Source: Mizuhopecten yessoensis
Taxonomy: Eukaryota
Length of the DNA: 64,000 bases
NCBI RefSeq assembly: GCF_002113885.1
Contig: NW_018408880.1
Location: 1,728,966-1,792,965 of the forward strand
Direction: 5' to 3'
Both the position numbers and the translations under genes were made by a program. This document shows positions 1 to 64,000 of this stretch, piece by piece. The notes under the pieces were generated by a model. It had not been told where the DNA came from and made no database searches. It saw only the letters and a list, made by a program, of their open reading frames with translations. Positions within the stretch are counted from its first letter, which is position 1, and each line of letters starts with the position of its first letter.

Positions 1-2
1 CA

Positions 3-321
3 TTAAGTCACTGTAAGGTAGCATACATCCTTAAGTCACTGTAAGGTAGCATACATCCTTAAGTCACTGTAAGGTAGCATACATCCTTAAGTCACTGTAA
101 GGTAACATTCATCCTTAAGTCACTGTAAGGTAGCATACATCCTTACAATGTAGGCCACTGTAAGGTAGCATACACCAGTAAGTCACTGTAAGGTAGCATA
201 CATCCTTAAGTCACTGTAAGGTAGCATACAACCTTAAGTCACTGTAAGGTAGCATACAACCTTAAGTCAAAGTAAGGTAACATACAACCTTAAGTCAAAG
301 TAAGGTAGCATACAACCTTAA
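3..321 (+). repeat. 28-bp minisatellite (TTAAGTCACTGTAAGGTAGCATACATCC)n, ~11 units, runs off the left edge
   Basis: TTAAG recurs at 3, 31, 59 and onward (period 28); units diverge towards 320. Confidence 0.95.
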
Positions 322-2394
322 GAGACAAGCAAAATTGGTCATATAGACAGTGGGCTATCTAGTCACTAGGTGTAGGAAACCACTTACCTTCTGGGCCCCA
401 TCTGTCGAAATTCTGATTAGCTTACAGATTAATTAATGTTAAATTACAGAAGGTGATTTTTGAGAAATCTTTAGATTTACAAATACAGCAGTGTTTTTTT
501 ATCTTCAGATGTTACTATTGATCATTTTAAATAATACATCTCCATTTTTAAATAGAAACTTTTTTGAAAAATATTATACAACATTAAGATTACACATTAC
601 ATTGTCTTTACTTGTAACTAATCATCCTGTCAACAGCTGGGCCTTAAAGCAATAGATATTTTACCTTTAAGTTTTTTTTCTTGTTCTTTGGGGGTGGGGG
701 TTTCGTTCAACTGGATTCATGTTAAGAGTTTGTTTTTGTGTCTTTTTCAAAAGATGTTTTCCTGCATTCTTTTATAGTTCAGGAAATACGAAATACACTA
801 ATATCAATAGATATTAGCCTTTGCTCTGTATCCTTCAACTGTGATGCATTGAGAAAGCAAATGTTGTTGTGAGACTATAACAACATTTGAAATGGTAACG
901 TCATCAATCTCTTTTGTGACATCATCAATTTCATTGTTGCCAACACTTGATTTTCTGTTCAAAGAACTATTGGAAATAACTAAATAAAGCATAAATAAAG
1001 CATAATTACTCTATACAAATGTAAGTATTAATAATGAACATTTTAGCAAATATTGTTATGTTCCTATAACACACATTTCTATTGCTGACATCAAATTTAC
1101 ATAAAGCCCTACCCGCATAACACTATTTGCTAAAACATTCACTGCTTAAATAATTGGCCTTCTTGATTTGAAAGCGAAGTTTAGGGACACTCAGGCTTCC
1201 AGAGATGTAATCCATTTGTAGTGCTATAAAGGAAACGATCACACAAAATACCACAGAAATAACAGTATTTACATTATTTTATTGGAGATTCAACAATTCA
1301 CAAAATTTATCATGATTTTACAAATCATCATAAGAATCTCTGAAAACAACATTTTTACAACTAAACCATAGTCAACTTAAGCTATTAAGTTATTCCCTCA
1401 TTTAATGTCCCAAGGGGGTGAAGTTGGAAATGACCAACAATATCTCCTTTAAAAACTTTTTTTTAAAGAATTTCAAAAGAAGATTATCAGTTATTTTGAA
1501 TTAAGGTGGTGGAGATGGGGTACCGTTTGCATATAATAATTTTACAGTAAAAACCTGTCTTATCTGACCAAAGTCTATGTAAAAGTCAGTGCAAGTTTCT
1601 GTTACATAGACCTTATGTCTAAGCAATGCATCTTTAGTAAAAGATTTTAAACCATCCAAAATGAAATTATATGGAAATGTGGTTCTCCAGACATCAAACA
1701 ATATGTGTGGAAATGGTAATTAACCAAGTGAACTGAAAGTCATTGAAAGTCAGCAAATTGTAAAACAAAGGAACAGTCGAAAATTAGACTTGTTTTTTTA
1801 TTGTTGCAAAAAAAAGGAGTGTAGTAGAATCTAATTTCAATAGACCTAGCTTCAGCCTATAATGTTGTATTAAATCCCACATCTAATGAAAACTACTAAA
1901 TAAGACCTGTGTATTCTGACCTTCTGTTTAATCTGTCCAATATTTTGTGTCCCACAGGGTTTCAGACTAGACAGGTTTCACTGAATCTATTTTTGTGACC
2001 AACACATTTCATTCCAACCCAGTTTAACCATGACCACCAACCAGACCTACTCAGTAACCAATTTTATGATGAATTAAAACAAATACAGTAATATTTACAT
2101 ATAACATAGGGCAAGGTCATTCCCTCTTCACATACAATATATATTTAATCTTTTCTCTGATTTTCTTACAAGTTTGGAAAAATAAAGATGATTGGTTTGA
2201 GTATTGGTATTTAAGCTTCTATGCAATGTAAAACTTTTGTAAAAGAATAGATTGAACACAGCCAGGATTAAAGACAGTATCAGAGTTCATCAAAGTTTAA
2301 CTTATGCACTAGAATATTACCACTTACCCAAATAAGGAAAACTACATATATTTGGTGAATGACAGGAAAGAAAAGACAAACTCTACGAAGCAAC

Positions 2395-2457
2395 AGGTCA
2401 GAAAAAGGTCAGCAGGTCAGATAAAGGTCAGCAGGTCAGAATAAGGTCAGCAGGTCA
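2395..2457 (+). repeat. 19-bp tandem repeat containing seven perfect AGGTCA hexamers
   Basis: AGGTCA at 2395, 2406, 2414, 2425, 2433, 2444 and 2452; spacers 5,2,5,2,5,2. Confidence 0.9.
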
Positions 2458-2600
2458 GAAAAAGAAGGCAAAAAAGAACAGAAAATGACTGAAAAAGAAA
2501 AAGTCATTGGATTCAGAATCTCCGTCACATTTCTATACAGTGACCTCCCCTTAATTTTGTTTTGGATAAAACTGTAGCACAGTTAGGCCAGGACACTTCC

Positions 2601-2680
2601 GCTGACCAGGTAGCTCAGTCTATGATAGCGCTATTATACCACTCTGAAGTCCAGGGTTAAAATCCTGGTCTAGTCCTGGT
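2601..2680 (+). mobile_element. Degenerate tRNA-derived SINE head
   Basis: A-box-like GGTAGCTCAGT and B-box-like GGGTTAAAATCC at tRNA-like spacing; similar element at 10930-11000; no intact cloverleaf. Confidence 0.45.
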
Positions 2681-3655
2681 GACTTTTTACACTCAGAATG
2701 TTGGTTTTATTTTGTTAATTTCATTCTTATTATACTTTCATAAATGTCCCGCAAGGTTGTTAGAAATCAACAAAACTGAAACCATGCTGGAAAAAATATG
2801 GGTAGAGAAGCATGAATATCAAATCTAGTTTCATTCAATTTTTAAACCCAATTTAATATCATAAGAACACAATTTCGATTCTCTCCCTTGTTTTCAGATA
2901 TATACGTGTACTGGTACATACATCATGGTCAAACCCTCATACAGTGCACCAAATAAATTGCCATGTATCAATTGCAAAATTTCCCAAATGACCATTATAA
3001 GGATAAAAATACACACAGAAATTTCTAAAACATTACACTCATGAAAAACTTGATTTCAGAAAGATCTCTGTTGAAAGACCAATCTTAGGACAGAACATGA
3101 AATCAGTTGTTTTCTGTTTCCTTGGAGACCTAGGCCCCGGGCTTTGGTATGACCGGTTCAACAGGCTTGTCTGTATTCAAATGTAACATTTTCGGGTATA
3201 AATCCTGGCATACCTGCAAATGTTAATGCAGGTCGTGCAAGGCTTTGTCAAGACTCGCCTGAAAGCAGCATCAGATTACTAGGTCCAACCTTATTCCATA
3301 AACGAACAACTCTGGTCCAATTTGTTCAATTGTTTGGATTGCGATAAATTAATGTGGCCCTAATATTTCTTACATTACAGCAGCTTTTAGAAAAAAAATG
3401 TTTGTAATTCTTCAAAATGGAGGTAGATCAACGGTAACTCCTTGTATTGAAAATCTACAGAGACAACAGAAAGTAGGATGCATCCCTATTTCTCAATATT
3501 ATCATGATTAAAGTTGTCATTTTCTATCGCATTTTTCTCCAACATAGTGATATGAAATTTCGACAATGAAGATGATAGCATGTTTTGAAAATAATCACAA
3601 CATAATCTTTACACAATAAAAATCCCATTTTTTCTTAAATTAACATTCCTTCATG

Positions 3656-6600
3656 TCATGAAAGTCTCACAGCTGAAAATGTATCTCTTTTAGAAGATTC
3701 CTTTTCCTGCTTTCGACGCTGTTGTTCCAAATTTCGTTCCCGACGCTCTGATCGTTTCTGTTCCTTTATGGCAGCCTCAGCTTGCCATGATAAATCTTCC
3801 TCACCTTCATCATTCCAGCCAGTCTGTCGGTCGTCCCATGTGCCTAACTCTGGTCCCTGGAACATCACAGAAAAAAAAAATGTTGGTCCATATGAATAAT
3901 TTCAGTTCATTATACATTTATAAACACAACTTCATTAGTTCAACTATGTGTATGGAGGATGACGTTTAATGGTTTCCTATTGAATACCATATTTTGTAAG
4001 TATTTAAAAAAAAAAATTCAGGTTAACAAGTGATAAATACCTGTATATTTAAGTAATAAACAGCATTCTGTTCTGTGTTATAGGACCATAACACGGAACA
4101 GAATGCTGTTTTATGCTTATATTTACATTCTTCATTTTTTTTAAATTTTCATTTCTAATTTCGCAAAACATTTTTAAATTCATATTTCGGGGTGTTTGTT
4201 CAAATGGTAGAACAGCCCAAGGAATTGTGCACGGAATGTTGTCCTGTGACTTTCCCCCTGCAAAAATATAGTTCGTGAAAATCAACACAAAAATATTGAT
4301 ACAATTTCCAAACTTAACCAATCTATATAATCTATATATTCAATTAATATTTTATAATAGTCTTGCATAAAACAGTGAATATTATTGAATAATACTTTTT
4401 TGTTGTTGCTTATACTGCTTTCTAGTGCGGAGGGGAATAGCGATTCGATAGTTAATATTCGGACCTGTGGAGATATCACTATGCCTGTGTCATGGTCTTA
4501 TAACATGGAACTGGTCTTGGTAGTTCACCGGTATACACTGTACTGTATACGGTAGTGGCAATTCAGAGCAAATGTAAATATTCTGATATAAGTGGTGTTA
4601 AAAGGGACAAGCCATCAAATTCTCTATATTTTATTTAAACTTTTAAAACCATCAAAATGAAAAAGTAACTCAATGGAAATTAGTAGTGTAATATTTCATG
4701 TCATAATATGGTGTGGTCCTGCATGACAACATGGCTGTGAACCGCATTGAATGGGGGACTCGACATAACTCCATCACTTTCCACTATTACTATCATAATA
4801 GCAAAACGAGAACAAATCTGTAAGACACAAATGGCCTAGTATTTTATGACAAAATTCTCTCAGTAAAACTATCACGTTCAATCATATACATAGAATTTTA
4901 TATATCACTTCCAAAAACAATTGGTTCTTCCGATGGCAATAATCTTGTATGACCAATACAATAATCCTATCAAAATCTTAATAAAGTTCCAAATGATTTT
5001 TTTTGTTTATACTTAGAAGTTGTATTTAGAGTATTTGCCTGCATAAAGCATAATACATAACCTATTGGTACTGTATTACTGGTATTTTTTTCTCCTCACT
5101 TAACTCATTCACTCCTGAAATTTTATAATGAACTATTCCAGCCTTTGAATTGGAACGGTTCAAATGTGTCTTCAGGGTTGAATGAGTTAACACATGTATG
5201 CAGCTGCACTGGAGCCCAGCCATTGATACCCAAGACAACGTTCTGGTGAGATTTGACCGTAAAGCTGATGGTTACTTACAGCAGATAAAGGTACATCAGC
5301 AGTACTAGCCATAGCAAATCTATTGGACTGATTCTTCATCTCTTCTTTCTGTTTGATCAAAACCTGAAAATATTCAAGGATTTCATTTCATGTCACACAT
5401 ACCTCAAATCAAGTTCTCGACAATAAAATGAGGGTCATTATCACAGTTAGGCAAAATGTAGGTCAAGTCTGAAAACTGCAGGTCATATCAGCACTTTTCA
5501 AAGTCATCAAAATCAAAAGTATGGCATCTATACTATTAAAACTTGTCTTAAACTACCATGGTAGTATGTCTCTTCATAGGGCATTTCACTTCATATTTAA
5601 AGCTTTAACAAGGACTCAAACGCTCGTTTGTGTCAAAAAGGTCATTTTTACAGTTTCAATACTGGAATGAACAACGCAAATGAAGAAGATTCCAAAATCT
5701 AACTTCTTTTGAAAATTTTAGCATGACATGAAAGTCATTTGAAGACATACCGGTAGTGATCAAAATATATTGACAAAACAATAATGGAATTGTTGGCCAA
5801 AAGCTCAGGAATTGAAACAAAAACAAGTCTGAATACATTAAAGATTTATTTGGCCGCTAGGCCACTATTTATAATGTGTGTTTGCCTAAACCTGACCTAG
5901 GATTTAATAATTGGATAGGTAGGTGCGTGGGTGGGGAAAATATCTGATTTCATTTCACAAAGTCCTAAGGTAGAGCCATCGCCAAGGTGAGTAGTGGCGG
6001 ATATGTAAGTTCCAGTGTCCTGTGCTTGGATATGAGAAAGTATGCAGGGCGATTGGAGAGTAAGGGCAAATCTAAAAGGGTACATCAATCGCAAAAAACT
6101 TGAGACAGGTTTATATTTTATTTCATAAATGTAATGTCACTTTTTTCACTGGTTTAATAAATCCTTAAAACTACATTTTGATTTAATGAATGATCTGAAT
6201 ATGATTGGTTTGGTTTAGGCAAACATTCAGTGCCCTAAAATATTGATAATAATATAAGCCATGGCCAATTTTCACTTTTAGTATCCCGTCTTATTTTCAA
6301 ATCAGGCTTATTATCAAGATTTGAGTGTCTTTCATTTCATGAATACAAAAGTAATTTTTGTTTACCTTTTTTTGTCTCTTAATTCTCGGAGTCATATCTT
6401 GAAAATAGTCTGGTTCTGGTTCAGACAACTCATCGTGATCATGTGACAGTGACCTTGACCTGGAGTAATTGTGATTGAGTGACCTTGAATTACTGCTCTG
6501 ATCTTGATCCCAATTCTCCCAAGATTGTAATTCAGGCTGAAACATAAAGATATAACAATGTTACAATGTTCTAAAGATTTTTTGACAATATGTTCAGGGG

Positions 6601-7961
6601 TGTTATTTGCTCGATGCTCCAGACAACCAGTAGTGCAAAAAAGGCCATTTGCTTGGGGCAAGTGTAATAGAATAGTTTCTTAAACTTGTTTATCTGAAAA
6701 TCACTTTTATCTATAATAATGTTTACATGTTCAACAGTTATCTAGAAGGTGCCTATCCATTTTATCCTGGGAGCAGCTATTTCATATCCCTAAAACCTCA
6801 TCAGGCCACAAACTAGATTTCCATCCAGAGTTGTCTTTCCTTACATCATATGCACCTCCAGATCAAGCATCAGTTGAGAGCTAAATGCCAGATTATTAGC
6901 CAAAACAAAATTTGACATATTTCAGTCATATCAATGCCAGGTCAACATGTCCATACACTTTTTGTGTACTAGTATCTGTAAATAGTTACAGCGATTATAA
7001 TTCTCGTAATAATATTTGTGGGTATTTAATTTTGTGCAATCATTGACGAAAGCAAATTCTGTATTCACTAAATCATCCATCTAGCATTTAACAAACATAT
7101 TAAGCATTCTATATCAAATTGAAACTTGTACCCATGGATATATACAGGCTTTTTTATGGGCAAATATTGGCCAGTTCCCCTCTCTAATTTTGGCATTATT
7201 TTACCCTCTTTCAGTTAAAAATTCACCCACTTGTAACAAATATACCACCACATGAATATCTGTCTTGGTTCCATTTTTCTATTAATTTTCCATCAGTTCC
7301 ACAACTAAGTGATTTAAATTTCATTTTCCCTGTGTTGATGTTAATTGTCCCTGCTGATATTTTATAATCTTTTATGAACAATGAGAAACAAAATTACAGA
7401 TGTGATACATGCCCCCCCTCTTGTACTCTCCCCCTGGATCCGGCCTGCAGCCCCTTGCTGGACGGGTCATGCACCTACAGTGCATATTTTTTCCTATTTC
7501 CCTATTTCAAAAAAGGGTACTAACTTTCTATTCCTGCATTAATCCCTGGTACCATATTTATCCTGCAATAAGCCCAGGGAGTAGACACATAATTTCTGAC
7601 TCAAAATAGAGGGGTGGGCTTATTACAGGACAATGAAAAAATAGCACTGGTTGTCATATATATATATTGATCTGCAATGAGTGTGTCGGTTTAGTACCAG
7701 ACATGGGCTTATTGCCAGTTAAATATGGTAACCAATTATAATAGAAACTAATTGCTTCAGTTAAGATGTCAAGACTCTAACCTGTTTTGGTGCACTCGGT
7801 GTTTGTGTGAAATCTTGTGGAATGCTGTAGTGATTTGTCAAAGGCAAAACAGTGTCAGATGTCCTTCTCTTCCTTCTGCAGAAAAGTCGTTTGAATGGAG
7901 AACATATCAGCAGCACAAAACCAAAAGTCTTCTTGATGATGTTCCATACGACCTTTATCAT
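3656..7961 (-). CDS. EBAG9: Receptor-binding cancer antigen expressed on SiSo cells (RCAS1/EBAG9), 211 aa, 4 coding exons
   Basis: Exons 7961-7782 (MIKVVWNIIKKTFGFVLLICSPFKRLFCRRKRR..., N-terminal hydrophobic anchor plus basic patch), 6536-6366 (PELQSWENWD...EPEPDYFQDMTPRIKRQKK), 5363-5280 (VLIKQKEE...SNRFAMA...) and 3856-3656 (GPELGTWDD..GW..coiled coil..AVRLS*). All introns GT-AG, phase 0. SW.W, PDYFxDMxP, ELGxW and the C-terminal coiled coil match RCAS1. Upstream acceptor at 7982-7983 and a probable 5'UTR exon donor at 8646. Confidence 0.93.
5100..5190. mobile_element. ~90-bp TTAA-flanked MITE family A (piggyBac-like), copy in EBAG9 intron
   Basis: TIRs TTAACTCATTCAC.CCTGAA ... TTCAGGG.TGAATGAGTTAA. 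Further copies near 14483, 17475, 18991, 19607, 20526, 37296, 39389 and 44053. Confidence 0.85.
5879..6226. mobile_element. MITE-like element with terminal inverted repeats
   Basis: TGTTTGCCTAAACCTGACC at 5879 versus GGTTTGGTTTAGGCAAACA ending at 6226. Confidence 0.65.
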
Positions 7962-8646
7962 TTTGGCAGGAATTGCCTTTCCTGAAAAACAAATACAGTA
8001 GTTAAATGCTAATAATAGTCTTTATTATTTAAACTTAAAGCATACATATTTCAAATCTGGGATGTATATAATGCAGAAGGCTTGGGTGTCTACCTGTAAT
8101 TCTGTTAGCCCGACGCCTTCAGATTTTATGAGAGCATTATCAATACTGAATATGAAAGTATACGTTGGACAAGTATTTTTTTCCCTAAATCGGTATGTTT
8201 TTAAAAAATGACACATACAAGGTAGAAAATTTCAGTTCCCAGAAACATTCAAATCATATGAAATATTTGTGTTTCATCATGTTACACTGACTTTTGCTTA
8301 TATACATATATATATATACACACTGTTAAGTGTTTTAATTGCGTCTTACGACAATATGCAGTAGGACACAGTAGGCCTACAATGTATTCCTTACCTGAAC
8401 CTGCAGGGTTTAACGACTTAATTAGATTTCATTTACATCCTACATTTGTATCTTTTATGTTATAATAAGGAACATTAAATCTGTCATGCCATTTTGCATG
8501 ATGCTGTAAAGTGATGCCGGTTACACATCACGTGTCAAGTGACAGTGTACATGTCGTGCAATGCACCCTCCATACGAAAAACACCCATATACTGATTTGC
8601 TAAATTTGTACATACTCATTCGATTAACCAATAGTGAACTAGTTAC

Positions 8647-8985
8647 CTGTTTTATACACAAATTATTTTCAAATTCTTCTTAACTACACCAGATATTGCA
8701 TTTTATCTTTCACAATTTCTGCTCTCATCTGGAGGTTTCTTGTTTCTTCAACGTCAATTTGGTGTTTACTTCCTCCCATAGAAACAGACTCAGAGGCAAA
8801 CTTTGCACCGACTTGGAGTTTTTGTTTCGATATGTGCCGACAGATGTCGCCAAAGTTGCTAGACAACAATAAACAGTATGGCGACTACCATGTAGGGACA
8901 GGAGATTTTATGAGGGTGTTGGTATTAGTTTCAACGGTTTAGGGGGATTTTTATTTTAGTGACGATAAAAAACACAAACATGCCG
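8647..8985. promoter_or_regulatory. Putative compact bidirectional promoter and first exons of EBAG9 (-) and LKAAEAR1 (+)
   Basis: Minus-strand donor CAG|GTAACT at 8647/8646 and plus-strand donor CCG|GTAAGT at 8985/8986, only ~340 bp apart; locally more CpG; YY1-like ATGGCG at 8878. Confidence 0.6.
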
Positions 8986-11900
8986 GTAAGTTAAAATGCA
9001 GAGTGAGTAATGGAAAGCATCGTAAATGTCCTGAATGATTGCCAGTTAAAACATACAAGGAAGTAAAATCAACTTGCTGTTATCCTTGTACGGCAATGTG
9101 CTTAAAGTCGCGCTATAATATATATGTAGCTAGTAGCCACACCCTGCACCTTTATTTTTTTGCATTTCCAAATTATACATTGACGTAAAGTTAGAGGGAT
9201 GATAGCAGCTGGGTGATAGTTATAAAAGGTCTAGGATGTAGATGTCTGGGGCTAGAGCACATCGCTATATGAAAATTTGGAATTCTCAGATACCAAACGA
9301 TGTGTTGCACTATAAAACGTAATCTGACTATACAGGACACCACTAGATCTGCAGGATTTGGTTGGTACAAGATAAGATACAAGATACTAGAAGGTTTATT
9401 TAAATTTGTACATGTTAAACAATAAACATTAGCTATGTAGAGCTATTTCTACGACAAAACATGAGTAAAAGGCATAGAAAATTACAAACAAAAACGAAGG
9501 ATCACATCATGCATGTTAAATAAAAATAAAAACGTCTTAAGGGACTGAACAATACAAGTAAGAGTCTTGTACTCTCTGCTCGCTGTTTGCAGACTGATTG
9601 GTCTACCTATTGTGTATAGTCACTGCTATAACAAAATCTTTCGGTTGGTTTAAAAAAAAATCCCGATGAGTCTGTTTAAGACAGAGTTCACTGTATCCAG
9701 TGGCTTTTTTTTGCCTTTGTATGTAAATTGGGTAAGATATTGAACAATTTCCAGTGCAAATAGGGCATGATTTCATTATCAAGAAAGACCTCCAATTCCC
9801 TCTCAGTGAAAAACATTTTCAACTCTTAAAGTTTGGACACCATATTGTTAAGGGGCTGACTTCAGGGCTCCCCAACCCTGGTAGCCCATATCAAAATATT
9901 TATATATATATATACATCTGTGCTTGGAAACAGTATATATATCTACATATTTATGAAAAAAATGTCTGGGGGAATAAAATATTCGGAAAAAATAAATCTT
10001 CAAGTTAGTGATTGACTTACCAAAACTTGATCATACCTCAACCTAAGTTGATCATGATTTGCATAGGGCTGCAATTTCATGTCGTAATTAAATCATAATA
10101 AATTAAGACTAGAATATTTTTTTTAAATACCCAGTAAAGTCACTGGTATTGTAAGATACGGTTTGGAGTCAACTATAACCTCCTAATTGGGGCCCTGCAA
10201 ATGAATGCTGGTGTAGTTATCACTTTGTTTACAAATCTAGTGTATGTAACACACATACATCCATAGATTTCTGATCATGTTTTACTTGTTTTTGTTACAA
10301 ATCACAGGAAAATCTTCCACCAATCGATCGTGACAATAACGATCCAAATGGGAAATTCAAGGCAAGGAATTGGCAGAAAAAGGATGTAAAAAAGATGCAT
10401 CCCCAACTAAGAAGTAAATACCTGGCAGTAAGTATTTAATATAAAGTTTAAGTATTAAGGATCCTTGTCCCACTGAAGGCGAAACACTGCCGAGTTTGTA
10501 CATGCAGTAACTTCCCCTTGATTTTGACCGTAGCACTACTAAGCCAGGGTTACCATTAACTAGGGTTACATTCGTGTATCCCGATTGAAACAGTTCAGGT
10601 GGTGCAGAAATACTCCACGATAAACGAACGCACATGGACGGAACTGTAGGCAGAGTTAAAAAAATGCATAAATAACAATATACCAAGAATAATTTGTCCT
10701 TCTTTCATGCATCTTCTAAATTATATAATGCATCTTAAAATCTGCATCTGGATTGACATTGTTTTATTAAGAAATAACGCAAAATGGCAATAGTCTGCAT
10801 TTTAGTTTTGGTCAGCGCGTCTGGACCCCTCAGTCTACACATGCTGAATATTCTAGAGGTCAGCCACGGTTCAGATCTGCGCCTGTCGTTTGTTTTCAGG
10901 TTCAACAGTTTCAGCTGCGAAAGGGATTTAGGTAGCTGAGATTGGTAGAGCTACACTATAATGATTTGTGGTCAAGGGTTAGAATCCAGCTCTGGCCCTG
11001 TTGTATATTTACACAAAAAATACTGTTGCTGATTTTTTTGTTTTTGTTTCATCTTTATAATTTTTCATAAAAGTTTCACAAAGACAGTATATAACCCCAT
11101 GGGCGATGGCAACATATTTGATTTCTGGCAAATTAGACAGTATAGAGGTAAAAAAATCATAAAGACAACTTTAAGCAATTGAATACCGGTATAAACAAAT
11201 ATTTACTTTCATCATCATTTGGAGGCTACGTAATATTATGTACACTGTTTATGAATTCTGCAAGATGAAGTAACTTAACCGTTAACATTACATCTCCAGC
11301 ATACACGCAGGCATCCACACATAGAATAAAGGCAAGGGTCAGATAGTGACCATTTAGACAGTGGTTAGTCAGAATGGTTGTCTTTTAAGAAATTATTTAT
11401 CAGAACTGTAGTCATGTCGGAAAAACTTTCCAACACATGCCATAGTTACAGTTTTGGGTAGTCCCAGGTGTTACCAGGATCCTTAAATGATTTTGTTGGT
11501 GAATCAAATGTCCATGTTTCCATACCTGTAAATAATAAATTTGTTTCCAATTCACCATTTAAAAGTTTTAATCAATCAAAAGCTCGAAGTTTGAAAAAAG
11601 TTCTTGATTAGGAAATCAATCAATCAATAATGGTTTTAACCAGAAATATAAAGACATAAACAAAATTCTCATCAATTGAAATACTGGTACCTAATTATGA
11701 ATTCATCTTTCCTTAACAGTACGAGGATCCAGCAAAGGAAATAACAGAAGCCCAGAGTGTAACAAACAAAAGGCTGTTGGATAGGAAACGCAATGAAATT
11801 AGGTACATCTACAATACCCAATTGTTAACTGGTAGGTGTAGCCCAGCAGCCAATGCTATCATGCCAGGGAAAATGGCTTGTGTACCATGATTTTGAGGTT

Positions 11901-14900
11901 TGAAAGATAAGCTGTTGATTTTCAAATAATCTATTTTGAAGTTTGTCCTCATAAGCTTGCTTGTACAGTGGTTAGGTTGAAATCTAAGAAATTAATCAGA
12001 AAAAAATATGTATGTATATTGACATTATGAAATATGCATTTAAAGTATATTTTCCCTACTCTTTCAATTTTCTTTTCATGAAGGTACCAATTTTATTATA
12101 AAAAAAAAATCATTGAAACATGTACTTCAGTCTTTTAAACTTGCGTGAACACTGCAGTGCACTGGAATTAACATTATTGTTCACTGGAGTTAACAATGTA
12201 GTGAACTGGAGTTAACAATGTAGTGAACTGGAGTGCACTACAAGGTGCACTAGGTACCAAGTTAAGTTTGCTCCCAACTTTAAATGTAGTTGTGCTGAAA
12301 AAAGTGTCGGCAGCAAGCTGTAGTAAGTGTTTCAACATTGGGTACTGGGCCTTAGCAGCCTGTTTGGTAAAAACTAATTGGTACTGTTAGTGTTCCTCAC
12401 GACTCCAACATACACAAATTGCACCGACTCTCCCTTTAGATCTGGTGAAATTTAAAAGTGATTCTGTATACCAGGAATTTTTTTTCGCCCAGTCAAACTT
12501 TGGCCCTTCACCAGAATAATCCATATTCACCACAGTGCTAATTTCGCCTTCACATTTAATAACTAAATGTATCCATGTTATATTTTGTTTACTAATGTTC
12601 ACTTTAGTGATAAATTCACCTTCATTGCGGCCGGCAAAACAGGTGAGAATTAAAGTGCAGCGAAAATTTCCCATGCTTGGGCTACAAATAATGTTAGCCC
12701 ACCAGCTATGTGGCCATCGACCTCCTGTTATACTTTCAATTGTGTCCCACCAAAGCAAAGGTGGTATATAGGGATCGCTCTAATGGTATTGGCATTGGCA
12801 ATCTGCATAAATGGTTTCCTTACCGTAACATTTGAAAGAATGCGTTAATTTCAGGGAACTTTCTATGAAGACATAGATACACATGTAATATCATTAACCA
12901 GTTTGTATTCTCGGCCAAATCTAAAAACCAGTATACTCACATTCATGGAATTCTTGTTCATTTGTATGAGTGGTTTATAGAATAAGAGCTTCTATGGTTT
13001 GAAAGTTGATTGTTAACCTTTTTCTTGCCAGGTTGAATGCTCCGCTGCCGGACGAGGAGTACGAGGAGCGAGAGAAACACGCTAAGCTAATTGGACAATT
13101 GAAGTAAGTCTTGAATAGTTTCAACAAAGTTTCTATACAAGTCTTTAAAATTTCATTGATCATGTTTTATAATATTTTAAATTTAATTCATTCACATTGT
13201 AACCTACTGACAGTGTTCTCCCCAGCTGGTTTTTGATCCGCTATGGCACCTATTTTTAACCCTTCCATCACAGTGAAAAATTGGAAAATGGAAATTATCA
13301 CGTACAAATATATTCACATTTGACTTTTCAAATTATTCCTGGTGTATTGGCTCTACTACTGCCTTCATGATGTGTGTATTTGTTAACTATCTCAACACAA
13401 AATTTTCTGATTTCTGTTGTCTACGAAACTATGAAATTAATATGCAAATATAGATAAAAACAACAATATCTATGTTTTTGATATATATGCTTATGAATTA
13501 AGTATTAATCTTGTCCTAATTTAAAAAAAAAAAAATGGAGATTTTTTGCCTTACATCGTTGCTGTGTGAGAAATAAGTTGTTGTTTTAGACTTTGATTAA
13601 TTGTTGCTGGACTCTGATGATTAATTGTTGCTGGACTCTGATGATTAATTGTTGCTGGACTCTGATGATTAATTGTTGCTGGACTCTGATGTTTAATTGT
13701 TGCTGGACTCTGATGTTTAATTGTTGTTGGACTCTGATGATAAATTGTTGCTGGATTCTGATGTTTAATTGTTGCTGGACTCTGATGATTAATTGTTGCT
13801 GGACTCTGATGTAACGTACATTGCAATTGTGAATACATGTAAAATGGACAACCATACAACAGCTATAGTTTCAAACACTGATAACTTCTAAAAATGAAAT
13901 TGAAAGGCAGGAACAGGTTATGCTATACAAAGATTTCACAGCAAAATATCATAGGATCATTTAAACTAAGTGTTACTTTCTACATCCTATAATATTTTGG
14001 ATAATTTTATTTCAGAGCCGCTGAATCAAGAAATAGATTAAGGATCATGAGATTACGGTACCAATCAAATAGGGTAAGATATCACGCCTACCGTATTTAT
14101 CAGGCAATAAACCCATACCTGGTGATAAGCCCACTGATGGCTATTGCAGTTCAGTAGAAGAGCAAACAAATCATATTTCATTGTCCTGTAATAAGCCCAC
14201 CCCTACGTACTTACATCATCCTCAAAATTCCAGGGGTTGCCTTCAACTACGTTCTCTGCAGCCCTGGAATATGGCATAGCGAAATCAAAGGCTTAATCTG
14301 TATGCACCACCTTGTGGAAGTTACAAGAGGTCACTTCATAGCTAGCATAACAGTAAAGTTGAGCGGCTTTGATGTCAGTTGACAGTCCTCAGTAATTTAC
14401 AAAGAACAGGTATCAGCTTAACGATTGGTCAGGTTTTTATACTTGAAACCAAGAAAAAAATCAAAAAAATCTGGTGCTACTAAACTCATTCACCCCTGAA
14501 ATACCATGATGAACTAGTCCAGCCTTTAAATTGGAAGAGCTCAAATGTGTCTTCAGGGGTGAATGAGAAAATGTGGCTTTTGAGAGCAATATTTGAGTGT
14601 TTCATTTATTCAATATTTAGGTGCTTTTTCACAGATTCCAAAACAAACAAAAACTTGATTGTTAGTATATGTCAGTTAACAACCTAGTACAATATCACTT
14701 CCAGTAAAAGTCATCACCTGATATTCTAAATTCTGAATACACAATATCTCAGTTGTTATGAAAATTCATGGTTTATTATCATGGACTGAAACAGTAAATC
14801 TGTTTATTTTTTTAAACAATTCCAACATTTCATCACTTTTTCTTAGCTCACATTTCGTAGTTTTGAGGAATTTTGATGTGCATACAACGCTTATTGGCTT

Positions 14901-15654
14901 ACAACACAGCCACATTCTTGAACACTAATTTGAATTATGAAATAATAATACTGCAGCATGATTTTTATCTCATTTCATTACAACAGAGTCAAGAAATCAG
15001 TCATTTGATTGCGTGTCAGCCCACAGCTGCCAGGGCTGTACGGTTACAGGCTTTGGTTCCCTCGTACGCTGAACGCCGACAAAGGAAGGACACTCTGGAT
15101 AAGTTATCGGTGAGTACATAGCATTGAAGTCTTGTCTGGGGCACTAAACTGCCAGGTGCTTTAAATTTCAGGAAATATATAATTTAAAACCTGAATTCAT
15201 GTTTCATTAATTTGGGAACGATTTGTTCAAATAAAACTGTTAAGAAAAAATACAGAATTTGGCTGATTTGGTAATGTTTTTAAATGTTATCCAAATTTTC
15301 ACTCTTTTGGTAAATGAAAAATTGCCAAGGTAGTGGTTGAGAAACAGTAAATTGTTTTATTGTTTTACAAATTGAGGACCTTCAGCTGTTGATTTAAATA
15401 GTAAGGAGGATGTTTACTTTTTAACATTTAAATAGTTTCAGAATAAACAAGCTAAATGTAAAATTGTTGCCAATTGGAACGATTTTGAAAGATTATATTG
15501 GTATATATATCTTGTATAGATGTAAGTGGTATTTGCAAAATTTATTTCTATTTGTTAATAAAATGCACTTTGTACTGATGTTGTTTTACAGAGGGAGCGC
15601 TGTGAAAGGTTGCTGGAAGATTCTCAGGGATTGCTCGTGAACAGAATGCACTGA
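8980..15654 (+). CDS. LKAAEAR1: LKAAEAR motif-containing protein 1 homolog, 174 aa, 7 coding exons
   Basis: Exons 8980-8985 (MP), 10308-10427 (ENLPPID...ARNWQKKDVKKMHPQLRSKYLA), 11720-11802 (YEDPAKE...), 13032-13103 (...KLIGQLK), 14016-14073 (AAESRNRLRIMRLRYQSNR), 14987-15109 (SQEISHLIACQPTAARAVRLQALVP...DTLDKLS) and 15592-15654 (RERCERLLED...*). All GT-AG with consistent phases, 525 nt total. IGQLKAAESRNRLRIMRLRY matches the LKAAEAR family motif. Confidence 0.9.
10459..11482. mobile_element. ~1-kb non-autonomous DNA transposon with TTAA TSD (Kolobok-like termini)
   Basis: TTAA|GGATCCTTGTCCCACTG ... CAGGTGTTACCAGGATCC|TTAA: imperfect TIRs with TTAA on both sides; no transposase ORF. Confidence 0.6.
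10930..11000 (+). mobile_element. Degenerate tRNA-derived SINE head
   Basis: GGTAGCTGAGATTGGTAGAGC (A box/D arm) ... GGGTTAGAATCC (B box); resembles 2601-2680. Confidence 0.45.
12170..12240 (+). repeat. Short 22-bp tandem repeat (ACTGGAGTTAACAATGTAGTGA)
   Basis: About 3 copies in LKAAEAR1 intron 3. Confidence 0.7.
13595..13811 (+). repeat. 24-bp minisatellite (ATTAATTGTTGCTGGACTCTGATG) x9 in LKAAEAR1 intron 4
   Basis: Near-identical units; they generate 8-aa periodic pseudo-ORFs in three frames. Confidence 0.95.
14483..14567. mobile_element. MITE family A copy
   Basis: AACTCATTCACCCCTGAAA...TTCAGGGGTGAATGAG. Confidence 0.8.
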
Positions 15655-17070
15655 GTCCTTCAATTATTTTTGAGTAATTTTCATATTATTTCATCATCAT
15701 TTCATTTACTGTAGGATAAACTGACCAATGAGAATCAGAGTCACATGTGACCCAGTAAATATTCGGAGATGTATGTATAGTCAACTGGAAACACAATATA
15801 TCTGACATATTTATATATCTTTCTATTGAAATTATCTTTTTGTTCTGATGAAATAAGATTTGTTTGATCATGTAGGTAATTTTAGACACAATGGTACTGG
15901 CTACACTTTTTGAAGTTGTACACTTCAGCAGATTGCCTGTTGTTAAACAAAAATAGAGTAGATTAAGATGGTAATCATGTAGATTTTTGGGAGCAGGAAG
16001 GGGGGGGGGCATGGTTTTAATTGATATACATATTTGAATTGTTTAAACATGTTTGACAGTACGTTTTTATGTAGATCTACACATATTCACAACTGTTTAT
16101 ACATAGTGTGATATCATTAAAAATTTCTGATTTAATATTTCATTCACATATTTTGTTGTACAGTGCTTTTATTTTTTTTTCATCTATATGTAATATTTTG
16201 TAAATATCTTTGTATATAAGTTTGTGTATACAATTGTGTGCTGTCAGTTATGTTTTGATATTTTCCGCAGTATTGGATGTTATATTTTGTATCATTTAGA
16301 CAATATTTATACATATACATTGACCCTTTCTGTAATTAAACATGTTTTTATATACATTATATATACAACATCCACAAAGATTATTTGTTCCTTTTTGCTT
16401 ACATTGTAACTCTATTCTGTAGATGCCATGCCCAAAAACGTGCTAAACAAAATTAATTTCGTAGTTCTTGGCAATTTTGAAAACTACAAACAAGGCTTAT
16501 CTAATTCCGTGGTACAAACAAGCAGAATTATTTTACAAAAGTTTATGCAATTTTGATCAAATATGATGATGGAGATTTTTTTTATGGAAATCTGGCTGGA
16601 TTCAGGAGTTGCTTCCCTTATTTCATATTGAGGGCTTCTGTATGCCCTATGTATCTACCTGAAACCTAGAAGACAAAAACCTAACATTCCTCTACAGTTA
16701 CTGGACATTGGTAAAGCTCTTAACTCCTGAATTATAAATAAAAAGTCAGAATATTCATTAAATTATAGATATTGGTAAGAATACCAGCTTGTATTACTGC
16801 TGTTAATTGAAAGAAATACAATTCTTAATCAACAAAACATTTATTTGTACATGTATGTAAAAAAAAATCCTAGAAGTTTTCGAAAAGTAAAGGAAGTATT
16901 ATATAGATCACCTTTATAAGAAAAATATACCTGTTTCTCATCCTCACTAGAATTCCCATCCCCCTTAACCCCACCATTTCATGTTTTCAAAATGTTCATA
17001 CTTACTGTAGTTTATAGAACCATATATACAAAAGCTAAATTTAACTTCAAAATGATCAGATATATAGACC

Positions 17071-17341
17071 TGGGCCTGTATTCATTAAACCTTTCCTATG
17101 CTCAAGCATGAAGTCTGTGCTCAAGCCAACTTCGTTTCTAGTTACTTGCTTATATCATGTTACATGGTCCTAAAGGCAAGTGTAAACATTGAAAACAGGA
17201 TTTGGCTTTACGTCTCTCAAAATGCTTCCATTACATGGACAAAATGTAATTTTATTATTAATTTATGACAGTAAAAAGATATTGGACTTGCGCACAGAAA
17301 CAGGGTTTGAGCATGAGAACGGTTTCATGAATACGGGCCCA
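17071..17341. mobile_element. MITE with GGGCC...GGCCC termini (PIF/Harbinger-like)
   Basis: TGGGCCTGTATTCATTAAACC...ATGCTCAA versus TTGAGCAT...GGTTTCATGAATACGGGCCCA; imperfect TIR of ~50 bp. Confidence 0.7.
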
Positions 17342-17474
17342 GTATATGTGAATAGTCACTAAATCCGTCCAGGAATGCTGCAATATTAATGAAAATGATT
17401 TCTTAAACTCCAAAGGGGACATGCTAAACACCAGGCCCCAGTTACTTGAAGGTTGGTTAGAGTTATACAACTGG

Positions 17475-17562
17475 TTAACTCATTCACCCCTGAAAACACA
17501 TTTGAACCCTTCCAATCCAAAGGTTGGAATAGTTCATTATGAAATTTCAGGGATAAATTAGT
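17475..17562. mobile_element. MITE family A copy (reverse orientation)
   Basis: TTAACTCATTCACCCCTGAAAACACATTTGAAC...TTTCAGGG. Confidence 0.75.
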
Positions 17563-18990
17563 TTCAACTTAAAAAAAAAATAAAATTGTGTTACAACTTG
17601 AGTAATCACAAAAGAGCAAGCTTATGTTTTTGACACATGCTTATTTGTTTAATACATGTATGTTGTATTAATTTCAACATCAAAGCAATTAAGTAAAACG
17701 AACTAGACAAATTGGCAGCGACTTTATGACATTTACAGTTTACATAAGGTATTTCAGAAATCATTTTCACTTTTGGGGGGCTTGTGCAAAGACTGCAGGC
17801 CATGGTGCATATAGGCTAATTCTGTACATAGTTAAATAACACAGACGTCCCATTTAGGACTTACCTGTGTAGAAAGTAGTCGAGATTTGTAGCTAGAATT
17901 ATATAACCTTCCATTGTTATATTATTTACCTTGCTATATCTTACTATAACAAAGTGAATATTTTATATGTGTAATTTAAAGTACCCTACATACATGTACT
18001 GCATACTTTCCAACCCTCCCTATTTAGGAGGGAGACTCCCGATTTTGGACCCTTAAATTTAGTATTTTCAACCAGTGAATTTGCTAAACTGTTCCTATAT
18101 TCTAAGATCTAATGATTTCATCTGAAAGAGCAACTCAAAATATGTCATTTTAAAGGGTTCTTTTGTATCTATTAGGGATGCATACACACATTTTATTTAT
18201 GTTTTTATTTTGAGCATGCAGAATCTCCCCCATGGAAATTTAAACAAGTTGGCAAGTATGGTACTGTTTAAATTTTCGACCATGTATGTTAAAGGCAGAT
18301 ACACATACGATTAATGTGTACAGATTACTGCATTTCGGAAAATTATTTATGTCATTTGCATAGAAAATCGTGTTGATTATACTGCAGTGAAATGAACTCT
18401 ATATACAGTACAAATTATGCAAGTACCCATTAAGGTAGAGTCTCACCACTTTTCTATGTTATACAGGAAAGAATAGTTATTTTCATGTTATTTTCTCAAT
18501 ATTCATAGAAAATCATTTGTACAATGTGTCATTGTATTCAGGGTTTTTTAGGAGTTAAAAAAAATTGAAACAATTCCCAGTAATCGGAATAAGACATTTA
18601 AGGTAATACTGAACTCGACCAAGGTATAAACAGATCTTGGACCAAGATTTGAGTGTTTTTTGTGTGTTTTACATGTATACAGATAATTCTTTTTCATCAT
18701 GATGTCATTAGAAATTGTACATTTATGTTTACATGATGACTATATGTTTTGGAGTTTGTAGACAAATATTGTAGATCAAATTGTTTTGTTATTTAGGAAC
18801 TGTGTTATTACTACTAATTAAAAAAAAGTGGAAAAATGTATCATAGAGATCATCATCATATAATTATAGTATGATATATATTATTATATTATGTTACGTT
18901 ACATGGCATTATATAATTAACTGGGTATATCTATGTGATCTTATAAAAATATCATAATCTATAATTGCCTAGGTGTTTTCAAGTGCTAAA

Positions 18991-19081
18991 TTAACTCATT
19001 CACCCCTGAAGTTTCATAATGAGCTATTTCAAACTTTGAATAGGAGGAGTTCAAATGTGTATTCAGGGGTATATGAGTTAA
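18991..19081. mobile_element. MITE family A copy
   Basis: TTAACTCATTCACCCCTGAAG...TTCAGGGGTATATGAGTTAA. Confidence 0.8.
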
Positions 19082-19132
19082 GCTTTCACCTAGATCATGT
19101 GAAGACTGGTAGATATCAAGCTACAATGTACA

Positions 19133-19313
19133 TATCCCGTCTTTTCGTATTACAGAGTTATCTGCTCCTGTGAGCAGTTATTGAATGTTACGTTATTTGT
19201 ATGTGAGAGTAACATCATGGATTTTTGAGAAAACGAAATAATTTTCTCGATGATGTAACAATCAATAACTGCTCACAAGAGCAGATACCTCTGCAATACG
19301 AAAAGACGGAATA
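19133..19313. mobile_element. ~180-bp foldback MITE (family C), TA-flanked
   Basis: TATCCCGTCTTTTCGTATTACAGAG...TGTGAGCAG versus CTGCTCACA...CTCTGCAATACGAAAAGACGGAATA; ~60-bp TIRs; second copy at 29034. Confidence 0.85.
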
Positions 19314-19606
19314 CCGATAGTAGATTTGTTTTTGATTGTGCGGCGTGACTGTTATGGAATTTGTTTTACCTGCTATAAAAGAAACATTTTTTTGGATTTT
19401 TTTTTTACATATGTATATATATAATTTCACTGTTGAAATATATCAGTTAGCATAGTGTTTAGATATTTGAAGTCTGTTTAAGGGAGGTTCACTTTGTATT
19501 GATAGTTGAATACTTTTTCTATACAGACTTACCTTCCCACAGTGTAATTATAGCATGTCATATCATAATACTTTGTTTCGTATGTTAACATTGTTGTATT
19601 TCATCA

Positions 19607-19697
19607 TTAACTCATTTACCCCTGAAATTTCATAATGAACTCTTCAAACCTTTGAATTGGAAGGGTTCAAATGTGTCTCTAGGGGTGAATGAGTTAA
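19607..19697. mobile_element. MITE family A copy
   Basis: TTAACTCATTTACCCCT...AGGGGTGAATGAGTTAA. Confidence 0.85.
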
Positions 19698-20525
19698 CTC
19701 ACAATCATTAGAAGATATGTATTATTAAGGTTTTAGATAATTGCTGTGATCAGTTTCTCTGGGTGATAGCTATATAGAAATTGTAGGGACATTATAATAT
19801 AATCATGAGGATAGTTTGATCAACATGTATTGTAAATTTATTGTGATATTCTCTAATATATATCGTACACTGCCATTACATGCATTGTACACACTACTCC
19901 ATAGTGATACAAATAAATGAATGTCTAGCTTCTCTTTGACTAAATCAACCTTGATTACATGTTTGCTTAAGAAAATATGTATATTTTTAATAGAAGGAGC
20001 AGTCTGAATATCCTATGTAGACTTTTTGTTAAGTAATAGCTACATTTTAAAACAAGGAAAATAAACATAATGCAAAGGTCAATGCTGATCAGGAAACAGG
20101 AAAATGTTCATGTACTAAATGGGATGTTAATTGGTCCCAATCTGCCATAAAATTGAGCTGAAATACAATACATGTACATGTACTTACATTATTAGGTGAG
20201 CGACTGAAGCTTAAACTATGGGATCATGCAAAACCATTGTAAATTTGACAATGTTTTTGCAATTTTCCATTTGCATGCAAAATAACCCAGGACATTTACA
20301 TTTGCACCTACATATGTTGTAATACTTTATAGAACATGTAGTCAATAATTTGTTTGACAAAATAAAAGTATCACATATCTTTTCTTTGTTATTATATTTC
20401 CCTGTTTAATTACTTGGGAGTACAAATATTTAACTGTAATTCAATGCACGTTTGATTAAGCTCGCCTACCCGTGGTACAGCATCCCTTGTACATCCCTCT
20501 GCTCTTCCTCAATGGACATTTACTT

Positions 20526-20615
20526 TAACTCATTCAACCCTGAAATTTTATAATAAACTCTCCCAACCTCTGAAATGGAAGAGTTCAGATGTGTCTTCAG
20601 GGGTGACTGAGTTAA
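20526..20615. mobile_element. MITE family A copy
   Basis: TTAACTCATTCAACCCTGAA...TTCAGGGGTGACTGAGTTAA. Confidence 0.8.
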
Positions 20616-20859
20616 GCAACATATTTTAAAGAACCAAAAGGCCTATTGTCATGTTATTAGGCATGTAGTTTCCTGGAATGGTGTCTATGAAAGTCTGCCA
20701 ATCAACTTACCTTGAACTACTGTCAGTGTCACAGGAGTCAAATATGTAAAAAAAAAAAACTTCAAACGGCTTCTTTTGAAGAACCAAAAGGCCCAGAATC
20801 ATGATGACAGAACAAAGTTTGAGAATATTACGTTGGGGCTTCCTAAGATTGAGTCAAAC

Positions 20860-21351
20860 ACATCCACCGTTTATACAACATTGAATCCCCTTGGTCTAAG
20901 GATGCTTCAGACCAAATTGGGACGAAATCCCTTAATCCCTATGGTAGAAGAAGGATTTCAAAGGCTTACCTCTATTTCCCCTATTCGGCCCCATCCTTCT
21001 GCCCCCAGTGGGGCCACACGGTTTATACAATATTGAGTCCCCTACCCCCAAGGATGATCCAGACCATATTAGGATAAAAAAAAAACCCCTAATTCCTACA
21101 GTAGAAGAAGGATTTTACAGGTTTTACCTCTATTTCCCCTATTGGGCCCCACCTACCTGCCCCAAGGGGGCCACACCCACCGTTTATACAAAATTGAGTC
21201 CCCTTGGCCTAAGGATGCTCCAGACCAAATTTAGTCCTAATCTAATTGGCCGTTCCGGACAAGTAACGTTTTAAAGGAAAAGTTGACGGACGGACGACAG
21301 ACGCTGCGCCATGGCATAACCTCACTTGGCCTTCGGCCAGGTGAGCTAAAA
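20860..21351 (-). mobile_element. Truncated Helentron/HINE-like element nested in an older TGACC-type repeat array (~20625-21960)
   Basis: Ends in GACGGACGGACG...GGCCTTCGGCCAGGTGAGCTAAAA, the reverse complement of the 5' end at 29949. Its ~155-bp units match the 30080-31700 core; the flanks carry GAAGAACCAAAAGGC/GGTCAAA units like the 42600-43580 core. Confidence 0.75.
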
Positions 21352-22759
21352 ATGACCTCGACCGACTTTTAATGCCACAGGGGTGAAATAAGTAATAAAT
21401 TTCAAACCATTTCTTTTGAAGAACCAAAAGGCATAAAGTCATGATAAGCTAGACAAAGATAGAGAACTGCTTGGATCTACCTTTTAGGTCACAGAGGTCA
21501 AACGTCCTAAATTTTAGGAAGAACAGAACAGCCTAGAATTATTTTAGACAAGAATCTTGCCCAACAAAGTTTAGGAATAAAAAATACCTTGATCAACTTT
21601 CAAAGTCACAATAGTCAAATATATCAAAAACTTAAAATGACATCTTCTGAAGAACCAAAAGGCCTACGATTATGATATTTTGCTGGTTGCTTTCTTTGAT
21701 GGAGCCCAACAAAGGTTACAAATGAAACTGCCTTTAAAGGTCACAGGGGTCAAATACTTTGAAAACGTCAAACAACTTCTGATAAACGGAAATGCCTAGG
21801 GTGATTATATTAGGGCCGTAGCATGCTTTATAAATTATGTCTGTCAAATTTTTGGTGACACATTTTCATGTTTACAGAGGTCAAATGTTTTTGACATTTT
21901 CAAGTATCCCTACAACGCACAGGATCCATTGTTTTGGGATCACACGATTGTGCAAGTGAGTTGTTGCTATTGGTCTTTACATTTTCAACATCTTCTTCAG
22001 AACCAAATAACTGATTGACTTCAAATTTCAATTAGTTTACATTCCTTATGGTGTCCCAATCAATTGGTCTTTTTTTTCTCAAGCATATCCGATTGGCTGA
22101 ATCATTTTGACTCCCTCTCAAGAATGGCTTTCTCGACTGACTACATTTGGTACACATGACCACCATTGCGTCTGATTTGCGGAGACATTTTCAAATTCTT
22201 CTCAAGAGCGGTTGTATCGATTGACGCAAGATTTGGTACAAATAATATTACTTGCATTTCCGATCCGAAACATCAATATGCTTAATATTGTCTCCTATTT
22301 AATTGCTGAGGCATTTTCGATTAGGACTCCTGTGAGGATTAATGCCCATTCTGGCGCCTTAATTGTTTCTTTTTTCGAGTGCATAGAGTTTGAAGCACAT
22401 TCTAATGTCAGATTTCTAAACATCAACTTACAGATAAATAAGTGTTTTAACTTTAGTAATTTTTTATGTTCTGCCTAGGAGGTAGAATTTTGAGAATGTC
22501 GTTTCAGAACTAAGCACGGAGTGCAAATATGCGAGACCGATCTAACGGGAGTACTAGTGCTCCACACTGGGAACATGAAGAGGTGAAAGAAAAATATGGC
22601 ATGTACACTTACGTTAACATTGATCAAATATTTTATTAAGAAACTACTAATGTCGAAAACACTTACTGAATGACCCTGGGTCAAACAAAATCGACTTTTT
22701 TTGTTGTGTTTATCAGATGTGACATGTATGTCAATATTCTATTTTTAATTGGAAATGAA

Positions 22760-22878
22760 ACTGCGACATGCGTATCTTTTTCATTACAATCAATATAATA
22801 CTGCGCATGCGTGTTTCACAATTTACACGTGTTCATGATGTGTATCTGTACTCGTCTTAACGAAACACAAAGGTAAGT
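22760..22878 (+). promoter_or_regulatory. Candidate promoter and non-coding first exon of the qtc-like gene
   Basis: NRF1-like TGCGCATGCGT at 22802 and a strong donor AAG|GTAAGT at 22872/22873, upstream of the acceptor TTTCAG at 24516. Confidence 0.45.
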
Positions 22879-24547
22879 GGAAACATATTTCGATTACACG
22901 GCGTCAGAGCGAAACTTACCGGCTTAAAAAACGTTACCTGCAGATAGGATTACAAAACTTAACAATGAAACGACTGTTTATTTATGCAATTCTCTCTTAA
23001 TTATTTGCGCTATAATTTAATAATTAATCATTGACATGTCGTTTAGATTATAGGTATGTTTCTTATAAATTGATTTGTTATAACCATATATTAGATCAAA
23101 GATCGTGTACATGTAGTTTCAAATTGTAGAAAATAGCAGAAGAAAACATATGTCAGGGGATACACTAGAATGAGAGAAGCTTTGTAGTCAAAAATAGTCG
23201 AGCAAGTGAATGATAAATATCTCAAGTTAACATCGAATGGTATGGGGTACGTACTGGGGGTAGAACGCCATATCTGCTTTGTGAATTATAATCTCTGCTG
23301 GCCTTCTTTGCGTTGACCCCCATTCAATAGAAGACGGGTCGTGCAAAGGCCTATGATTAATAGCAAATGCAGGATATTTGACGTCCCTTCCACTAGATGA
23401 GAAACCTTTTAACATTAGTGTACACGTAAACGAATGTAAGCGCAATTCGTATTTTCTGCACCCCCCCCCCACACANCTGCCACACACAAACGCCTTCTGT
23501 TTCATCCCCGAAGAGTCCTAGAAGAGCGAAACAGATTCATTATGCAGTGTAAATCATTTCTGACATACTGTATGTACTTCTATATTTTAAAGGTACGTTA
23601 ATCTTTTAACATATTGAACTGCTAAGTTTTAGAATGAATTTTGTGAGTCACCATACGTGATTTGACAAATTGAATTATCACTGATGTAAGTCTGTTCAAC
23701 AGTGGCATACAATTTTTATCTTAAACATTCCAGGTGTTTTTCGACCCCAGCAACACGATTTAAGACCTCATTTTAAATAACAATTTATGTGACAAACATT
23801 TTAATAATCTAAACATGTTTTAAAATGTAAACGATTTGCTTTGTATTGAAAGAATACAATATGCTAGCGACACGAGACTTATTTAAATGTAGCATGTTCT
23901 AGCTTACTTTTGCGTACCTGTTCATTTCCTTTCTATACCAGAACACAAGGTATGCAGTTTTACCTGTATATATTACGTAGTCATGCTACGTCAGATCCGG
24001 GTAACGCTGTTCTCGAACCACTTAAGTAACAGGTGTCTTTGTGTTCTCGGCAATATCATTTTATCACAGTGAATCAGTGGAAATGAGACTTCAATATTGA
24101 CCGCGGTACTACTAGGTGTAATACTGTTAAGAAATTGGATATTTACATATATTGATTAGGACATATAAACGCCAGCTGGTGCATTGAACAATAAAACTAC
24201 ACGATGGCGTCTTATTGTTTTTTTACAAGTAATAGCTACAGCAACATTGATTTTGATAATCCTGAATTTATGTTGTTAACGTGTGCTCAGTACTTATCTG
24301 CAGCTATATTTAACAGCGACATAAGTCAGCTCTGCTTGGACGCCATACTGTCGACATCATCAACTAAGACTCGAGAAAGCTCTTTCGCTGATATACAGCT
24401 ACTGAAAAGCCGTGAGAACTTAATTATTCCGTAAATTTATTATGTAAATATGTTGGTTCCAATATTTACTTCATCCACTTCATGTAAAATCAATGTTTAT
24501 CTTCGACTTATTTCAGAAACAAAATGAACTGAAACAGATTATCTAAG

Positions 24548-27500
24548 ATGTCGGACCAAATTGATGAATCTCCGCACCCCAATGGTGACCAAGAATCTGG
24601 CGAGGTCACAAAGTCTTCACCAGATAAGGATTTGGGATCCGAAGAACCAGACATGGAGAAAGATAGTTTAGATGGTGATTCAAATGATTTGAAATATTAT
24701 CAACCCGAGGCACAAGAGACTAATTACGACGGAGAAGCTTTGGATAAAAAGAATCCATTTCATGGCGCAACCGGATATGACGATGCATACAAACATTCGC
24801 CCCATTCTCAATCTGACTCTTTTGACTCGCTTAGCCAATCAAATTCAAGCACAAACGAAAATTCTGAATTAACAGCTCTTTTGCCTTCAACAGAATCGCA
24901 AGAGGCACACACCGGAAGAAACAAAAATGAGTCAAAATCACGACTTCCGGTGAAAAGTGCGTCGGGATTAATTCGAAAATCGTCATTGCCAAAACAAAAG
25001 ATAACAAGAGACATCAAAGTTTCAAAAAACATGACAAGGAGTAAAACAGTTGATTTAGCAAAGGGTGTTCTTTACCATGAAGACAGGAAAAAGCTTCCTC
25101 GCGGAGAATCGCAGACATGTTTAAACGATAATCACGGTGTGCGTGAGACTGTTACGAGTCGTATGCGTTTTGAAAAACGTCACATTCCACACGAACAAGA
25201 GTGTGACGGTGATGATTATATGACGCCAACACAGAGAAGGGACCAGTTGCTTAAGGACTTAAAAGTTCAGGTCAAGGAATTAACGAGTGAGATAGAGGCT
25301 CGAGATCAGCAGATAGAAAGACTGAAGCAGGATATAGATGAAGAAGCACGTAAGATAATTGAACAGAAGAATGAGGAGGCAAGGCTGCTTCAATCCAACC
25401 TCAACAGCCTGAAGACTGAACATGATGATCTGAAGATGTCTTATCAGAAATCCTTATGTAGCATTGTCGATTTGGAAGAAACCCTTTCCCAACTCAATGT
25501 AAGTACATGCATTTCGAGAGTTGAGAAGAGCAAGGGTATGACATGTCATTGCCTGTACTGAATGGATTGATTGCAGCATCTTTTATTACCCACGTCAAGA
25601 AATGACTGTTAATATTGAGTCAGTGTTCAACGAAGTCATTGTGTCCATTTTATGCGATGTTACAATCCAGGATCATCTTGTACGGGGTTAAACAATGCTC
25701 AAACAAGACAGGCGTGCGCGTGTCCTCTTTTTAAATCATGGGCATTTATCTCCCGTTTATTCATTTTTAGATGTTTTCTCGTCTCAAATCTCAAAAATCA
25801 GTGAAATCTCGTTAATCTGTCGGCAGCTTTAGATATTGACTCTTGTTATTCAGTCCAGAAAAAGTTTCAATTACGTTCCCAATATAATTTATATTGGGAA
25901 TGAATTATCAACCGATTTACACAATTCTTGTAACACTTTAAAGTGATCTTTCTTAAAGATAACGAAAACAAATACATCTCTAATAAAAGTGCATTTGAGT
26001 AAAATCCTACTATTTCTAGTAAAATTCTAAAACATGACGTCAACCACAATGTTGACAAGTGACCCAGCTGTGAACGTAGTGTATTTTTATTTTTTTCAAA
26101 AAACATTTTTTTCGAGAGTACTTTATAACAACATAAGGTACGATAATAAGTCTGAATATTTTTTTGGCAATCCTCAATATAAATGAACCAAATTGACTAA
26201 ACGTGATTACGTGCTGTAATGATGATCTGTATTAAATATCATATTATATAGAAAGTATTCGAAAGTCGAACTAGAGAGTTAAAAGCTCAGCAGTAATGAA
26301 CATTAAACAAGTGTCAATATGTTTCCATACTATTTGTGCAGTTCAGTTTTTATCGTTCAATACATGCTCCATATCAGTTAATACGTGCATGCGAATCAAT
26401 CCTATTCCCGAGAGTTAAGGGTGTGGTCATTTAAATGCATGTTTTTATCACTTTAAATCTGGGTCGATCTAATCACCTTGTTTCAGGAACGTATTGCGAG
26501 CCAGGAGAAACGGAATGAGCAGATTTACTTAGAAATGTATAAAAAGGGCCAGGAATCTTCCCAGTTCGAGCGGAATGTTGAAGTAAGTAAAACATAATAA
26601 TTACTACATAGGGCACATATGTAAATTGAATTTTTCATACTAATTGCATGTAAATAGTACGACTCCATGTAAATAGTAGGACTCAATGTAAATAGTGGAA
26701 TCCGTGCAAACTAAACAATATTGTTTTTCTGAATTATTGATCTGATATCTCTATTTTTATGGATACATACCACCAAGAGATAAAGAAACCATGTACAATA
26801 CACAATACGCTTACACGAGTATGTTATATATCACAGTAGGTAAATATTGATCTGGTCCATTGACTATAACACCATTAACTGGTTAGCTTAACATCAATTT
26901 ATCAAAATTTAGTTAAAAAACAAATTACCACTAACGTTTTTATGTATTATGATTCAAAATGCCAATCCTTAGAAAAAAGGTATACACAAATATTGGTAAC
27001 TTATATTCAATAGTATTTTGAAAATTTACTCTTAACAGTTTGTTAAGCAAACAAGACTTGAACGACCGTGCTCAGGTAACACGTGCAGTATATCTATAGA
27101 CAACCCAAACAAAACGTGATGTTTGTTCTCCATCTGGGTTTAGTATTGATGGCATTATACAATGACAATCTAGTCTTGGCCTCGAACTACTCGGTAGTGA
27201 AACAGACGTAAAACCAATCAATTAATCAGTTGGCCTCGGTTTCCTGAGCGTTCCTTAGCTAAAGTTACGATTTCCCCTTAATAAAAGCAATTCTTTCCCA
27301 ATATATATAGAGAAATTTACGTCAAAGAAACAACCTGTATCGATCTGTTTTGTTAAACCCAAGCGTAGTGGTTTAAAGTATTGTTATCGCGCTACAACTT
27401 TGGGAGCCGGCATAACGATTGCGTTGCAGTCGATATTGCATGGTTATTGAAATTCAAATTATAATAAATTACTTTATTAAGAAAATAAATAAAAAAGTTT

Positions 27501-29000
27501 TACTGGTGACAATACATATGTGTGGCGATAAAGCGTTCATTCAGGTATTTAGTTTGCAATTATATTATTGATCTGTATTCAGGACTATAAGATGTATATC
27601 CGAATACCGTACACGTGAATGCTACAGTGGAAACGAGATTTATGCGATTTTCGAATTATTATTCTGTATTATGTCGTAACTGACTAACTGGATATTGTAA
27701 AATTTATCAGTTTATCGTATGCAGCAAATTATGATAATAGTAGAATATGGTATAGGTGAATCCCTTTGCTTCGTTAACAACGCATGTAGACCATTCTCGA
27801 GAATACTTGAACTCGTGATTTAGCGAAAACAATTTCTATATTAATAGTAATTATTCTTGGAATTAATTTGTGCTGAAAATTTCCATTCGCGTAAGAGTGT
27901 CCTCGAATGCTTGCATTCGTGATATAGAGGAGGCTATTTCTTATTGAAATCTTCCGCACAAATTAATTCCAAGAATCCGCGAAAATTAATGCGTACATTA
28001 GTATCTCAGCAGAGTGATTTATAGTGTCACAGCTGTATGATACAATGAAGCTACGATCGAAGTCCGACATTGTGGACGATACGCTAATATATAGCTACGC
28101 TTACGGTATTAAGATGCAAGCACCCGGCATTTAAACGATCTAGTTGTGGTTTTAAATTGGGATGATGTCACTTCTGAAAGTGAAATATGATATAAAATTC
28201 GATTTTGATAATATGATATCCAACAACTCATCGTAAACCCATATACTAATATTCCCATTTCGCTGTATTTCTATATTAGTTTCGAAACAATCCAGACTTT
28301 AATTTTCTCCTTTTACCTCTATACCTCTGATGATTCGTTATGAATGCGAAGGCTATGCCCATATGGTACAGTGAAATGCTATTTACTGACTTTCTGCATC
28401 AACCAAAGAAGTTCTTAAATACAGTAAAACCTCGTTATACTGCCACCATTTGTACCAGATAAAATTTGGCGTTTGGCGATAAATTGAGAAAAATGTGTAA
28501 AGGAATTCTTAAGGAAACGAGAAAAGGGACATTGACATATATTGACGGTAAACGAGGTGGCAGATGAAACTGGGGGCATATTATATCGATGTTTCACTCT
28601 AAGTGTTTCGTTACTTAGTTATTTCTAGTGCTTAAACAAATTCATAAAGACTGACGTAGAATTATTGTTCTCTTCTGTCTAGCTGGAGCGTCTCGCTGTA
28701 AATGCTGAAAGTTCCAGTATGACAATGAATGAACTCATTAGAAAACTGGTGGTCACGGAATCCGAGCTGGCGAAATGGCAGTCTATTCGACGTCATGAGT
28801 CGTACGAGTCGGCAGAGAAACCGGAAACACAAGCGGATGTGACGTTGAGGTTCCTCAAAGACTCGTTCTTTCATTACCTAACAGATGTGAAGGAGTCCGA
28901 TCACCATCTTCGAGCCATGATCAGAATATTTAGCTTTACTGACGTACAGAGGAGGAAGATATCGGCATGCGTTACAGAAAAGCAGAACAAAAGTGCATGA
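24548..29000 (+). CDS. qtc: Quick-to-court-like coiled-coil protein with C-terminal GRIP-like domain, 454 aa, 3 coding exons
   Basis: Exons 24548-25498 (disordered N-terminus, SRLP, YMTPTQRR, coiled coil; donor AAT|GTAAGT), 26487-26582 (ERIASQEKRNEQIYLEMYKKGQESSQFERNVE) and 28683-29000 (...TLRFLKDSFFHYLTDVKESDHHLRAMIRIFSFT...*). Phase-0 GT-AG introns. MYxKGQE and TLxFLK..F.YLTD...HLxA..I resemble insect quick-to-court and GRIP domains (recalled, not searched). Confidence 0.75.
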
Positions 29001-29033
29001 TCCTCCTAACTTGTTGAATTCTTTTGTTTTTGA

Positions 29034-29275
29034 TATTTCGTCTTTTCGTATTGCAGAGTTATCTGCTCTTGATAGCAGGTATTGATTGTTACGTCATTTG
29101 TTTTTGAGAGTAACGTCATCATTTTTTGAGAAAACGACGTAATTGTCTCACACAAACTAATGACGTAACAATCAATACATGCTTACAAGAGCAATTAACT
29201 CTGCAGTACGAAAAGACGTAAGAATCAATACATGCTCACAAGAGCAGATAACTCTGCAATACGAAAAGACGGAAT
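29034..29275. mobile_element. Foldback MITE family C with duplicated right arm, in the qtc-like 3'UTR
   Basis: Homologous to 19133-19313; AATCAATACATGCT.ACAAGAGCA...ACGAAAAGACG occurs twice (29170-29218 and 29222-29275). Confidence 0.85.
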
Positions 29276-29948
29276 AGTCACTTCTAATTTGAAACAATGA
29301 ACACGCACCTTTCAATACAACTGAATGCACTTCTTTTACTCACCGATTGTTTGGTAAATCCTGGTATTTATATCACGGTACATAACATTACAAGGCCTCG
29401 GGATCATGCGTTGAAATGTTGTGTAATGTCTCAGCTAGGTATCAAAATGCTATTTGATACACAGGTACTACTGTATTGTAAATATGGATATTTTCACCAT
29501 TATATCATGAAAAGGAGAATTGCTTTAATTGAAATTTGACTTAAACCTAGCACTTATTTTTGATCCCAGGGCTAAAACGTAATAATATTCTATCACACCA
29601 GAACTCCAATCTCTGCTTTCTAGAGTACCACTTGTTCTATAGCATATATGTTCTCGTTTTCTACATTTGTGTGTTATCTTCAATTATTGTTCTTTTCCTT
29701 AATTCAAAAATTAATGATGTTTCTCGTCCTTCTTGTTAGCAGCCCCATTACGCGTTTCCATCAATTAATCCATTAATTTCTTTATAACGCTAGTATTTCA
29801 CCTGATTACTGATGGCAGTGTAACGAAATTTTAATGCATTTCGTTTTTGTTTTATGCAGGGGTCGACAAAGTCTTTATATCTTTTTACATATCTCCGATT
29901 TCCGATGATTGCTTCGCATCTGCCTACTGTTTATATTTTGTCCTTGCG

Positions 29949-31861
29949 TTTTTAGCTCACCTGGTCCGAAGGACCATGGTGAACTATATGCCATACCGTA
30001 GCGTCCGTCGTCCGTCCGTCCGTCCATCAGCTTTTCCTTTAAAACGCTACTAGTCATGAACGACTGAGCAGACTCTGACTAAATTTGGTCAGAAGCATCC
30101 TTGCGGGATAGGGAACAAATTTTGTATAAATGGTAGGTGTGGCCCCCCTCGGGACTGAGGGGCGGGGCCCAATAGGGGAAATATAACAATGTCTATAAAA
30201 TCCTTCTTCTGTAGGAATGAAAGGATTTTTTTATCATATTTGGTCAGAAGCATCCTTGGGTGAAGGGGAACACATTTTGTATAAACGGTGGGTCTGGCCC
30301 CCATGGGGGCTGAGGGGCGGGGCCCAATAGGGGAAATATAACAATGTCTTTAAAATCCTTCTTCTTCTGTAGGAATGAAAGGATTTGGTCCATACTTGGT
30401 GTGGAGCATCCTTGGGTAAAGGGGAAATAATATTGTATAAACGGTGGGTCTGGCCCCCATGGGGGCTGAGGGGCGGGGCCCAATAGGGGGAAAATAACAA
30501 TGTCTTTAAAATCCTTCTTCCTCTGTAGGAATGAAAGGATTTTTTTATCATATTTGGTCAGAAGCATCCTTGGGTGAAGGGGAACACATTTTGTATAAAC
30601 GGTGGGTCTGGTCCCCATGGGGGCTGAGGGGCGTGGCCCAATAGGAGAAATATACCAAATTATTCTTTAAAATCCTTCTTCAGTAGGAATGAAAGGATTT
30701 GTTCCATATTTGGTCTGAAGTATCTTTGGGTGAAGGGGAACCAATTTTGTATAAACGGTATGTCTGACCCCCCTGGATGCAGTGATGCGGGGCCCAATAG
30801 GGGAAATAGAAAAGTCTTCTTCTACCATAGGGATTAAGGGATTTTATCCTAGTTTAGTCTGAAGCATCCTTGGGCCAAGGGGACTCAATTTGGTATAAAC
30901 AGTTGGTATGGTCTCCCAGGGGGCAGAAGGGCGGGGCTAAATAGGAAAAATAGAGGAATAACCTTTAAAATCCTTCTTCTTCTGCAGGAATGAAAGGATT
31001 TGGTCCGTACTTGGTGTGGAGCATCCTTGGGTAAAGGGGAAAAAATTTTGTATAAACGGTGGGTCTGGTCCCCATGGGGGCTGAGGGGCGGGGCCCAATA
31101 GGGGAAATAGAGGTAAAACCTTTATAATCCTTCTTCTCCCATAGGGTTAAGGGATTTTATCCCGATTTAGTCTGGAGCATCTTTGGGCAAAAGGGACTCA
31201 ATTTTGTATAAACAGCGAGTGTGGCCCCCCTGGGGACAGAAGGGAGGAGCACAATAGGGGAAACAGCAAATTCTTCAAAATTCTTCTTCTTCTGTAGGAA
31301 TGACAAGATTTGTCCAAATTTGGAATGAAGCATCCTTGGGTGAAGGGGAACCAATTTTGTAAAAACGGTGTGTCTGACCCCCCTGGAGGCAGAGATGCGG
31401 GGCCAAATAGGGGGAATAGAAAATTCTTCTTCTACCATAGGGATTAAGGGATTTTTTCCCAGTTTAGTCTGAAGCATCCTTGGGCCAAGAAGACTCAATT
31501 TGGTATAAGCAGAGGGTGTGGTATCCCAGGGGTAAAAGGGCGGGCCCAATAGGAAAAACAGAGGTAAAACCTTTAAAACCCTTCTTCGGCCATTCGGATT
31601 AAGGGAGTTTATCCTTTTTTTAGTCTGGAGCATCCTTGGGCCGAGGGGACTCAATTTTGTATAAACGGTGGGTATGACCCCCTTAGGGGCATAGGGGAGG
31701 GGCTCTGTTTGAAGTTTGTTCTCGCTATATCTCAAGTACTGGATGGATCTTTCTGAAATTTCATATGTACTTACAGCACCTACCATGGAGTGCTATATCT
31801 ATATATACTTCGTTCCGATTATTTTAAACATATTCAGGTGAGCGATACAGGCCCTCTTGTT
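29949..31861 (+). mobile_element. Full-length Helentron-associated (HINE-like) non-autonomous element with ~11 tandem ~145-158-bp core repeats
   Basis: 5' TTTTTAGCTCACCTG, hairpin GGTCCGAAGGACC, (CGTC)n microsatellite, core marker TTGTATAAACGGT recurring every ~150 bp, and 3' CAGGTGAGCGATACAGGCCCTCTTGTT (subterminal IR GCTCACCTG/CAGGTGAGC). Confidence 0.8.
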
Positions 31862-34800
31862 GTTCTCTCTTCTTCATTGAGAAAATGACAAAAAAAAAAT
31901 GTAAAATAGTTTTGTTTTATACAAGCGTTATGTATTCCTATGACGTATGTCACGAGCACTATTTAAGTATGCAAGTCTGGTTTTATTCAAAGATCAGCAA
32001 TCAAAAGGGAGCAGGGGCTACAGGATAATGTGTTTTAAATGTTTAATCATTATATTTCAGATATTTTCAAGGAAGGATAATCTTGATATGTTCTTGAAAT
32101 TTTTTAATTGTGAAATATGAAACTTTGATGATGATCAAACCCGTATGCTTTTGTTCTGTTATTTTTAATCATTTGCACAATAGTTTCTTTACAAATTAAT
32201 ATAATCACATTGATATATCGTATCACTTTATAACTTACTTGTCTGTTGGTTTGAGTTGTGCTACTCCTGCTTAAATACTTTGAAAATTAAAATAGAATCT
32301 AAGACCGTCATTGTTGTTTTATCTATAAAAATAGGCCACATAAACCTGTTGCTTTTAAGCCATTTAGTATTTTTTTAGTTTGAAGTTTGTTTTTGAATTA
32401 ATTTGGAATGAAGTGTAATAATAAATTAAACTAATATGGGCACAGAAGAATGAAATCAGACGGAGTAGGAACATTTTGCATAATTAAGTAACAGATCGCC
32501 TCATAGGTTCATCCGTCAACTCATACCAGGAAACGGGGTAGGAGTGTACGACGCATACGTTATCCATACACCCTGTTCTAGTGGGCACTTTTATTCAGAG
32601 ACCGTCTGTGTTAAGGCACGGACTTAGATATATCTAATCTAATTCCGTGGTTAAGGGAACACTTTTTGGAGTCCACGGCGATGGTCTCTGAACATTGGTT
32701 CGACTGTAGTTTATGTTAACGTAAATGGCTGCTATATTCCTCTCATTTAATCCGTATTCCATGACACCATAATATACCGAGAAATTTAAACTATGGTATT
32801 ACCAATCATTTAGACATTCACAAATGAATTCATAAATAAAATTGCATTCCATAAACGACGGTTGCATCACGAATGACTGCATGCTAATTTTAATAGCAAT
32901 TTGATGTTACAACGGCCGTGGAAAGTTGATATCATGAGCCTCCTTACTCTATTCAGGAACCTGGTTTCACATTCCAATTGGTTTGAGGGCTAATGATTGT
33001 GATGTCTTTCATTGGGAATTTATGTCTCCTAAATTATTGACCTCATTTCAAATGACATAAAGAAAGGATGTCTTCTGTGACATAAATAATTATTGCATTT
33101 AATCTCAACAACAAATTACATACACCAATGAAATTCGCCGACTTGTGCAACATTATTTCGGCGTGTTCGATTATGCTCATTGGTGTGTCTCATGGTTTCA
33201 TTGCCATTACCCCGGTACCCTCCTCGAGAACGTTACATAATTTGGATTTGACTTAAGATTTCTGGCGAACTTCGTCTGATAAATTTGTTTTTGACATTTT
33301 TTCAAGAACTCCCGTGTCATTTTTTCCTTCATTTATATTTTACTCTGTCAATCTGAAATGTAGATTTTTAAAAACAACAACACAATACAGCGTTCTCATA
33401 TTTTAACTCTTCATCAGCTAACATTACAATATAGCAATGCAATATACCAACGGCAAATAGAATCAAACAACAAAAAACACGTGCTTACTTGCATATACGA
33501 CCAATGGATAATGATAAACATACTGCCAATTATATTTATCAAATTAACCCAACAACATCCAACACATGTAACGTTGGATCACGACACAGGTATGGTTTCG
33601 GTGTATGCTCGAAATTGACGATCTACCAGACAACATGTTGACATATCAGGTCTTTTACTGTAGTCCACTAAAACTGATCATACTTTTCAGCTTTCAAAAT
33701 TCTGATTAGATTAAAACTAGCGACAAAATAAAATGTATAAGCCTGTCATTATGGGGAATCCGACCGATTAGAATGTTTAAGTCTGCAATTATGGGGTATC
33801 CGAGCTACTCTAATGCTTAAATAATGTTAGCCTGCAATGTTTGGGGTAGTCGACAGATTAGAATTTTTAAGCCTGCAATTATGATCAGTTCTTGCGGATT
33901 ACCGTTACTTTAGTCGTACGGATGAGTAACTGTAACATTTCATACATTGAACATGTCTTAAATATTGCACATCACAATACAAAATGTAAATGAAAATGTA
34001 CACATCCATTGCATCGCTGAAAAATAGCCCAATAATAAATAATGCAGCCTGAAGCTAAATGAATTTTAAATTAAAAAGGAAAATAATGAAAATAAGAATA
34101 AATCTTAACCATGAGGTTTTTTTTATATTACAATTCGTGGTTTTTTTAAATAAAATAAAATAAAAGACAGATAACATACTGAAAACGTAAATAATTTAGC
34201 GGTGATGTTATTTTAGCGATTTTTCTCTTAAAAAATTGCTCTTTATTATGACTGCACTAATTGAAGTTTCAGTACATTTGTATATTGCTTACTATACATA
34301 AGTAATTTTTGACATTTGTTTTGACTATTGTCCAAGTCTTTTCGTGATTATAGAACATGTTATTGAAACTATTAAATAAAACAAAACAGTTAGTTTACAT
34401 GCTTCAAGAGTGGCCTAATACAATCAGCTGTATCCACACCAGAACAGGAAACATGGAAAATACGGTAAATAAGCTCCCAACATTTGTCGATCAATAAATT
34501 TTTATTTAACACAAATGTTATCCATAGTGTATAATATGCTATAACTCTATAACGACACTTTACGAAAATTGCGTAATGCAAACGAAAATTTCAATATAAT
34601 ATTTGGGTAACAATTAAAACAATACCAATCATGAAAATCAAACAATAGCCCATCGTAGCACTACTGGTGCTAATATAACTTACTAATATATAAAATAGCG
34701 TACACAACTGGTGTATAAATAGAAATGAAACTTATATAGATATATATATATATATATTTAAATACTTTATGTGATATTTCAAATCGGCAACATAAATTTG

Positions 34801-36847
34801 TTTTCTGCTACTTATCAATGATTTATATATAGAAGACTGTTGTCTTTAAAAGAAAGTTTATCACAAATATTTTGCATTCATTTGATAAGTGCTTGGTGTA
34901 GAAACTGTTGTTTTTTTAATTCGTGCAATTAAAACGTAGACATTTTCGTGTTTATTTGATACACTGCAGAAAAAAATAAAAATAAACGACAAAAATATAA
35001 CGAACAAATTGGAGGACATTTTAACTGGAAATTCATGAGCATCGACACCGTTTCAAAAATATTTCAGTATTTGTCGCGTCTTTAAAAATAAGGAATAAAG
35101 CTAACGACTAACTATTAAGGACCCAATGAATGCAGTGCCGTTTTTCACTCCAACAGAATAACTAAGATGATAACGAATTAGTTTCGTATTTAGTACATAA
35201 TTCATATTGAGCATTAATGAGTTTTAAATACGAAATATCGTATGAATATAATGTTCTCGTTGACATTATTTAGGTAAGTTACAAACCATTTGATATCTTA
35301 AATTTAAAATAGTCTTAATATTTCATTTTATGGAAAACAAACATTGCATTAACTGATTCAGACAAATGCGAAAGGAATACAAGAAATTTATGGAACTTCA
35401 AGTTTCCGTCATTGACCGTTTCAATGGTTCTTGCTTCGAATCCTTGCAATGCATGCGTGTACAAATGCAGATCATCAAAACTTGCAACATTAACTCTTCT
35501 CAGACGTGTTAAATAAAATATTAAGAAATTAAATTCCAACTCGCTTGCACTAATAAATAAAACTGAAATCATACGTCTATATCTGCTAAATAATAGTTAG
35601 CTTATATATGTACTACTTATCTATAAAACATGTTTACACGACATAAATTCTTGGTTAAATGTAATATAATTATAATCTCTTCAATGATAACAAATAAGGT
35701 CAAGGTCACTCAGTATTGCAAAGGTCAAATATGTGTTTAGTTCTAAGCATGAGTCAAATAAAATGTCGTGTTGATTTCTGACTTCAACAAACAAGTATTC
35801 CAAGACTGAATTCAATCTGATTTTTCTCTAACCTGAAATGTCAGAAAATGGTAGATGTGTACATGCAGACTACAATGAACATTATCAACACATGTACATC
35901 TTCTAGTCACACAAACAATCGTCAGGTATGACAATTGCATTGTGACCCATAGAGCAATATCTATATAACGAACTTCTGACCTTAGCTATACTGAGTGCCC
36001 TTGAGATAATCTTATAACAATAAATTATGACAACATACATAACATTCAACACAGCACAACCAGTGCAGATACAACTCAAAACACATCTGGAGACCAAATA
36101 ACAAACGCTATAGCTTGCATCCACTCCGCTCCCCATATAATATTACTGTATACCTGGAACTGATCCAGAAATGTTGTAAGGGGTACTTATCACCTTTTAT
36201 TCTATTTTTACCTATTTGGATTACAAACATCCTGTATAAGAATAAATTTTAAAGTGAGTGATGAAATAAAAAATGAATATTGATGGAAAAAATGTAGTAA
36301 GTTTCAATGTTTATGGGTAAATAACCATTTTAGTGTCTATGCCGTTTCATTTCTTTCATTTTTATTCATTTATTTATTTTAATAAATGTATGGAAGTATG
36401 AAGCTGTACCCAAGACCCCAAGGTCCCTCCCACTAGATCCAACTCTGTTTAGCAAATTAATATACAATGCAACTTTGTAATAAAAAAAAATCCCTAGTCC
36501 AAACCATTATTACTTCTAATTAATAGGGCCGTCAGGTTTACCGTCAATAAGCCAATAAGCCCAGTGGTAGATACCATTATTTCGCCCTAATTGTTGCCAT
36601 TTACCACGTAACTGTATGCACATGAGGGCCATTTGATCTGGGGGGTAAATGCGAGGAGTCACTTGAATAAATGCCTTCAGATATACCTAGATGAATAGGG
36701 AATTTAACTACAAACGAGGCCCCTACAACAATTTTGAGGTAGTCATTTGTTGCCACAGGACAATAGCCGAAATATCCTCCTGGAATTAATACTACCCATG
36801 AATGATTGAACGATTACATGGAGTTAACAGCTCTGGAAAGGTAGTCT

Positions 36848-36942
36848 TTAACCCTTTCACCACTGTAGACCATAATGGACTCATCCATATCAATGCATGG
36901 TAACTAGAGTCTACTCAAATTACATAGGGGTGAAAGGGTTAA
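36848..36942. mobile_element. ~90-bp piggyBac-like MITE family B
   Basis: TTAA|CCCTTTCACC ... GGTGAAAGGG|TTAA; second copy in reverse at 39505-39598. Confidence 0.85.
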
Positions 36943-37004
36943 AATATTCAATTTGGCATGTGTATTGTCCTCGTCTCCGAAATCAACAACTTTCAATCAA
37001 TCCT

Positions 37005-37135
37005 CACCCAGATGTGCTGTTCCTTATACTCACTTACACTGTAAATATTACACTGTAAATATTACACTGTAATGTAAATATTACACTGTAAATATTTACA
37101 GTGTAAGCCAGTGTAAGGAACAACAACTCTGGGTG
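37005..37135. repeat. Palindromic element with internal 14-bp tandem (TTACACTGTAAATA)
   Basis: CACCCAGA..TGTTCCTTA.ACT..CTTACACTGTAAATA versus TATTTACAGTGTAAG..AGTGTAAGGAACA..TCTGGGTG. Confidence 0.8.
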
Positions 37136-39388
37136 GCGACTGTTCTTTATTCCACTTGCATGGACAAATTATAAACATTATAAACAGTATTTTATTTAAT
37201 CCATTGGTGATTACCAGGAAGTGTTAATGTTTAACTTTCTTTGTTTTAATGTATATCAAAATATTTCTCAAGTTTGTATGCATTATGTCATTAATTAAAC
37301 TCATTCACACCTCGATTTTAACAATAGACTGTCCAATTCATTGTCTTGGAAGAGTTTATGTGTGACTTTAGGGGTCAATGGATTAAAATATACCGTGGCT
37401 ACCATTTTAACAAACAAATTACTAACAACAGCTCAAACAAACACCATCATTCATGTAGGTGAAATGCAAATACTCTAACAATGTTTTTTTTATTTCAAAG
37501 ATTCTTTGCAATGTTTAAGTTATTTTAATTCTTTAACAAGTAAGATTTTACTAATGGCAAACACCATCAATGTTGTAAGTTAAATGTTCGCCATGCATAC
37601 ACATTGTCTACATTTACAAACATCTGATCTTTTTCAACTTCTAAAAATTTAACAAATACTTTTGTATCAGGTACATTTTTTTATTTCAAAGTTCTTTGCG
37701 ATGTTTAAGTTGACTTAATTCCTTAATAAATAAGATTTTACCAATGAATTTCAAATTTGTTTAATTATATACACCAGTTCTCATAAACTGGCAATACCTG
37801 AACCAGTCTCTTATACTGTTTACCGAGTTGGATCCATGTACCACATAGCTGTTGTTCTTACTCCTACTAAACAATACAAAAGCTTTAAAAACATTTTTTG
37901 ATGATAAGTGTGAAGGGATGAAGTTGATGAAACATGCATTTTTGAAAAATTATTTCAATTAATAAGATTGTAAAGAAGAATGCATATGAACAACCCTTAC
38001 AGAATAGGATATTTTTTTCTATGGAATTTAGTTTTCATGATTTGTGTTCAGCTTTCTCCATTATTTCAATAACATTATCAACATGTTATTATCTAAACTT
38101 ACCATAGACAGAAATTATCATTATCATGACAATAATGATAATAAAATATGAAACTATAAGCACATCAACAGAGCTATCTGCATTCAAACTTTATGAGCTA
38201 ATAAGTTAGTGAGGTAAAACATATCTTCACTTTCTAATACATTTTACGCAAACTATTTTGTTTTTAAAGTAACTTTTCCATGAATATACACATATAAAAG
38301 AAAATAACTGTTTTTAATTTTAATGCAGAATAGGATGATAAAACAACAATTCAATTTTGTATTTGCGGTGTTTCACATTGTAAATCCCATCATTAGAATA
38401 CAAAAGTACCTTTGTGAGTGCTGTGTATTTATATAACAATGTTGAACAAAATTAAATTCCTGCGAAACTGTTTTGGGTTGTATCCAGCCCTTGTTTGGCG
38501 TGGATTCATTAATTAAGGAGTGGGTCAAGGGCTGGACTTGATAGGGACACAAGCTTCAGGGGTTGCAAAAAGCAAAAGTATTTTCATGTTTCAAACTTTA
38601 GTGGATACCGGCGTACGAAAGTATAGGCAGCTATCCATCTGTTTTGATAAAGACAACCCTGAAATATACATGATGTAGTCCCCCCCCCCCCAACTAAACA
38701 ACTATACAGTACCTCCTTCAAATTCCCAGAAAAAATGAGTCAAATTCAGTTTTTAGAAAAGACTTAATGGGAAAAGAAATGAATGGTAATAGAATAAGAA
38801 ACTTTTTTTTTCTTTTCATTTGGTCGTATGAAGGAAAAAAACAACTTCTAACATTGATGCAAATTAAATTAGCAGAACAATCGACCGCTGTGTGAAACAG
38901 TTAGGAAACACAGACAAAAATATCACTAATTCTGTAACTGGCAAACACGAAGGAATATTTAGCTATACATAGGTTTTTATAAATTAAACAAAGAATATCT
39001 TTCTTATCACAAAGAAAATCACACCAATAGATATTTTGAGCAAATAATACTGAACATAAATAAATAATTTAAATATCTTTAACACCGAACGTGATTAAAT
39101 TTTCAAAACGTGAACTTTGTGTGTCAGAGTAAACACAACAGACACGTATACGTAAGAACTATGAGAATTATCACAAGAAAATATTACACAATGACTAAAA
39201 ATATATGCACTATTGTTAGGGAAAATAACAGGTATGGAATAACCATAAACATGTATATATATAGGTTGTTTTTGAAACTTAAAGTTAAACAATAAACACT
39301 CTGTATAAAATGAAATATTTGTGGGTATTACGGTTTGTAGTTTCACGTTTACAAACCATTTTGTAGAGGGATTTATAAGTGATTTAAA

Positions 39389-39598
39389 TTATTCACTCCC
39401 TACGACACATTTGAACTCTTCCAACTCAAAGGTTGAAATATATATAGTTCATTATGATATTTCAGGGGTGAATGAGTTTAGTAAGTCCATGAGTGTAAAG
39501 TTAGTTAACCCTTCTCCCGATGTAAATTTAGTAGATTATATTCTACCATGCATTGATCTGGATGTGTCCATTATGGTCTACATTGGTGAAAGGGTTAA
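39389..39598. mobile_element. Adjacent MITE family A (39389-39480) and family B (39505-39598) copies downstream of the zinc-finger stop codon
   Basis: Internal sequences match the 5100 and 36848 copies in reverse orientation. Confidence 0.8.
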
Positions 39599-39796
39599 TT
39601 TTTACACATATTTGTAAAACCATAATTTTGTTATTTCCCTGTATCGGCAAAACTCAGGAATGAATGTAAATAAATACGAATATTTCAGATTATACAGCAT
39701 GAGTTCGCAAAAACAACCTGCTCAATAGTTGAAAAATACATGAATATCTGAATTTATATATTAGATCAAGATGACCTTCTCATGAGTATTCCTCAT

Positions 39797-41650
39797 TTAA
39801 CCATCCATGGTAGGTTCGAGGTGCCACACTAAATGTGCCGTGAACTCGAGGCGATTCCCAAGCTTCTTCAAGCATTTCCTACAGGTGAAGGGATCCGATT
39901 CATCCGCGGAGTGAAGGGAATTGTGCAACAAACTCATGGCATAATCCTCAAACCATATACAGCAATGCTCGCACCGCATCATCTTTTTCACCTGAGTTCC
40001 TGCAGGTACTTTGTTGACCGTACTTGGACCCGCTGGAAGTGTTGTCAGGGTGCTACCCCAGGCTGTTCGAGTGGAATTTACCAGTTTTGTTACATTAGAA
40101 CTATTTTCTGTAACGCCTGTGGTTATTCCGGGGCTAGAACTGACAGCGTTGATGGTAGAAATTGGAACGTACGACTTTAATTTGGCTCGTAACTTCTGTT
40201 GCATGGCTGCCTTGTAGCTTGCTGGTCCAATAACTTTAAATTTCATCTTCTTCACCCCGGTGGATGAGCGAGGCCCCACCACCACTTCCTGAAGCTTTGG
40301 GGTCGTAGAATCATTATTTTGAACTTTAGAATTTGAAATTTCTTGTTCATTTGTCTTTGATACTGATTTTTCTTCATTTTTATCGTTTATCTTACTGCCG
40401 TTGTTTTTAGATTTCTCACCCTCGTCCGATTCGTCATCATCATCATCCATAGTTTGACATTCCTTACTTAAGTCACTTGACGTCCCGTTACCTGCAGCAT
40501 CCACAGGTACTTCAATCTCATCAGCATCTTTTGGTTCCTGTTTGATTTTTTTCAGGTCTGACGGTAAAATAAACATGTTCATATCATCAGTGAAAGTAGT
40601 CGTGGACTGATATTCATTGTATCCGTCGCCATTGTTTGCTTCGCTCGCATTATTCTCACCAAAAGATTCTACTTCCTTCTTCTCTGAATCCCCACCTCCA
40701 TATGAAGAGAGTTCCATCTCATTCTGCACAGCGTTTGAAATGGCATCTTTGATGATGCTCTCCATAGCAATATCTTCACTGAGTTGGAAATCGGCTGGTA
40801 GACCATTGGCTTTTTCATCTTTAGCTGCGATGCGGTGAACATTATTCTGAGGCACTGTATCCCGTTTTCCAGAGAAATCTTCGGGAACTTGGGGCTGGGG
40901 GCCCAAACTAAATTTAGCAAGGCCAGTGACAGGATTTTCATCATCTTCTGGTATACTGGGCTCTTTTTTGATGATCACACCATTTTCTGTGACCTCAGTT
41001 GTCGGGGGATACAAAGACAGATGACTTTCCTTATGAGTATGAAGCTGCGTGATCAAGTCGAACGCCTCGCCGCATCGGTGACAAGTAAACACTGTTGAGA
41101 CTCCATGACTCTGCTGCAGGTGGGAGTGTAAGGTTTGACGGCGCAGAAACTTCATGTCACAGAGGCGACAAACATTTCTTTGTTTCTGAGGCATATGAAC
41201 CTTCAGATGTTGTTTGACGTGATCGGAGCGAGTAAATCTGCGACCACAGATATTGCACGCGTACGGCCGTTCTCCGCTATGTACTCTAACATGGCGTTGT
41301 AATTTTGACGGTGTCGAGTAAGTTTTCCCACAAACATAACAAGAATGCGATGTTGACTTACCCCTCGAGTGTGTCGCTATGTGGTTCTGCATTTCGACTG
41401 GCGTATCAAACTGCCGTGCACAAAATCTGCACATAAATTTCGTGACTACCTGTACTGTATACTTGTCTTTATTGGAAGGTGTGGCCGTCGCAGTAATCAT
41501 CGACTTCTCCACACTTGACCTTGTCCAAACACTGGATCGCGTGGCAACAGACGATGTTGACGCCTCCCCATTCATTGACTGATCATCCTCCTTGACCTCT
41601 TTCTTAATTGCTTCAGGGTCAAGGTTACCTGTTGTGGCCTCTCCATTCAT
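39797..41650 (-). CDS. C2H2 zinc-finger transcription factor: 5 N-terminal fingers plus Ikaros/Hunchback-type C-terminal finger pair; single coding exon, 617 aa
   Basis: Uninterrupted ORF. Fingers CRFC..H..H, CYVC..HVRVH, linker SGERPY, CNIC..RSDHVKQH, CRLC and CHRC. Acidic linker with IKKE/IKQE SUMO-type motifs. C-terminus CEHCCIWFEDYAMSLLHNSLH..DPFTCRKC..NRLEFTAHLVWH. Acceptor TTTTCAG at 41700-41706. Confidence 0.92.
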   Translation of the reverse strand: MNGEATTGNLDPEAIKKEVKEDDQSMNGEASTSSVATRSSVWTRSSVEKSMITATATPSNKDKYTVQVVTKFMCRFCARQFDTPVEMQNHIATHSRGKSTSHSCYVCGKTYSTPSKLQRHVRVHSGERPYACNICGRRFTRSDHVKQHLKVHMPQKQRNVCRLCDMKFLRRQTLHSHLQQSHGVSTVFTCHRCGEAFDLITQLHTHKESHLSLYPPTTEVTENGVIIKKEPSIPEDDENPVTGLAKFSLGPQPQVPEDFSGKRDTVPQNNVHRIAAKDEKANGLPADFQLSEDIAMESIIKDAISNAVQNEMELSSYGGGDSEKKEVESFGENNASEANNGDGYNEYQSTTTFTDDMNMFILPSDLKKIKQEPKDADEIEVPVDAAGNGTSSDLSKECQTMDDDDDESDEGEKSKNNGSKINDKNEEKSVSKTNEQEISNSKVQNNDSTTPKLQEVVVGPRSSTGVKKMKFKVIGPASYKAAMQQKLRAKLKSYVPISTINAVSSSPGITTGVTENSSNVTKLVNSTRTAWGSTLTTLPAGPSTVNKVPAGTQVKKMMRCEHCCIWFEDYAMSLLHNSLHSADESDPFTCRKCLKKLGNRLEFTAHLVWHLEPTMDG

Positions 41651-42593
41651 TGGTTGATATATATAGTAAGCTTTCAGGTAGTGGATTTTAAATCTTCATC
41701 TGAAAAGTGAAAAAAATGACTTTTTTAACATTTTGAACATGTATATATGAATGACAAATTCTTTCTCACAAATCTGAACCTCTTTAAGATTCTAGTAGCA
41801 CTGTTTTAGTCACGCTATTTACAGGGGAGGAAACAGGGGCCTGGATTCCCCCGTTCTAGATATTCCGGGGGTTTCTCTCAATTATGTTCTCTGCACCCCT
41901 GGAATGTCATAGCAAAAGCACACAACTAGCTATTTGATTGGTGAAAAAACCTGACCAATCAATAGGCTGATACCGGGTCCTTTGAGGATTACAGAGGAGC
42001 GACCCCTGACTTCAAAGACAGTCAAAGAGCTATGGCGGAAAACTGCCCGTATTTCCCTAAGTCGGCATTTTTGAAAACGGAAAAAAATATTGATGAGTTA
42101 ATAATCTTTAGTAGCAAAAATGCATGGAATAGATATAAAACCAATTGAATATGAAATTTTGAACTGTTGAGATATTCGATATTGTTAAATATAATACTAC
42201 AAATATAGCCATATTCACTATATCTATGAAAGTGAAGGGGTTTCCTAGACTTAAAAAAATATTTTCAATACTTTCCCATCCTGGGACCAACTTTTGAATA
42301 AACTTTTTGATTCCGTGATGTAAAATGCAAAATTAAATTGTATGACGGAAAAGTGGTCCTCCTTATTATCACAAAGATATAACCAAACATGCGGGAAAAT
42401 TCATCGTCGAGGACAGTTTCATTTGTTTTAAATGCAGGAAGACTGCAGCACAAAGTTAGGAGCGCAATACACGTGTAAGACATGCTATTCGAAAACTGTA
42501 TGTAATTTTATCATTCCAAGGTAAAGGAAGAACAAAATCAAAATGTGTGTTTTTAAGAAAACAGGTAACGGCATGAAGTAGGCAGTAGTAATG

Positions 42594-43581
42594 ACAAGAG
42601 GGCCTGTATCGCTCACCTGAATATATTTAAGCAGTCATAGCAAAATATTCTCATTAAATATTATATTGCATTAAAAATATTTCCCTCGCAAACTTTGTTG
42701 GCTCCATCTGTTGAAACTACCAGCAAAATATTATTATAAGATTCTATGCTTTTTTATTCTTCTTCAGAAGTTGCTTGACATATTTTTCCCTGTGACCTTG
42801 TAAGTAGGTCAAGTCATTTTCCTTCTCAAATTGGTTAGCTCTATTACTTAAAGCTACCAGCCAAATCTTATGAATCCATTCCTTTTAGTTCTGAAATACA
42901 AATCCTTTAAAATGTTGTTGACCTATCTGTGACCTCTAAAACAGGTTGAGGTCATTTTCATTCGCAAACTTTGGTGAGCTCTATCCCAGGAAGTCACCAG
43001 CCAAATATTATAATTTTATGCCTTTTAATTCTTCAGAAGAAGTAGTTTGAACTATTTGACATATTTGACCCCTGTGACCTTGAAAGTAGGTCAAGGTAAT
43101 TTTCATTCTCAAACTTTGTTGGGCTCTATCCCAGGAAGCCACCAGCCAAATAAAAAGATTCTATACCTTTTAGTTCTTCAGAAGAAGTCATTTAAAGTGT
43201 TTGACATGTTTGACCCCTGTGACCTTGAAAGTAGATCAATGTCATTTTCATTCTCAAACTTTGTTAAGCTCCATCCCAGGAAGCCATCAGCCAAATATAA
43301 AGATTCTATACCTTTTAGTTCTTCAAAAGAAGTCGTTTTAAGTTTTTGACATATTTGACCCCTGTGACCTTGAAAGTAGGTCAAGGTCATTTTCGTTCTC
43401 AAACTTTGTAGGGTTCTTACCAACAAAGCTTTCAGCCAAATATCATGACTCTAGGCCTGTCCGTTCTTCAGAAGAAGTTGTTTAAAGGAAAAGTTGAAGG
43501 ACGAGGACAGACGGACAGACAGTCGACGGACGCCGCACCATCACATAAGCTCACTTGCCCTTCGGGCAGGTGAGCTAAAAA
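42594..43581 (-). mobile_element. Full-length HINE-like element with ~5 tandem ~140-146-bp TGACCTTG-type core repeats
   Basis: Starts ACAAGAGGGCCTGTATCGCTCACCTG and ends GACAGACGGACAGACA...GCCCTTCGGGCAGGTGAGCTAAAA, the reverse complements of the termini of 29949-31861. Core TGACCCCTGTGACCTTGAAAGTAGGTCAAGG. Confidence 0.8.
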
Positions 43582-44052
43582 CTAAATCCTTTCAAACGTG
43601 TTGGTAAGGATTGTACAATCTTGTGTTTTATACAGCATAACGCGAAATAGGCATTTTGTTGAGTCTTTATCGTGAAACGCATGTATTAGGAGCCATGGCC
43701 TTGAATTCGTCTGTTTACAATAATCTATTCTTAGACAAGGGATTCCGATAGAGCTACCTGTATAGAAATACCTGAGAATGCATCATAACAGTGCACGGTT
43801 GGAAGCGCGCACTATAGCTTTGGGGAAATAGGCATAGCAACTCGCCATAGCTCTTTATCATTACAGGACAGCAAAATGCTTTTGATGTACAATCAAAGGA
43901 TCAAACTGGTCTTCTTGTCTCATCCTCAAAGGACCCGCAAACTGATCCTTCGATTTTGTCATTTACATATCCAAGGTGTGCAGAGAGCGAAAGTGAGTTA
44001 ACCCATGGATATCGAGGATGGGATTTCCCAACCTTGTCTTCTTGTAGCATTA

Positions 44053-44145
44053 TTAACTCATTCACCCCTACTGAAGACACATTTGACCTCTTCCAATTCA
44101 AAGGTTGGTATAGTTCATTATGAATTTTCAAGAGTGAATGAGTTA
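44053..44145. mobile_element. MITE family A copy (reverse orientation)
   Basis: TTAACTCATTCACCCCT...GAGTGAATGAGTTAA. Confidence 0.85.
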
Positions 44146-44349
44146 AAATAAAAACAAACTGAGCTCTGAGGCTAACAAAGAAATACCACCCTCCATGCAT
44201 CCCCCACTCTTTGCCAATGACCTTTGACCCTTTAACCTTGACTGATGACCAACAAAATCTAAACAGGTGTAGAATCTAATTTTACCACACTATGGTGTAA
44301 AAATAAACTTACATTTGTTTAGGGGTTCATGAGATGTCTGGTACACAAC

Positions 44350-44760
44350 TTGGTTTGGTTTAATTTTGTTAAACGTCCTATTAACAGCTAAGGTCATTTA
44401 AAGACGTGCCTCCTTATGTGAGTGTATGCCTTCTTACGTGAGTGTATGTAGGAGACAGAGTATGTTGGTGTGTTTGTCTCCTTGTGATAGCGCGGATTTG
44501 GTGCCGACTTTAAAGTGCTATCTCACTGAAATGCCATACCGAAGGCACCAAGCACAGCGTTCCGCCCGGTCACATTATACTGACAACAGGTTAACCAGTT
44601 GTTGACATTCCCCTTAATGCTGAACGTTAGCAGAGAATAACAAAGTTCTACCATTTTTAAGGACTTTGGTATGTCCCTTCTTGGGGACAGAACCCACTGC
44701 CTTCCTCACCTGGGCGAACGCTCAACATTCAAGCCAAAAGTAAGGTGTTGTCAAACAAGG
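44350..44760 (-). mobile_element. tRNA-derived SINE
   Basis: On the minus strand: GAGCGTTCGCC...GGGTTCTGTCCC tRNA-like head, central CAGTATAATGTGACCGGG and 3' GGACGTTTAAC plus (AAACC)n tail. Confidence 0.65.
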
Positions 44761-45264
44761 CGCTAGGAAATAATAGGTAGGGAGCAGCAGATTTATTTTG
44801 GTCGCTATTGTGTCCCCAAATAGAGGACACCAAAGCAAATCCCCCATTCTGCAGGGGGTACAAACTTTTTACTTCAACAGCGGAAAAGTGATGATTGACT
44901 GTGACCTTTGACCTTGAACCTTGACAAATGACCAGCAAATTCATTTAATTGTTTCCTATCAGTGGCAGAAATCTATTGCCAAAGTTTGCAACTGACATCA
45001 GCTCACAGAAATAGTCATAGCAGACAAATCTGGTTTTTTTCCCCATTGTTGTTTGAATTATTTAAGCAAAACTATTAGTAACCACGTCATATGTTTTTCC
45101 ATTCTTTTGGGATATATTCTTGGTAAATAATTTGTACCCTTTCTAAAATATCTACATTACGTCTTGTTATATTTGCAATATCGGAATCAAATTTTCGTAA
45201 AAATCTGTATTAGAAGTTGGAGGAAAAGATTTAATCATTCTGTACAGTTGGTATGGGGAGGGTC

Positions 45265-45603
45265 ATCCTGGATATCCAGGGGCTATGTTCACTTTTGCAC
45301 TCTGCACCCCTAGAATATGTCATAGCAAAATTGAAGGCAAAAAGATAGCTGTTTGATTGGTCTCAGGTAAAAAAAAACTGACCAATCGCTAGGCTGATAC
45401 CTGTCCTTTGAAGATTACAAAAGAGACCGCCCGACTTCAAAGCCTGTCAGTTTTTACCATTTTGATGTACATCAAAGGATCGAACTAGTCTTCTTGTCTC
45501 ATCAACAAGGTGGCAAAAACCAGCCTCCAATTTTGCTGACATATTTCAGGGGTGCAAAGAGCGAAAGTGAGCAAGTGAGCGTAACCCCTGGATATCGAGG
45601 ATG
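45265..45603. mobile_element. ~340-bp MITE family D
   Basis: TIRs CATCCTGGATATCCAGGGG ... CCCCTGGATATCGAGGATG plus inner IR (CACTTTTGCACTCTGCACCCCT/AGGGGTGCAAAGAGCGAAAGTG). Related copies at ~41860-42025, ~43875-44020, 55949-56271 and partly ~14230-14340. Confidence 0.8.
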
Positions 45604-46653
45604 GGGAAGGTTATGGAAATTCTAATTAATTCAGGTTCATAACTCCAAGCTGCAAGCCTAAGATTTGACAGGGTTAATAAAAAAAATTATATTTAAAAAA
45701 TACTAAACTAATTTAAATTTATTTTTTGAATATAATTAAAATTAAGTACTAATGATATACAATAATTCAAAATCAAATTTTTAGAAATCATGTTTATCCT
45801 AATTTAAAACCATAATATTTGATTGAAAAAGTTAATTAATAACAGAAATAAGTATTTTAATAGTTATCTTAAAAATCTATTTCATAAACTGAAATCAAAA
45901 AGTGATCCATGCAGATGAAATATACATTATTTTTCTCTTATTCTGAATAATTTTCATATATTTTCCCTCCGCGGCCCCCTTTCTGGACTTTATACAACAA
46001 TGGGCTATAAATAGATACACTGTATATTCGGGGATTTTAGCTCGTTACCTCGACGAAGGAAATAAACATGATCCGGAAATAAATGGACCGATTTCGATGC
46101 AAGAAAACAAGTGCTCTATCTAACTTTACATATTTTAATTTAATTAAGATATTCCGAGCTAAATTTTAGCCCTATTTTCCATAGTTTTGCAGTCTATTTC
46201 CGCAAACTTGTATATATATTCAATACACATACGCACACAGCTACATATACCAGTGACCTCACTTTGCCCTAGGGGCCAACTACACAGCGCCACCTATCGT
46301 GGGTCACGGAAATAATTTATGCGCTATGTTTATCCCCGTAATGACCGTAGCAAACTGCCCTTTTTATTCTAGAACACAATGAAACTCAAAACTAGAAATT
46401 GACCCAACACACGTTTAAAAACAAGCTTGGCATTTCTGTGATAGATATCAGCTGATATGCATAACATGTGTAAGGTCTGTCGCCGTCAAAATGAAACCGA
46501 ACCACAGCCCCTAGTAGGCTTATGCACTGCGTCTGACAGCAGTGTGTCATGGCGTCGAGAAGGGACCCGACCCTTTCTCAACATTTGCTTACGTTTTCAA
46601 TGAAAATAAGACAATTTTGTAACTAAACGTATATACAAGTATCAATATTGTGT

Positions 46654-46860
46654 ACTTACGCTGACGGAGAGGCCGTCTAGGGGGCGAATCCACGACCCGG
46701 TGTATGCATGGACCCTGATTTACCTACGGTAGCCACAGGTCCCTGCCTGTTTGCGAGCCAGCTAGTAAACCTGTGAAGCCAGCTCGCTACCAACTAGGGA
46801 TTAATAAGGGAGACCAGTCAGCTCGCTCAGCCGGGATCTATTTCCAGGATGGGGTCTTGC
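46654..46860 (-). promoter_or_regulatory. Candidate non-coding first exon and promoter of the zinc-finger gene
   Basis: Minus-strand donor GTAAGT at 46659-46654 next to a locally GC/CpG-rich island; compatible with the acceptor at 41700. Confidence 0.45.
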
Positions 46861-47339
46861 AGGGGGGAAAGGTATCGGAATACTTCAGGGGCTAAATAGA
46901 ATAAAACCCAGCTACATGTAATAATTATTTTACTTTTAAACGTACATGTTGTGATGCAAAAAGGCACGAATCTGGATTGAACGTTAATTACAAAATATAT
47001 CATATTAGATAATTGCAATTTTATATTGCAAAAAATGTATAATAATATACAATCAAGTTTTTTGTTTTCTAAAACATCACCCATGAATTCAGCCAAGAAG
47101 TTTTCCAATGAATTAAATATGTTTTAAATAAAATATATACATATCAATACTTTTTAAATGACTAAATATTGGAGTCACAGAAAAATGTATGTTTAAATGG
47201 CGAATATAAATTCAGTTATTATAGACATTTTAAAATTGTTTAAAGATTATATTAATATCCTAAAAATGTCCAGAGGTTCACCTCCCTGAGCTAATATTGC
47301 TCCCGTATGCAAGTCCTTCCTTCCGCCCACACATGCAAC

Positions 47340-48060
47340 CAGTGATACATGCGTACCCTCGCGTGGAAAAACCCGCTTTCTATTCTCACTGAAACCATCT
47401 ATCCTTCTGTACATACGATACCCTTCATCCACACGCACATACCCTCACACACATGCATATTCCTGCTGCCCTCATGCATATTAATCTGTCACCCCATCTC
47501 TCGTGCTATCCTTCATACAGGTATACATACACATCTTAATTGTTTCCCCCTCCTTCATACACACGCGCATACCCTCTTCCAATATACACTGATTCACACA
47601 TGTGCGTTCGCAGTCATACTTTCTGTATGTCACATACGTGCATGCACACGTCATTCACATGCACGCGGATCACATACATACATACGTACGCATACTGCTT
47701 TCCTTTCACACACGTAGATACCCCCAACCTAAACACGCGGATCACATATGGTGTTCTGGTATATATACACTTATACTGCCTTTCCTTCACACACGTGCAA
47801 AATTGCCTCATCGTATAGACCACAAACATTTATTCGATCTCCGTTTCACACACATGTGTACACACTTTTGTATTACTCCTATCCCCATTGAAAGTCCATA
47901 GTCCGCATTAAGATTACCCTCACTCGTCAAAATAACCCCCATTGTAGACCCTCTCACACGCTTATGTAAGCATAAGAATGTTCTCATTTCCACACGAATC
48001 CACACATGCACGCATTTCTCCCTCACACTCACGTCACCCTCACTAACCCTCTCATTGACG
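47340..48060 (+). repeat. CA/TA-rich low-complexity region
   Basis: Degenerate CACAC/CATAC repeats that give His/Thr-rich pseudo-ORFs. Confidence 0.7.
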
Positions 48061-49784
48061 TCTAACGTAAAACGTTCGTTTGCCCGCAGACCTTGAAACC
48101 TTCCCACCCATCCCTGATATATATGTACATATGGAAGCTTTGGCCAGTGTCCAGCTGGCGATCATAATCACTGGTGTCCGGTTAACATATCCTATAGACC
48201 TATATATACATGTACGTTATGTCCACGTGGTCTGTACAAGATATGACGTATATCTGGCTATTTAGAATAATAAAATCATCATCTTAGTTTAAATAAAACG
48301 GCGTTTTATTCAATATTCAATCATATTTGTTTATATTCTATATACAAGTCTAGAACTTATATATGTCAATTCTTCTCCCAAAACATTTGATTAATTTGTT
48401 TTTGGGGAAGAGTTGGGGTTGGGTAGGCGTTCACATAAACATCAACAGTTCAACAGAAAATCTGCGCTCAATGATAAAACATTAAAAATATTACCCTCAC
48501 TTGTATAAGAGTTTCAGTTTCTTATTCAACTTATGATAGAGTTTGTTTTATTTTACACTGTTCAGTTAAATTGTAATGAGATTATTAATGAATACTAATA
48601 TTACCAGACCATGAAAATAGAGAGGAAATTGTCGCATAACAATGTTTGAGAGCATTATGATTTTCACAAAAATGAATAACCTTTTGTATTAATATGTTAT
48701 CGCTTCCTACCGACTCAGCTAAGGAGAACTCATCTCAGCTTTTTCTCTGTTAAAAGCTAAAGCTAACTGGTCCTCGGACACTTACTTATCAATAAAATGA
48801 TGGAGCGTAGCGGAGTTACCCGAGGTTTGCCGATTGAGTAAACCAGAGGTCCCGGGACCGACTTATAGAAAAAAAAATAGTTACCTCTGTGACAAAAAAA
48901 CTCGGCGATACTTTCAAAGGAATCGCTATGACCCCTGGAAAACTCGGGACGATTTCTTTCCTAGCTAGAGGGGAGTTTGTCACCCTTGTAAAATACTAGC
49001 TGTTTCCTACCGACCCACTTGGAGAGAATTTCTCTTTAGCTCTTTCGGTAGAAAGTAATTTGAACCAGTGGTTCAGGGCGGAGCCATTGATTTTTTTTAC
49101 CTGAAGTAAAGCTTCAGAATGGATTAAAGAGTACATAGTTTTAAAAAAAACCCACCTCTGCCGGAAAAAAACCACACCCATGATTTGGAGGGGCGTGGTT
49201 GATATATTGGAAGACCAAACATTCAACAAACCAATAATGGAGTTGATATGGTTAAAGAACATTAATAGAGGTATGGAGAGACCTAACTGGCGTCGTGATG
49301 GACTGAAATAAACCCGTCCTCGTCACTTCTGATACGATTTAAAAATGGTCGCCATCAAAATTGAAACTTGCGAGATGTGGCATTAAGGAAGACATTTCAT
49401 ATTTGTTGATGTTTTTCAAATATGTTTTTTTTTTCATCCCTGAAATATCCACAGTTTAGTTATTTGAATATTGTGTTAAAATTACAGTTTACTGTCCGAT
49501 TTACATGCACGTACATAAGAGTTATTTCCCTTTTTTTGTTTCGTTGCTGGTATATTTGAACATTAATTATAGCTAATGGCCACGAGAAAACTTTTTAGGC
49601 TTTGCAAGTCTTTGCTATTATTGAGCACGAGGAGCACTTCATCCAAAAGTTTACAGAGAAGAACCAGCTAAATCATTCTGAGTATCGAGGAATCCAAAAT
49701 GAATTTTCATGTGGTCCTACGAATCCACAGTCGACGTGTAATGGTGATCTAGGAATCCAGAGGACATGTATCCGAAACCAGAAA

Positions 49785-50720
49785 TCCTAGTAATCCGCAA
49801 TGAACCTTTTCCTGGACAAAGAAATCCAATGTGGACCTAGTAATCCGCAATGATCCTATTCCTGGACATAGAAATCCACTGTGGACCTAGTAATCCGCAA
49901 TGATCCTATTCCTGGACATAGAAATCCACTGTGGACCTAGTAATCCACAATGATCCTATCCCTGGACATAGAAATCCACTGTGGACCTAGTAATCCGCAA
50001 TTATCCTATTCCTGGACATAGAAATCCACTATGGACCTAGTAATCCGCAATGATCCTATTCCTGGACATAGAAATCCACTGTGGACCTAGTAATCCGCAA
50101 TGATCCTATTCCTGGACATAGAAATCCACTATGGACCTAGTTATCCGCAATGATCCTATTCCTGGACATAGAAATCCACTGTGGACCTAGTAATCGACAA
50201 TGATCCTATTTCTGGACCTAAAACTCAACAGTGGACCTAGGATCCTAGATCCACAATACACCTATTCTCTGGACCCAGAAATCCACTATGGACCTAGTAA
50301 TCCAAAATGCTCCTTTTCCTGGACATAGAAATCCACTGTGGACCTAGTAATCCGCAATGATCCTATTCCTGGACCTAAAAATCAACAGTGGACCTAGGAT
50401 CCTAGATCCACAATAAACCTATTCCCTGGACCCAGAAATCCACTGTGGACCTAGGGTCCTAGATCCACAATAAACCTTTTCCCTGGACCCAGAAATCCAC
50501 TGTGGACCTAGTTATCCGCAATGATCCTGTTCCTGGACCTAAAATCAACAGTGGACCTAGGATCCTTGATCCACAATAAAACTATTCCCTGGACCCAGAA
50601 ATCCACTTTGGATCTAGGCATTTTACCGAGACCCAGAAATCCCAGTAAGCCTAGAAATATGCAATAAACATTTTCCAAGGACTAAAACAAATCTACAGTG
50701 GACCCAGGAATCTATAATGA
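49785..50720 (+). repeat. 50-bp tandem repeat (GTGGACCTAGTAATCCGCAATGATCCTATTCCTGGACATAGAAATCCACT) grading into longer variant units
   Basis: GTGGACCTAG (or ATGGACCTAG) at 49831, 49881, 49931 ... 50231, an exact 50-bp period; later units gain GATCCTAG. Confidence 0.95.
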
Positions 50721-52944
50721 AACCATTCCTGATTATAAAACTCCAGGTAGATCTCGGGACCCGGGGGTATAGTTGGATCCACGACTTCGTACGTATCCAC
50801 AGAGGAACCATTTTTAGTCTGCCTTTGTAATTAAGATGATAATTTGTTTGAAACTTAATTCCTTTCTGTTTCTAGACCCCTGACCGACCTAATAGTAGCC
50901 CGAGTTTTCTGAATTATGGTTAAGACCCTTCCATCTGTAAAGAGGATTTGATTCTGCCATATCTGGATCTTGAAAAGAAGATTTTTTTAAAATGTTAGTC
51001 AATTTGACCCTTTTTGGCTCCGCCCTTCAGCCTCCTGGGGGCTTGGGACTATATACTTCTCAATTTAGCTATAGTAAAGTTTACACCCTCCCCAGGGGGA
51101 AACGTGACACCCCAGGGTTATGAAATTCACAATTTTGGTAAAGCACCTTCAGACCCTTCCATCTATGAAGAGTATTTGATTCTACCATATCTGGGTGTTG
51201 AGGAGAAGAGTTATGAAATCTCAGTCAATTCGACCCTTTCTGGCCCCATCCATCAACCCCTGGGGGTCAGTCTACAGGGCTAATATGTGCCTATCATGAA
51301 ACTGCTATCCAATACTGATAATGCTAACCAAGTTTAAATGAATTCCGATGAAAATTAACCAAATGCTGGTCCAAAATATGATAATAAGAGCTGGTTTAGA
51401 TAAATAAATAATTTATTTATGTGAGGTATGTGTTATGTCATAGTAGATTTTTGTTGTCAGCACCTCATAACTCTCCGAGACCAAACAGTGTCTGAGAATT
51501 CCACGTTTTAATAAAGTAGTGCGCTCTGGCCCACACCAGACATATATGTCAAAATGTCTAAGTCTGGTGTTAGGGCCAGAGAAAACTCGGGCTAGCCTAA
51601 CAGGTGACGTCACACAATTCCGCTGAATATGGTCTTTGTAACACAGGAACCCGAAACTAAAGGTTTGTTTGGTGACACATGGACCCGACATAATATATAT
51701 ATAGAGAGAGAGCCGACTGGGTACCCTATATATTCACATTGAAGCACGTACATGAATTTCTATTCAAACTCTACCTCAAATATGTTTCATGTTCATTTTA
51801 AGTTGCATGTAAATTTGGGATTTGAGTATATAGGTTGTGAGGTTATTTGGATATTAAGGGTACATTTACACGCTACCTAGATATGATTGATGCGAGGAAT
51901 TCCTCTTAAGCAGCCCTGTCCCACTGCAGATAAACCACTGATATTTCAAACTATAGTAATCCCCCCTTAATTTCGTTTTAGATATAACTGAAGCGAGACT
52001 GGATCAGGAAACTGCTGCTGATCACGTATGTGTAGATCAGTGAGTAAGAACGACAGTGCGAGTTCCGAAATATATGTGCGTCTCTTTTCAGAAAGGAATT
52101 TTAAAGCGGTTTCCATGCCACTTATAACTTTCAAAGTTATTGGCAGCGGTACAATAATCCTTCATTTAACTTTTTTTTTTTTTTTTTTATCAAAATTCGA
52201 TCATTTGTTAATTTATGTACTTTTCAAGTAGGGCATCGATTATGACGTCGGTAAATATAATTTCATTAACTCTTTTAGGAAAGAAATTATATGCGATATG
52301 TGACATTAATTAAGGTTGTATGTCTGTTCCTTCGCTCTGTGACTACATGTACCCGTGTCTGACATTGGACCATTTATATTAAGGCTGTATGTTACCTTAC
52401 TGTGGAATAAATCTCCCTTCAAAAAGAGTAACACAAAAAAGAGACAAGAAAATATCAACATGTTTGCGTTGATAAGTCTTCGGTTATTCTGAAATAGTCG
52501 ATCATACCAATTACATTTTTTCAATTAACGCAAAGTGCAGGGTTATTTTGATATAGTATAATATCATTGACAAATCTCAATAGAAACCGTGAAAATTGTT
52601 TTCGTTTATTCAAAAACGAGTTAACGTATAGAGAAAACACCTTCCTAACGGAATCTTAAATAAATAGGTACAGGAAACAAGTTTCGCGTTTCAAGCGAAG
52701 ACTAAATTAATATACAGTGCGAACTATCTCTGAAAATATCGTCCAGATTTTTTTAATTTTTTTTTTAAAGATTGCTCCTTGTTCTTGTTCAAGGGTTATA
52801 CTCTTCTTTTATAAACGAGCAGAAATGATATATCAGCTAGAAAATCTTGTTTATATATATCATATAATGCATAGTATAATGTTGATGATAGTCATATATG
52901 TAAATATAATAGAAATTTAAAGTATTGGTCAATCGTGTGTTTTA

Positions 52945-54708
52945 CTACTTTATGTTTTTCTGACTTTTAAACAATTTGGAAGGGAATTCCCATTCGAACA
53001 TTTTGTTGGTATTTTCACATGGCACGAGTTTGATGACATCCTTCTTCCCGGAACCAACGTCATTAGAAACTTGCGAGGCACATTTAGAACTTACACCGTC
53101 AGTATACACGAGTAACTTCCCTTTCAAGGCCCACTTTCCACTTTCAGCCGTGCACGGCGCCACAACTAAAAGATCCTTTTCGACTTTGATGCATTTCCCA
53201 ACCGTCATTAAACCACCATTTTCCAGCAAGGCGACACATCTGGCCTGATAGTAAAAGAAACAATCACACGAAACTAGTAAAGGGTATGTATTAAGAACAG
53301 CAGATTCTTCAGGCCCAAAACAATTCATGGAACCCGTGTTGCGCATGTGTCCAAAATATACAGTTCCTTCCGGTGGAACTTCTAGTTCCGGGTATACATT
53401 TTTCAGAAGCCAGTTGAAGTCTTTACATTTGTAATTCCTTTTGACTGTATCCATTATATCGAACCTTTCTGAAGACCCTGGCGGTTTGGCAAATCCATCG
53501 TTGAAAGAATAGAAGTATTTCCTGTAATCCCCAAGCCACATCTCTGCTGTTCGTCTATTGTTGTAAACAAGATCGGAGTAAGCCATTTTGAACGGGTGTC
53601 CTTTTTTGAAAATGTGGGCAACGTGAGAGCATGGCGCTATTTTCATACTTCCGCCACAAAGCCAAACTCTAATGGAGAGCTCAACATCTTCCCCGCCCCA
53701 TGTGCGCATGCCCGTGTCCAGTCCTCCGACATCAATAAAGTACTTCCGGTTTACTGCAAATGCACATCCTACAATGGCAGGGGTGTCGAATGCTTTAGTA
53801 GGTTGCGATTCAATTTTAGATTTTTGCATTGGTGGAACCGGAACAAATTCGAACGCCATACTCCATTTAAAATGACCCCGGATATTGTTCCGGAAGTAAC
53901 TTCTGTATTCAAAAGTTTGCGGGTCAACGATGTCAATGGACGGCTGGACGATTGCCGTGCGATTTTGACCTATTTCGTGCATTAGGGGTTCCAACCATCC
54001 AATGTTAACCTCAGTATGAGAATCAAGGAAAACCAACACGTCCCCTTTGGCCAGCTTGGCACCAACGACTCTAGATTTCATTGTTCCCAGTCTTTCATGT
54101 GCTCTGTGTACCCGTATGAAATCGTACTGTTCCACATACTTATCCAAGGGGGCTCCCAAATGTTCCAAATCACTCATATCGTCTATTATAATGATTTCGT
54201 GTATGAGCAATCGGGGCGAGTGCTTGAGAATGCCGTTTATAAGTCTCTCGAATGTGGACCATGGTTCGTTATGGAGTGGTATAACAATGGACGCCGTCGG
54301 AAGTAACTTGATAGCATAGTTTTCAAATGCGCACTCACGATGACGATAATCCGGTTTCTCACGATTCACTGAAATCTTGTGAGTTCTGTTGACGTTGATA
54401 TGGAAACGGCTTGGATCTGTATCCTTATATAAGGAAATGCCGAAATCTTTAATTATGGAGGAAAACCTGCGTGGATTGACAGGCTTTTTTTCTTTGTCGA
54501 TGTGCTTAATTTTACCAGGGACCACGTATTTCTGAGAAGTGAGATTTCTAAATGGCGCTTTGCTCAATACAAACTTATCACCGCGGAGCGGCGGTCGGAG
54601 TTCCTTGGCGGACCACGTCACCATGGTAGCCCAACAGATCACCAGTGCTAACAGGAGAAGGACTCCAATTGTTCTCGGGAAACATTTCCTCGGACGTGCT
54701 ACCAACAT
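52945..54708 (-). CDS. Polypeptide N-acetylgalactosaminyltransferase (GT27), type II membrane protein, intronless CDS, 587 aa
   Basis: Short basic tail and TM helix (IGVLLLLALVICWATMVTW). GT-A motifs ASIVIPLHNEPWS, EIIIIDD, FLDSHTE..GWLEPL, WGGEDVELSIRVWLCGG, PCSHVAHIF, NNRRTAEMWL and CKDFNWLLKNVYPEL. Degenerate ricin-type lectin C-terminus. Probable 5'UTR acceptor near 54766. Confidence 0.95.
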   Translation of the reverse strand: MLVARPRKCFPRTIGVLLLLALVICWATMVTWSAKELRPPLRGDKFVLSKAPFRNLTSQKYVVPGKIKHIDKEKKPVNPRRFSSIIKDFGISLYKDTDPSRFHINVNRTHKISVNREKPDYRHRECAFENYAIKLLPTASIVIPLHNEPWSTFERLINGILKHSPRLLIHEIIIIDDMSDLEHLGAPLDKYVEQYDFIRVHRAHERLGTMKSRVVGAKLAKGDVLVFLDSHTEVNIGWLEPLMHEIGQNRTAIVQPSIDIVDPQTFEYRSYFRNNIRGHFKWSMAFEFVPVPPMQKSKIESQPTKAFDTPAIVGCAFAVNRKYFIDVGGLDTGMRTWGGEDVELSIRVWLCGGSMKIAPCSHVAHIFKKGHPFKMAYSDLVYNNRRTAEMWLGDYRKYFYSFNDGFAKPPGSSERFDIMDTVKRNYKCKDFNWLLKNVYPELEVPPEGTVYFGHMRNTGSMNCFGPEESAVLNTYPLLVSCDCFFYYQARCVALLENGGLMTVGKCIKVEKDLLVVAPCTAESGKWALKGKLLVYTDGVSSKCASQVSNDVGSGKKDVIKLVPCENTNKMFEWEFPSKLFKSQKNIK

Positions 54709-55948
54709 AGTTGTTATCGTTGTTAACTCCTGTCGAACTGTGACACGGTGTCGCTGACTGGCATACTAAGTATGGAAGATCAAAACCGCAAACAGACAGA
54801 AAGGAATAAAGATATAAATACATTACGTGAAACCTCATTAAAGCGATCTCTGGTTATAAAAAAAACCCTTCAATGTCTGAAGGTTAATGAAGCAAATGAA
54901 TAAATTATCGCTGGCCAGTTATGTCGTGATGTCAAACTCAATATTTGACCCCCGAATGGTTTCCGATTGAGTTCACATTTACAATATAGCATGGTAATAC
55001 CGAGTTCTACGGATGATTAAATTGCGGTCGTCACCGGTCAAGACTAAAGGGTCAAAGTTCACTTTACCACTTTTGATGTAGATAGATGTGTTAAGAAATA
55101 AACTTGTGTGTCATATGTCCCCAAAAACCTATTCTGAAGGATGCATAATGGAATATGCAAGTAAACAATTTGGTTTTAAACCATCGTAAATATTTATGAT
55201 TTGCAATTTAATACTTCATCATAAAGCATGCACTCATTACGTAAACCTACCATTGAAATCTAAAAGACTGACATGGGTGCATGAGCTAGCATGTTACAAC
55301 TGATCTGACGGCAGGTTCGGGTTCGATTCCTGTCGCCATTTCTCTACACGTGAGGCGAGTACACGTACGTGGTTGAAAATGAGGCCAGTACGTGCTGCCG
55401 TACGCAATCACCTGTCAGTAATATATCGAACACGTGTATCTCGGGTAAGCTGACTTTCGAGTGCCCGTGCGTGTTATACAGTTGTTCTTTATAGGTGTTT
55501 TTCGCTACGCTCGAATACATAATTGAATAATATAAAAAAAAAAACAACATTTTATTGTTCATAAACTGTACACCATACAATCCATTATCATGTAAGTCAT
55601 TCTATTTTGTATTCAATAATTATACGCTTTTTTAAAATACACTTCAGTGACATCAGACCGTCGTTCTCCATACGTATATAATTGATATATATTGAGGCTG
55701 TTTTTGAAAGAAAAACCCACATTGAAATATACTTAACCGTGATTTCTTTTTAAATCATGAATCATATCGGCACACTATAACTGGTCAAGTCGGGAAGGGA
55801 ATACGCTTATTATTACAATACAGATCGATATGAAAAATAAACTTCTACAGTTGACAGTGAAAAATATGTTCATTAATACTTTAAATTTGAAAAGAATACA
55901 GTGAACTGTCTATCAGAAAATAAATATATTGTTTTTTTATACGATCAT

Positions 55949-56271
55949 CATCCTCGATACTCCGAGGGTTTCGCTCACATTCGCTCTTTGAACCCCTGGA
56001 ACACGTCAGAGCAAAATTGGAGGCTCAGTGTGGATGAGACAAGAAGACTAGTTCGATCTTTTGAGATACATAATTAATGGAAACAATCTCGCGGTCGCGT
56101 AGCGGTAAAAAATACTGACTTTGAAGTCAGGTGTCGCCCCTCTGTTATCTTCAAAGGACAGGAATCGGCCTAGCGATTTGTCATTTTTTTTACCTGAGAC
56201 CAATCAAACAGCTATTGTTGTGCCTTCAATTTCGCTATCACATATTCAGAGAGCGAAGTGAGAGTAACCCC
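55949..56271. mobile_element. MITE family D copy (reverse of 45265-45603)
   Basis: CATCCTCGATA...GATGAGACAAGAAGACTAGTTCGATC...GAGACCAATCAAACAGCTAT matches the reverse complement of 45265-45603. Confidence 0.8.
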
Positions 56272-56489
56272 TACACCTCACTCTACTCCGACATTGGTAT
56301 GAACTTAACGTTTACCCAGGAGATCGAATATCTATCAATATATCGTTTACAGTATATATCTGATTCTAATACCCTATACTCCATACCCTTTACCCTCTAT
56401 TCAATGATTAAATATAAACTTAATGGTATATTTTACAACAATTAGAAACCAAGTTATTTCAACTTATATAAAACGCTCTTGTTCGCCCA

Positions 56490-56600
56490 GATGTTATCAC
56501 GCGCAGGTCTTACTGTGGGAGGAAACTGGAGTACCCGGAGAAAAACCCAAGAGTTTGGACAGGTGACCCCCTACCTTTTCACGTCCGATCAGGGAATACA
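56490..56600 (-). mobile_element. SINE fragment (V-domain-like)
   Basis: GGGAGGAAACTGGAGTACCCGGAGAAAACCC is the antisense of the GGGTTTTCTCCGGGTACTCC.GTTTCCTCCC core seen in metazoan SINEs. Confidence 0.55.
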
Positions 56601-57990
56601 CCTCTACTCTTTACCCTCCACTCTGTACCGTCTACCCCCACCCCCTACCTTATACCCTTTACTCCCTACCCTGTATTCCCTGCCTTTTATCCTTATCCAT
56701 GTACCGTGTACCCTCTACATGTAAGTCCTACCCTGTACCATGTACCACAAACCCTTTACTTCATATACTGTACCCATTGTACTTTAGCCTCTACATTCCA
56801 CCATGCACCCTGTACCATATACCCCTACTCTTTGTCCTGTCCTCTCCACCCTGTACCCTTCATCCTGTACCATGTACCCCTACTCTTTACCATGTACTCT
56901 CCACCCTGTACCATTCATCCTGTACCATGTACCCCTATTTACCCTCTATTCTCTACCCTGTACGTTGTACTCCATGTCATTTACCCTCTGATTTTTACTA
57001 TGTTTCATCTACCCTCTACTTCCTACCCTATAATTTGGTCCATGTAAAATGTCCCCCTACCTTTTACCCTCTATTCCTTACCCTGTATATTGTACCCCCT
57101 GTCCCTTACCCTGTATATTGTCCCCCCTGTCCTACCCTGTATATTGTACCCCCTGTTCCTTACCCTGTATATTGTACCCCCTGTCCCTTCCACTGTACCT
57201 TGTACCCCCTGTCCCTTTCCCTGTATATTGTACCCCCTGTCCCTTACCCTATATATTGTACCCCCTGTCCCTTACCCTGTACCTTGTACCCCCTGTCCCC
57301 TACCCTGTATATTGTACCCCCTGCCCCTTACCCTGTATATTGTACCCCCTGTCCCTTCCCCTATATATTGTACCCCCTGTCCCTTACCCTGTACCTTGTA
57401 CCCCCTGTCCCTTACCCTGTATATTGTCCCCCCTGTCCTACCCTGTATATTGTACCCCCTGTCCCTTACCCTGTATATTGTACCCCCTGTCCTACCCTGT
57501 ATATTGTACCCCCTGTCCCTTACCCTTTAAGGTTTACTACTGTATGTTTCCTGTACCTTCTACTTGTACCATGTACTCTGTACCTTGGACCCTGAACCAT
57601 GTCCATTGTTTCTCCTTCCTTTTACCCTCTACTATCCAGCTTGTACTCTGTACCTTGGACCATGTACCCTGTACCTTGTTCCTCCTTCCTTTTACCCTCT
57701 ACTATCCAGCTTGTACTCTGTACCTTGGACCCTGTACCTTTTACCCCCTATCCTATACCATATACCCTGTACCTTTACTTCAAAATCTGTGCCCTGTATC
57801 ATATACCGCCTGTAATTTAACCTTTACTTTCCATCCTGTTCCGTGTGTCCTCTTCTTCCTACCCTGTACATGTACCATGTACCCCTACCCTTTCTCTCTA
57901 CTCCGTATTATGTCCACTAGAGACTACCCGATACCCCTTTGCTTCACGCTCTATACTATAAACCCTGTACTTTCTACCCATTACCCGCCA
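56600..57990 (+). repeat. Pyrimidine-rich TACCCTGTA satellite, including a homogeneous 28-bp sub-array (~57070-57525)
   Basis: CTTACCCTGTATATTGTACCCCCTGTCC repeated; degenerate flanks. Confidence 0.9.
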
Positions 57991-58257
57991 CCTGGTGTTG
58001 GGAATTGTTTTAAAATTCATGATTAATCATTTCTATTTCTGAAACAATTGATTATTAATCATTGATCGTTCATAAAATGAAGGAAAAAATAAATGGTGAA
58101 ACATTAACTAAAATGGATTAAAAGTGGCGGATTCTTTTTAAATATACACGTATAGTTATACACTGAAATGCTGCTGAAATGCAGTTTAAAGCAAAATCGC
58201 GAGTACAATTGTGACAGTAGAGGGAACATTGTACAGAAAAGAGGACTGAGAGTAAAC

Positions 58258-59186
58258 AATCGGGCTGTAGAGGGTAAATGATCGGGCTGTAGAGGGTAAG
58301 TGATCGGACTGTAGAGGGTAAGTGATCGGACTGTAGAGGGTAAGTGATCGGGCTGTAGAGGGTAAGTGATCGGGCTGTAGAGGGTAAGTGATCTGGCTGT
58401 AGAGGGTAAGTGATCGGGCTGTAGAGGGGAAGTGATCGGGCTGTAGAGGGTAAGTGATCGGACTGTAGAGGGGAAGTGATCGGGCTGTAGAGGGTAAGTG
58501 ATCGGGCTGTAGAGGGGAAGTGATCGGGCTGTAGAGGGTAAGTGATCGGACTGTAGAGTGTAAGTGATCGGACTGTAGAGGGTAAGTGATCGGGCTGTAG
58601 AGGGGAAGTGATCGGGCTGTAGAGGGTAAGTGATCGGACTGTAGAGGGTAAGTGATCGGACTGTAGAGGGGAAGTGATCGGGCTGTAGAGGGTAAGTGAT
58701 CGGACTGTAGAGGGGAAGTGATCGGGCTGTAGAGGGTAAGTGATCGGACTGTAGAGTGTAAGTGATCGGACTGTAGAGGGTAAGTGATCGGGCTGTAGAG
58801 GGGAAGTGATCGGGCTGTAGAGGGTAAGTGATCGGGCTGTAGAGGGTAAGTGATCGGGCTGTAGAGGGTAAATGATCGGGCTGTAGAGTGTAAATGATCG
58901 GGCTGTAGAGGGTAAATGATCGGACTGTAGAGAGTAAATGATCGGGCTGTAGAGGGTAAATGATTGGGCTGTAGAGGATAAATAATCGGGCTGTAGAGGG
59001 GAAATGATCGGGCTGAAGAGGGTAAATGATCGGGCTGTAGAGGATAAATAATCGGGCTGTAGAGGGGAAATGATCGGGCTGAAGAGGGTAAATGATCGGG
59101 CTGTAGAGGATAAATGATCGGGCTGTAGAGGGTAAATGATCGGGCTGTAGAGGGTAAATGATCGGACTGTAGAGGATAAATGATCG
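58258..59186 (+). repeat. 22-bp minisatellite (TGATCGGGCTGTAGAGGGTAAG) x~42
   Basis: TGATC at 58301, 58323 and onward; highly homogeneous. Confidence 0.97.
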
Positions 59187-59214
59187 GTATACTTGACGGT
59201 AGATTGTAGATGTA

Positions 59215-62200
59215 CATGGTAGGGGTAAGACGATGGAGTGTAAAGGGTACAGGCTACATGATCGAGGTTAAAGGTAGAGGGGTAGAGGGCTGAGGGTAGA
59301 GAGTATATTATAAGGAAGGGGTAGACAGTAAAGGGTATGGGTAAAGAGTAAATGGGTACAAGGTAGAGAGTAGGGTTTACAAGGTAAATAGTAGGAGGTA
59401 CAAGGTAGAGAGTTGGGATACAAGACAGAGAGTAGGGTTACACGATAGAGAGTAGGGGGTACAATGTAGAGAGTAAGGGTGACAAGGTAGAGAGGAGGGG
59501 GTAGAAGGTAGAGAGTAGGGGTTACAAGGTAGAGTGTAGGGGTTACAAGGTAGAGAGTAAGGGTACAAGGGAAAGGGTAGGGGTCACAAGGGAAACGGTA
59601 GGGGGTACAAGGTAGAGAGTAGGGGGAAGGTAGACAGTAAGAATGACAAGGCAGAGAGGAGGGGTACAAGATAGAGAGTAGGAGTACAAGGTAGAGAGTA
59701 TGGATACAAGGTAGAGATTAGGGGGTACAAGATAGAAAGTAGGGGTATAATTCAGAGAGTAGGGGTACAAAACAGAGAGAAAAGGTACAAGGTAAATAGT
59801 AAGGGAACAAGGTAGAGAGTAGGGTTACCAGATAGAGAGTAGGGGTACAAGGTAGAGAGAAGAGGTACAAGGTAGAGAGTAATGGTACAAGAAAGAGAGT
59901 AGGGGTAGAGGTAGAGAGTAAGAGTGACACGGTAGATAGTAGGGGTACAAGGTAGAGCGTCGGGGGTATAAGGTAGAGAATATGGCGTATAAGGTAGAGA
60001 GTAGGGATGACAAGGTAGAGAGTTGGAGTAAAAGGTAGAGAGTAGGGGTACAAGGTAGAGAGAAGGAATGACAAGGTAGAGAGTAGGGGGTATAAGGTAG
60101 ACAATTAGGATGACAAGGTAGAAAGTAGGAGTACAAGGTAGAGAGAAGGGATACAAGGTAGAGAGTAGTGGAACAAGGAAGAGAGAAGGGGGAACGAGGT
60201 AGAAAGTAGGGGTGACAAGGTAGAGAGTAAAGGTGACAAGGTAGAGAGTAGGGGTACAAGGTAGAGAGTATGGATATAAGGTAGAGAGTAGTGGTAAAAG
60301 GTAGAGAGTAGTGGAACAAGGTAGAGAGTAGGGGGTACGAGGTAGAGATAAGGGGTACAAGGCAGAGAGTGGGAGGTATAAGGTAGAGATTAGGGAATAC
60401 AAGGTAGAGATAAAGGATACAAGGAAGAGAGTATGGAGTACAAGGTAGAGAATAGGATACAAGGAAGAGAGTAGGGAGTAGAAGGTAGAGAGTAGGGTAT
60501 ATGGTAGACATTATAGGAACAAGGTAGAGTGTAGGGGGTACAAGGTAGAGAGTAGAGGGAATAAGGTAGACAGTAAGGATGACAAGGTAGAGAGGAGGGG
60601 TACAAGATAGAGAGTAGGAGTACAAGGTAGAGAGTATGGATACAAGGTAGAGATTAGGGGGTACAAGATAGAAAGTAGGGGTTTAATTCAGAGAATAGGG
60701 GTACAAAGCAGAGAGAAATGGTACAAAGTAGAGAGTAAGGGTACAAGGTAGAGAGTAGTGGAACAAGGAAGAGAGTATGAGTTATAAGGTCGATAGTAAG
60801 GTTGCAGGGAAGACAGTAATGGTGACAAGGTAGAGAGTAGGGGTACAAGGTAGAGAGTAGGGGGTACAAGGTAGAGTGTAAGGGTACAGGGAAGACAGTA
60901 GGGGTACAAGGTTGAGAGTAAGAGTGACATGGTTGATAGTAAAGGTACAAGGTAGAGGGGTAGGGATACAAGGTAGAGAGTAGGGGTTACAACGTAAAGA
61001 GTTGGAGCAAAAGGTAGAGAGTAGGGGTAACAAAGTAGAGAGAAGGAGTACAAGGTAGAAAGTAGGGGTGACCAGGTAGAAAGTAAGGGTGACAAGGTAG
61101 AGAGTAGAGGTACAAGGTAGAGAGTATGGGTATAAGGTAGAGAGTAGTGGTAAAAGGTAGAGAGTAGTGGAACAAGGTAGAGAGTAGGGGTACAAGGCAG
61201 ATAGTGGAAGGTATAAGGTAGATAGATGAGGTTCAAGGTAGAGAGTAGGGGTACAAGATAGAGAGAAGATGTAAAAGGTACAGAGTATTACAAGGAAGAG
61301 AGTAGGGAATACAAGGTAGAGAGTAAGGGTACAAGGAAGAGAGTATGGAGTACAAGATAGAGAATAGGGTACAATGAAGAGAGTAGGGAGTACAAGTTAG
61401 AATATAAGAGGTACAAGGAAGAGAGAAGGGGGTATAAGGTATAGAGAAGGGGGTATAAGGTAGAGAGTAAGGGGTACAAGGTAGAGAGTAATTGAACAAG
61501 GTAGAGAATAGGGGGTACGAGGTAAGGAGTAGGGGTGCAAGGTAGATTGTAGGGGGTATAAGGTAGAGGGACAGGGGTACAAGGTAGAGAGTAGGGGTTA
61601 CAACGTAAAGAGTTGGAGCAAAAGATAGAGAGTAGAGGTAACAAAGTAGAGAGAAGGAGTACAAGGTAGAAAGTAGGGGTTACAAGGCTAGAGAGTAGGG
61701 TTACAAAGTAGAGAATATGGGTATAAGGTAGAGAGTAGGGGTATAAGGTAGAGAGTAGGGGTATAAGGTAGAGAGAAGGGGGTATAAGGTAAAGAGTAGT
61801 GGAACAAGGTAGAGAATAGGGTGTACGAGGTAGGTGGTTGGGTGTACAAGATAGAGATGAGGGGTACAAGGCAGAGAGTAGGAGGTGTAAGTTAGATAGA
61901 AGAGGTACAAGGTAGAGAGTATAGGGGGTACAAGGAAGAGAGTAAGGGTGACAAGGTAGAGAGTAGGGGTACACGGTAGAGAGTAAGGTTGCGAGGAAGA
62001 GAGTAGGGGGTACAAGGTAGAGAGTAAGGATGACAAGGTAGAGAGTAGGGGTACAAGGTAGCGGGAAGAGGTAAAAGGTACAACGTAAGGGTACAAGGAA
62101 GAAAGTAGGGGGTACAAGGTAGAGAGTAAGAGTGACACGGTTGATAGTAAAGGTACAAGGTAGAAAGTAGGGGTTACAACATAAAGAGTTGGAGCAAAAG

Positions 62201-64000
62201 GTAGAGAGTAGGGGTAACAAAGTAGGGAGAATGAGTACAAGGTAGAAAGTAGGGGTGACAAGGTAGAGAGTAAGGGTGACAAGGTAGAGAGTAGGGGTAC
62301 AAGGTAGAGAGTAGGGGTACAAGGTAGAGAGTATGGGTATAAGGTAGAGAGAAGGAGGTATAAGGTAGAGAGTAGTGGAACAAGGAAGAGAGTATGGGGT
62401 ACGAGGTAGGGAGTAGGAGTGAAAGGTAGAGAGCAGGGGGTACAAGATAGAGTGTAGGGTGACAAGGTAGAGAGTAGGAGTTATAAGGTAGAGAGTAGAG
62501 GTACAAGGTCGAGAGTAAGGTTGCAGGGAAGACAGTAATGGTGACAAGGGAGAGAGCAGGGGTACAAGGTAGAGAGTAGGGGTACAAGGTAGAGAGTAAG
62601 GGTACAAGGAAGAGAGTAAGGGGTTCAAGGTAGAGAGAAAGGGTACAAGGAAGAGAATAGGGTGTTCAAGGTAGAGAGTAAGAGGGACAAGGTAGATTGT
62701 AGGGGGTATAAGGTAGAGAGTAATGGAACAAGGAAGAGAGTATGAGTTATAAGGTCGATAGTAAGGTTGCAGGGAAGACAGTAATGGTGACAAGGTAGAG
62801 AGTAGGGGGTACAAGGTAGAGAGAAGAGGAACAAGGTAGAGTGTAAGGGTACAAGGAAGACAGTAGGGGTACAAGGTAGAGAGAAGGGGGTATAAGGTAA
62901 AGAGTAGTGAAACAAGGTAGAGAGCAGGGGGTACGAGGTAGAGATTAGGGGTACAAGGTAGAGAGTAAGAGGGACAAGGTAGATAGTAGGAGTATAAGGT
63001 AAAAGGAAGAGGTACAAAGTAGCGAGTAAGGGGTTCAAGGTAGAGAGTAAGGGTACAAGGAAGAGAGTAAGGGGTTCAAGGTAGAGAGTAAGGGTACAAG
63101 AAAGAGAGTAAGGGGTTCAAGGTAGAGAGGAAGGGTACAAGGAAGAAGAGAGTAGGGGAATAAGGTAGAGAGCAGGGGGTACAAGATAGAGTGTAGGATG
63201 ACAAGGTAGAGAGTTGGAATAAAAAGTAGATAGTAGGGGTACAAGGTTTAGAGTATGGGAATAAGGTAGAGAGTAGGGGTGACCAGGTAGAGAGTAGGGG
63301 TACGAGATGTACAAGGTAGAGAGTAGGGGGTACAAGGTAGAGTGTAAGGGTACAAGGAAGACAGTAGGGGGTTCAAGGTAGAGAGTAGGGGTACAAGGAA
63401 GATAGTAAGGGTGACAAGGTAGAGAGGTAGGGGTATAAGGTAGAGAGAAGGGGGTATAAGGTAGAGAGTAGTGGAACAAGGTAGAGAGTAGGGGTACAAG
63501 GTAGAAAGTAGGGGTTACAACGTATAAAGTTGGAGTAAAAGGTAGAGAGTAGTGGGTACAACGGAGAGAGTAAGGGTGACAAGGTAGAGAGTAAGGGGTA
63601 TAAGGCAGAGAGAAGGGGTACAAGGAAGAGAGTAAGGTTGCAAAGAGGAGAGTAGGGAGTACAAGGTAGAGAGTAGGGGTACAAGGTAGAGAGTAGAGAT
63701 GACAAGGTAGAGAGTTGGAATAAAAAGTAGATAGTAGGGGTACAAGGTTTAGAGTATGGGTATAAGGTAGAGAGAAGGGGGTATAAGGTAGAGAGCAGGG
63801 GGTACAAGATAGAGTGTAGGGTGACAAGGTAGATAGTTGGAATAAAATGTAGATAGTAGGGGTACAAGGTAGGGTGTAAGAGTTACAAGGTATAGAGTAA
63901 GAGGGACAAGGTAGATAGTTGGAATAAAATGTAGATAGTAGGGGGTACAAGGTAGAGAGTATGGGTATAAGGTAGAGAGCAGGGGGTACAAGATAGAGTG
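59215..64000 (+). repeat. Purine-rich ~21-bp degenerate satellite (GGGGTACAAGGTAGAGAGTA), runs off the right edge
   Basis: About 200 or more ACAAGGTAGAGAGTA-type units with higher-order duplications; almost no C on the plus strand. Confidence 0.95.

What the first reader, a model, noticed from the sequence alone, without database searches (positions are those of the whole stretch)
24548..29000. Quick-to-court-like GRIP protein carries a syntabulin/syntaphilin signature and sits two genes from EBAG9: candidate invertebrate SYBU/SNPH counterpart
Seen: the spliced 454-aa protein has a long Ser-rich disordered N-terminus (with SRLP, an SxIP-like EB-binding motif), then DDYMTPTQRRDQLLKDLKVQVKELTSEIEARDQQIERLK opening a coiled coil, and a GRIP-like end. 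Known (from memory): vertebrate syntabulin/syntaphilin open their coiled coil with EQYLTPLQQKEV..RHLK..LK......R..EI..LK, the same register, and human SYBU is the immediate neighbour of EBAG9 at 8q23. Inference: qtc-like proteins and syntabulin/syntaphilin may be one family. Invertebrates would target membranes with a GRIP-like domain, whereas vertebrates use a tail anchor. I do not know of this link being established.
Basis: partly seen in the sequence, partly recalled or inferred. Interest (0 to 1): 0.75.

Follow-up and report, generated by a model that had tools for sequence, protein, structure and literature searches.

The report
Scallop quick-to-court: syntabulin/syntaphilin relative with GRIP end
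This scallop gene belongs to the quick-to-court family, and that family is a true relative of the vertebrate microtubule-to-organelle linkers syntabulin and syntaphilin, carrying a Golgi-type GRIP domain where the vertebrate proteins have a membrane tail anchor. Papers still say these proteins have no invertebrate homologue.

Summary
A three-exon gene (24548-25498, 26487-26582, 28683-29000, + strand) encodes 454 aa. Both introns are seen spliced in RNA-seq, and the product equals the annotated Mizuhopecten yessoensis protein P0001.

- A 95-column profile built only from mollusc and arthropod relatives found named vertebrate syntabulins and syntaphilin in an exhaustive search of 1.84 billion proteins (E 5e-11 to 2e-7).
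- Profile-profile comparison gives 97-98% probability (E 1e-11 to 1e-12, up to 126 columns).
- Reversed or shuffled vertebrate sequences score at most 6 bits, against 47-59 bits for the real ones.
- 115 of 140 invertebrate segments hit Pfam Syntaphilin.
- A basic SxIP-type motif is shared upstream.
- The C-terminus is a GRIP-type three-helix domain (top PDB matches are golgin-245 GRIP), but the family has an invariant Phe where golgins have the Arl1-contact Tyr. There is no tail anchor.
- EBAG9 lies two genes away. EBAG9-SYBU are adjacent in human and killifish.

Many insect quick-to-court proteins already carry both Pfam GRIP and Syntaphilin hits, so the link sits unremarked in databases. I found no paper stating it. 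Function is inferred: a dimeric microtubule/kinesin-to-membrane linker.

The parts
24517..24547 (+). 5' UTR part of the first coding exon. It follows an AG acceptor, and an in-frame stop lies at 24530-24532.
   Evidence: The RNA contig of run X9 begins at 24517. Sequence read.
24548..25498 (+). Coding exon 1 (residues 1-317): disordered N-terminus, SxIP-type motifs, family signature and first part of the coiled coil.
24938..24949 (+). SRLP (residues 131-134), an SxIP-type motif within KSRLPVK.
   Evidence: The motif is conserved as [KR]SR[IL]P upstream of the signature in molluscs, arthropods and vertebrate syntabulin: 59 of 126 sequences by the strict pattern, against 0.8% of shuffles.
24980..24991 (+). 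SSLP (residues 145-148), a second SxIP-type motif. It reads SSIP in Argopecten.
25127..25138 (+). DNHG (residues 194-197). It aligns with the vertebrate CGDNHGI(K/R).
   Evidence: hhalign of P0001 against the vertebrate alignment.
25217..25240 (+). Family signature YMTPTQRR (residues 224-231), which opens the coiled coil.
   Evidence: Y, T, P and Q are invariant in 140 invertebrate segments. It aligns ungapped with the vertebrate YLTPLQQK.
26487..26582 (+). Coding exon 2 (residues 318-349), holding the conserved box IYLEMYKKGQE (26523-26555).
   Evidence: The box is found in all complete invertebrate members by a local HMM.
28683..29000 (+). Coding exon 3 (residues 350-454 plus stop).
28821..28994 (+). 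GRIP-type three-helix domain (residues 396-453). Phe406 (28851-28853) stands where golgins have the Arl1-contact Tyr.
3656..3868 (-). ORF holding the last coding exon of an EBAG9/RCAS1 gene. The exon's 5' boundary was not determined.
   Evidence: The atlas first hit is RCAS1_C at 0.94.
6297..6545 (-). ORF holding an internal EBAG9-like exon. Boundaries were not determined, and the identity rests on my reading only.
14548..15654 (+). 3' part of the intervening LKAAEAR-domain gene. Its start lies further upstream and was not mapped.
   Evidence: Called gene in L001 with PF15478.

Best explanation
[quoted passage not shown] That family is the protostome counterpart of vertebrate syntabulin (SYBU) and syntaphilin (SNPH), most likely the pro-orthologue of both.

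Shown here:
- a transcribed, spliced 454-aa protein;
- sequence homology of the region from about 30 residues before YMTPTQRR through the coiled coil to the start of the YLEMY box with the SYBU/SNPH core;
- a shared basic SxIP-type motif upstream;
- a C-terminal GRIP-type three-helix domain and no hydrophobic tail;
- EBAG9 two genes away, as next to SYBU in vertebrates.

Inferred mechanism. The coiled coil makes a parallel dimer. The dimeric GRIP-type end docks the protein on a membrane, probably trans-Golgi or a Golgi-derived carrier, through an Arl-type GTPase. The disordered basic N-terminus binds EB proteins at growing microtubule ends through SRLP/SSLP. The conserved core does what it does in SYBU/SNPH, namely partner binding of the syntaxin, kinesin-1 or microtubule kind. 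The protein would thus link a membrane compartment to microtubules or kinesin.

In the vertebrate lineage the membrane module was exchanged for a tail anchor that targets mitochondria and vesicles.

My odds: homology 0.9; orthology rather than a shared module 0.7; GRIP ancestral and tail anchor derived 0.6; the linker mechanism as stated 0.4.
For: Gene model and expression.

Homology.
- An invertebrate-only profile (A2, 18 sequences) finds syntabulin of Amia (P0088, 58.8 bits, E 5.1e-11), a darter and dog, and syntaphilin of a bird (P0164, E 1.8e-7), among 1.84 billion proteins.
- hhalign of A2 against the vertebrate alignment A3 gives 97.4% probability, E 1.1e-11, over 69 columns.
- hhalign of A4 against A3 gives 97.8%, E 1.1e-12, over 126 columns, ending at YLEMY against KYFIDINI.
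- P0001 alone against A3 gives 87%, E 3.8e-6.
- Reversed vertebrate sequences score at most 1.8 bits and shuffles at most 6.2 bits.
- Pfam Syntaphilin is matched by 115 of 140 invertebrate segments; the next most frequent family is matched by 8. It passes its curated cut-off in the Lottia protein P0019, in P0025 and in scorpion qtc.

Family identity. The Centruroides 'protein quick-to-court' hits the mollusc profile at E 2e-24, and the architecture is collinear with it.

SxIP. Syntabulin is listed as an SxIP plus-end tracking protein in PMC4834103.

GRIP.
- The only PDB sequence hits of the C-terminal profile are the golgin-245 GRIP domain, 1R4A and 1UPT.
- 15 of 23 C-termini hit Pfam GRIP, best E 4e-10.
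- The AF2 model has pLDDT 85. The Foldseek first hit is 1R4A_E with TM 0.74 (by target) and rmsd 1.9 A.

Architecture dichotomy.

Synteny. The human gene list runs ...PKHD1L1, EBAG9, SYBU, KCNV1... (PMC4534011). In killifish ebag9 and sybu lie 4 kb apart (PMC12134989). In the scallop.

SYBU domain map: kinesin-binding 145-230, syntaxin-binding coiled coil 310-417, tail 600-663 (PMC1804288).
Against: - The scallop protein itself gets no Pfam Syntaphilin or GRIP hit. The case is made at family level.
- The shared core is only about 70-126 columns at 16-23% identity, and part of it is coiled coil.
- Nothing C-terminal to the YLEMY box is shared with vertebrates. A shared module in otherwise unrelated proteins is therefore possible.
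- The Tyr that golgin GRIP domains use to contact Arl1 is Phe in all 23 members aligned, so Golgi/Arl1 targeting is unproven.
- No deuterostome invertebrate or cnidarian member was identified, so the direction of the anchor swap rests on protostomes against vertebrates only.
- EBAG9 was not found within 10 kb of the gene in Lottia, Lingula, Pinctada, Saccostrea or Haliotis. In the scallop it lies about 18 kb away, beyond that reach.
- Only 150 of the 283 profile hits could be inspected.
Confidence: 0.7

Rival explanations
1. Shared module, not orthology. The 'Syntaphilin' core (SxIP region plus YLTPxQxK coiled coil) is an old mobile module that was joined independently to a GRIP domain in protostomes and to a tail anchor in vertebrates. 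On this reading qtc and SYBU/SNPH are not descendants of one ancestral gene.
For: Similarity stops at the YLEMY box, and the C-terminal halves are unrelated. No intermediate form was seen. Linkage to EBAG9 was shown only in one invertebrate.
Against: Three collinear elements are shared: SxIP, DNHG and the signature with its coil. Among the 150 hits inspected, vertebrates have only SYBU/SNPH and invertebrates only qtc-like proteins. EBAG9 proximity in scallop, human and fish is unlikely by chance. My estimate is a few in 10,000 for random placement, or under 1% even given the same ancestral chromosome.
Confidence: 0.2
2. Chance or convergent resemblance: a short linear motif in front of a generic coiled coil, with no common descent.
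For: Single-sequence Pfam scans of the scallop protein list only weak generic coiled-coil families. The whole-length profile against the PDB finds only coiled coils.
Against: E 5e-11 in an exhaustive search of 1.84 billion proteins, with named SYBU/SNPH as the only vertebrate hits. hhalign gives 97-98%. Reversed sequences, which keep the composition, score about 0 bits. The SxIP and DNHG elements lie outside the coil. Synteny also argues against chance.
Confidence: 0.03
3. An ordinary trans-Golgi golgin (of the GCC88 or golgin-97 type) whose N-terminal resemblance to syntaphilin is irrelevant to its function.
For: It has a coiled coil plus a C-terminal GRIP-type fold. UniRef names P0001 'GRIP domain-containing protein'.
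Against: The closest named relatives are arthropod qtc proteins, not golgins. The coiled coil is short, about 120 residues. The GRIP Tyr is replaced by Phe throughout the family. The conserved SxIP, signature and YLEMY box are absent from the golgin-245 GRIP chains matched.
Confidence: 0.05

Closest known systems
Syntabulin (SYBU/GOLSYN), vertebrates
   Same: - An N-terminal basic SxIP motif: RSRIPRLVL against KSRLPVK.
- A Ser-rich disordered region.
- CGDNHGI against NDNHGV.
- YLTPLQQKEV.IRHLK..LK against YMTPTQRRDQLLKDLKVQVK in the same register, followed by a coiled coil that aligns up to KYFIDINI against IYLEMYKK.
- EBAG9 as a near neighbour.
   Different: - SYBU ends in a hydrophobic tail anchor (Kyte-Doolittle about 2.0 over 19 residues, roughly 55 residues from the end) that targets mitochondria (PMC1804288). 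The scallop protein has no such segment (maximum 0.37) and ends in a GRIP-type domain.
- The scallop has an 18-residue insert, ETVTSRMRFEKRHIPHEQ, between DNHG and the signature.
- The mapped kinesin-binding segment of SYBU (145-230) lies upstream of the shared core, and I could not align it.
Syntaphilin (SNPH), vertebrates
   Same: The same signature and coiled-coil core. P0164 is hit at E 1.8e-7 by the invertebrate profile.
   Different: SNPH is tail-anchored to axonal mitochondria and acts as a static anchor. It is not next to EBAG9. No GRIP domain or YLEMY box was detected in it.
Drosophila quick-to-court (qtc) and arthropod orthologues
   Same: The whole collinear architecture: an N-terminal SRIP motif, YLTPTQR(K/A), a coiled coil, the MYL(E/K)MYKKGQE box, and a C-terminal GRIP-type domain with TL.FLK...Y.FLT.
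   Different: Arthropod proteins carry a long poorly conserved insert between the signature and the second coiled coil, and lack the mollusc RETVTSRMRFEK preamble. The only function on record is a courtship phenotype in flies; the cell biology is unknown.
Golgin GRIP domains (golgin-245/GOLGA4, PDB 1R4A and 1UPT)
   Same: A three-helix C-terminal domain after a coiled coil. These are the best, and only, PDB sequence and fold matches.
   Different: - Phe replaces the Tyr of E-Y-L-[KR] that inserts into Arl1. The role of that Tyr is from my knowledge of the Arl1-GRIP structures, not tested here.
- Scores are weak (E 0.3; Foldseek E 0.8).
- The scallop domain does not reach the Pfam GRIP threshold.

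Membership tests
Syntaphilin/syntabulin family (Pfam PF15290) | Match to the conserved core (YLTPLQQKE signature plus following coiled coil) | tested here: met
   At family level: hmmsearch E 5e-11 to 2e-7 to named SYBU/SNPH; hhalign 97.4-97.8%; 115 of 140 relatives hit PF15290. The scallop sequence alone gives 87%, E 3.8e-6 against the vertebrate profile, and no Pfam hit at E<=1.
Syntaphilin/syntabulin family (Pfam PF15290) | C-terminal hydrophobic tail anchor | tested here: not met
   The maximum 19-residue Kyte-Doolittle mean is 0.37 in P0001, against 1.4-2.0 in vertebrate members. No complete invertebrate member has such a tail. The hydrophobic end of P0153 looks like intron read-through.
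Syntaphilin/syntabulin family (Pfam PF15290) | N-terminal SxIP motif (syntabulin is listed as an SxIP plus-end tracking protein) | tested here: met
   SRLP at 131-134 and SSLP at 145-148 lie in a basic stretch. The motif is conserved across molluscs, arthropods and vertebrate SYBU. The listing is in PMC4834103. EB binding itself was not tested.
Syntaphilin/syntabulin family (Pfam PF15290) | Binding of kinesin-1 heavy chain, syntaxin-1 or microtubules | not testable with these tools
   The domain map comes from PMC1804288. The shared core should overlap the syntaxin-binding coiled coil, judging from the signature position in the 648-667-aa syntabulins returned here (residues 240-268); this is my estimate, not an alignment to the human numbering.
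Syntaphilin/syntabulin family (Pfam PF15290) | Genomic neighbourhood of EBAG9 (SYBU locus) | tested here: met
   In the scallop EBAG9 lies two genes upstream. The two genes are adjacent in human and killifish. EBAG9 was not seen within 10 kb in five other lophotrochozoans, where the reach was too short to decide.
GRIP domain (Pfam PF01465) | Sequence match to the GRIP profile | tested here: inconclusive
   The scallop C-terminus gives no hit. 15 of 23 family C-termini hit at E<=0.1, best 4e-10. P0026 and P0027 pass the curated cut-off. The family profile's only PDB hits are the golgin-245 GRIP domain at E 0.3.
GRIP domain (Pfam PF01465) | Three-helix fold at the extreme C-terminus after a coiled coil | tested here: met
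   The AF2 model has mean pLDDT 85.4 with helices 15-32, 37-48 and 52-69 of the 70-residue segment. Foldseek ranks 1, 2, 5 and 6 are golgin-245 GRIP chains; 1R4A_E has TM 0.74 (by target) and rmsd 1.9 A.
GRIP domain (Pfam PF01465) | Conserved Tyr that contacts Arl1-GTP | tested here: not met
   Phe is invariant at this column in 23 of 23 members. It aligns with the Tyr of FEYLRK in 1R4A and 1UPT.
GRIP domain (Pfam PF01465) | Arl1-GTP-dependent Golgi localisation | not testable with these tools
   This needs binding or localisation experiments, or a complex model.
quick-to-court (qtc) family | Collinear architecture with arthropod qtc: SxIP, YLTPTQR signature, MYLxMYKKGQE box, GRIP-type end | tested here: met
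   See alignments A4 and A7. Centruroides 'protein quick-to-court' hits at E 2e-24. NCBI already names the Haliotis orthologues 'protein quick-to-court-like'.

The most novel reading that the evidence does not exclude
Qtc-like proteins, syntabulin and syntaphilin are one ancient bilaterian gene family of SxIP-bearing, dimeric microtubule-to-membrane linkers. The ancestral form was recruited to Golgi-type membranes by a GRIP-type domain. At the base of vertebrates the membrane module was swapped for a tail anchor, redirecting the linker to mitochondria and transport vesicles. Fly qtc (with its courtship phenotype) and mollusc qtc would then be genetic entry points to the ancestral function of proteins that the mitochondrial-transport field treats as lacking invertebrate homologues.
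Probability: 0.55. Interest if true: 0.65.

Novelty: new member of a known kind. Interest (0 to 1): 0.5.

Why it matters
Syntaphilin and syntabulin are central to models of axonal mitochondrial docking and kinesin-1 cargo transport. Published work says they are not detected in insects (PMC2374702) and that no C. elegans homologue is known (bioRxiv 10.1101/2023.05.30.542959).

The evidence here says that an invertebrate counterpart exists and is the qtc family. It occurs in molluscs, arthropods, a nemertean and the nematode Trichinella; a brachiopod protein carries the signature too.

That has three consequences.
- It gives the family a Drosophila mutant.
- It suggests that the conserved job lies in the SxIP-signature-coiled-coil core rather than in mitochondrial anchoring.
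- It offers a clean case of a membrane-targeting module being exchanged during evolution.

It also offers a cell-biological hypothesis for qtc, whose molecular function is unknown. The gain is tempered because Pfam hits already place both domains on many qtc proteins. The advance is recognition and testing, not discovery of an unseen family.

Tried and rejected
- Pfam on single exons and on P0001 gave only weak generic coiled-coil families and a spurious AMP_N hit.
- PDB sequence search with exon 3 alone gave nothing relevant.
- PDB search with the whole family profile gave only generic coiled coils. Only the C-terminal profile pointed to GRIP.
- A possible invertebrate tail-anchored form was rejected. 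The hydrophobic end of P0153 lies in a junk-like stretch typical of read-through into an intron. Other high hydropathy values sit in truncated or read-through ORFs.
- Naming of the unusual hits (YLTPLQRK and YLTPLQKK types, and the plankton forms P0150 and P0152) largely failed, because most come from unnamed ENA or Logan contigs. P0150 comes from a metagenome or metatranscriptome contig. No deuterostome invertebrate member could be identified.
- A third word search with a broader profile was saturated by arthropod qtc proteins.
- Synteny walking was limited by 10-kb flanks. EBAG9 was not found in the loci of Lottia, Lingula, Pinctada, Saccostrea, Haliotis or an unnamed ENA contig.
- The idea that the downstream zinc-finger gene is TRPS1-like, which would extend the 8q23 block, is not supported. 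The gene looks like an Ikaros/Pegasus-type gene, with C2H2 fingers only and no GATA hit.
Searches used the three exons by reference and the database protein P0001 returned.


Full report
**What is there.** The window comes from the Yesso scallop, Mizuhopecten yessoensis (record NEDP02005553.1). On the + strand three exons (24548-25498, 26487-26582, 28683-29000) with canonical GT/AG borders give a 454-aa product.

Public RNA-seq confirms the model. Poly-A reads, and one 1459-nt RNA contig, join 25498 to 26487 and 26582 to 28683, and the contig runs from 24517 to 29060. An in-frame stop lies 15 nt before the ATG.

I searched the exons separately by reference and did not join them myself. The database protein P0001, returned by the search with exon 1, has the same length, is identical over exon 1, and reads through both junctions. 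I used it as the full-length protein.

**Anatomy of the protein**.
- Residues 1-195 are low-complexity (S 15%, D 10%, K 10%).
- They include a basic stretch with two SxIP-type motifs, KSRLPVK (131-134) and KSSLPKQK (145-148).
- NDNHGV is at 193-198.
- A mollusc-conserved preamble, RETVTSRMRFEKRH, follows.
- The signature YMTPTQRR is at 224-231 and opens a coiled coil of about 120 residues.
- The box IYLEMYKKGQESSQFER is encoded by exon 2.
- A C-terminal domain spans 396-453: TLRFLKDSFFHYLT...HLRAMIRIFSFTDVQ.

**Family.** Word-based searches found close orthologues in other scallops, then in oysters, pearl oyster, abalone (already named 'protein quick-to-court-like' by NCBI), limpet and cephalopods. 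At E 2e-24 they also found 'protein quick-to-court' of a scorpion. A broader profile retrieved more than 200 arthropod proteins, mostly named quick-to-court. The architecture is collinear throughout: SxIP, signature, coiled coil, MYLxMYKKGQE box and GRIP-type end. The gene is the scallop qtc.

**Is it related to syntabulin/syntaphilin?** The scallop protein alone gives no Pfam Syntaphilin hit. Relatives do. Three of the ten scanned pass the curated threshold, including scorpion qtc at 34 bits.

I built a 95-column profile of the signature region from 18 mollusc and arthropod proteins, with no vertebrate sequence in it, and ran the exhaustive search of 1.84 billion representatives.
- 283 proteins reached E<=0.001.
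- Among the best 150 were twelve proteins reading PEQYLTPLQQKEV.IRHLK; eleven have a hydrophobic segment towards the C-terminus (the twelfth, P0160, is a 182-aa fragment) and none has a GRIP end.
- Cluster look-up names the four I queried: syntabulin (Amia, Etheostoma, dog) and syntaphilin (blue tit). A fly hit is named 'GRIP domain-containing protein quick-to-court'.

Further tests agree.
- Profile-profile comparison of the invertebrate profile with an alignment of the twelve vertebrate proteins gives 97.4% probability, E 1.1e-11, over 69 columns.
- With the invertebrate alignment extended to the C-terminus it gives 97.8%, E 1.1e-12, over 126 columns. The alignment runs through the coiled coil and ends where YLEMY meets KYFIDINI.
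- The scallop sequence alone reaches 87%, E 3.8e-6, and also pairs NDNHGVR with GDNHGIK.
- Reversed vertebrate sequences, which keep composition, score at most 1.8 bits. 3000 shuffles score at most 6.2 bits. The real sequences score 47-59 bits.
- In the other direction, 115 of 140 invertebrate signature segments match Pfam Syntaphilin at E<=0.01 (best 6e-13). The next most frequent family is matched by 8.

A third collinear element lies outside the coil. It is a basic [KR]SR[IL]P motif near the N-terminus: RSRIPRLVL in vertebrate syntabulins, SRIPRL or SRIPV in arthropods, KSRLPVK in molluscs. By a strict pattern it occurs in 59 of 126 sequences, against 0.8% of shuffles. Syntabulin is listed as an SxIP-motif plus-end tracking protein (PMC4834103). 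I regard homology as established.

**The C-terminus.**
- A profile of 23 family C-termini has only two hits in the PDB, both the golgin-245 GRIP domain (1R4A and 1UPT, E 0.3).
- 15 of the 23 hit Pfam GRIP, best 4e-10, although the scallop's own does not.
- An AlphaFold model made with that alignment has pLDDT 85 and three helices.
- Foldseek against 350,000 PDB chains ranks golgin-245 GRIP chains first, second, fifth and sixth. The top hit has TM 0.74 by target and rmsd 1.9 A. E-values are weak, as expected for 50 residues.

So it is a GRIP-type domain. However, the Tyr of the golgin E-Y-L-[KR] motif, which from the published Arl1-GRIP structures is the key Arl1 contact (my knowledge), is Phe in all 23 members. 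Whether the domain binds Arl1, another small GTPase or something else is open.

No complete invertebrate member has a hydrophobic tail. All twelve vertebrate hits, and the eight further syntabulin isoforms returned with their clusters, lack the box and the GRIP end.

**Neighbourhood.** EBAG9/RCAS1 exons lie at 3656-3868 and 6297-6545 on the minus strand (atlas first hit RCAS1_C, 0.94). An LKAAEAR-domain gene ends near 15654. Then comes qtc.

In human the gene order is PKHD1L1, EBAG9, SYBU, KCNV1 (PMC4534011). In killifish ebag9 and sybu are 4 kb apart (PMC12134989). This microsynteny supports orthology with the SYBU locus.

I could not extend it. Within the 10-kb flanks available, EBAG9 is absent around the qtc genes of Lottia, Lingula, Pinctada, Saccostrea and Haliotis. 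In the scallop the distance is about 18 kb, so this says little.

The next gene downstream (39797-41650, minus strand) looks like an Ikaros/Pegasus-type zinc-finger gene rather than TRPS1-like.

**How it probably works (inferred).**
- The coiled coil dimerises the protein.
- The paired GRIP-type domains dock on a membrane, as in golgins.
- The basic N-terminus engages EB proteins and microtubules through its SxIP-type motifs.
- The conserved core provides the partner-binding surface. By my estimate from signature positions in comparably long syntabulins, it overlaps the syntaxin-binding coiled coil (310-417) and lies just after the kinesin-binding segment (145-230) (PMC1804288).

The result would be a microtubule/kinesin-to-membrane linker. 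In vertebrates the membrane module is a tail anchor that puts the protein on mitochondria and vesicles. GRIP-ended forms occur in molluscs, arthropods, a nemertean and Trichinella (a Lingula protein has the signature but no GRIP match in the sequence returned), and tail-anchored forms only in vertebrates. GRIP is therefore the likelier ancestral state, but no deuterostome invertebrate or cnidarian was identified.

**What is known.**
- No paper in the library holds quick-to-court together with syntabulin, or qtc together with SYBU.
- None of the 18 papers that mention quick-to-court is, by title or abstract, about this link. The one checked in full describes only coiled coils and a GRIP domain.
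- A comparative study states that syntabulin and syntaphilin are not detected in insects (PMC2374702).
- A 2024 preprint knows of no C. elegans homologue of syntaphilin.
- Yet the precomputed Pfam annotation already lists GRIP plus Syntaphilin on dozens of insect qtc proteins.

The relation is in the databases but unremarked. The scallop gene is a new, RNA-supported member of a known family.

**Limits.**
- Only 150 of the 283 profile hits were visible.
- A second SYBU-like gene in the scallop cannot be excluded formally. No scallop protein other than the qtc cluster, and no protostome tail-anchored form, appeared.
- All functional statements are inference.

Noticed in passing
window 28325-28481 and 28953-29100: Two short stretches, one in intron 2 and one in the 3' UTR of the qtc gene, have RNA depth tens to thousands of times that of the exons. 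They show many variant letters and loose ends running into unrelated sequence. They look like copies of an abundant, transcribed dispersed repeat.
   Followed up: no
window 39797-41650 (-): A single-exon 617-aa gene with N-terminal C2H2 fingers and a C-terminal finger pair. Its nearest atlas clusters are Ikaros family and Pegasus. There is no GATA finger, so a TRPS1-type reading, which would extend the human 8q23 comparison, is not supported.
   Followed up: partly
window 20776-21274 (+), 30089-30618 (-) and 31157-31786 (-): ORFs made of a repeated unit of the type ...PTVYTKLSPLGPRMLQTK... recur at three places and on both strands. This is a dispersed or tandem repeat family flanking the qtc gene.
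   Followed up: no
window 56000-64000: About 8 kb of strongly strand-skewed low-complexity repeat (GC skew -0.46, then +0.65 to +0.79). It has long ORFs in several frames made of TLYLVP or YSLPCTP units. It is most likely satellite-like DNA and not coding.
   Followed up: no
window 26523-26555 (residues 330-340): The invariant box (I/M)YLEMYKKGQE recalls, from my memory only, the IYLE end of the JIP1 'Y-acidic' motif that binds kinesin light chain. Here it lies inside a predicted helix and is not C-terminal, so the resemblance may mean nothing.
   Followed up: no
P0142 and P0177 (Trichinella, 1870-1879 aa); P0083 (Tubulanus, 1349 aa): A nematode and a nemertean have much longer proteins that still carry the SxIP motif, the signature and the GRIP-type end. 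The family therefore exists in at least one nematode lineage, although a recent preprint knows of no C. elegans syntaphilin homologue.
   Followed up: partly
window 23227-23505 (-): An ORF translation contains X, meaning an N in the sequence (assembly gap or masked letter). I left it as it is.
   Followed up: no
window 24525-24533: A tiny upstream ORF (ATG AAC TGA) lies in the 5' UTR, 23 nt before the main start codon.
   Followed up: no
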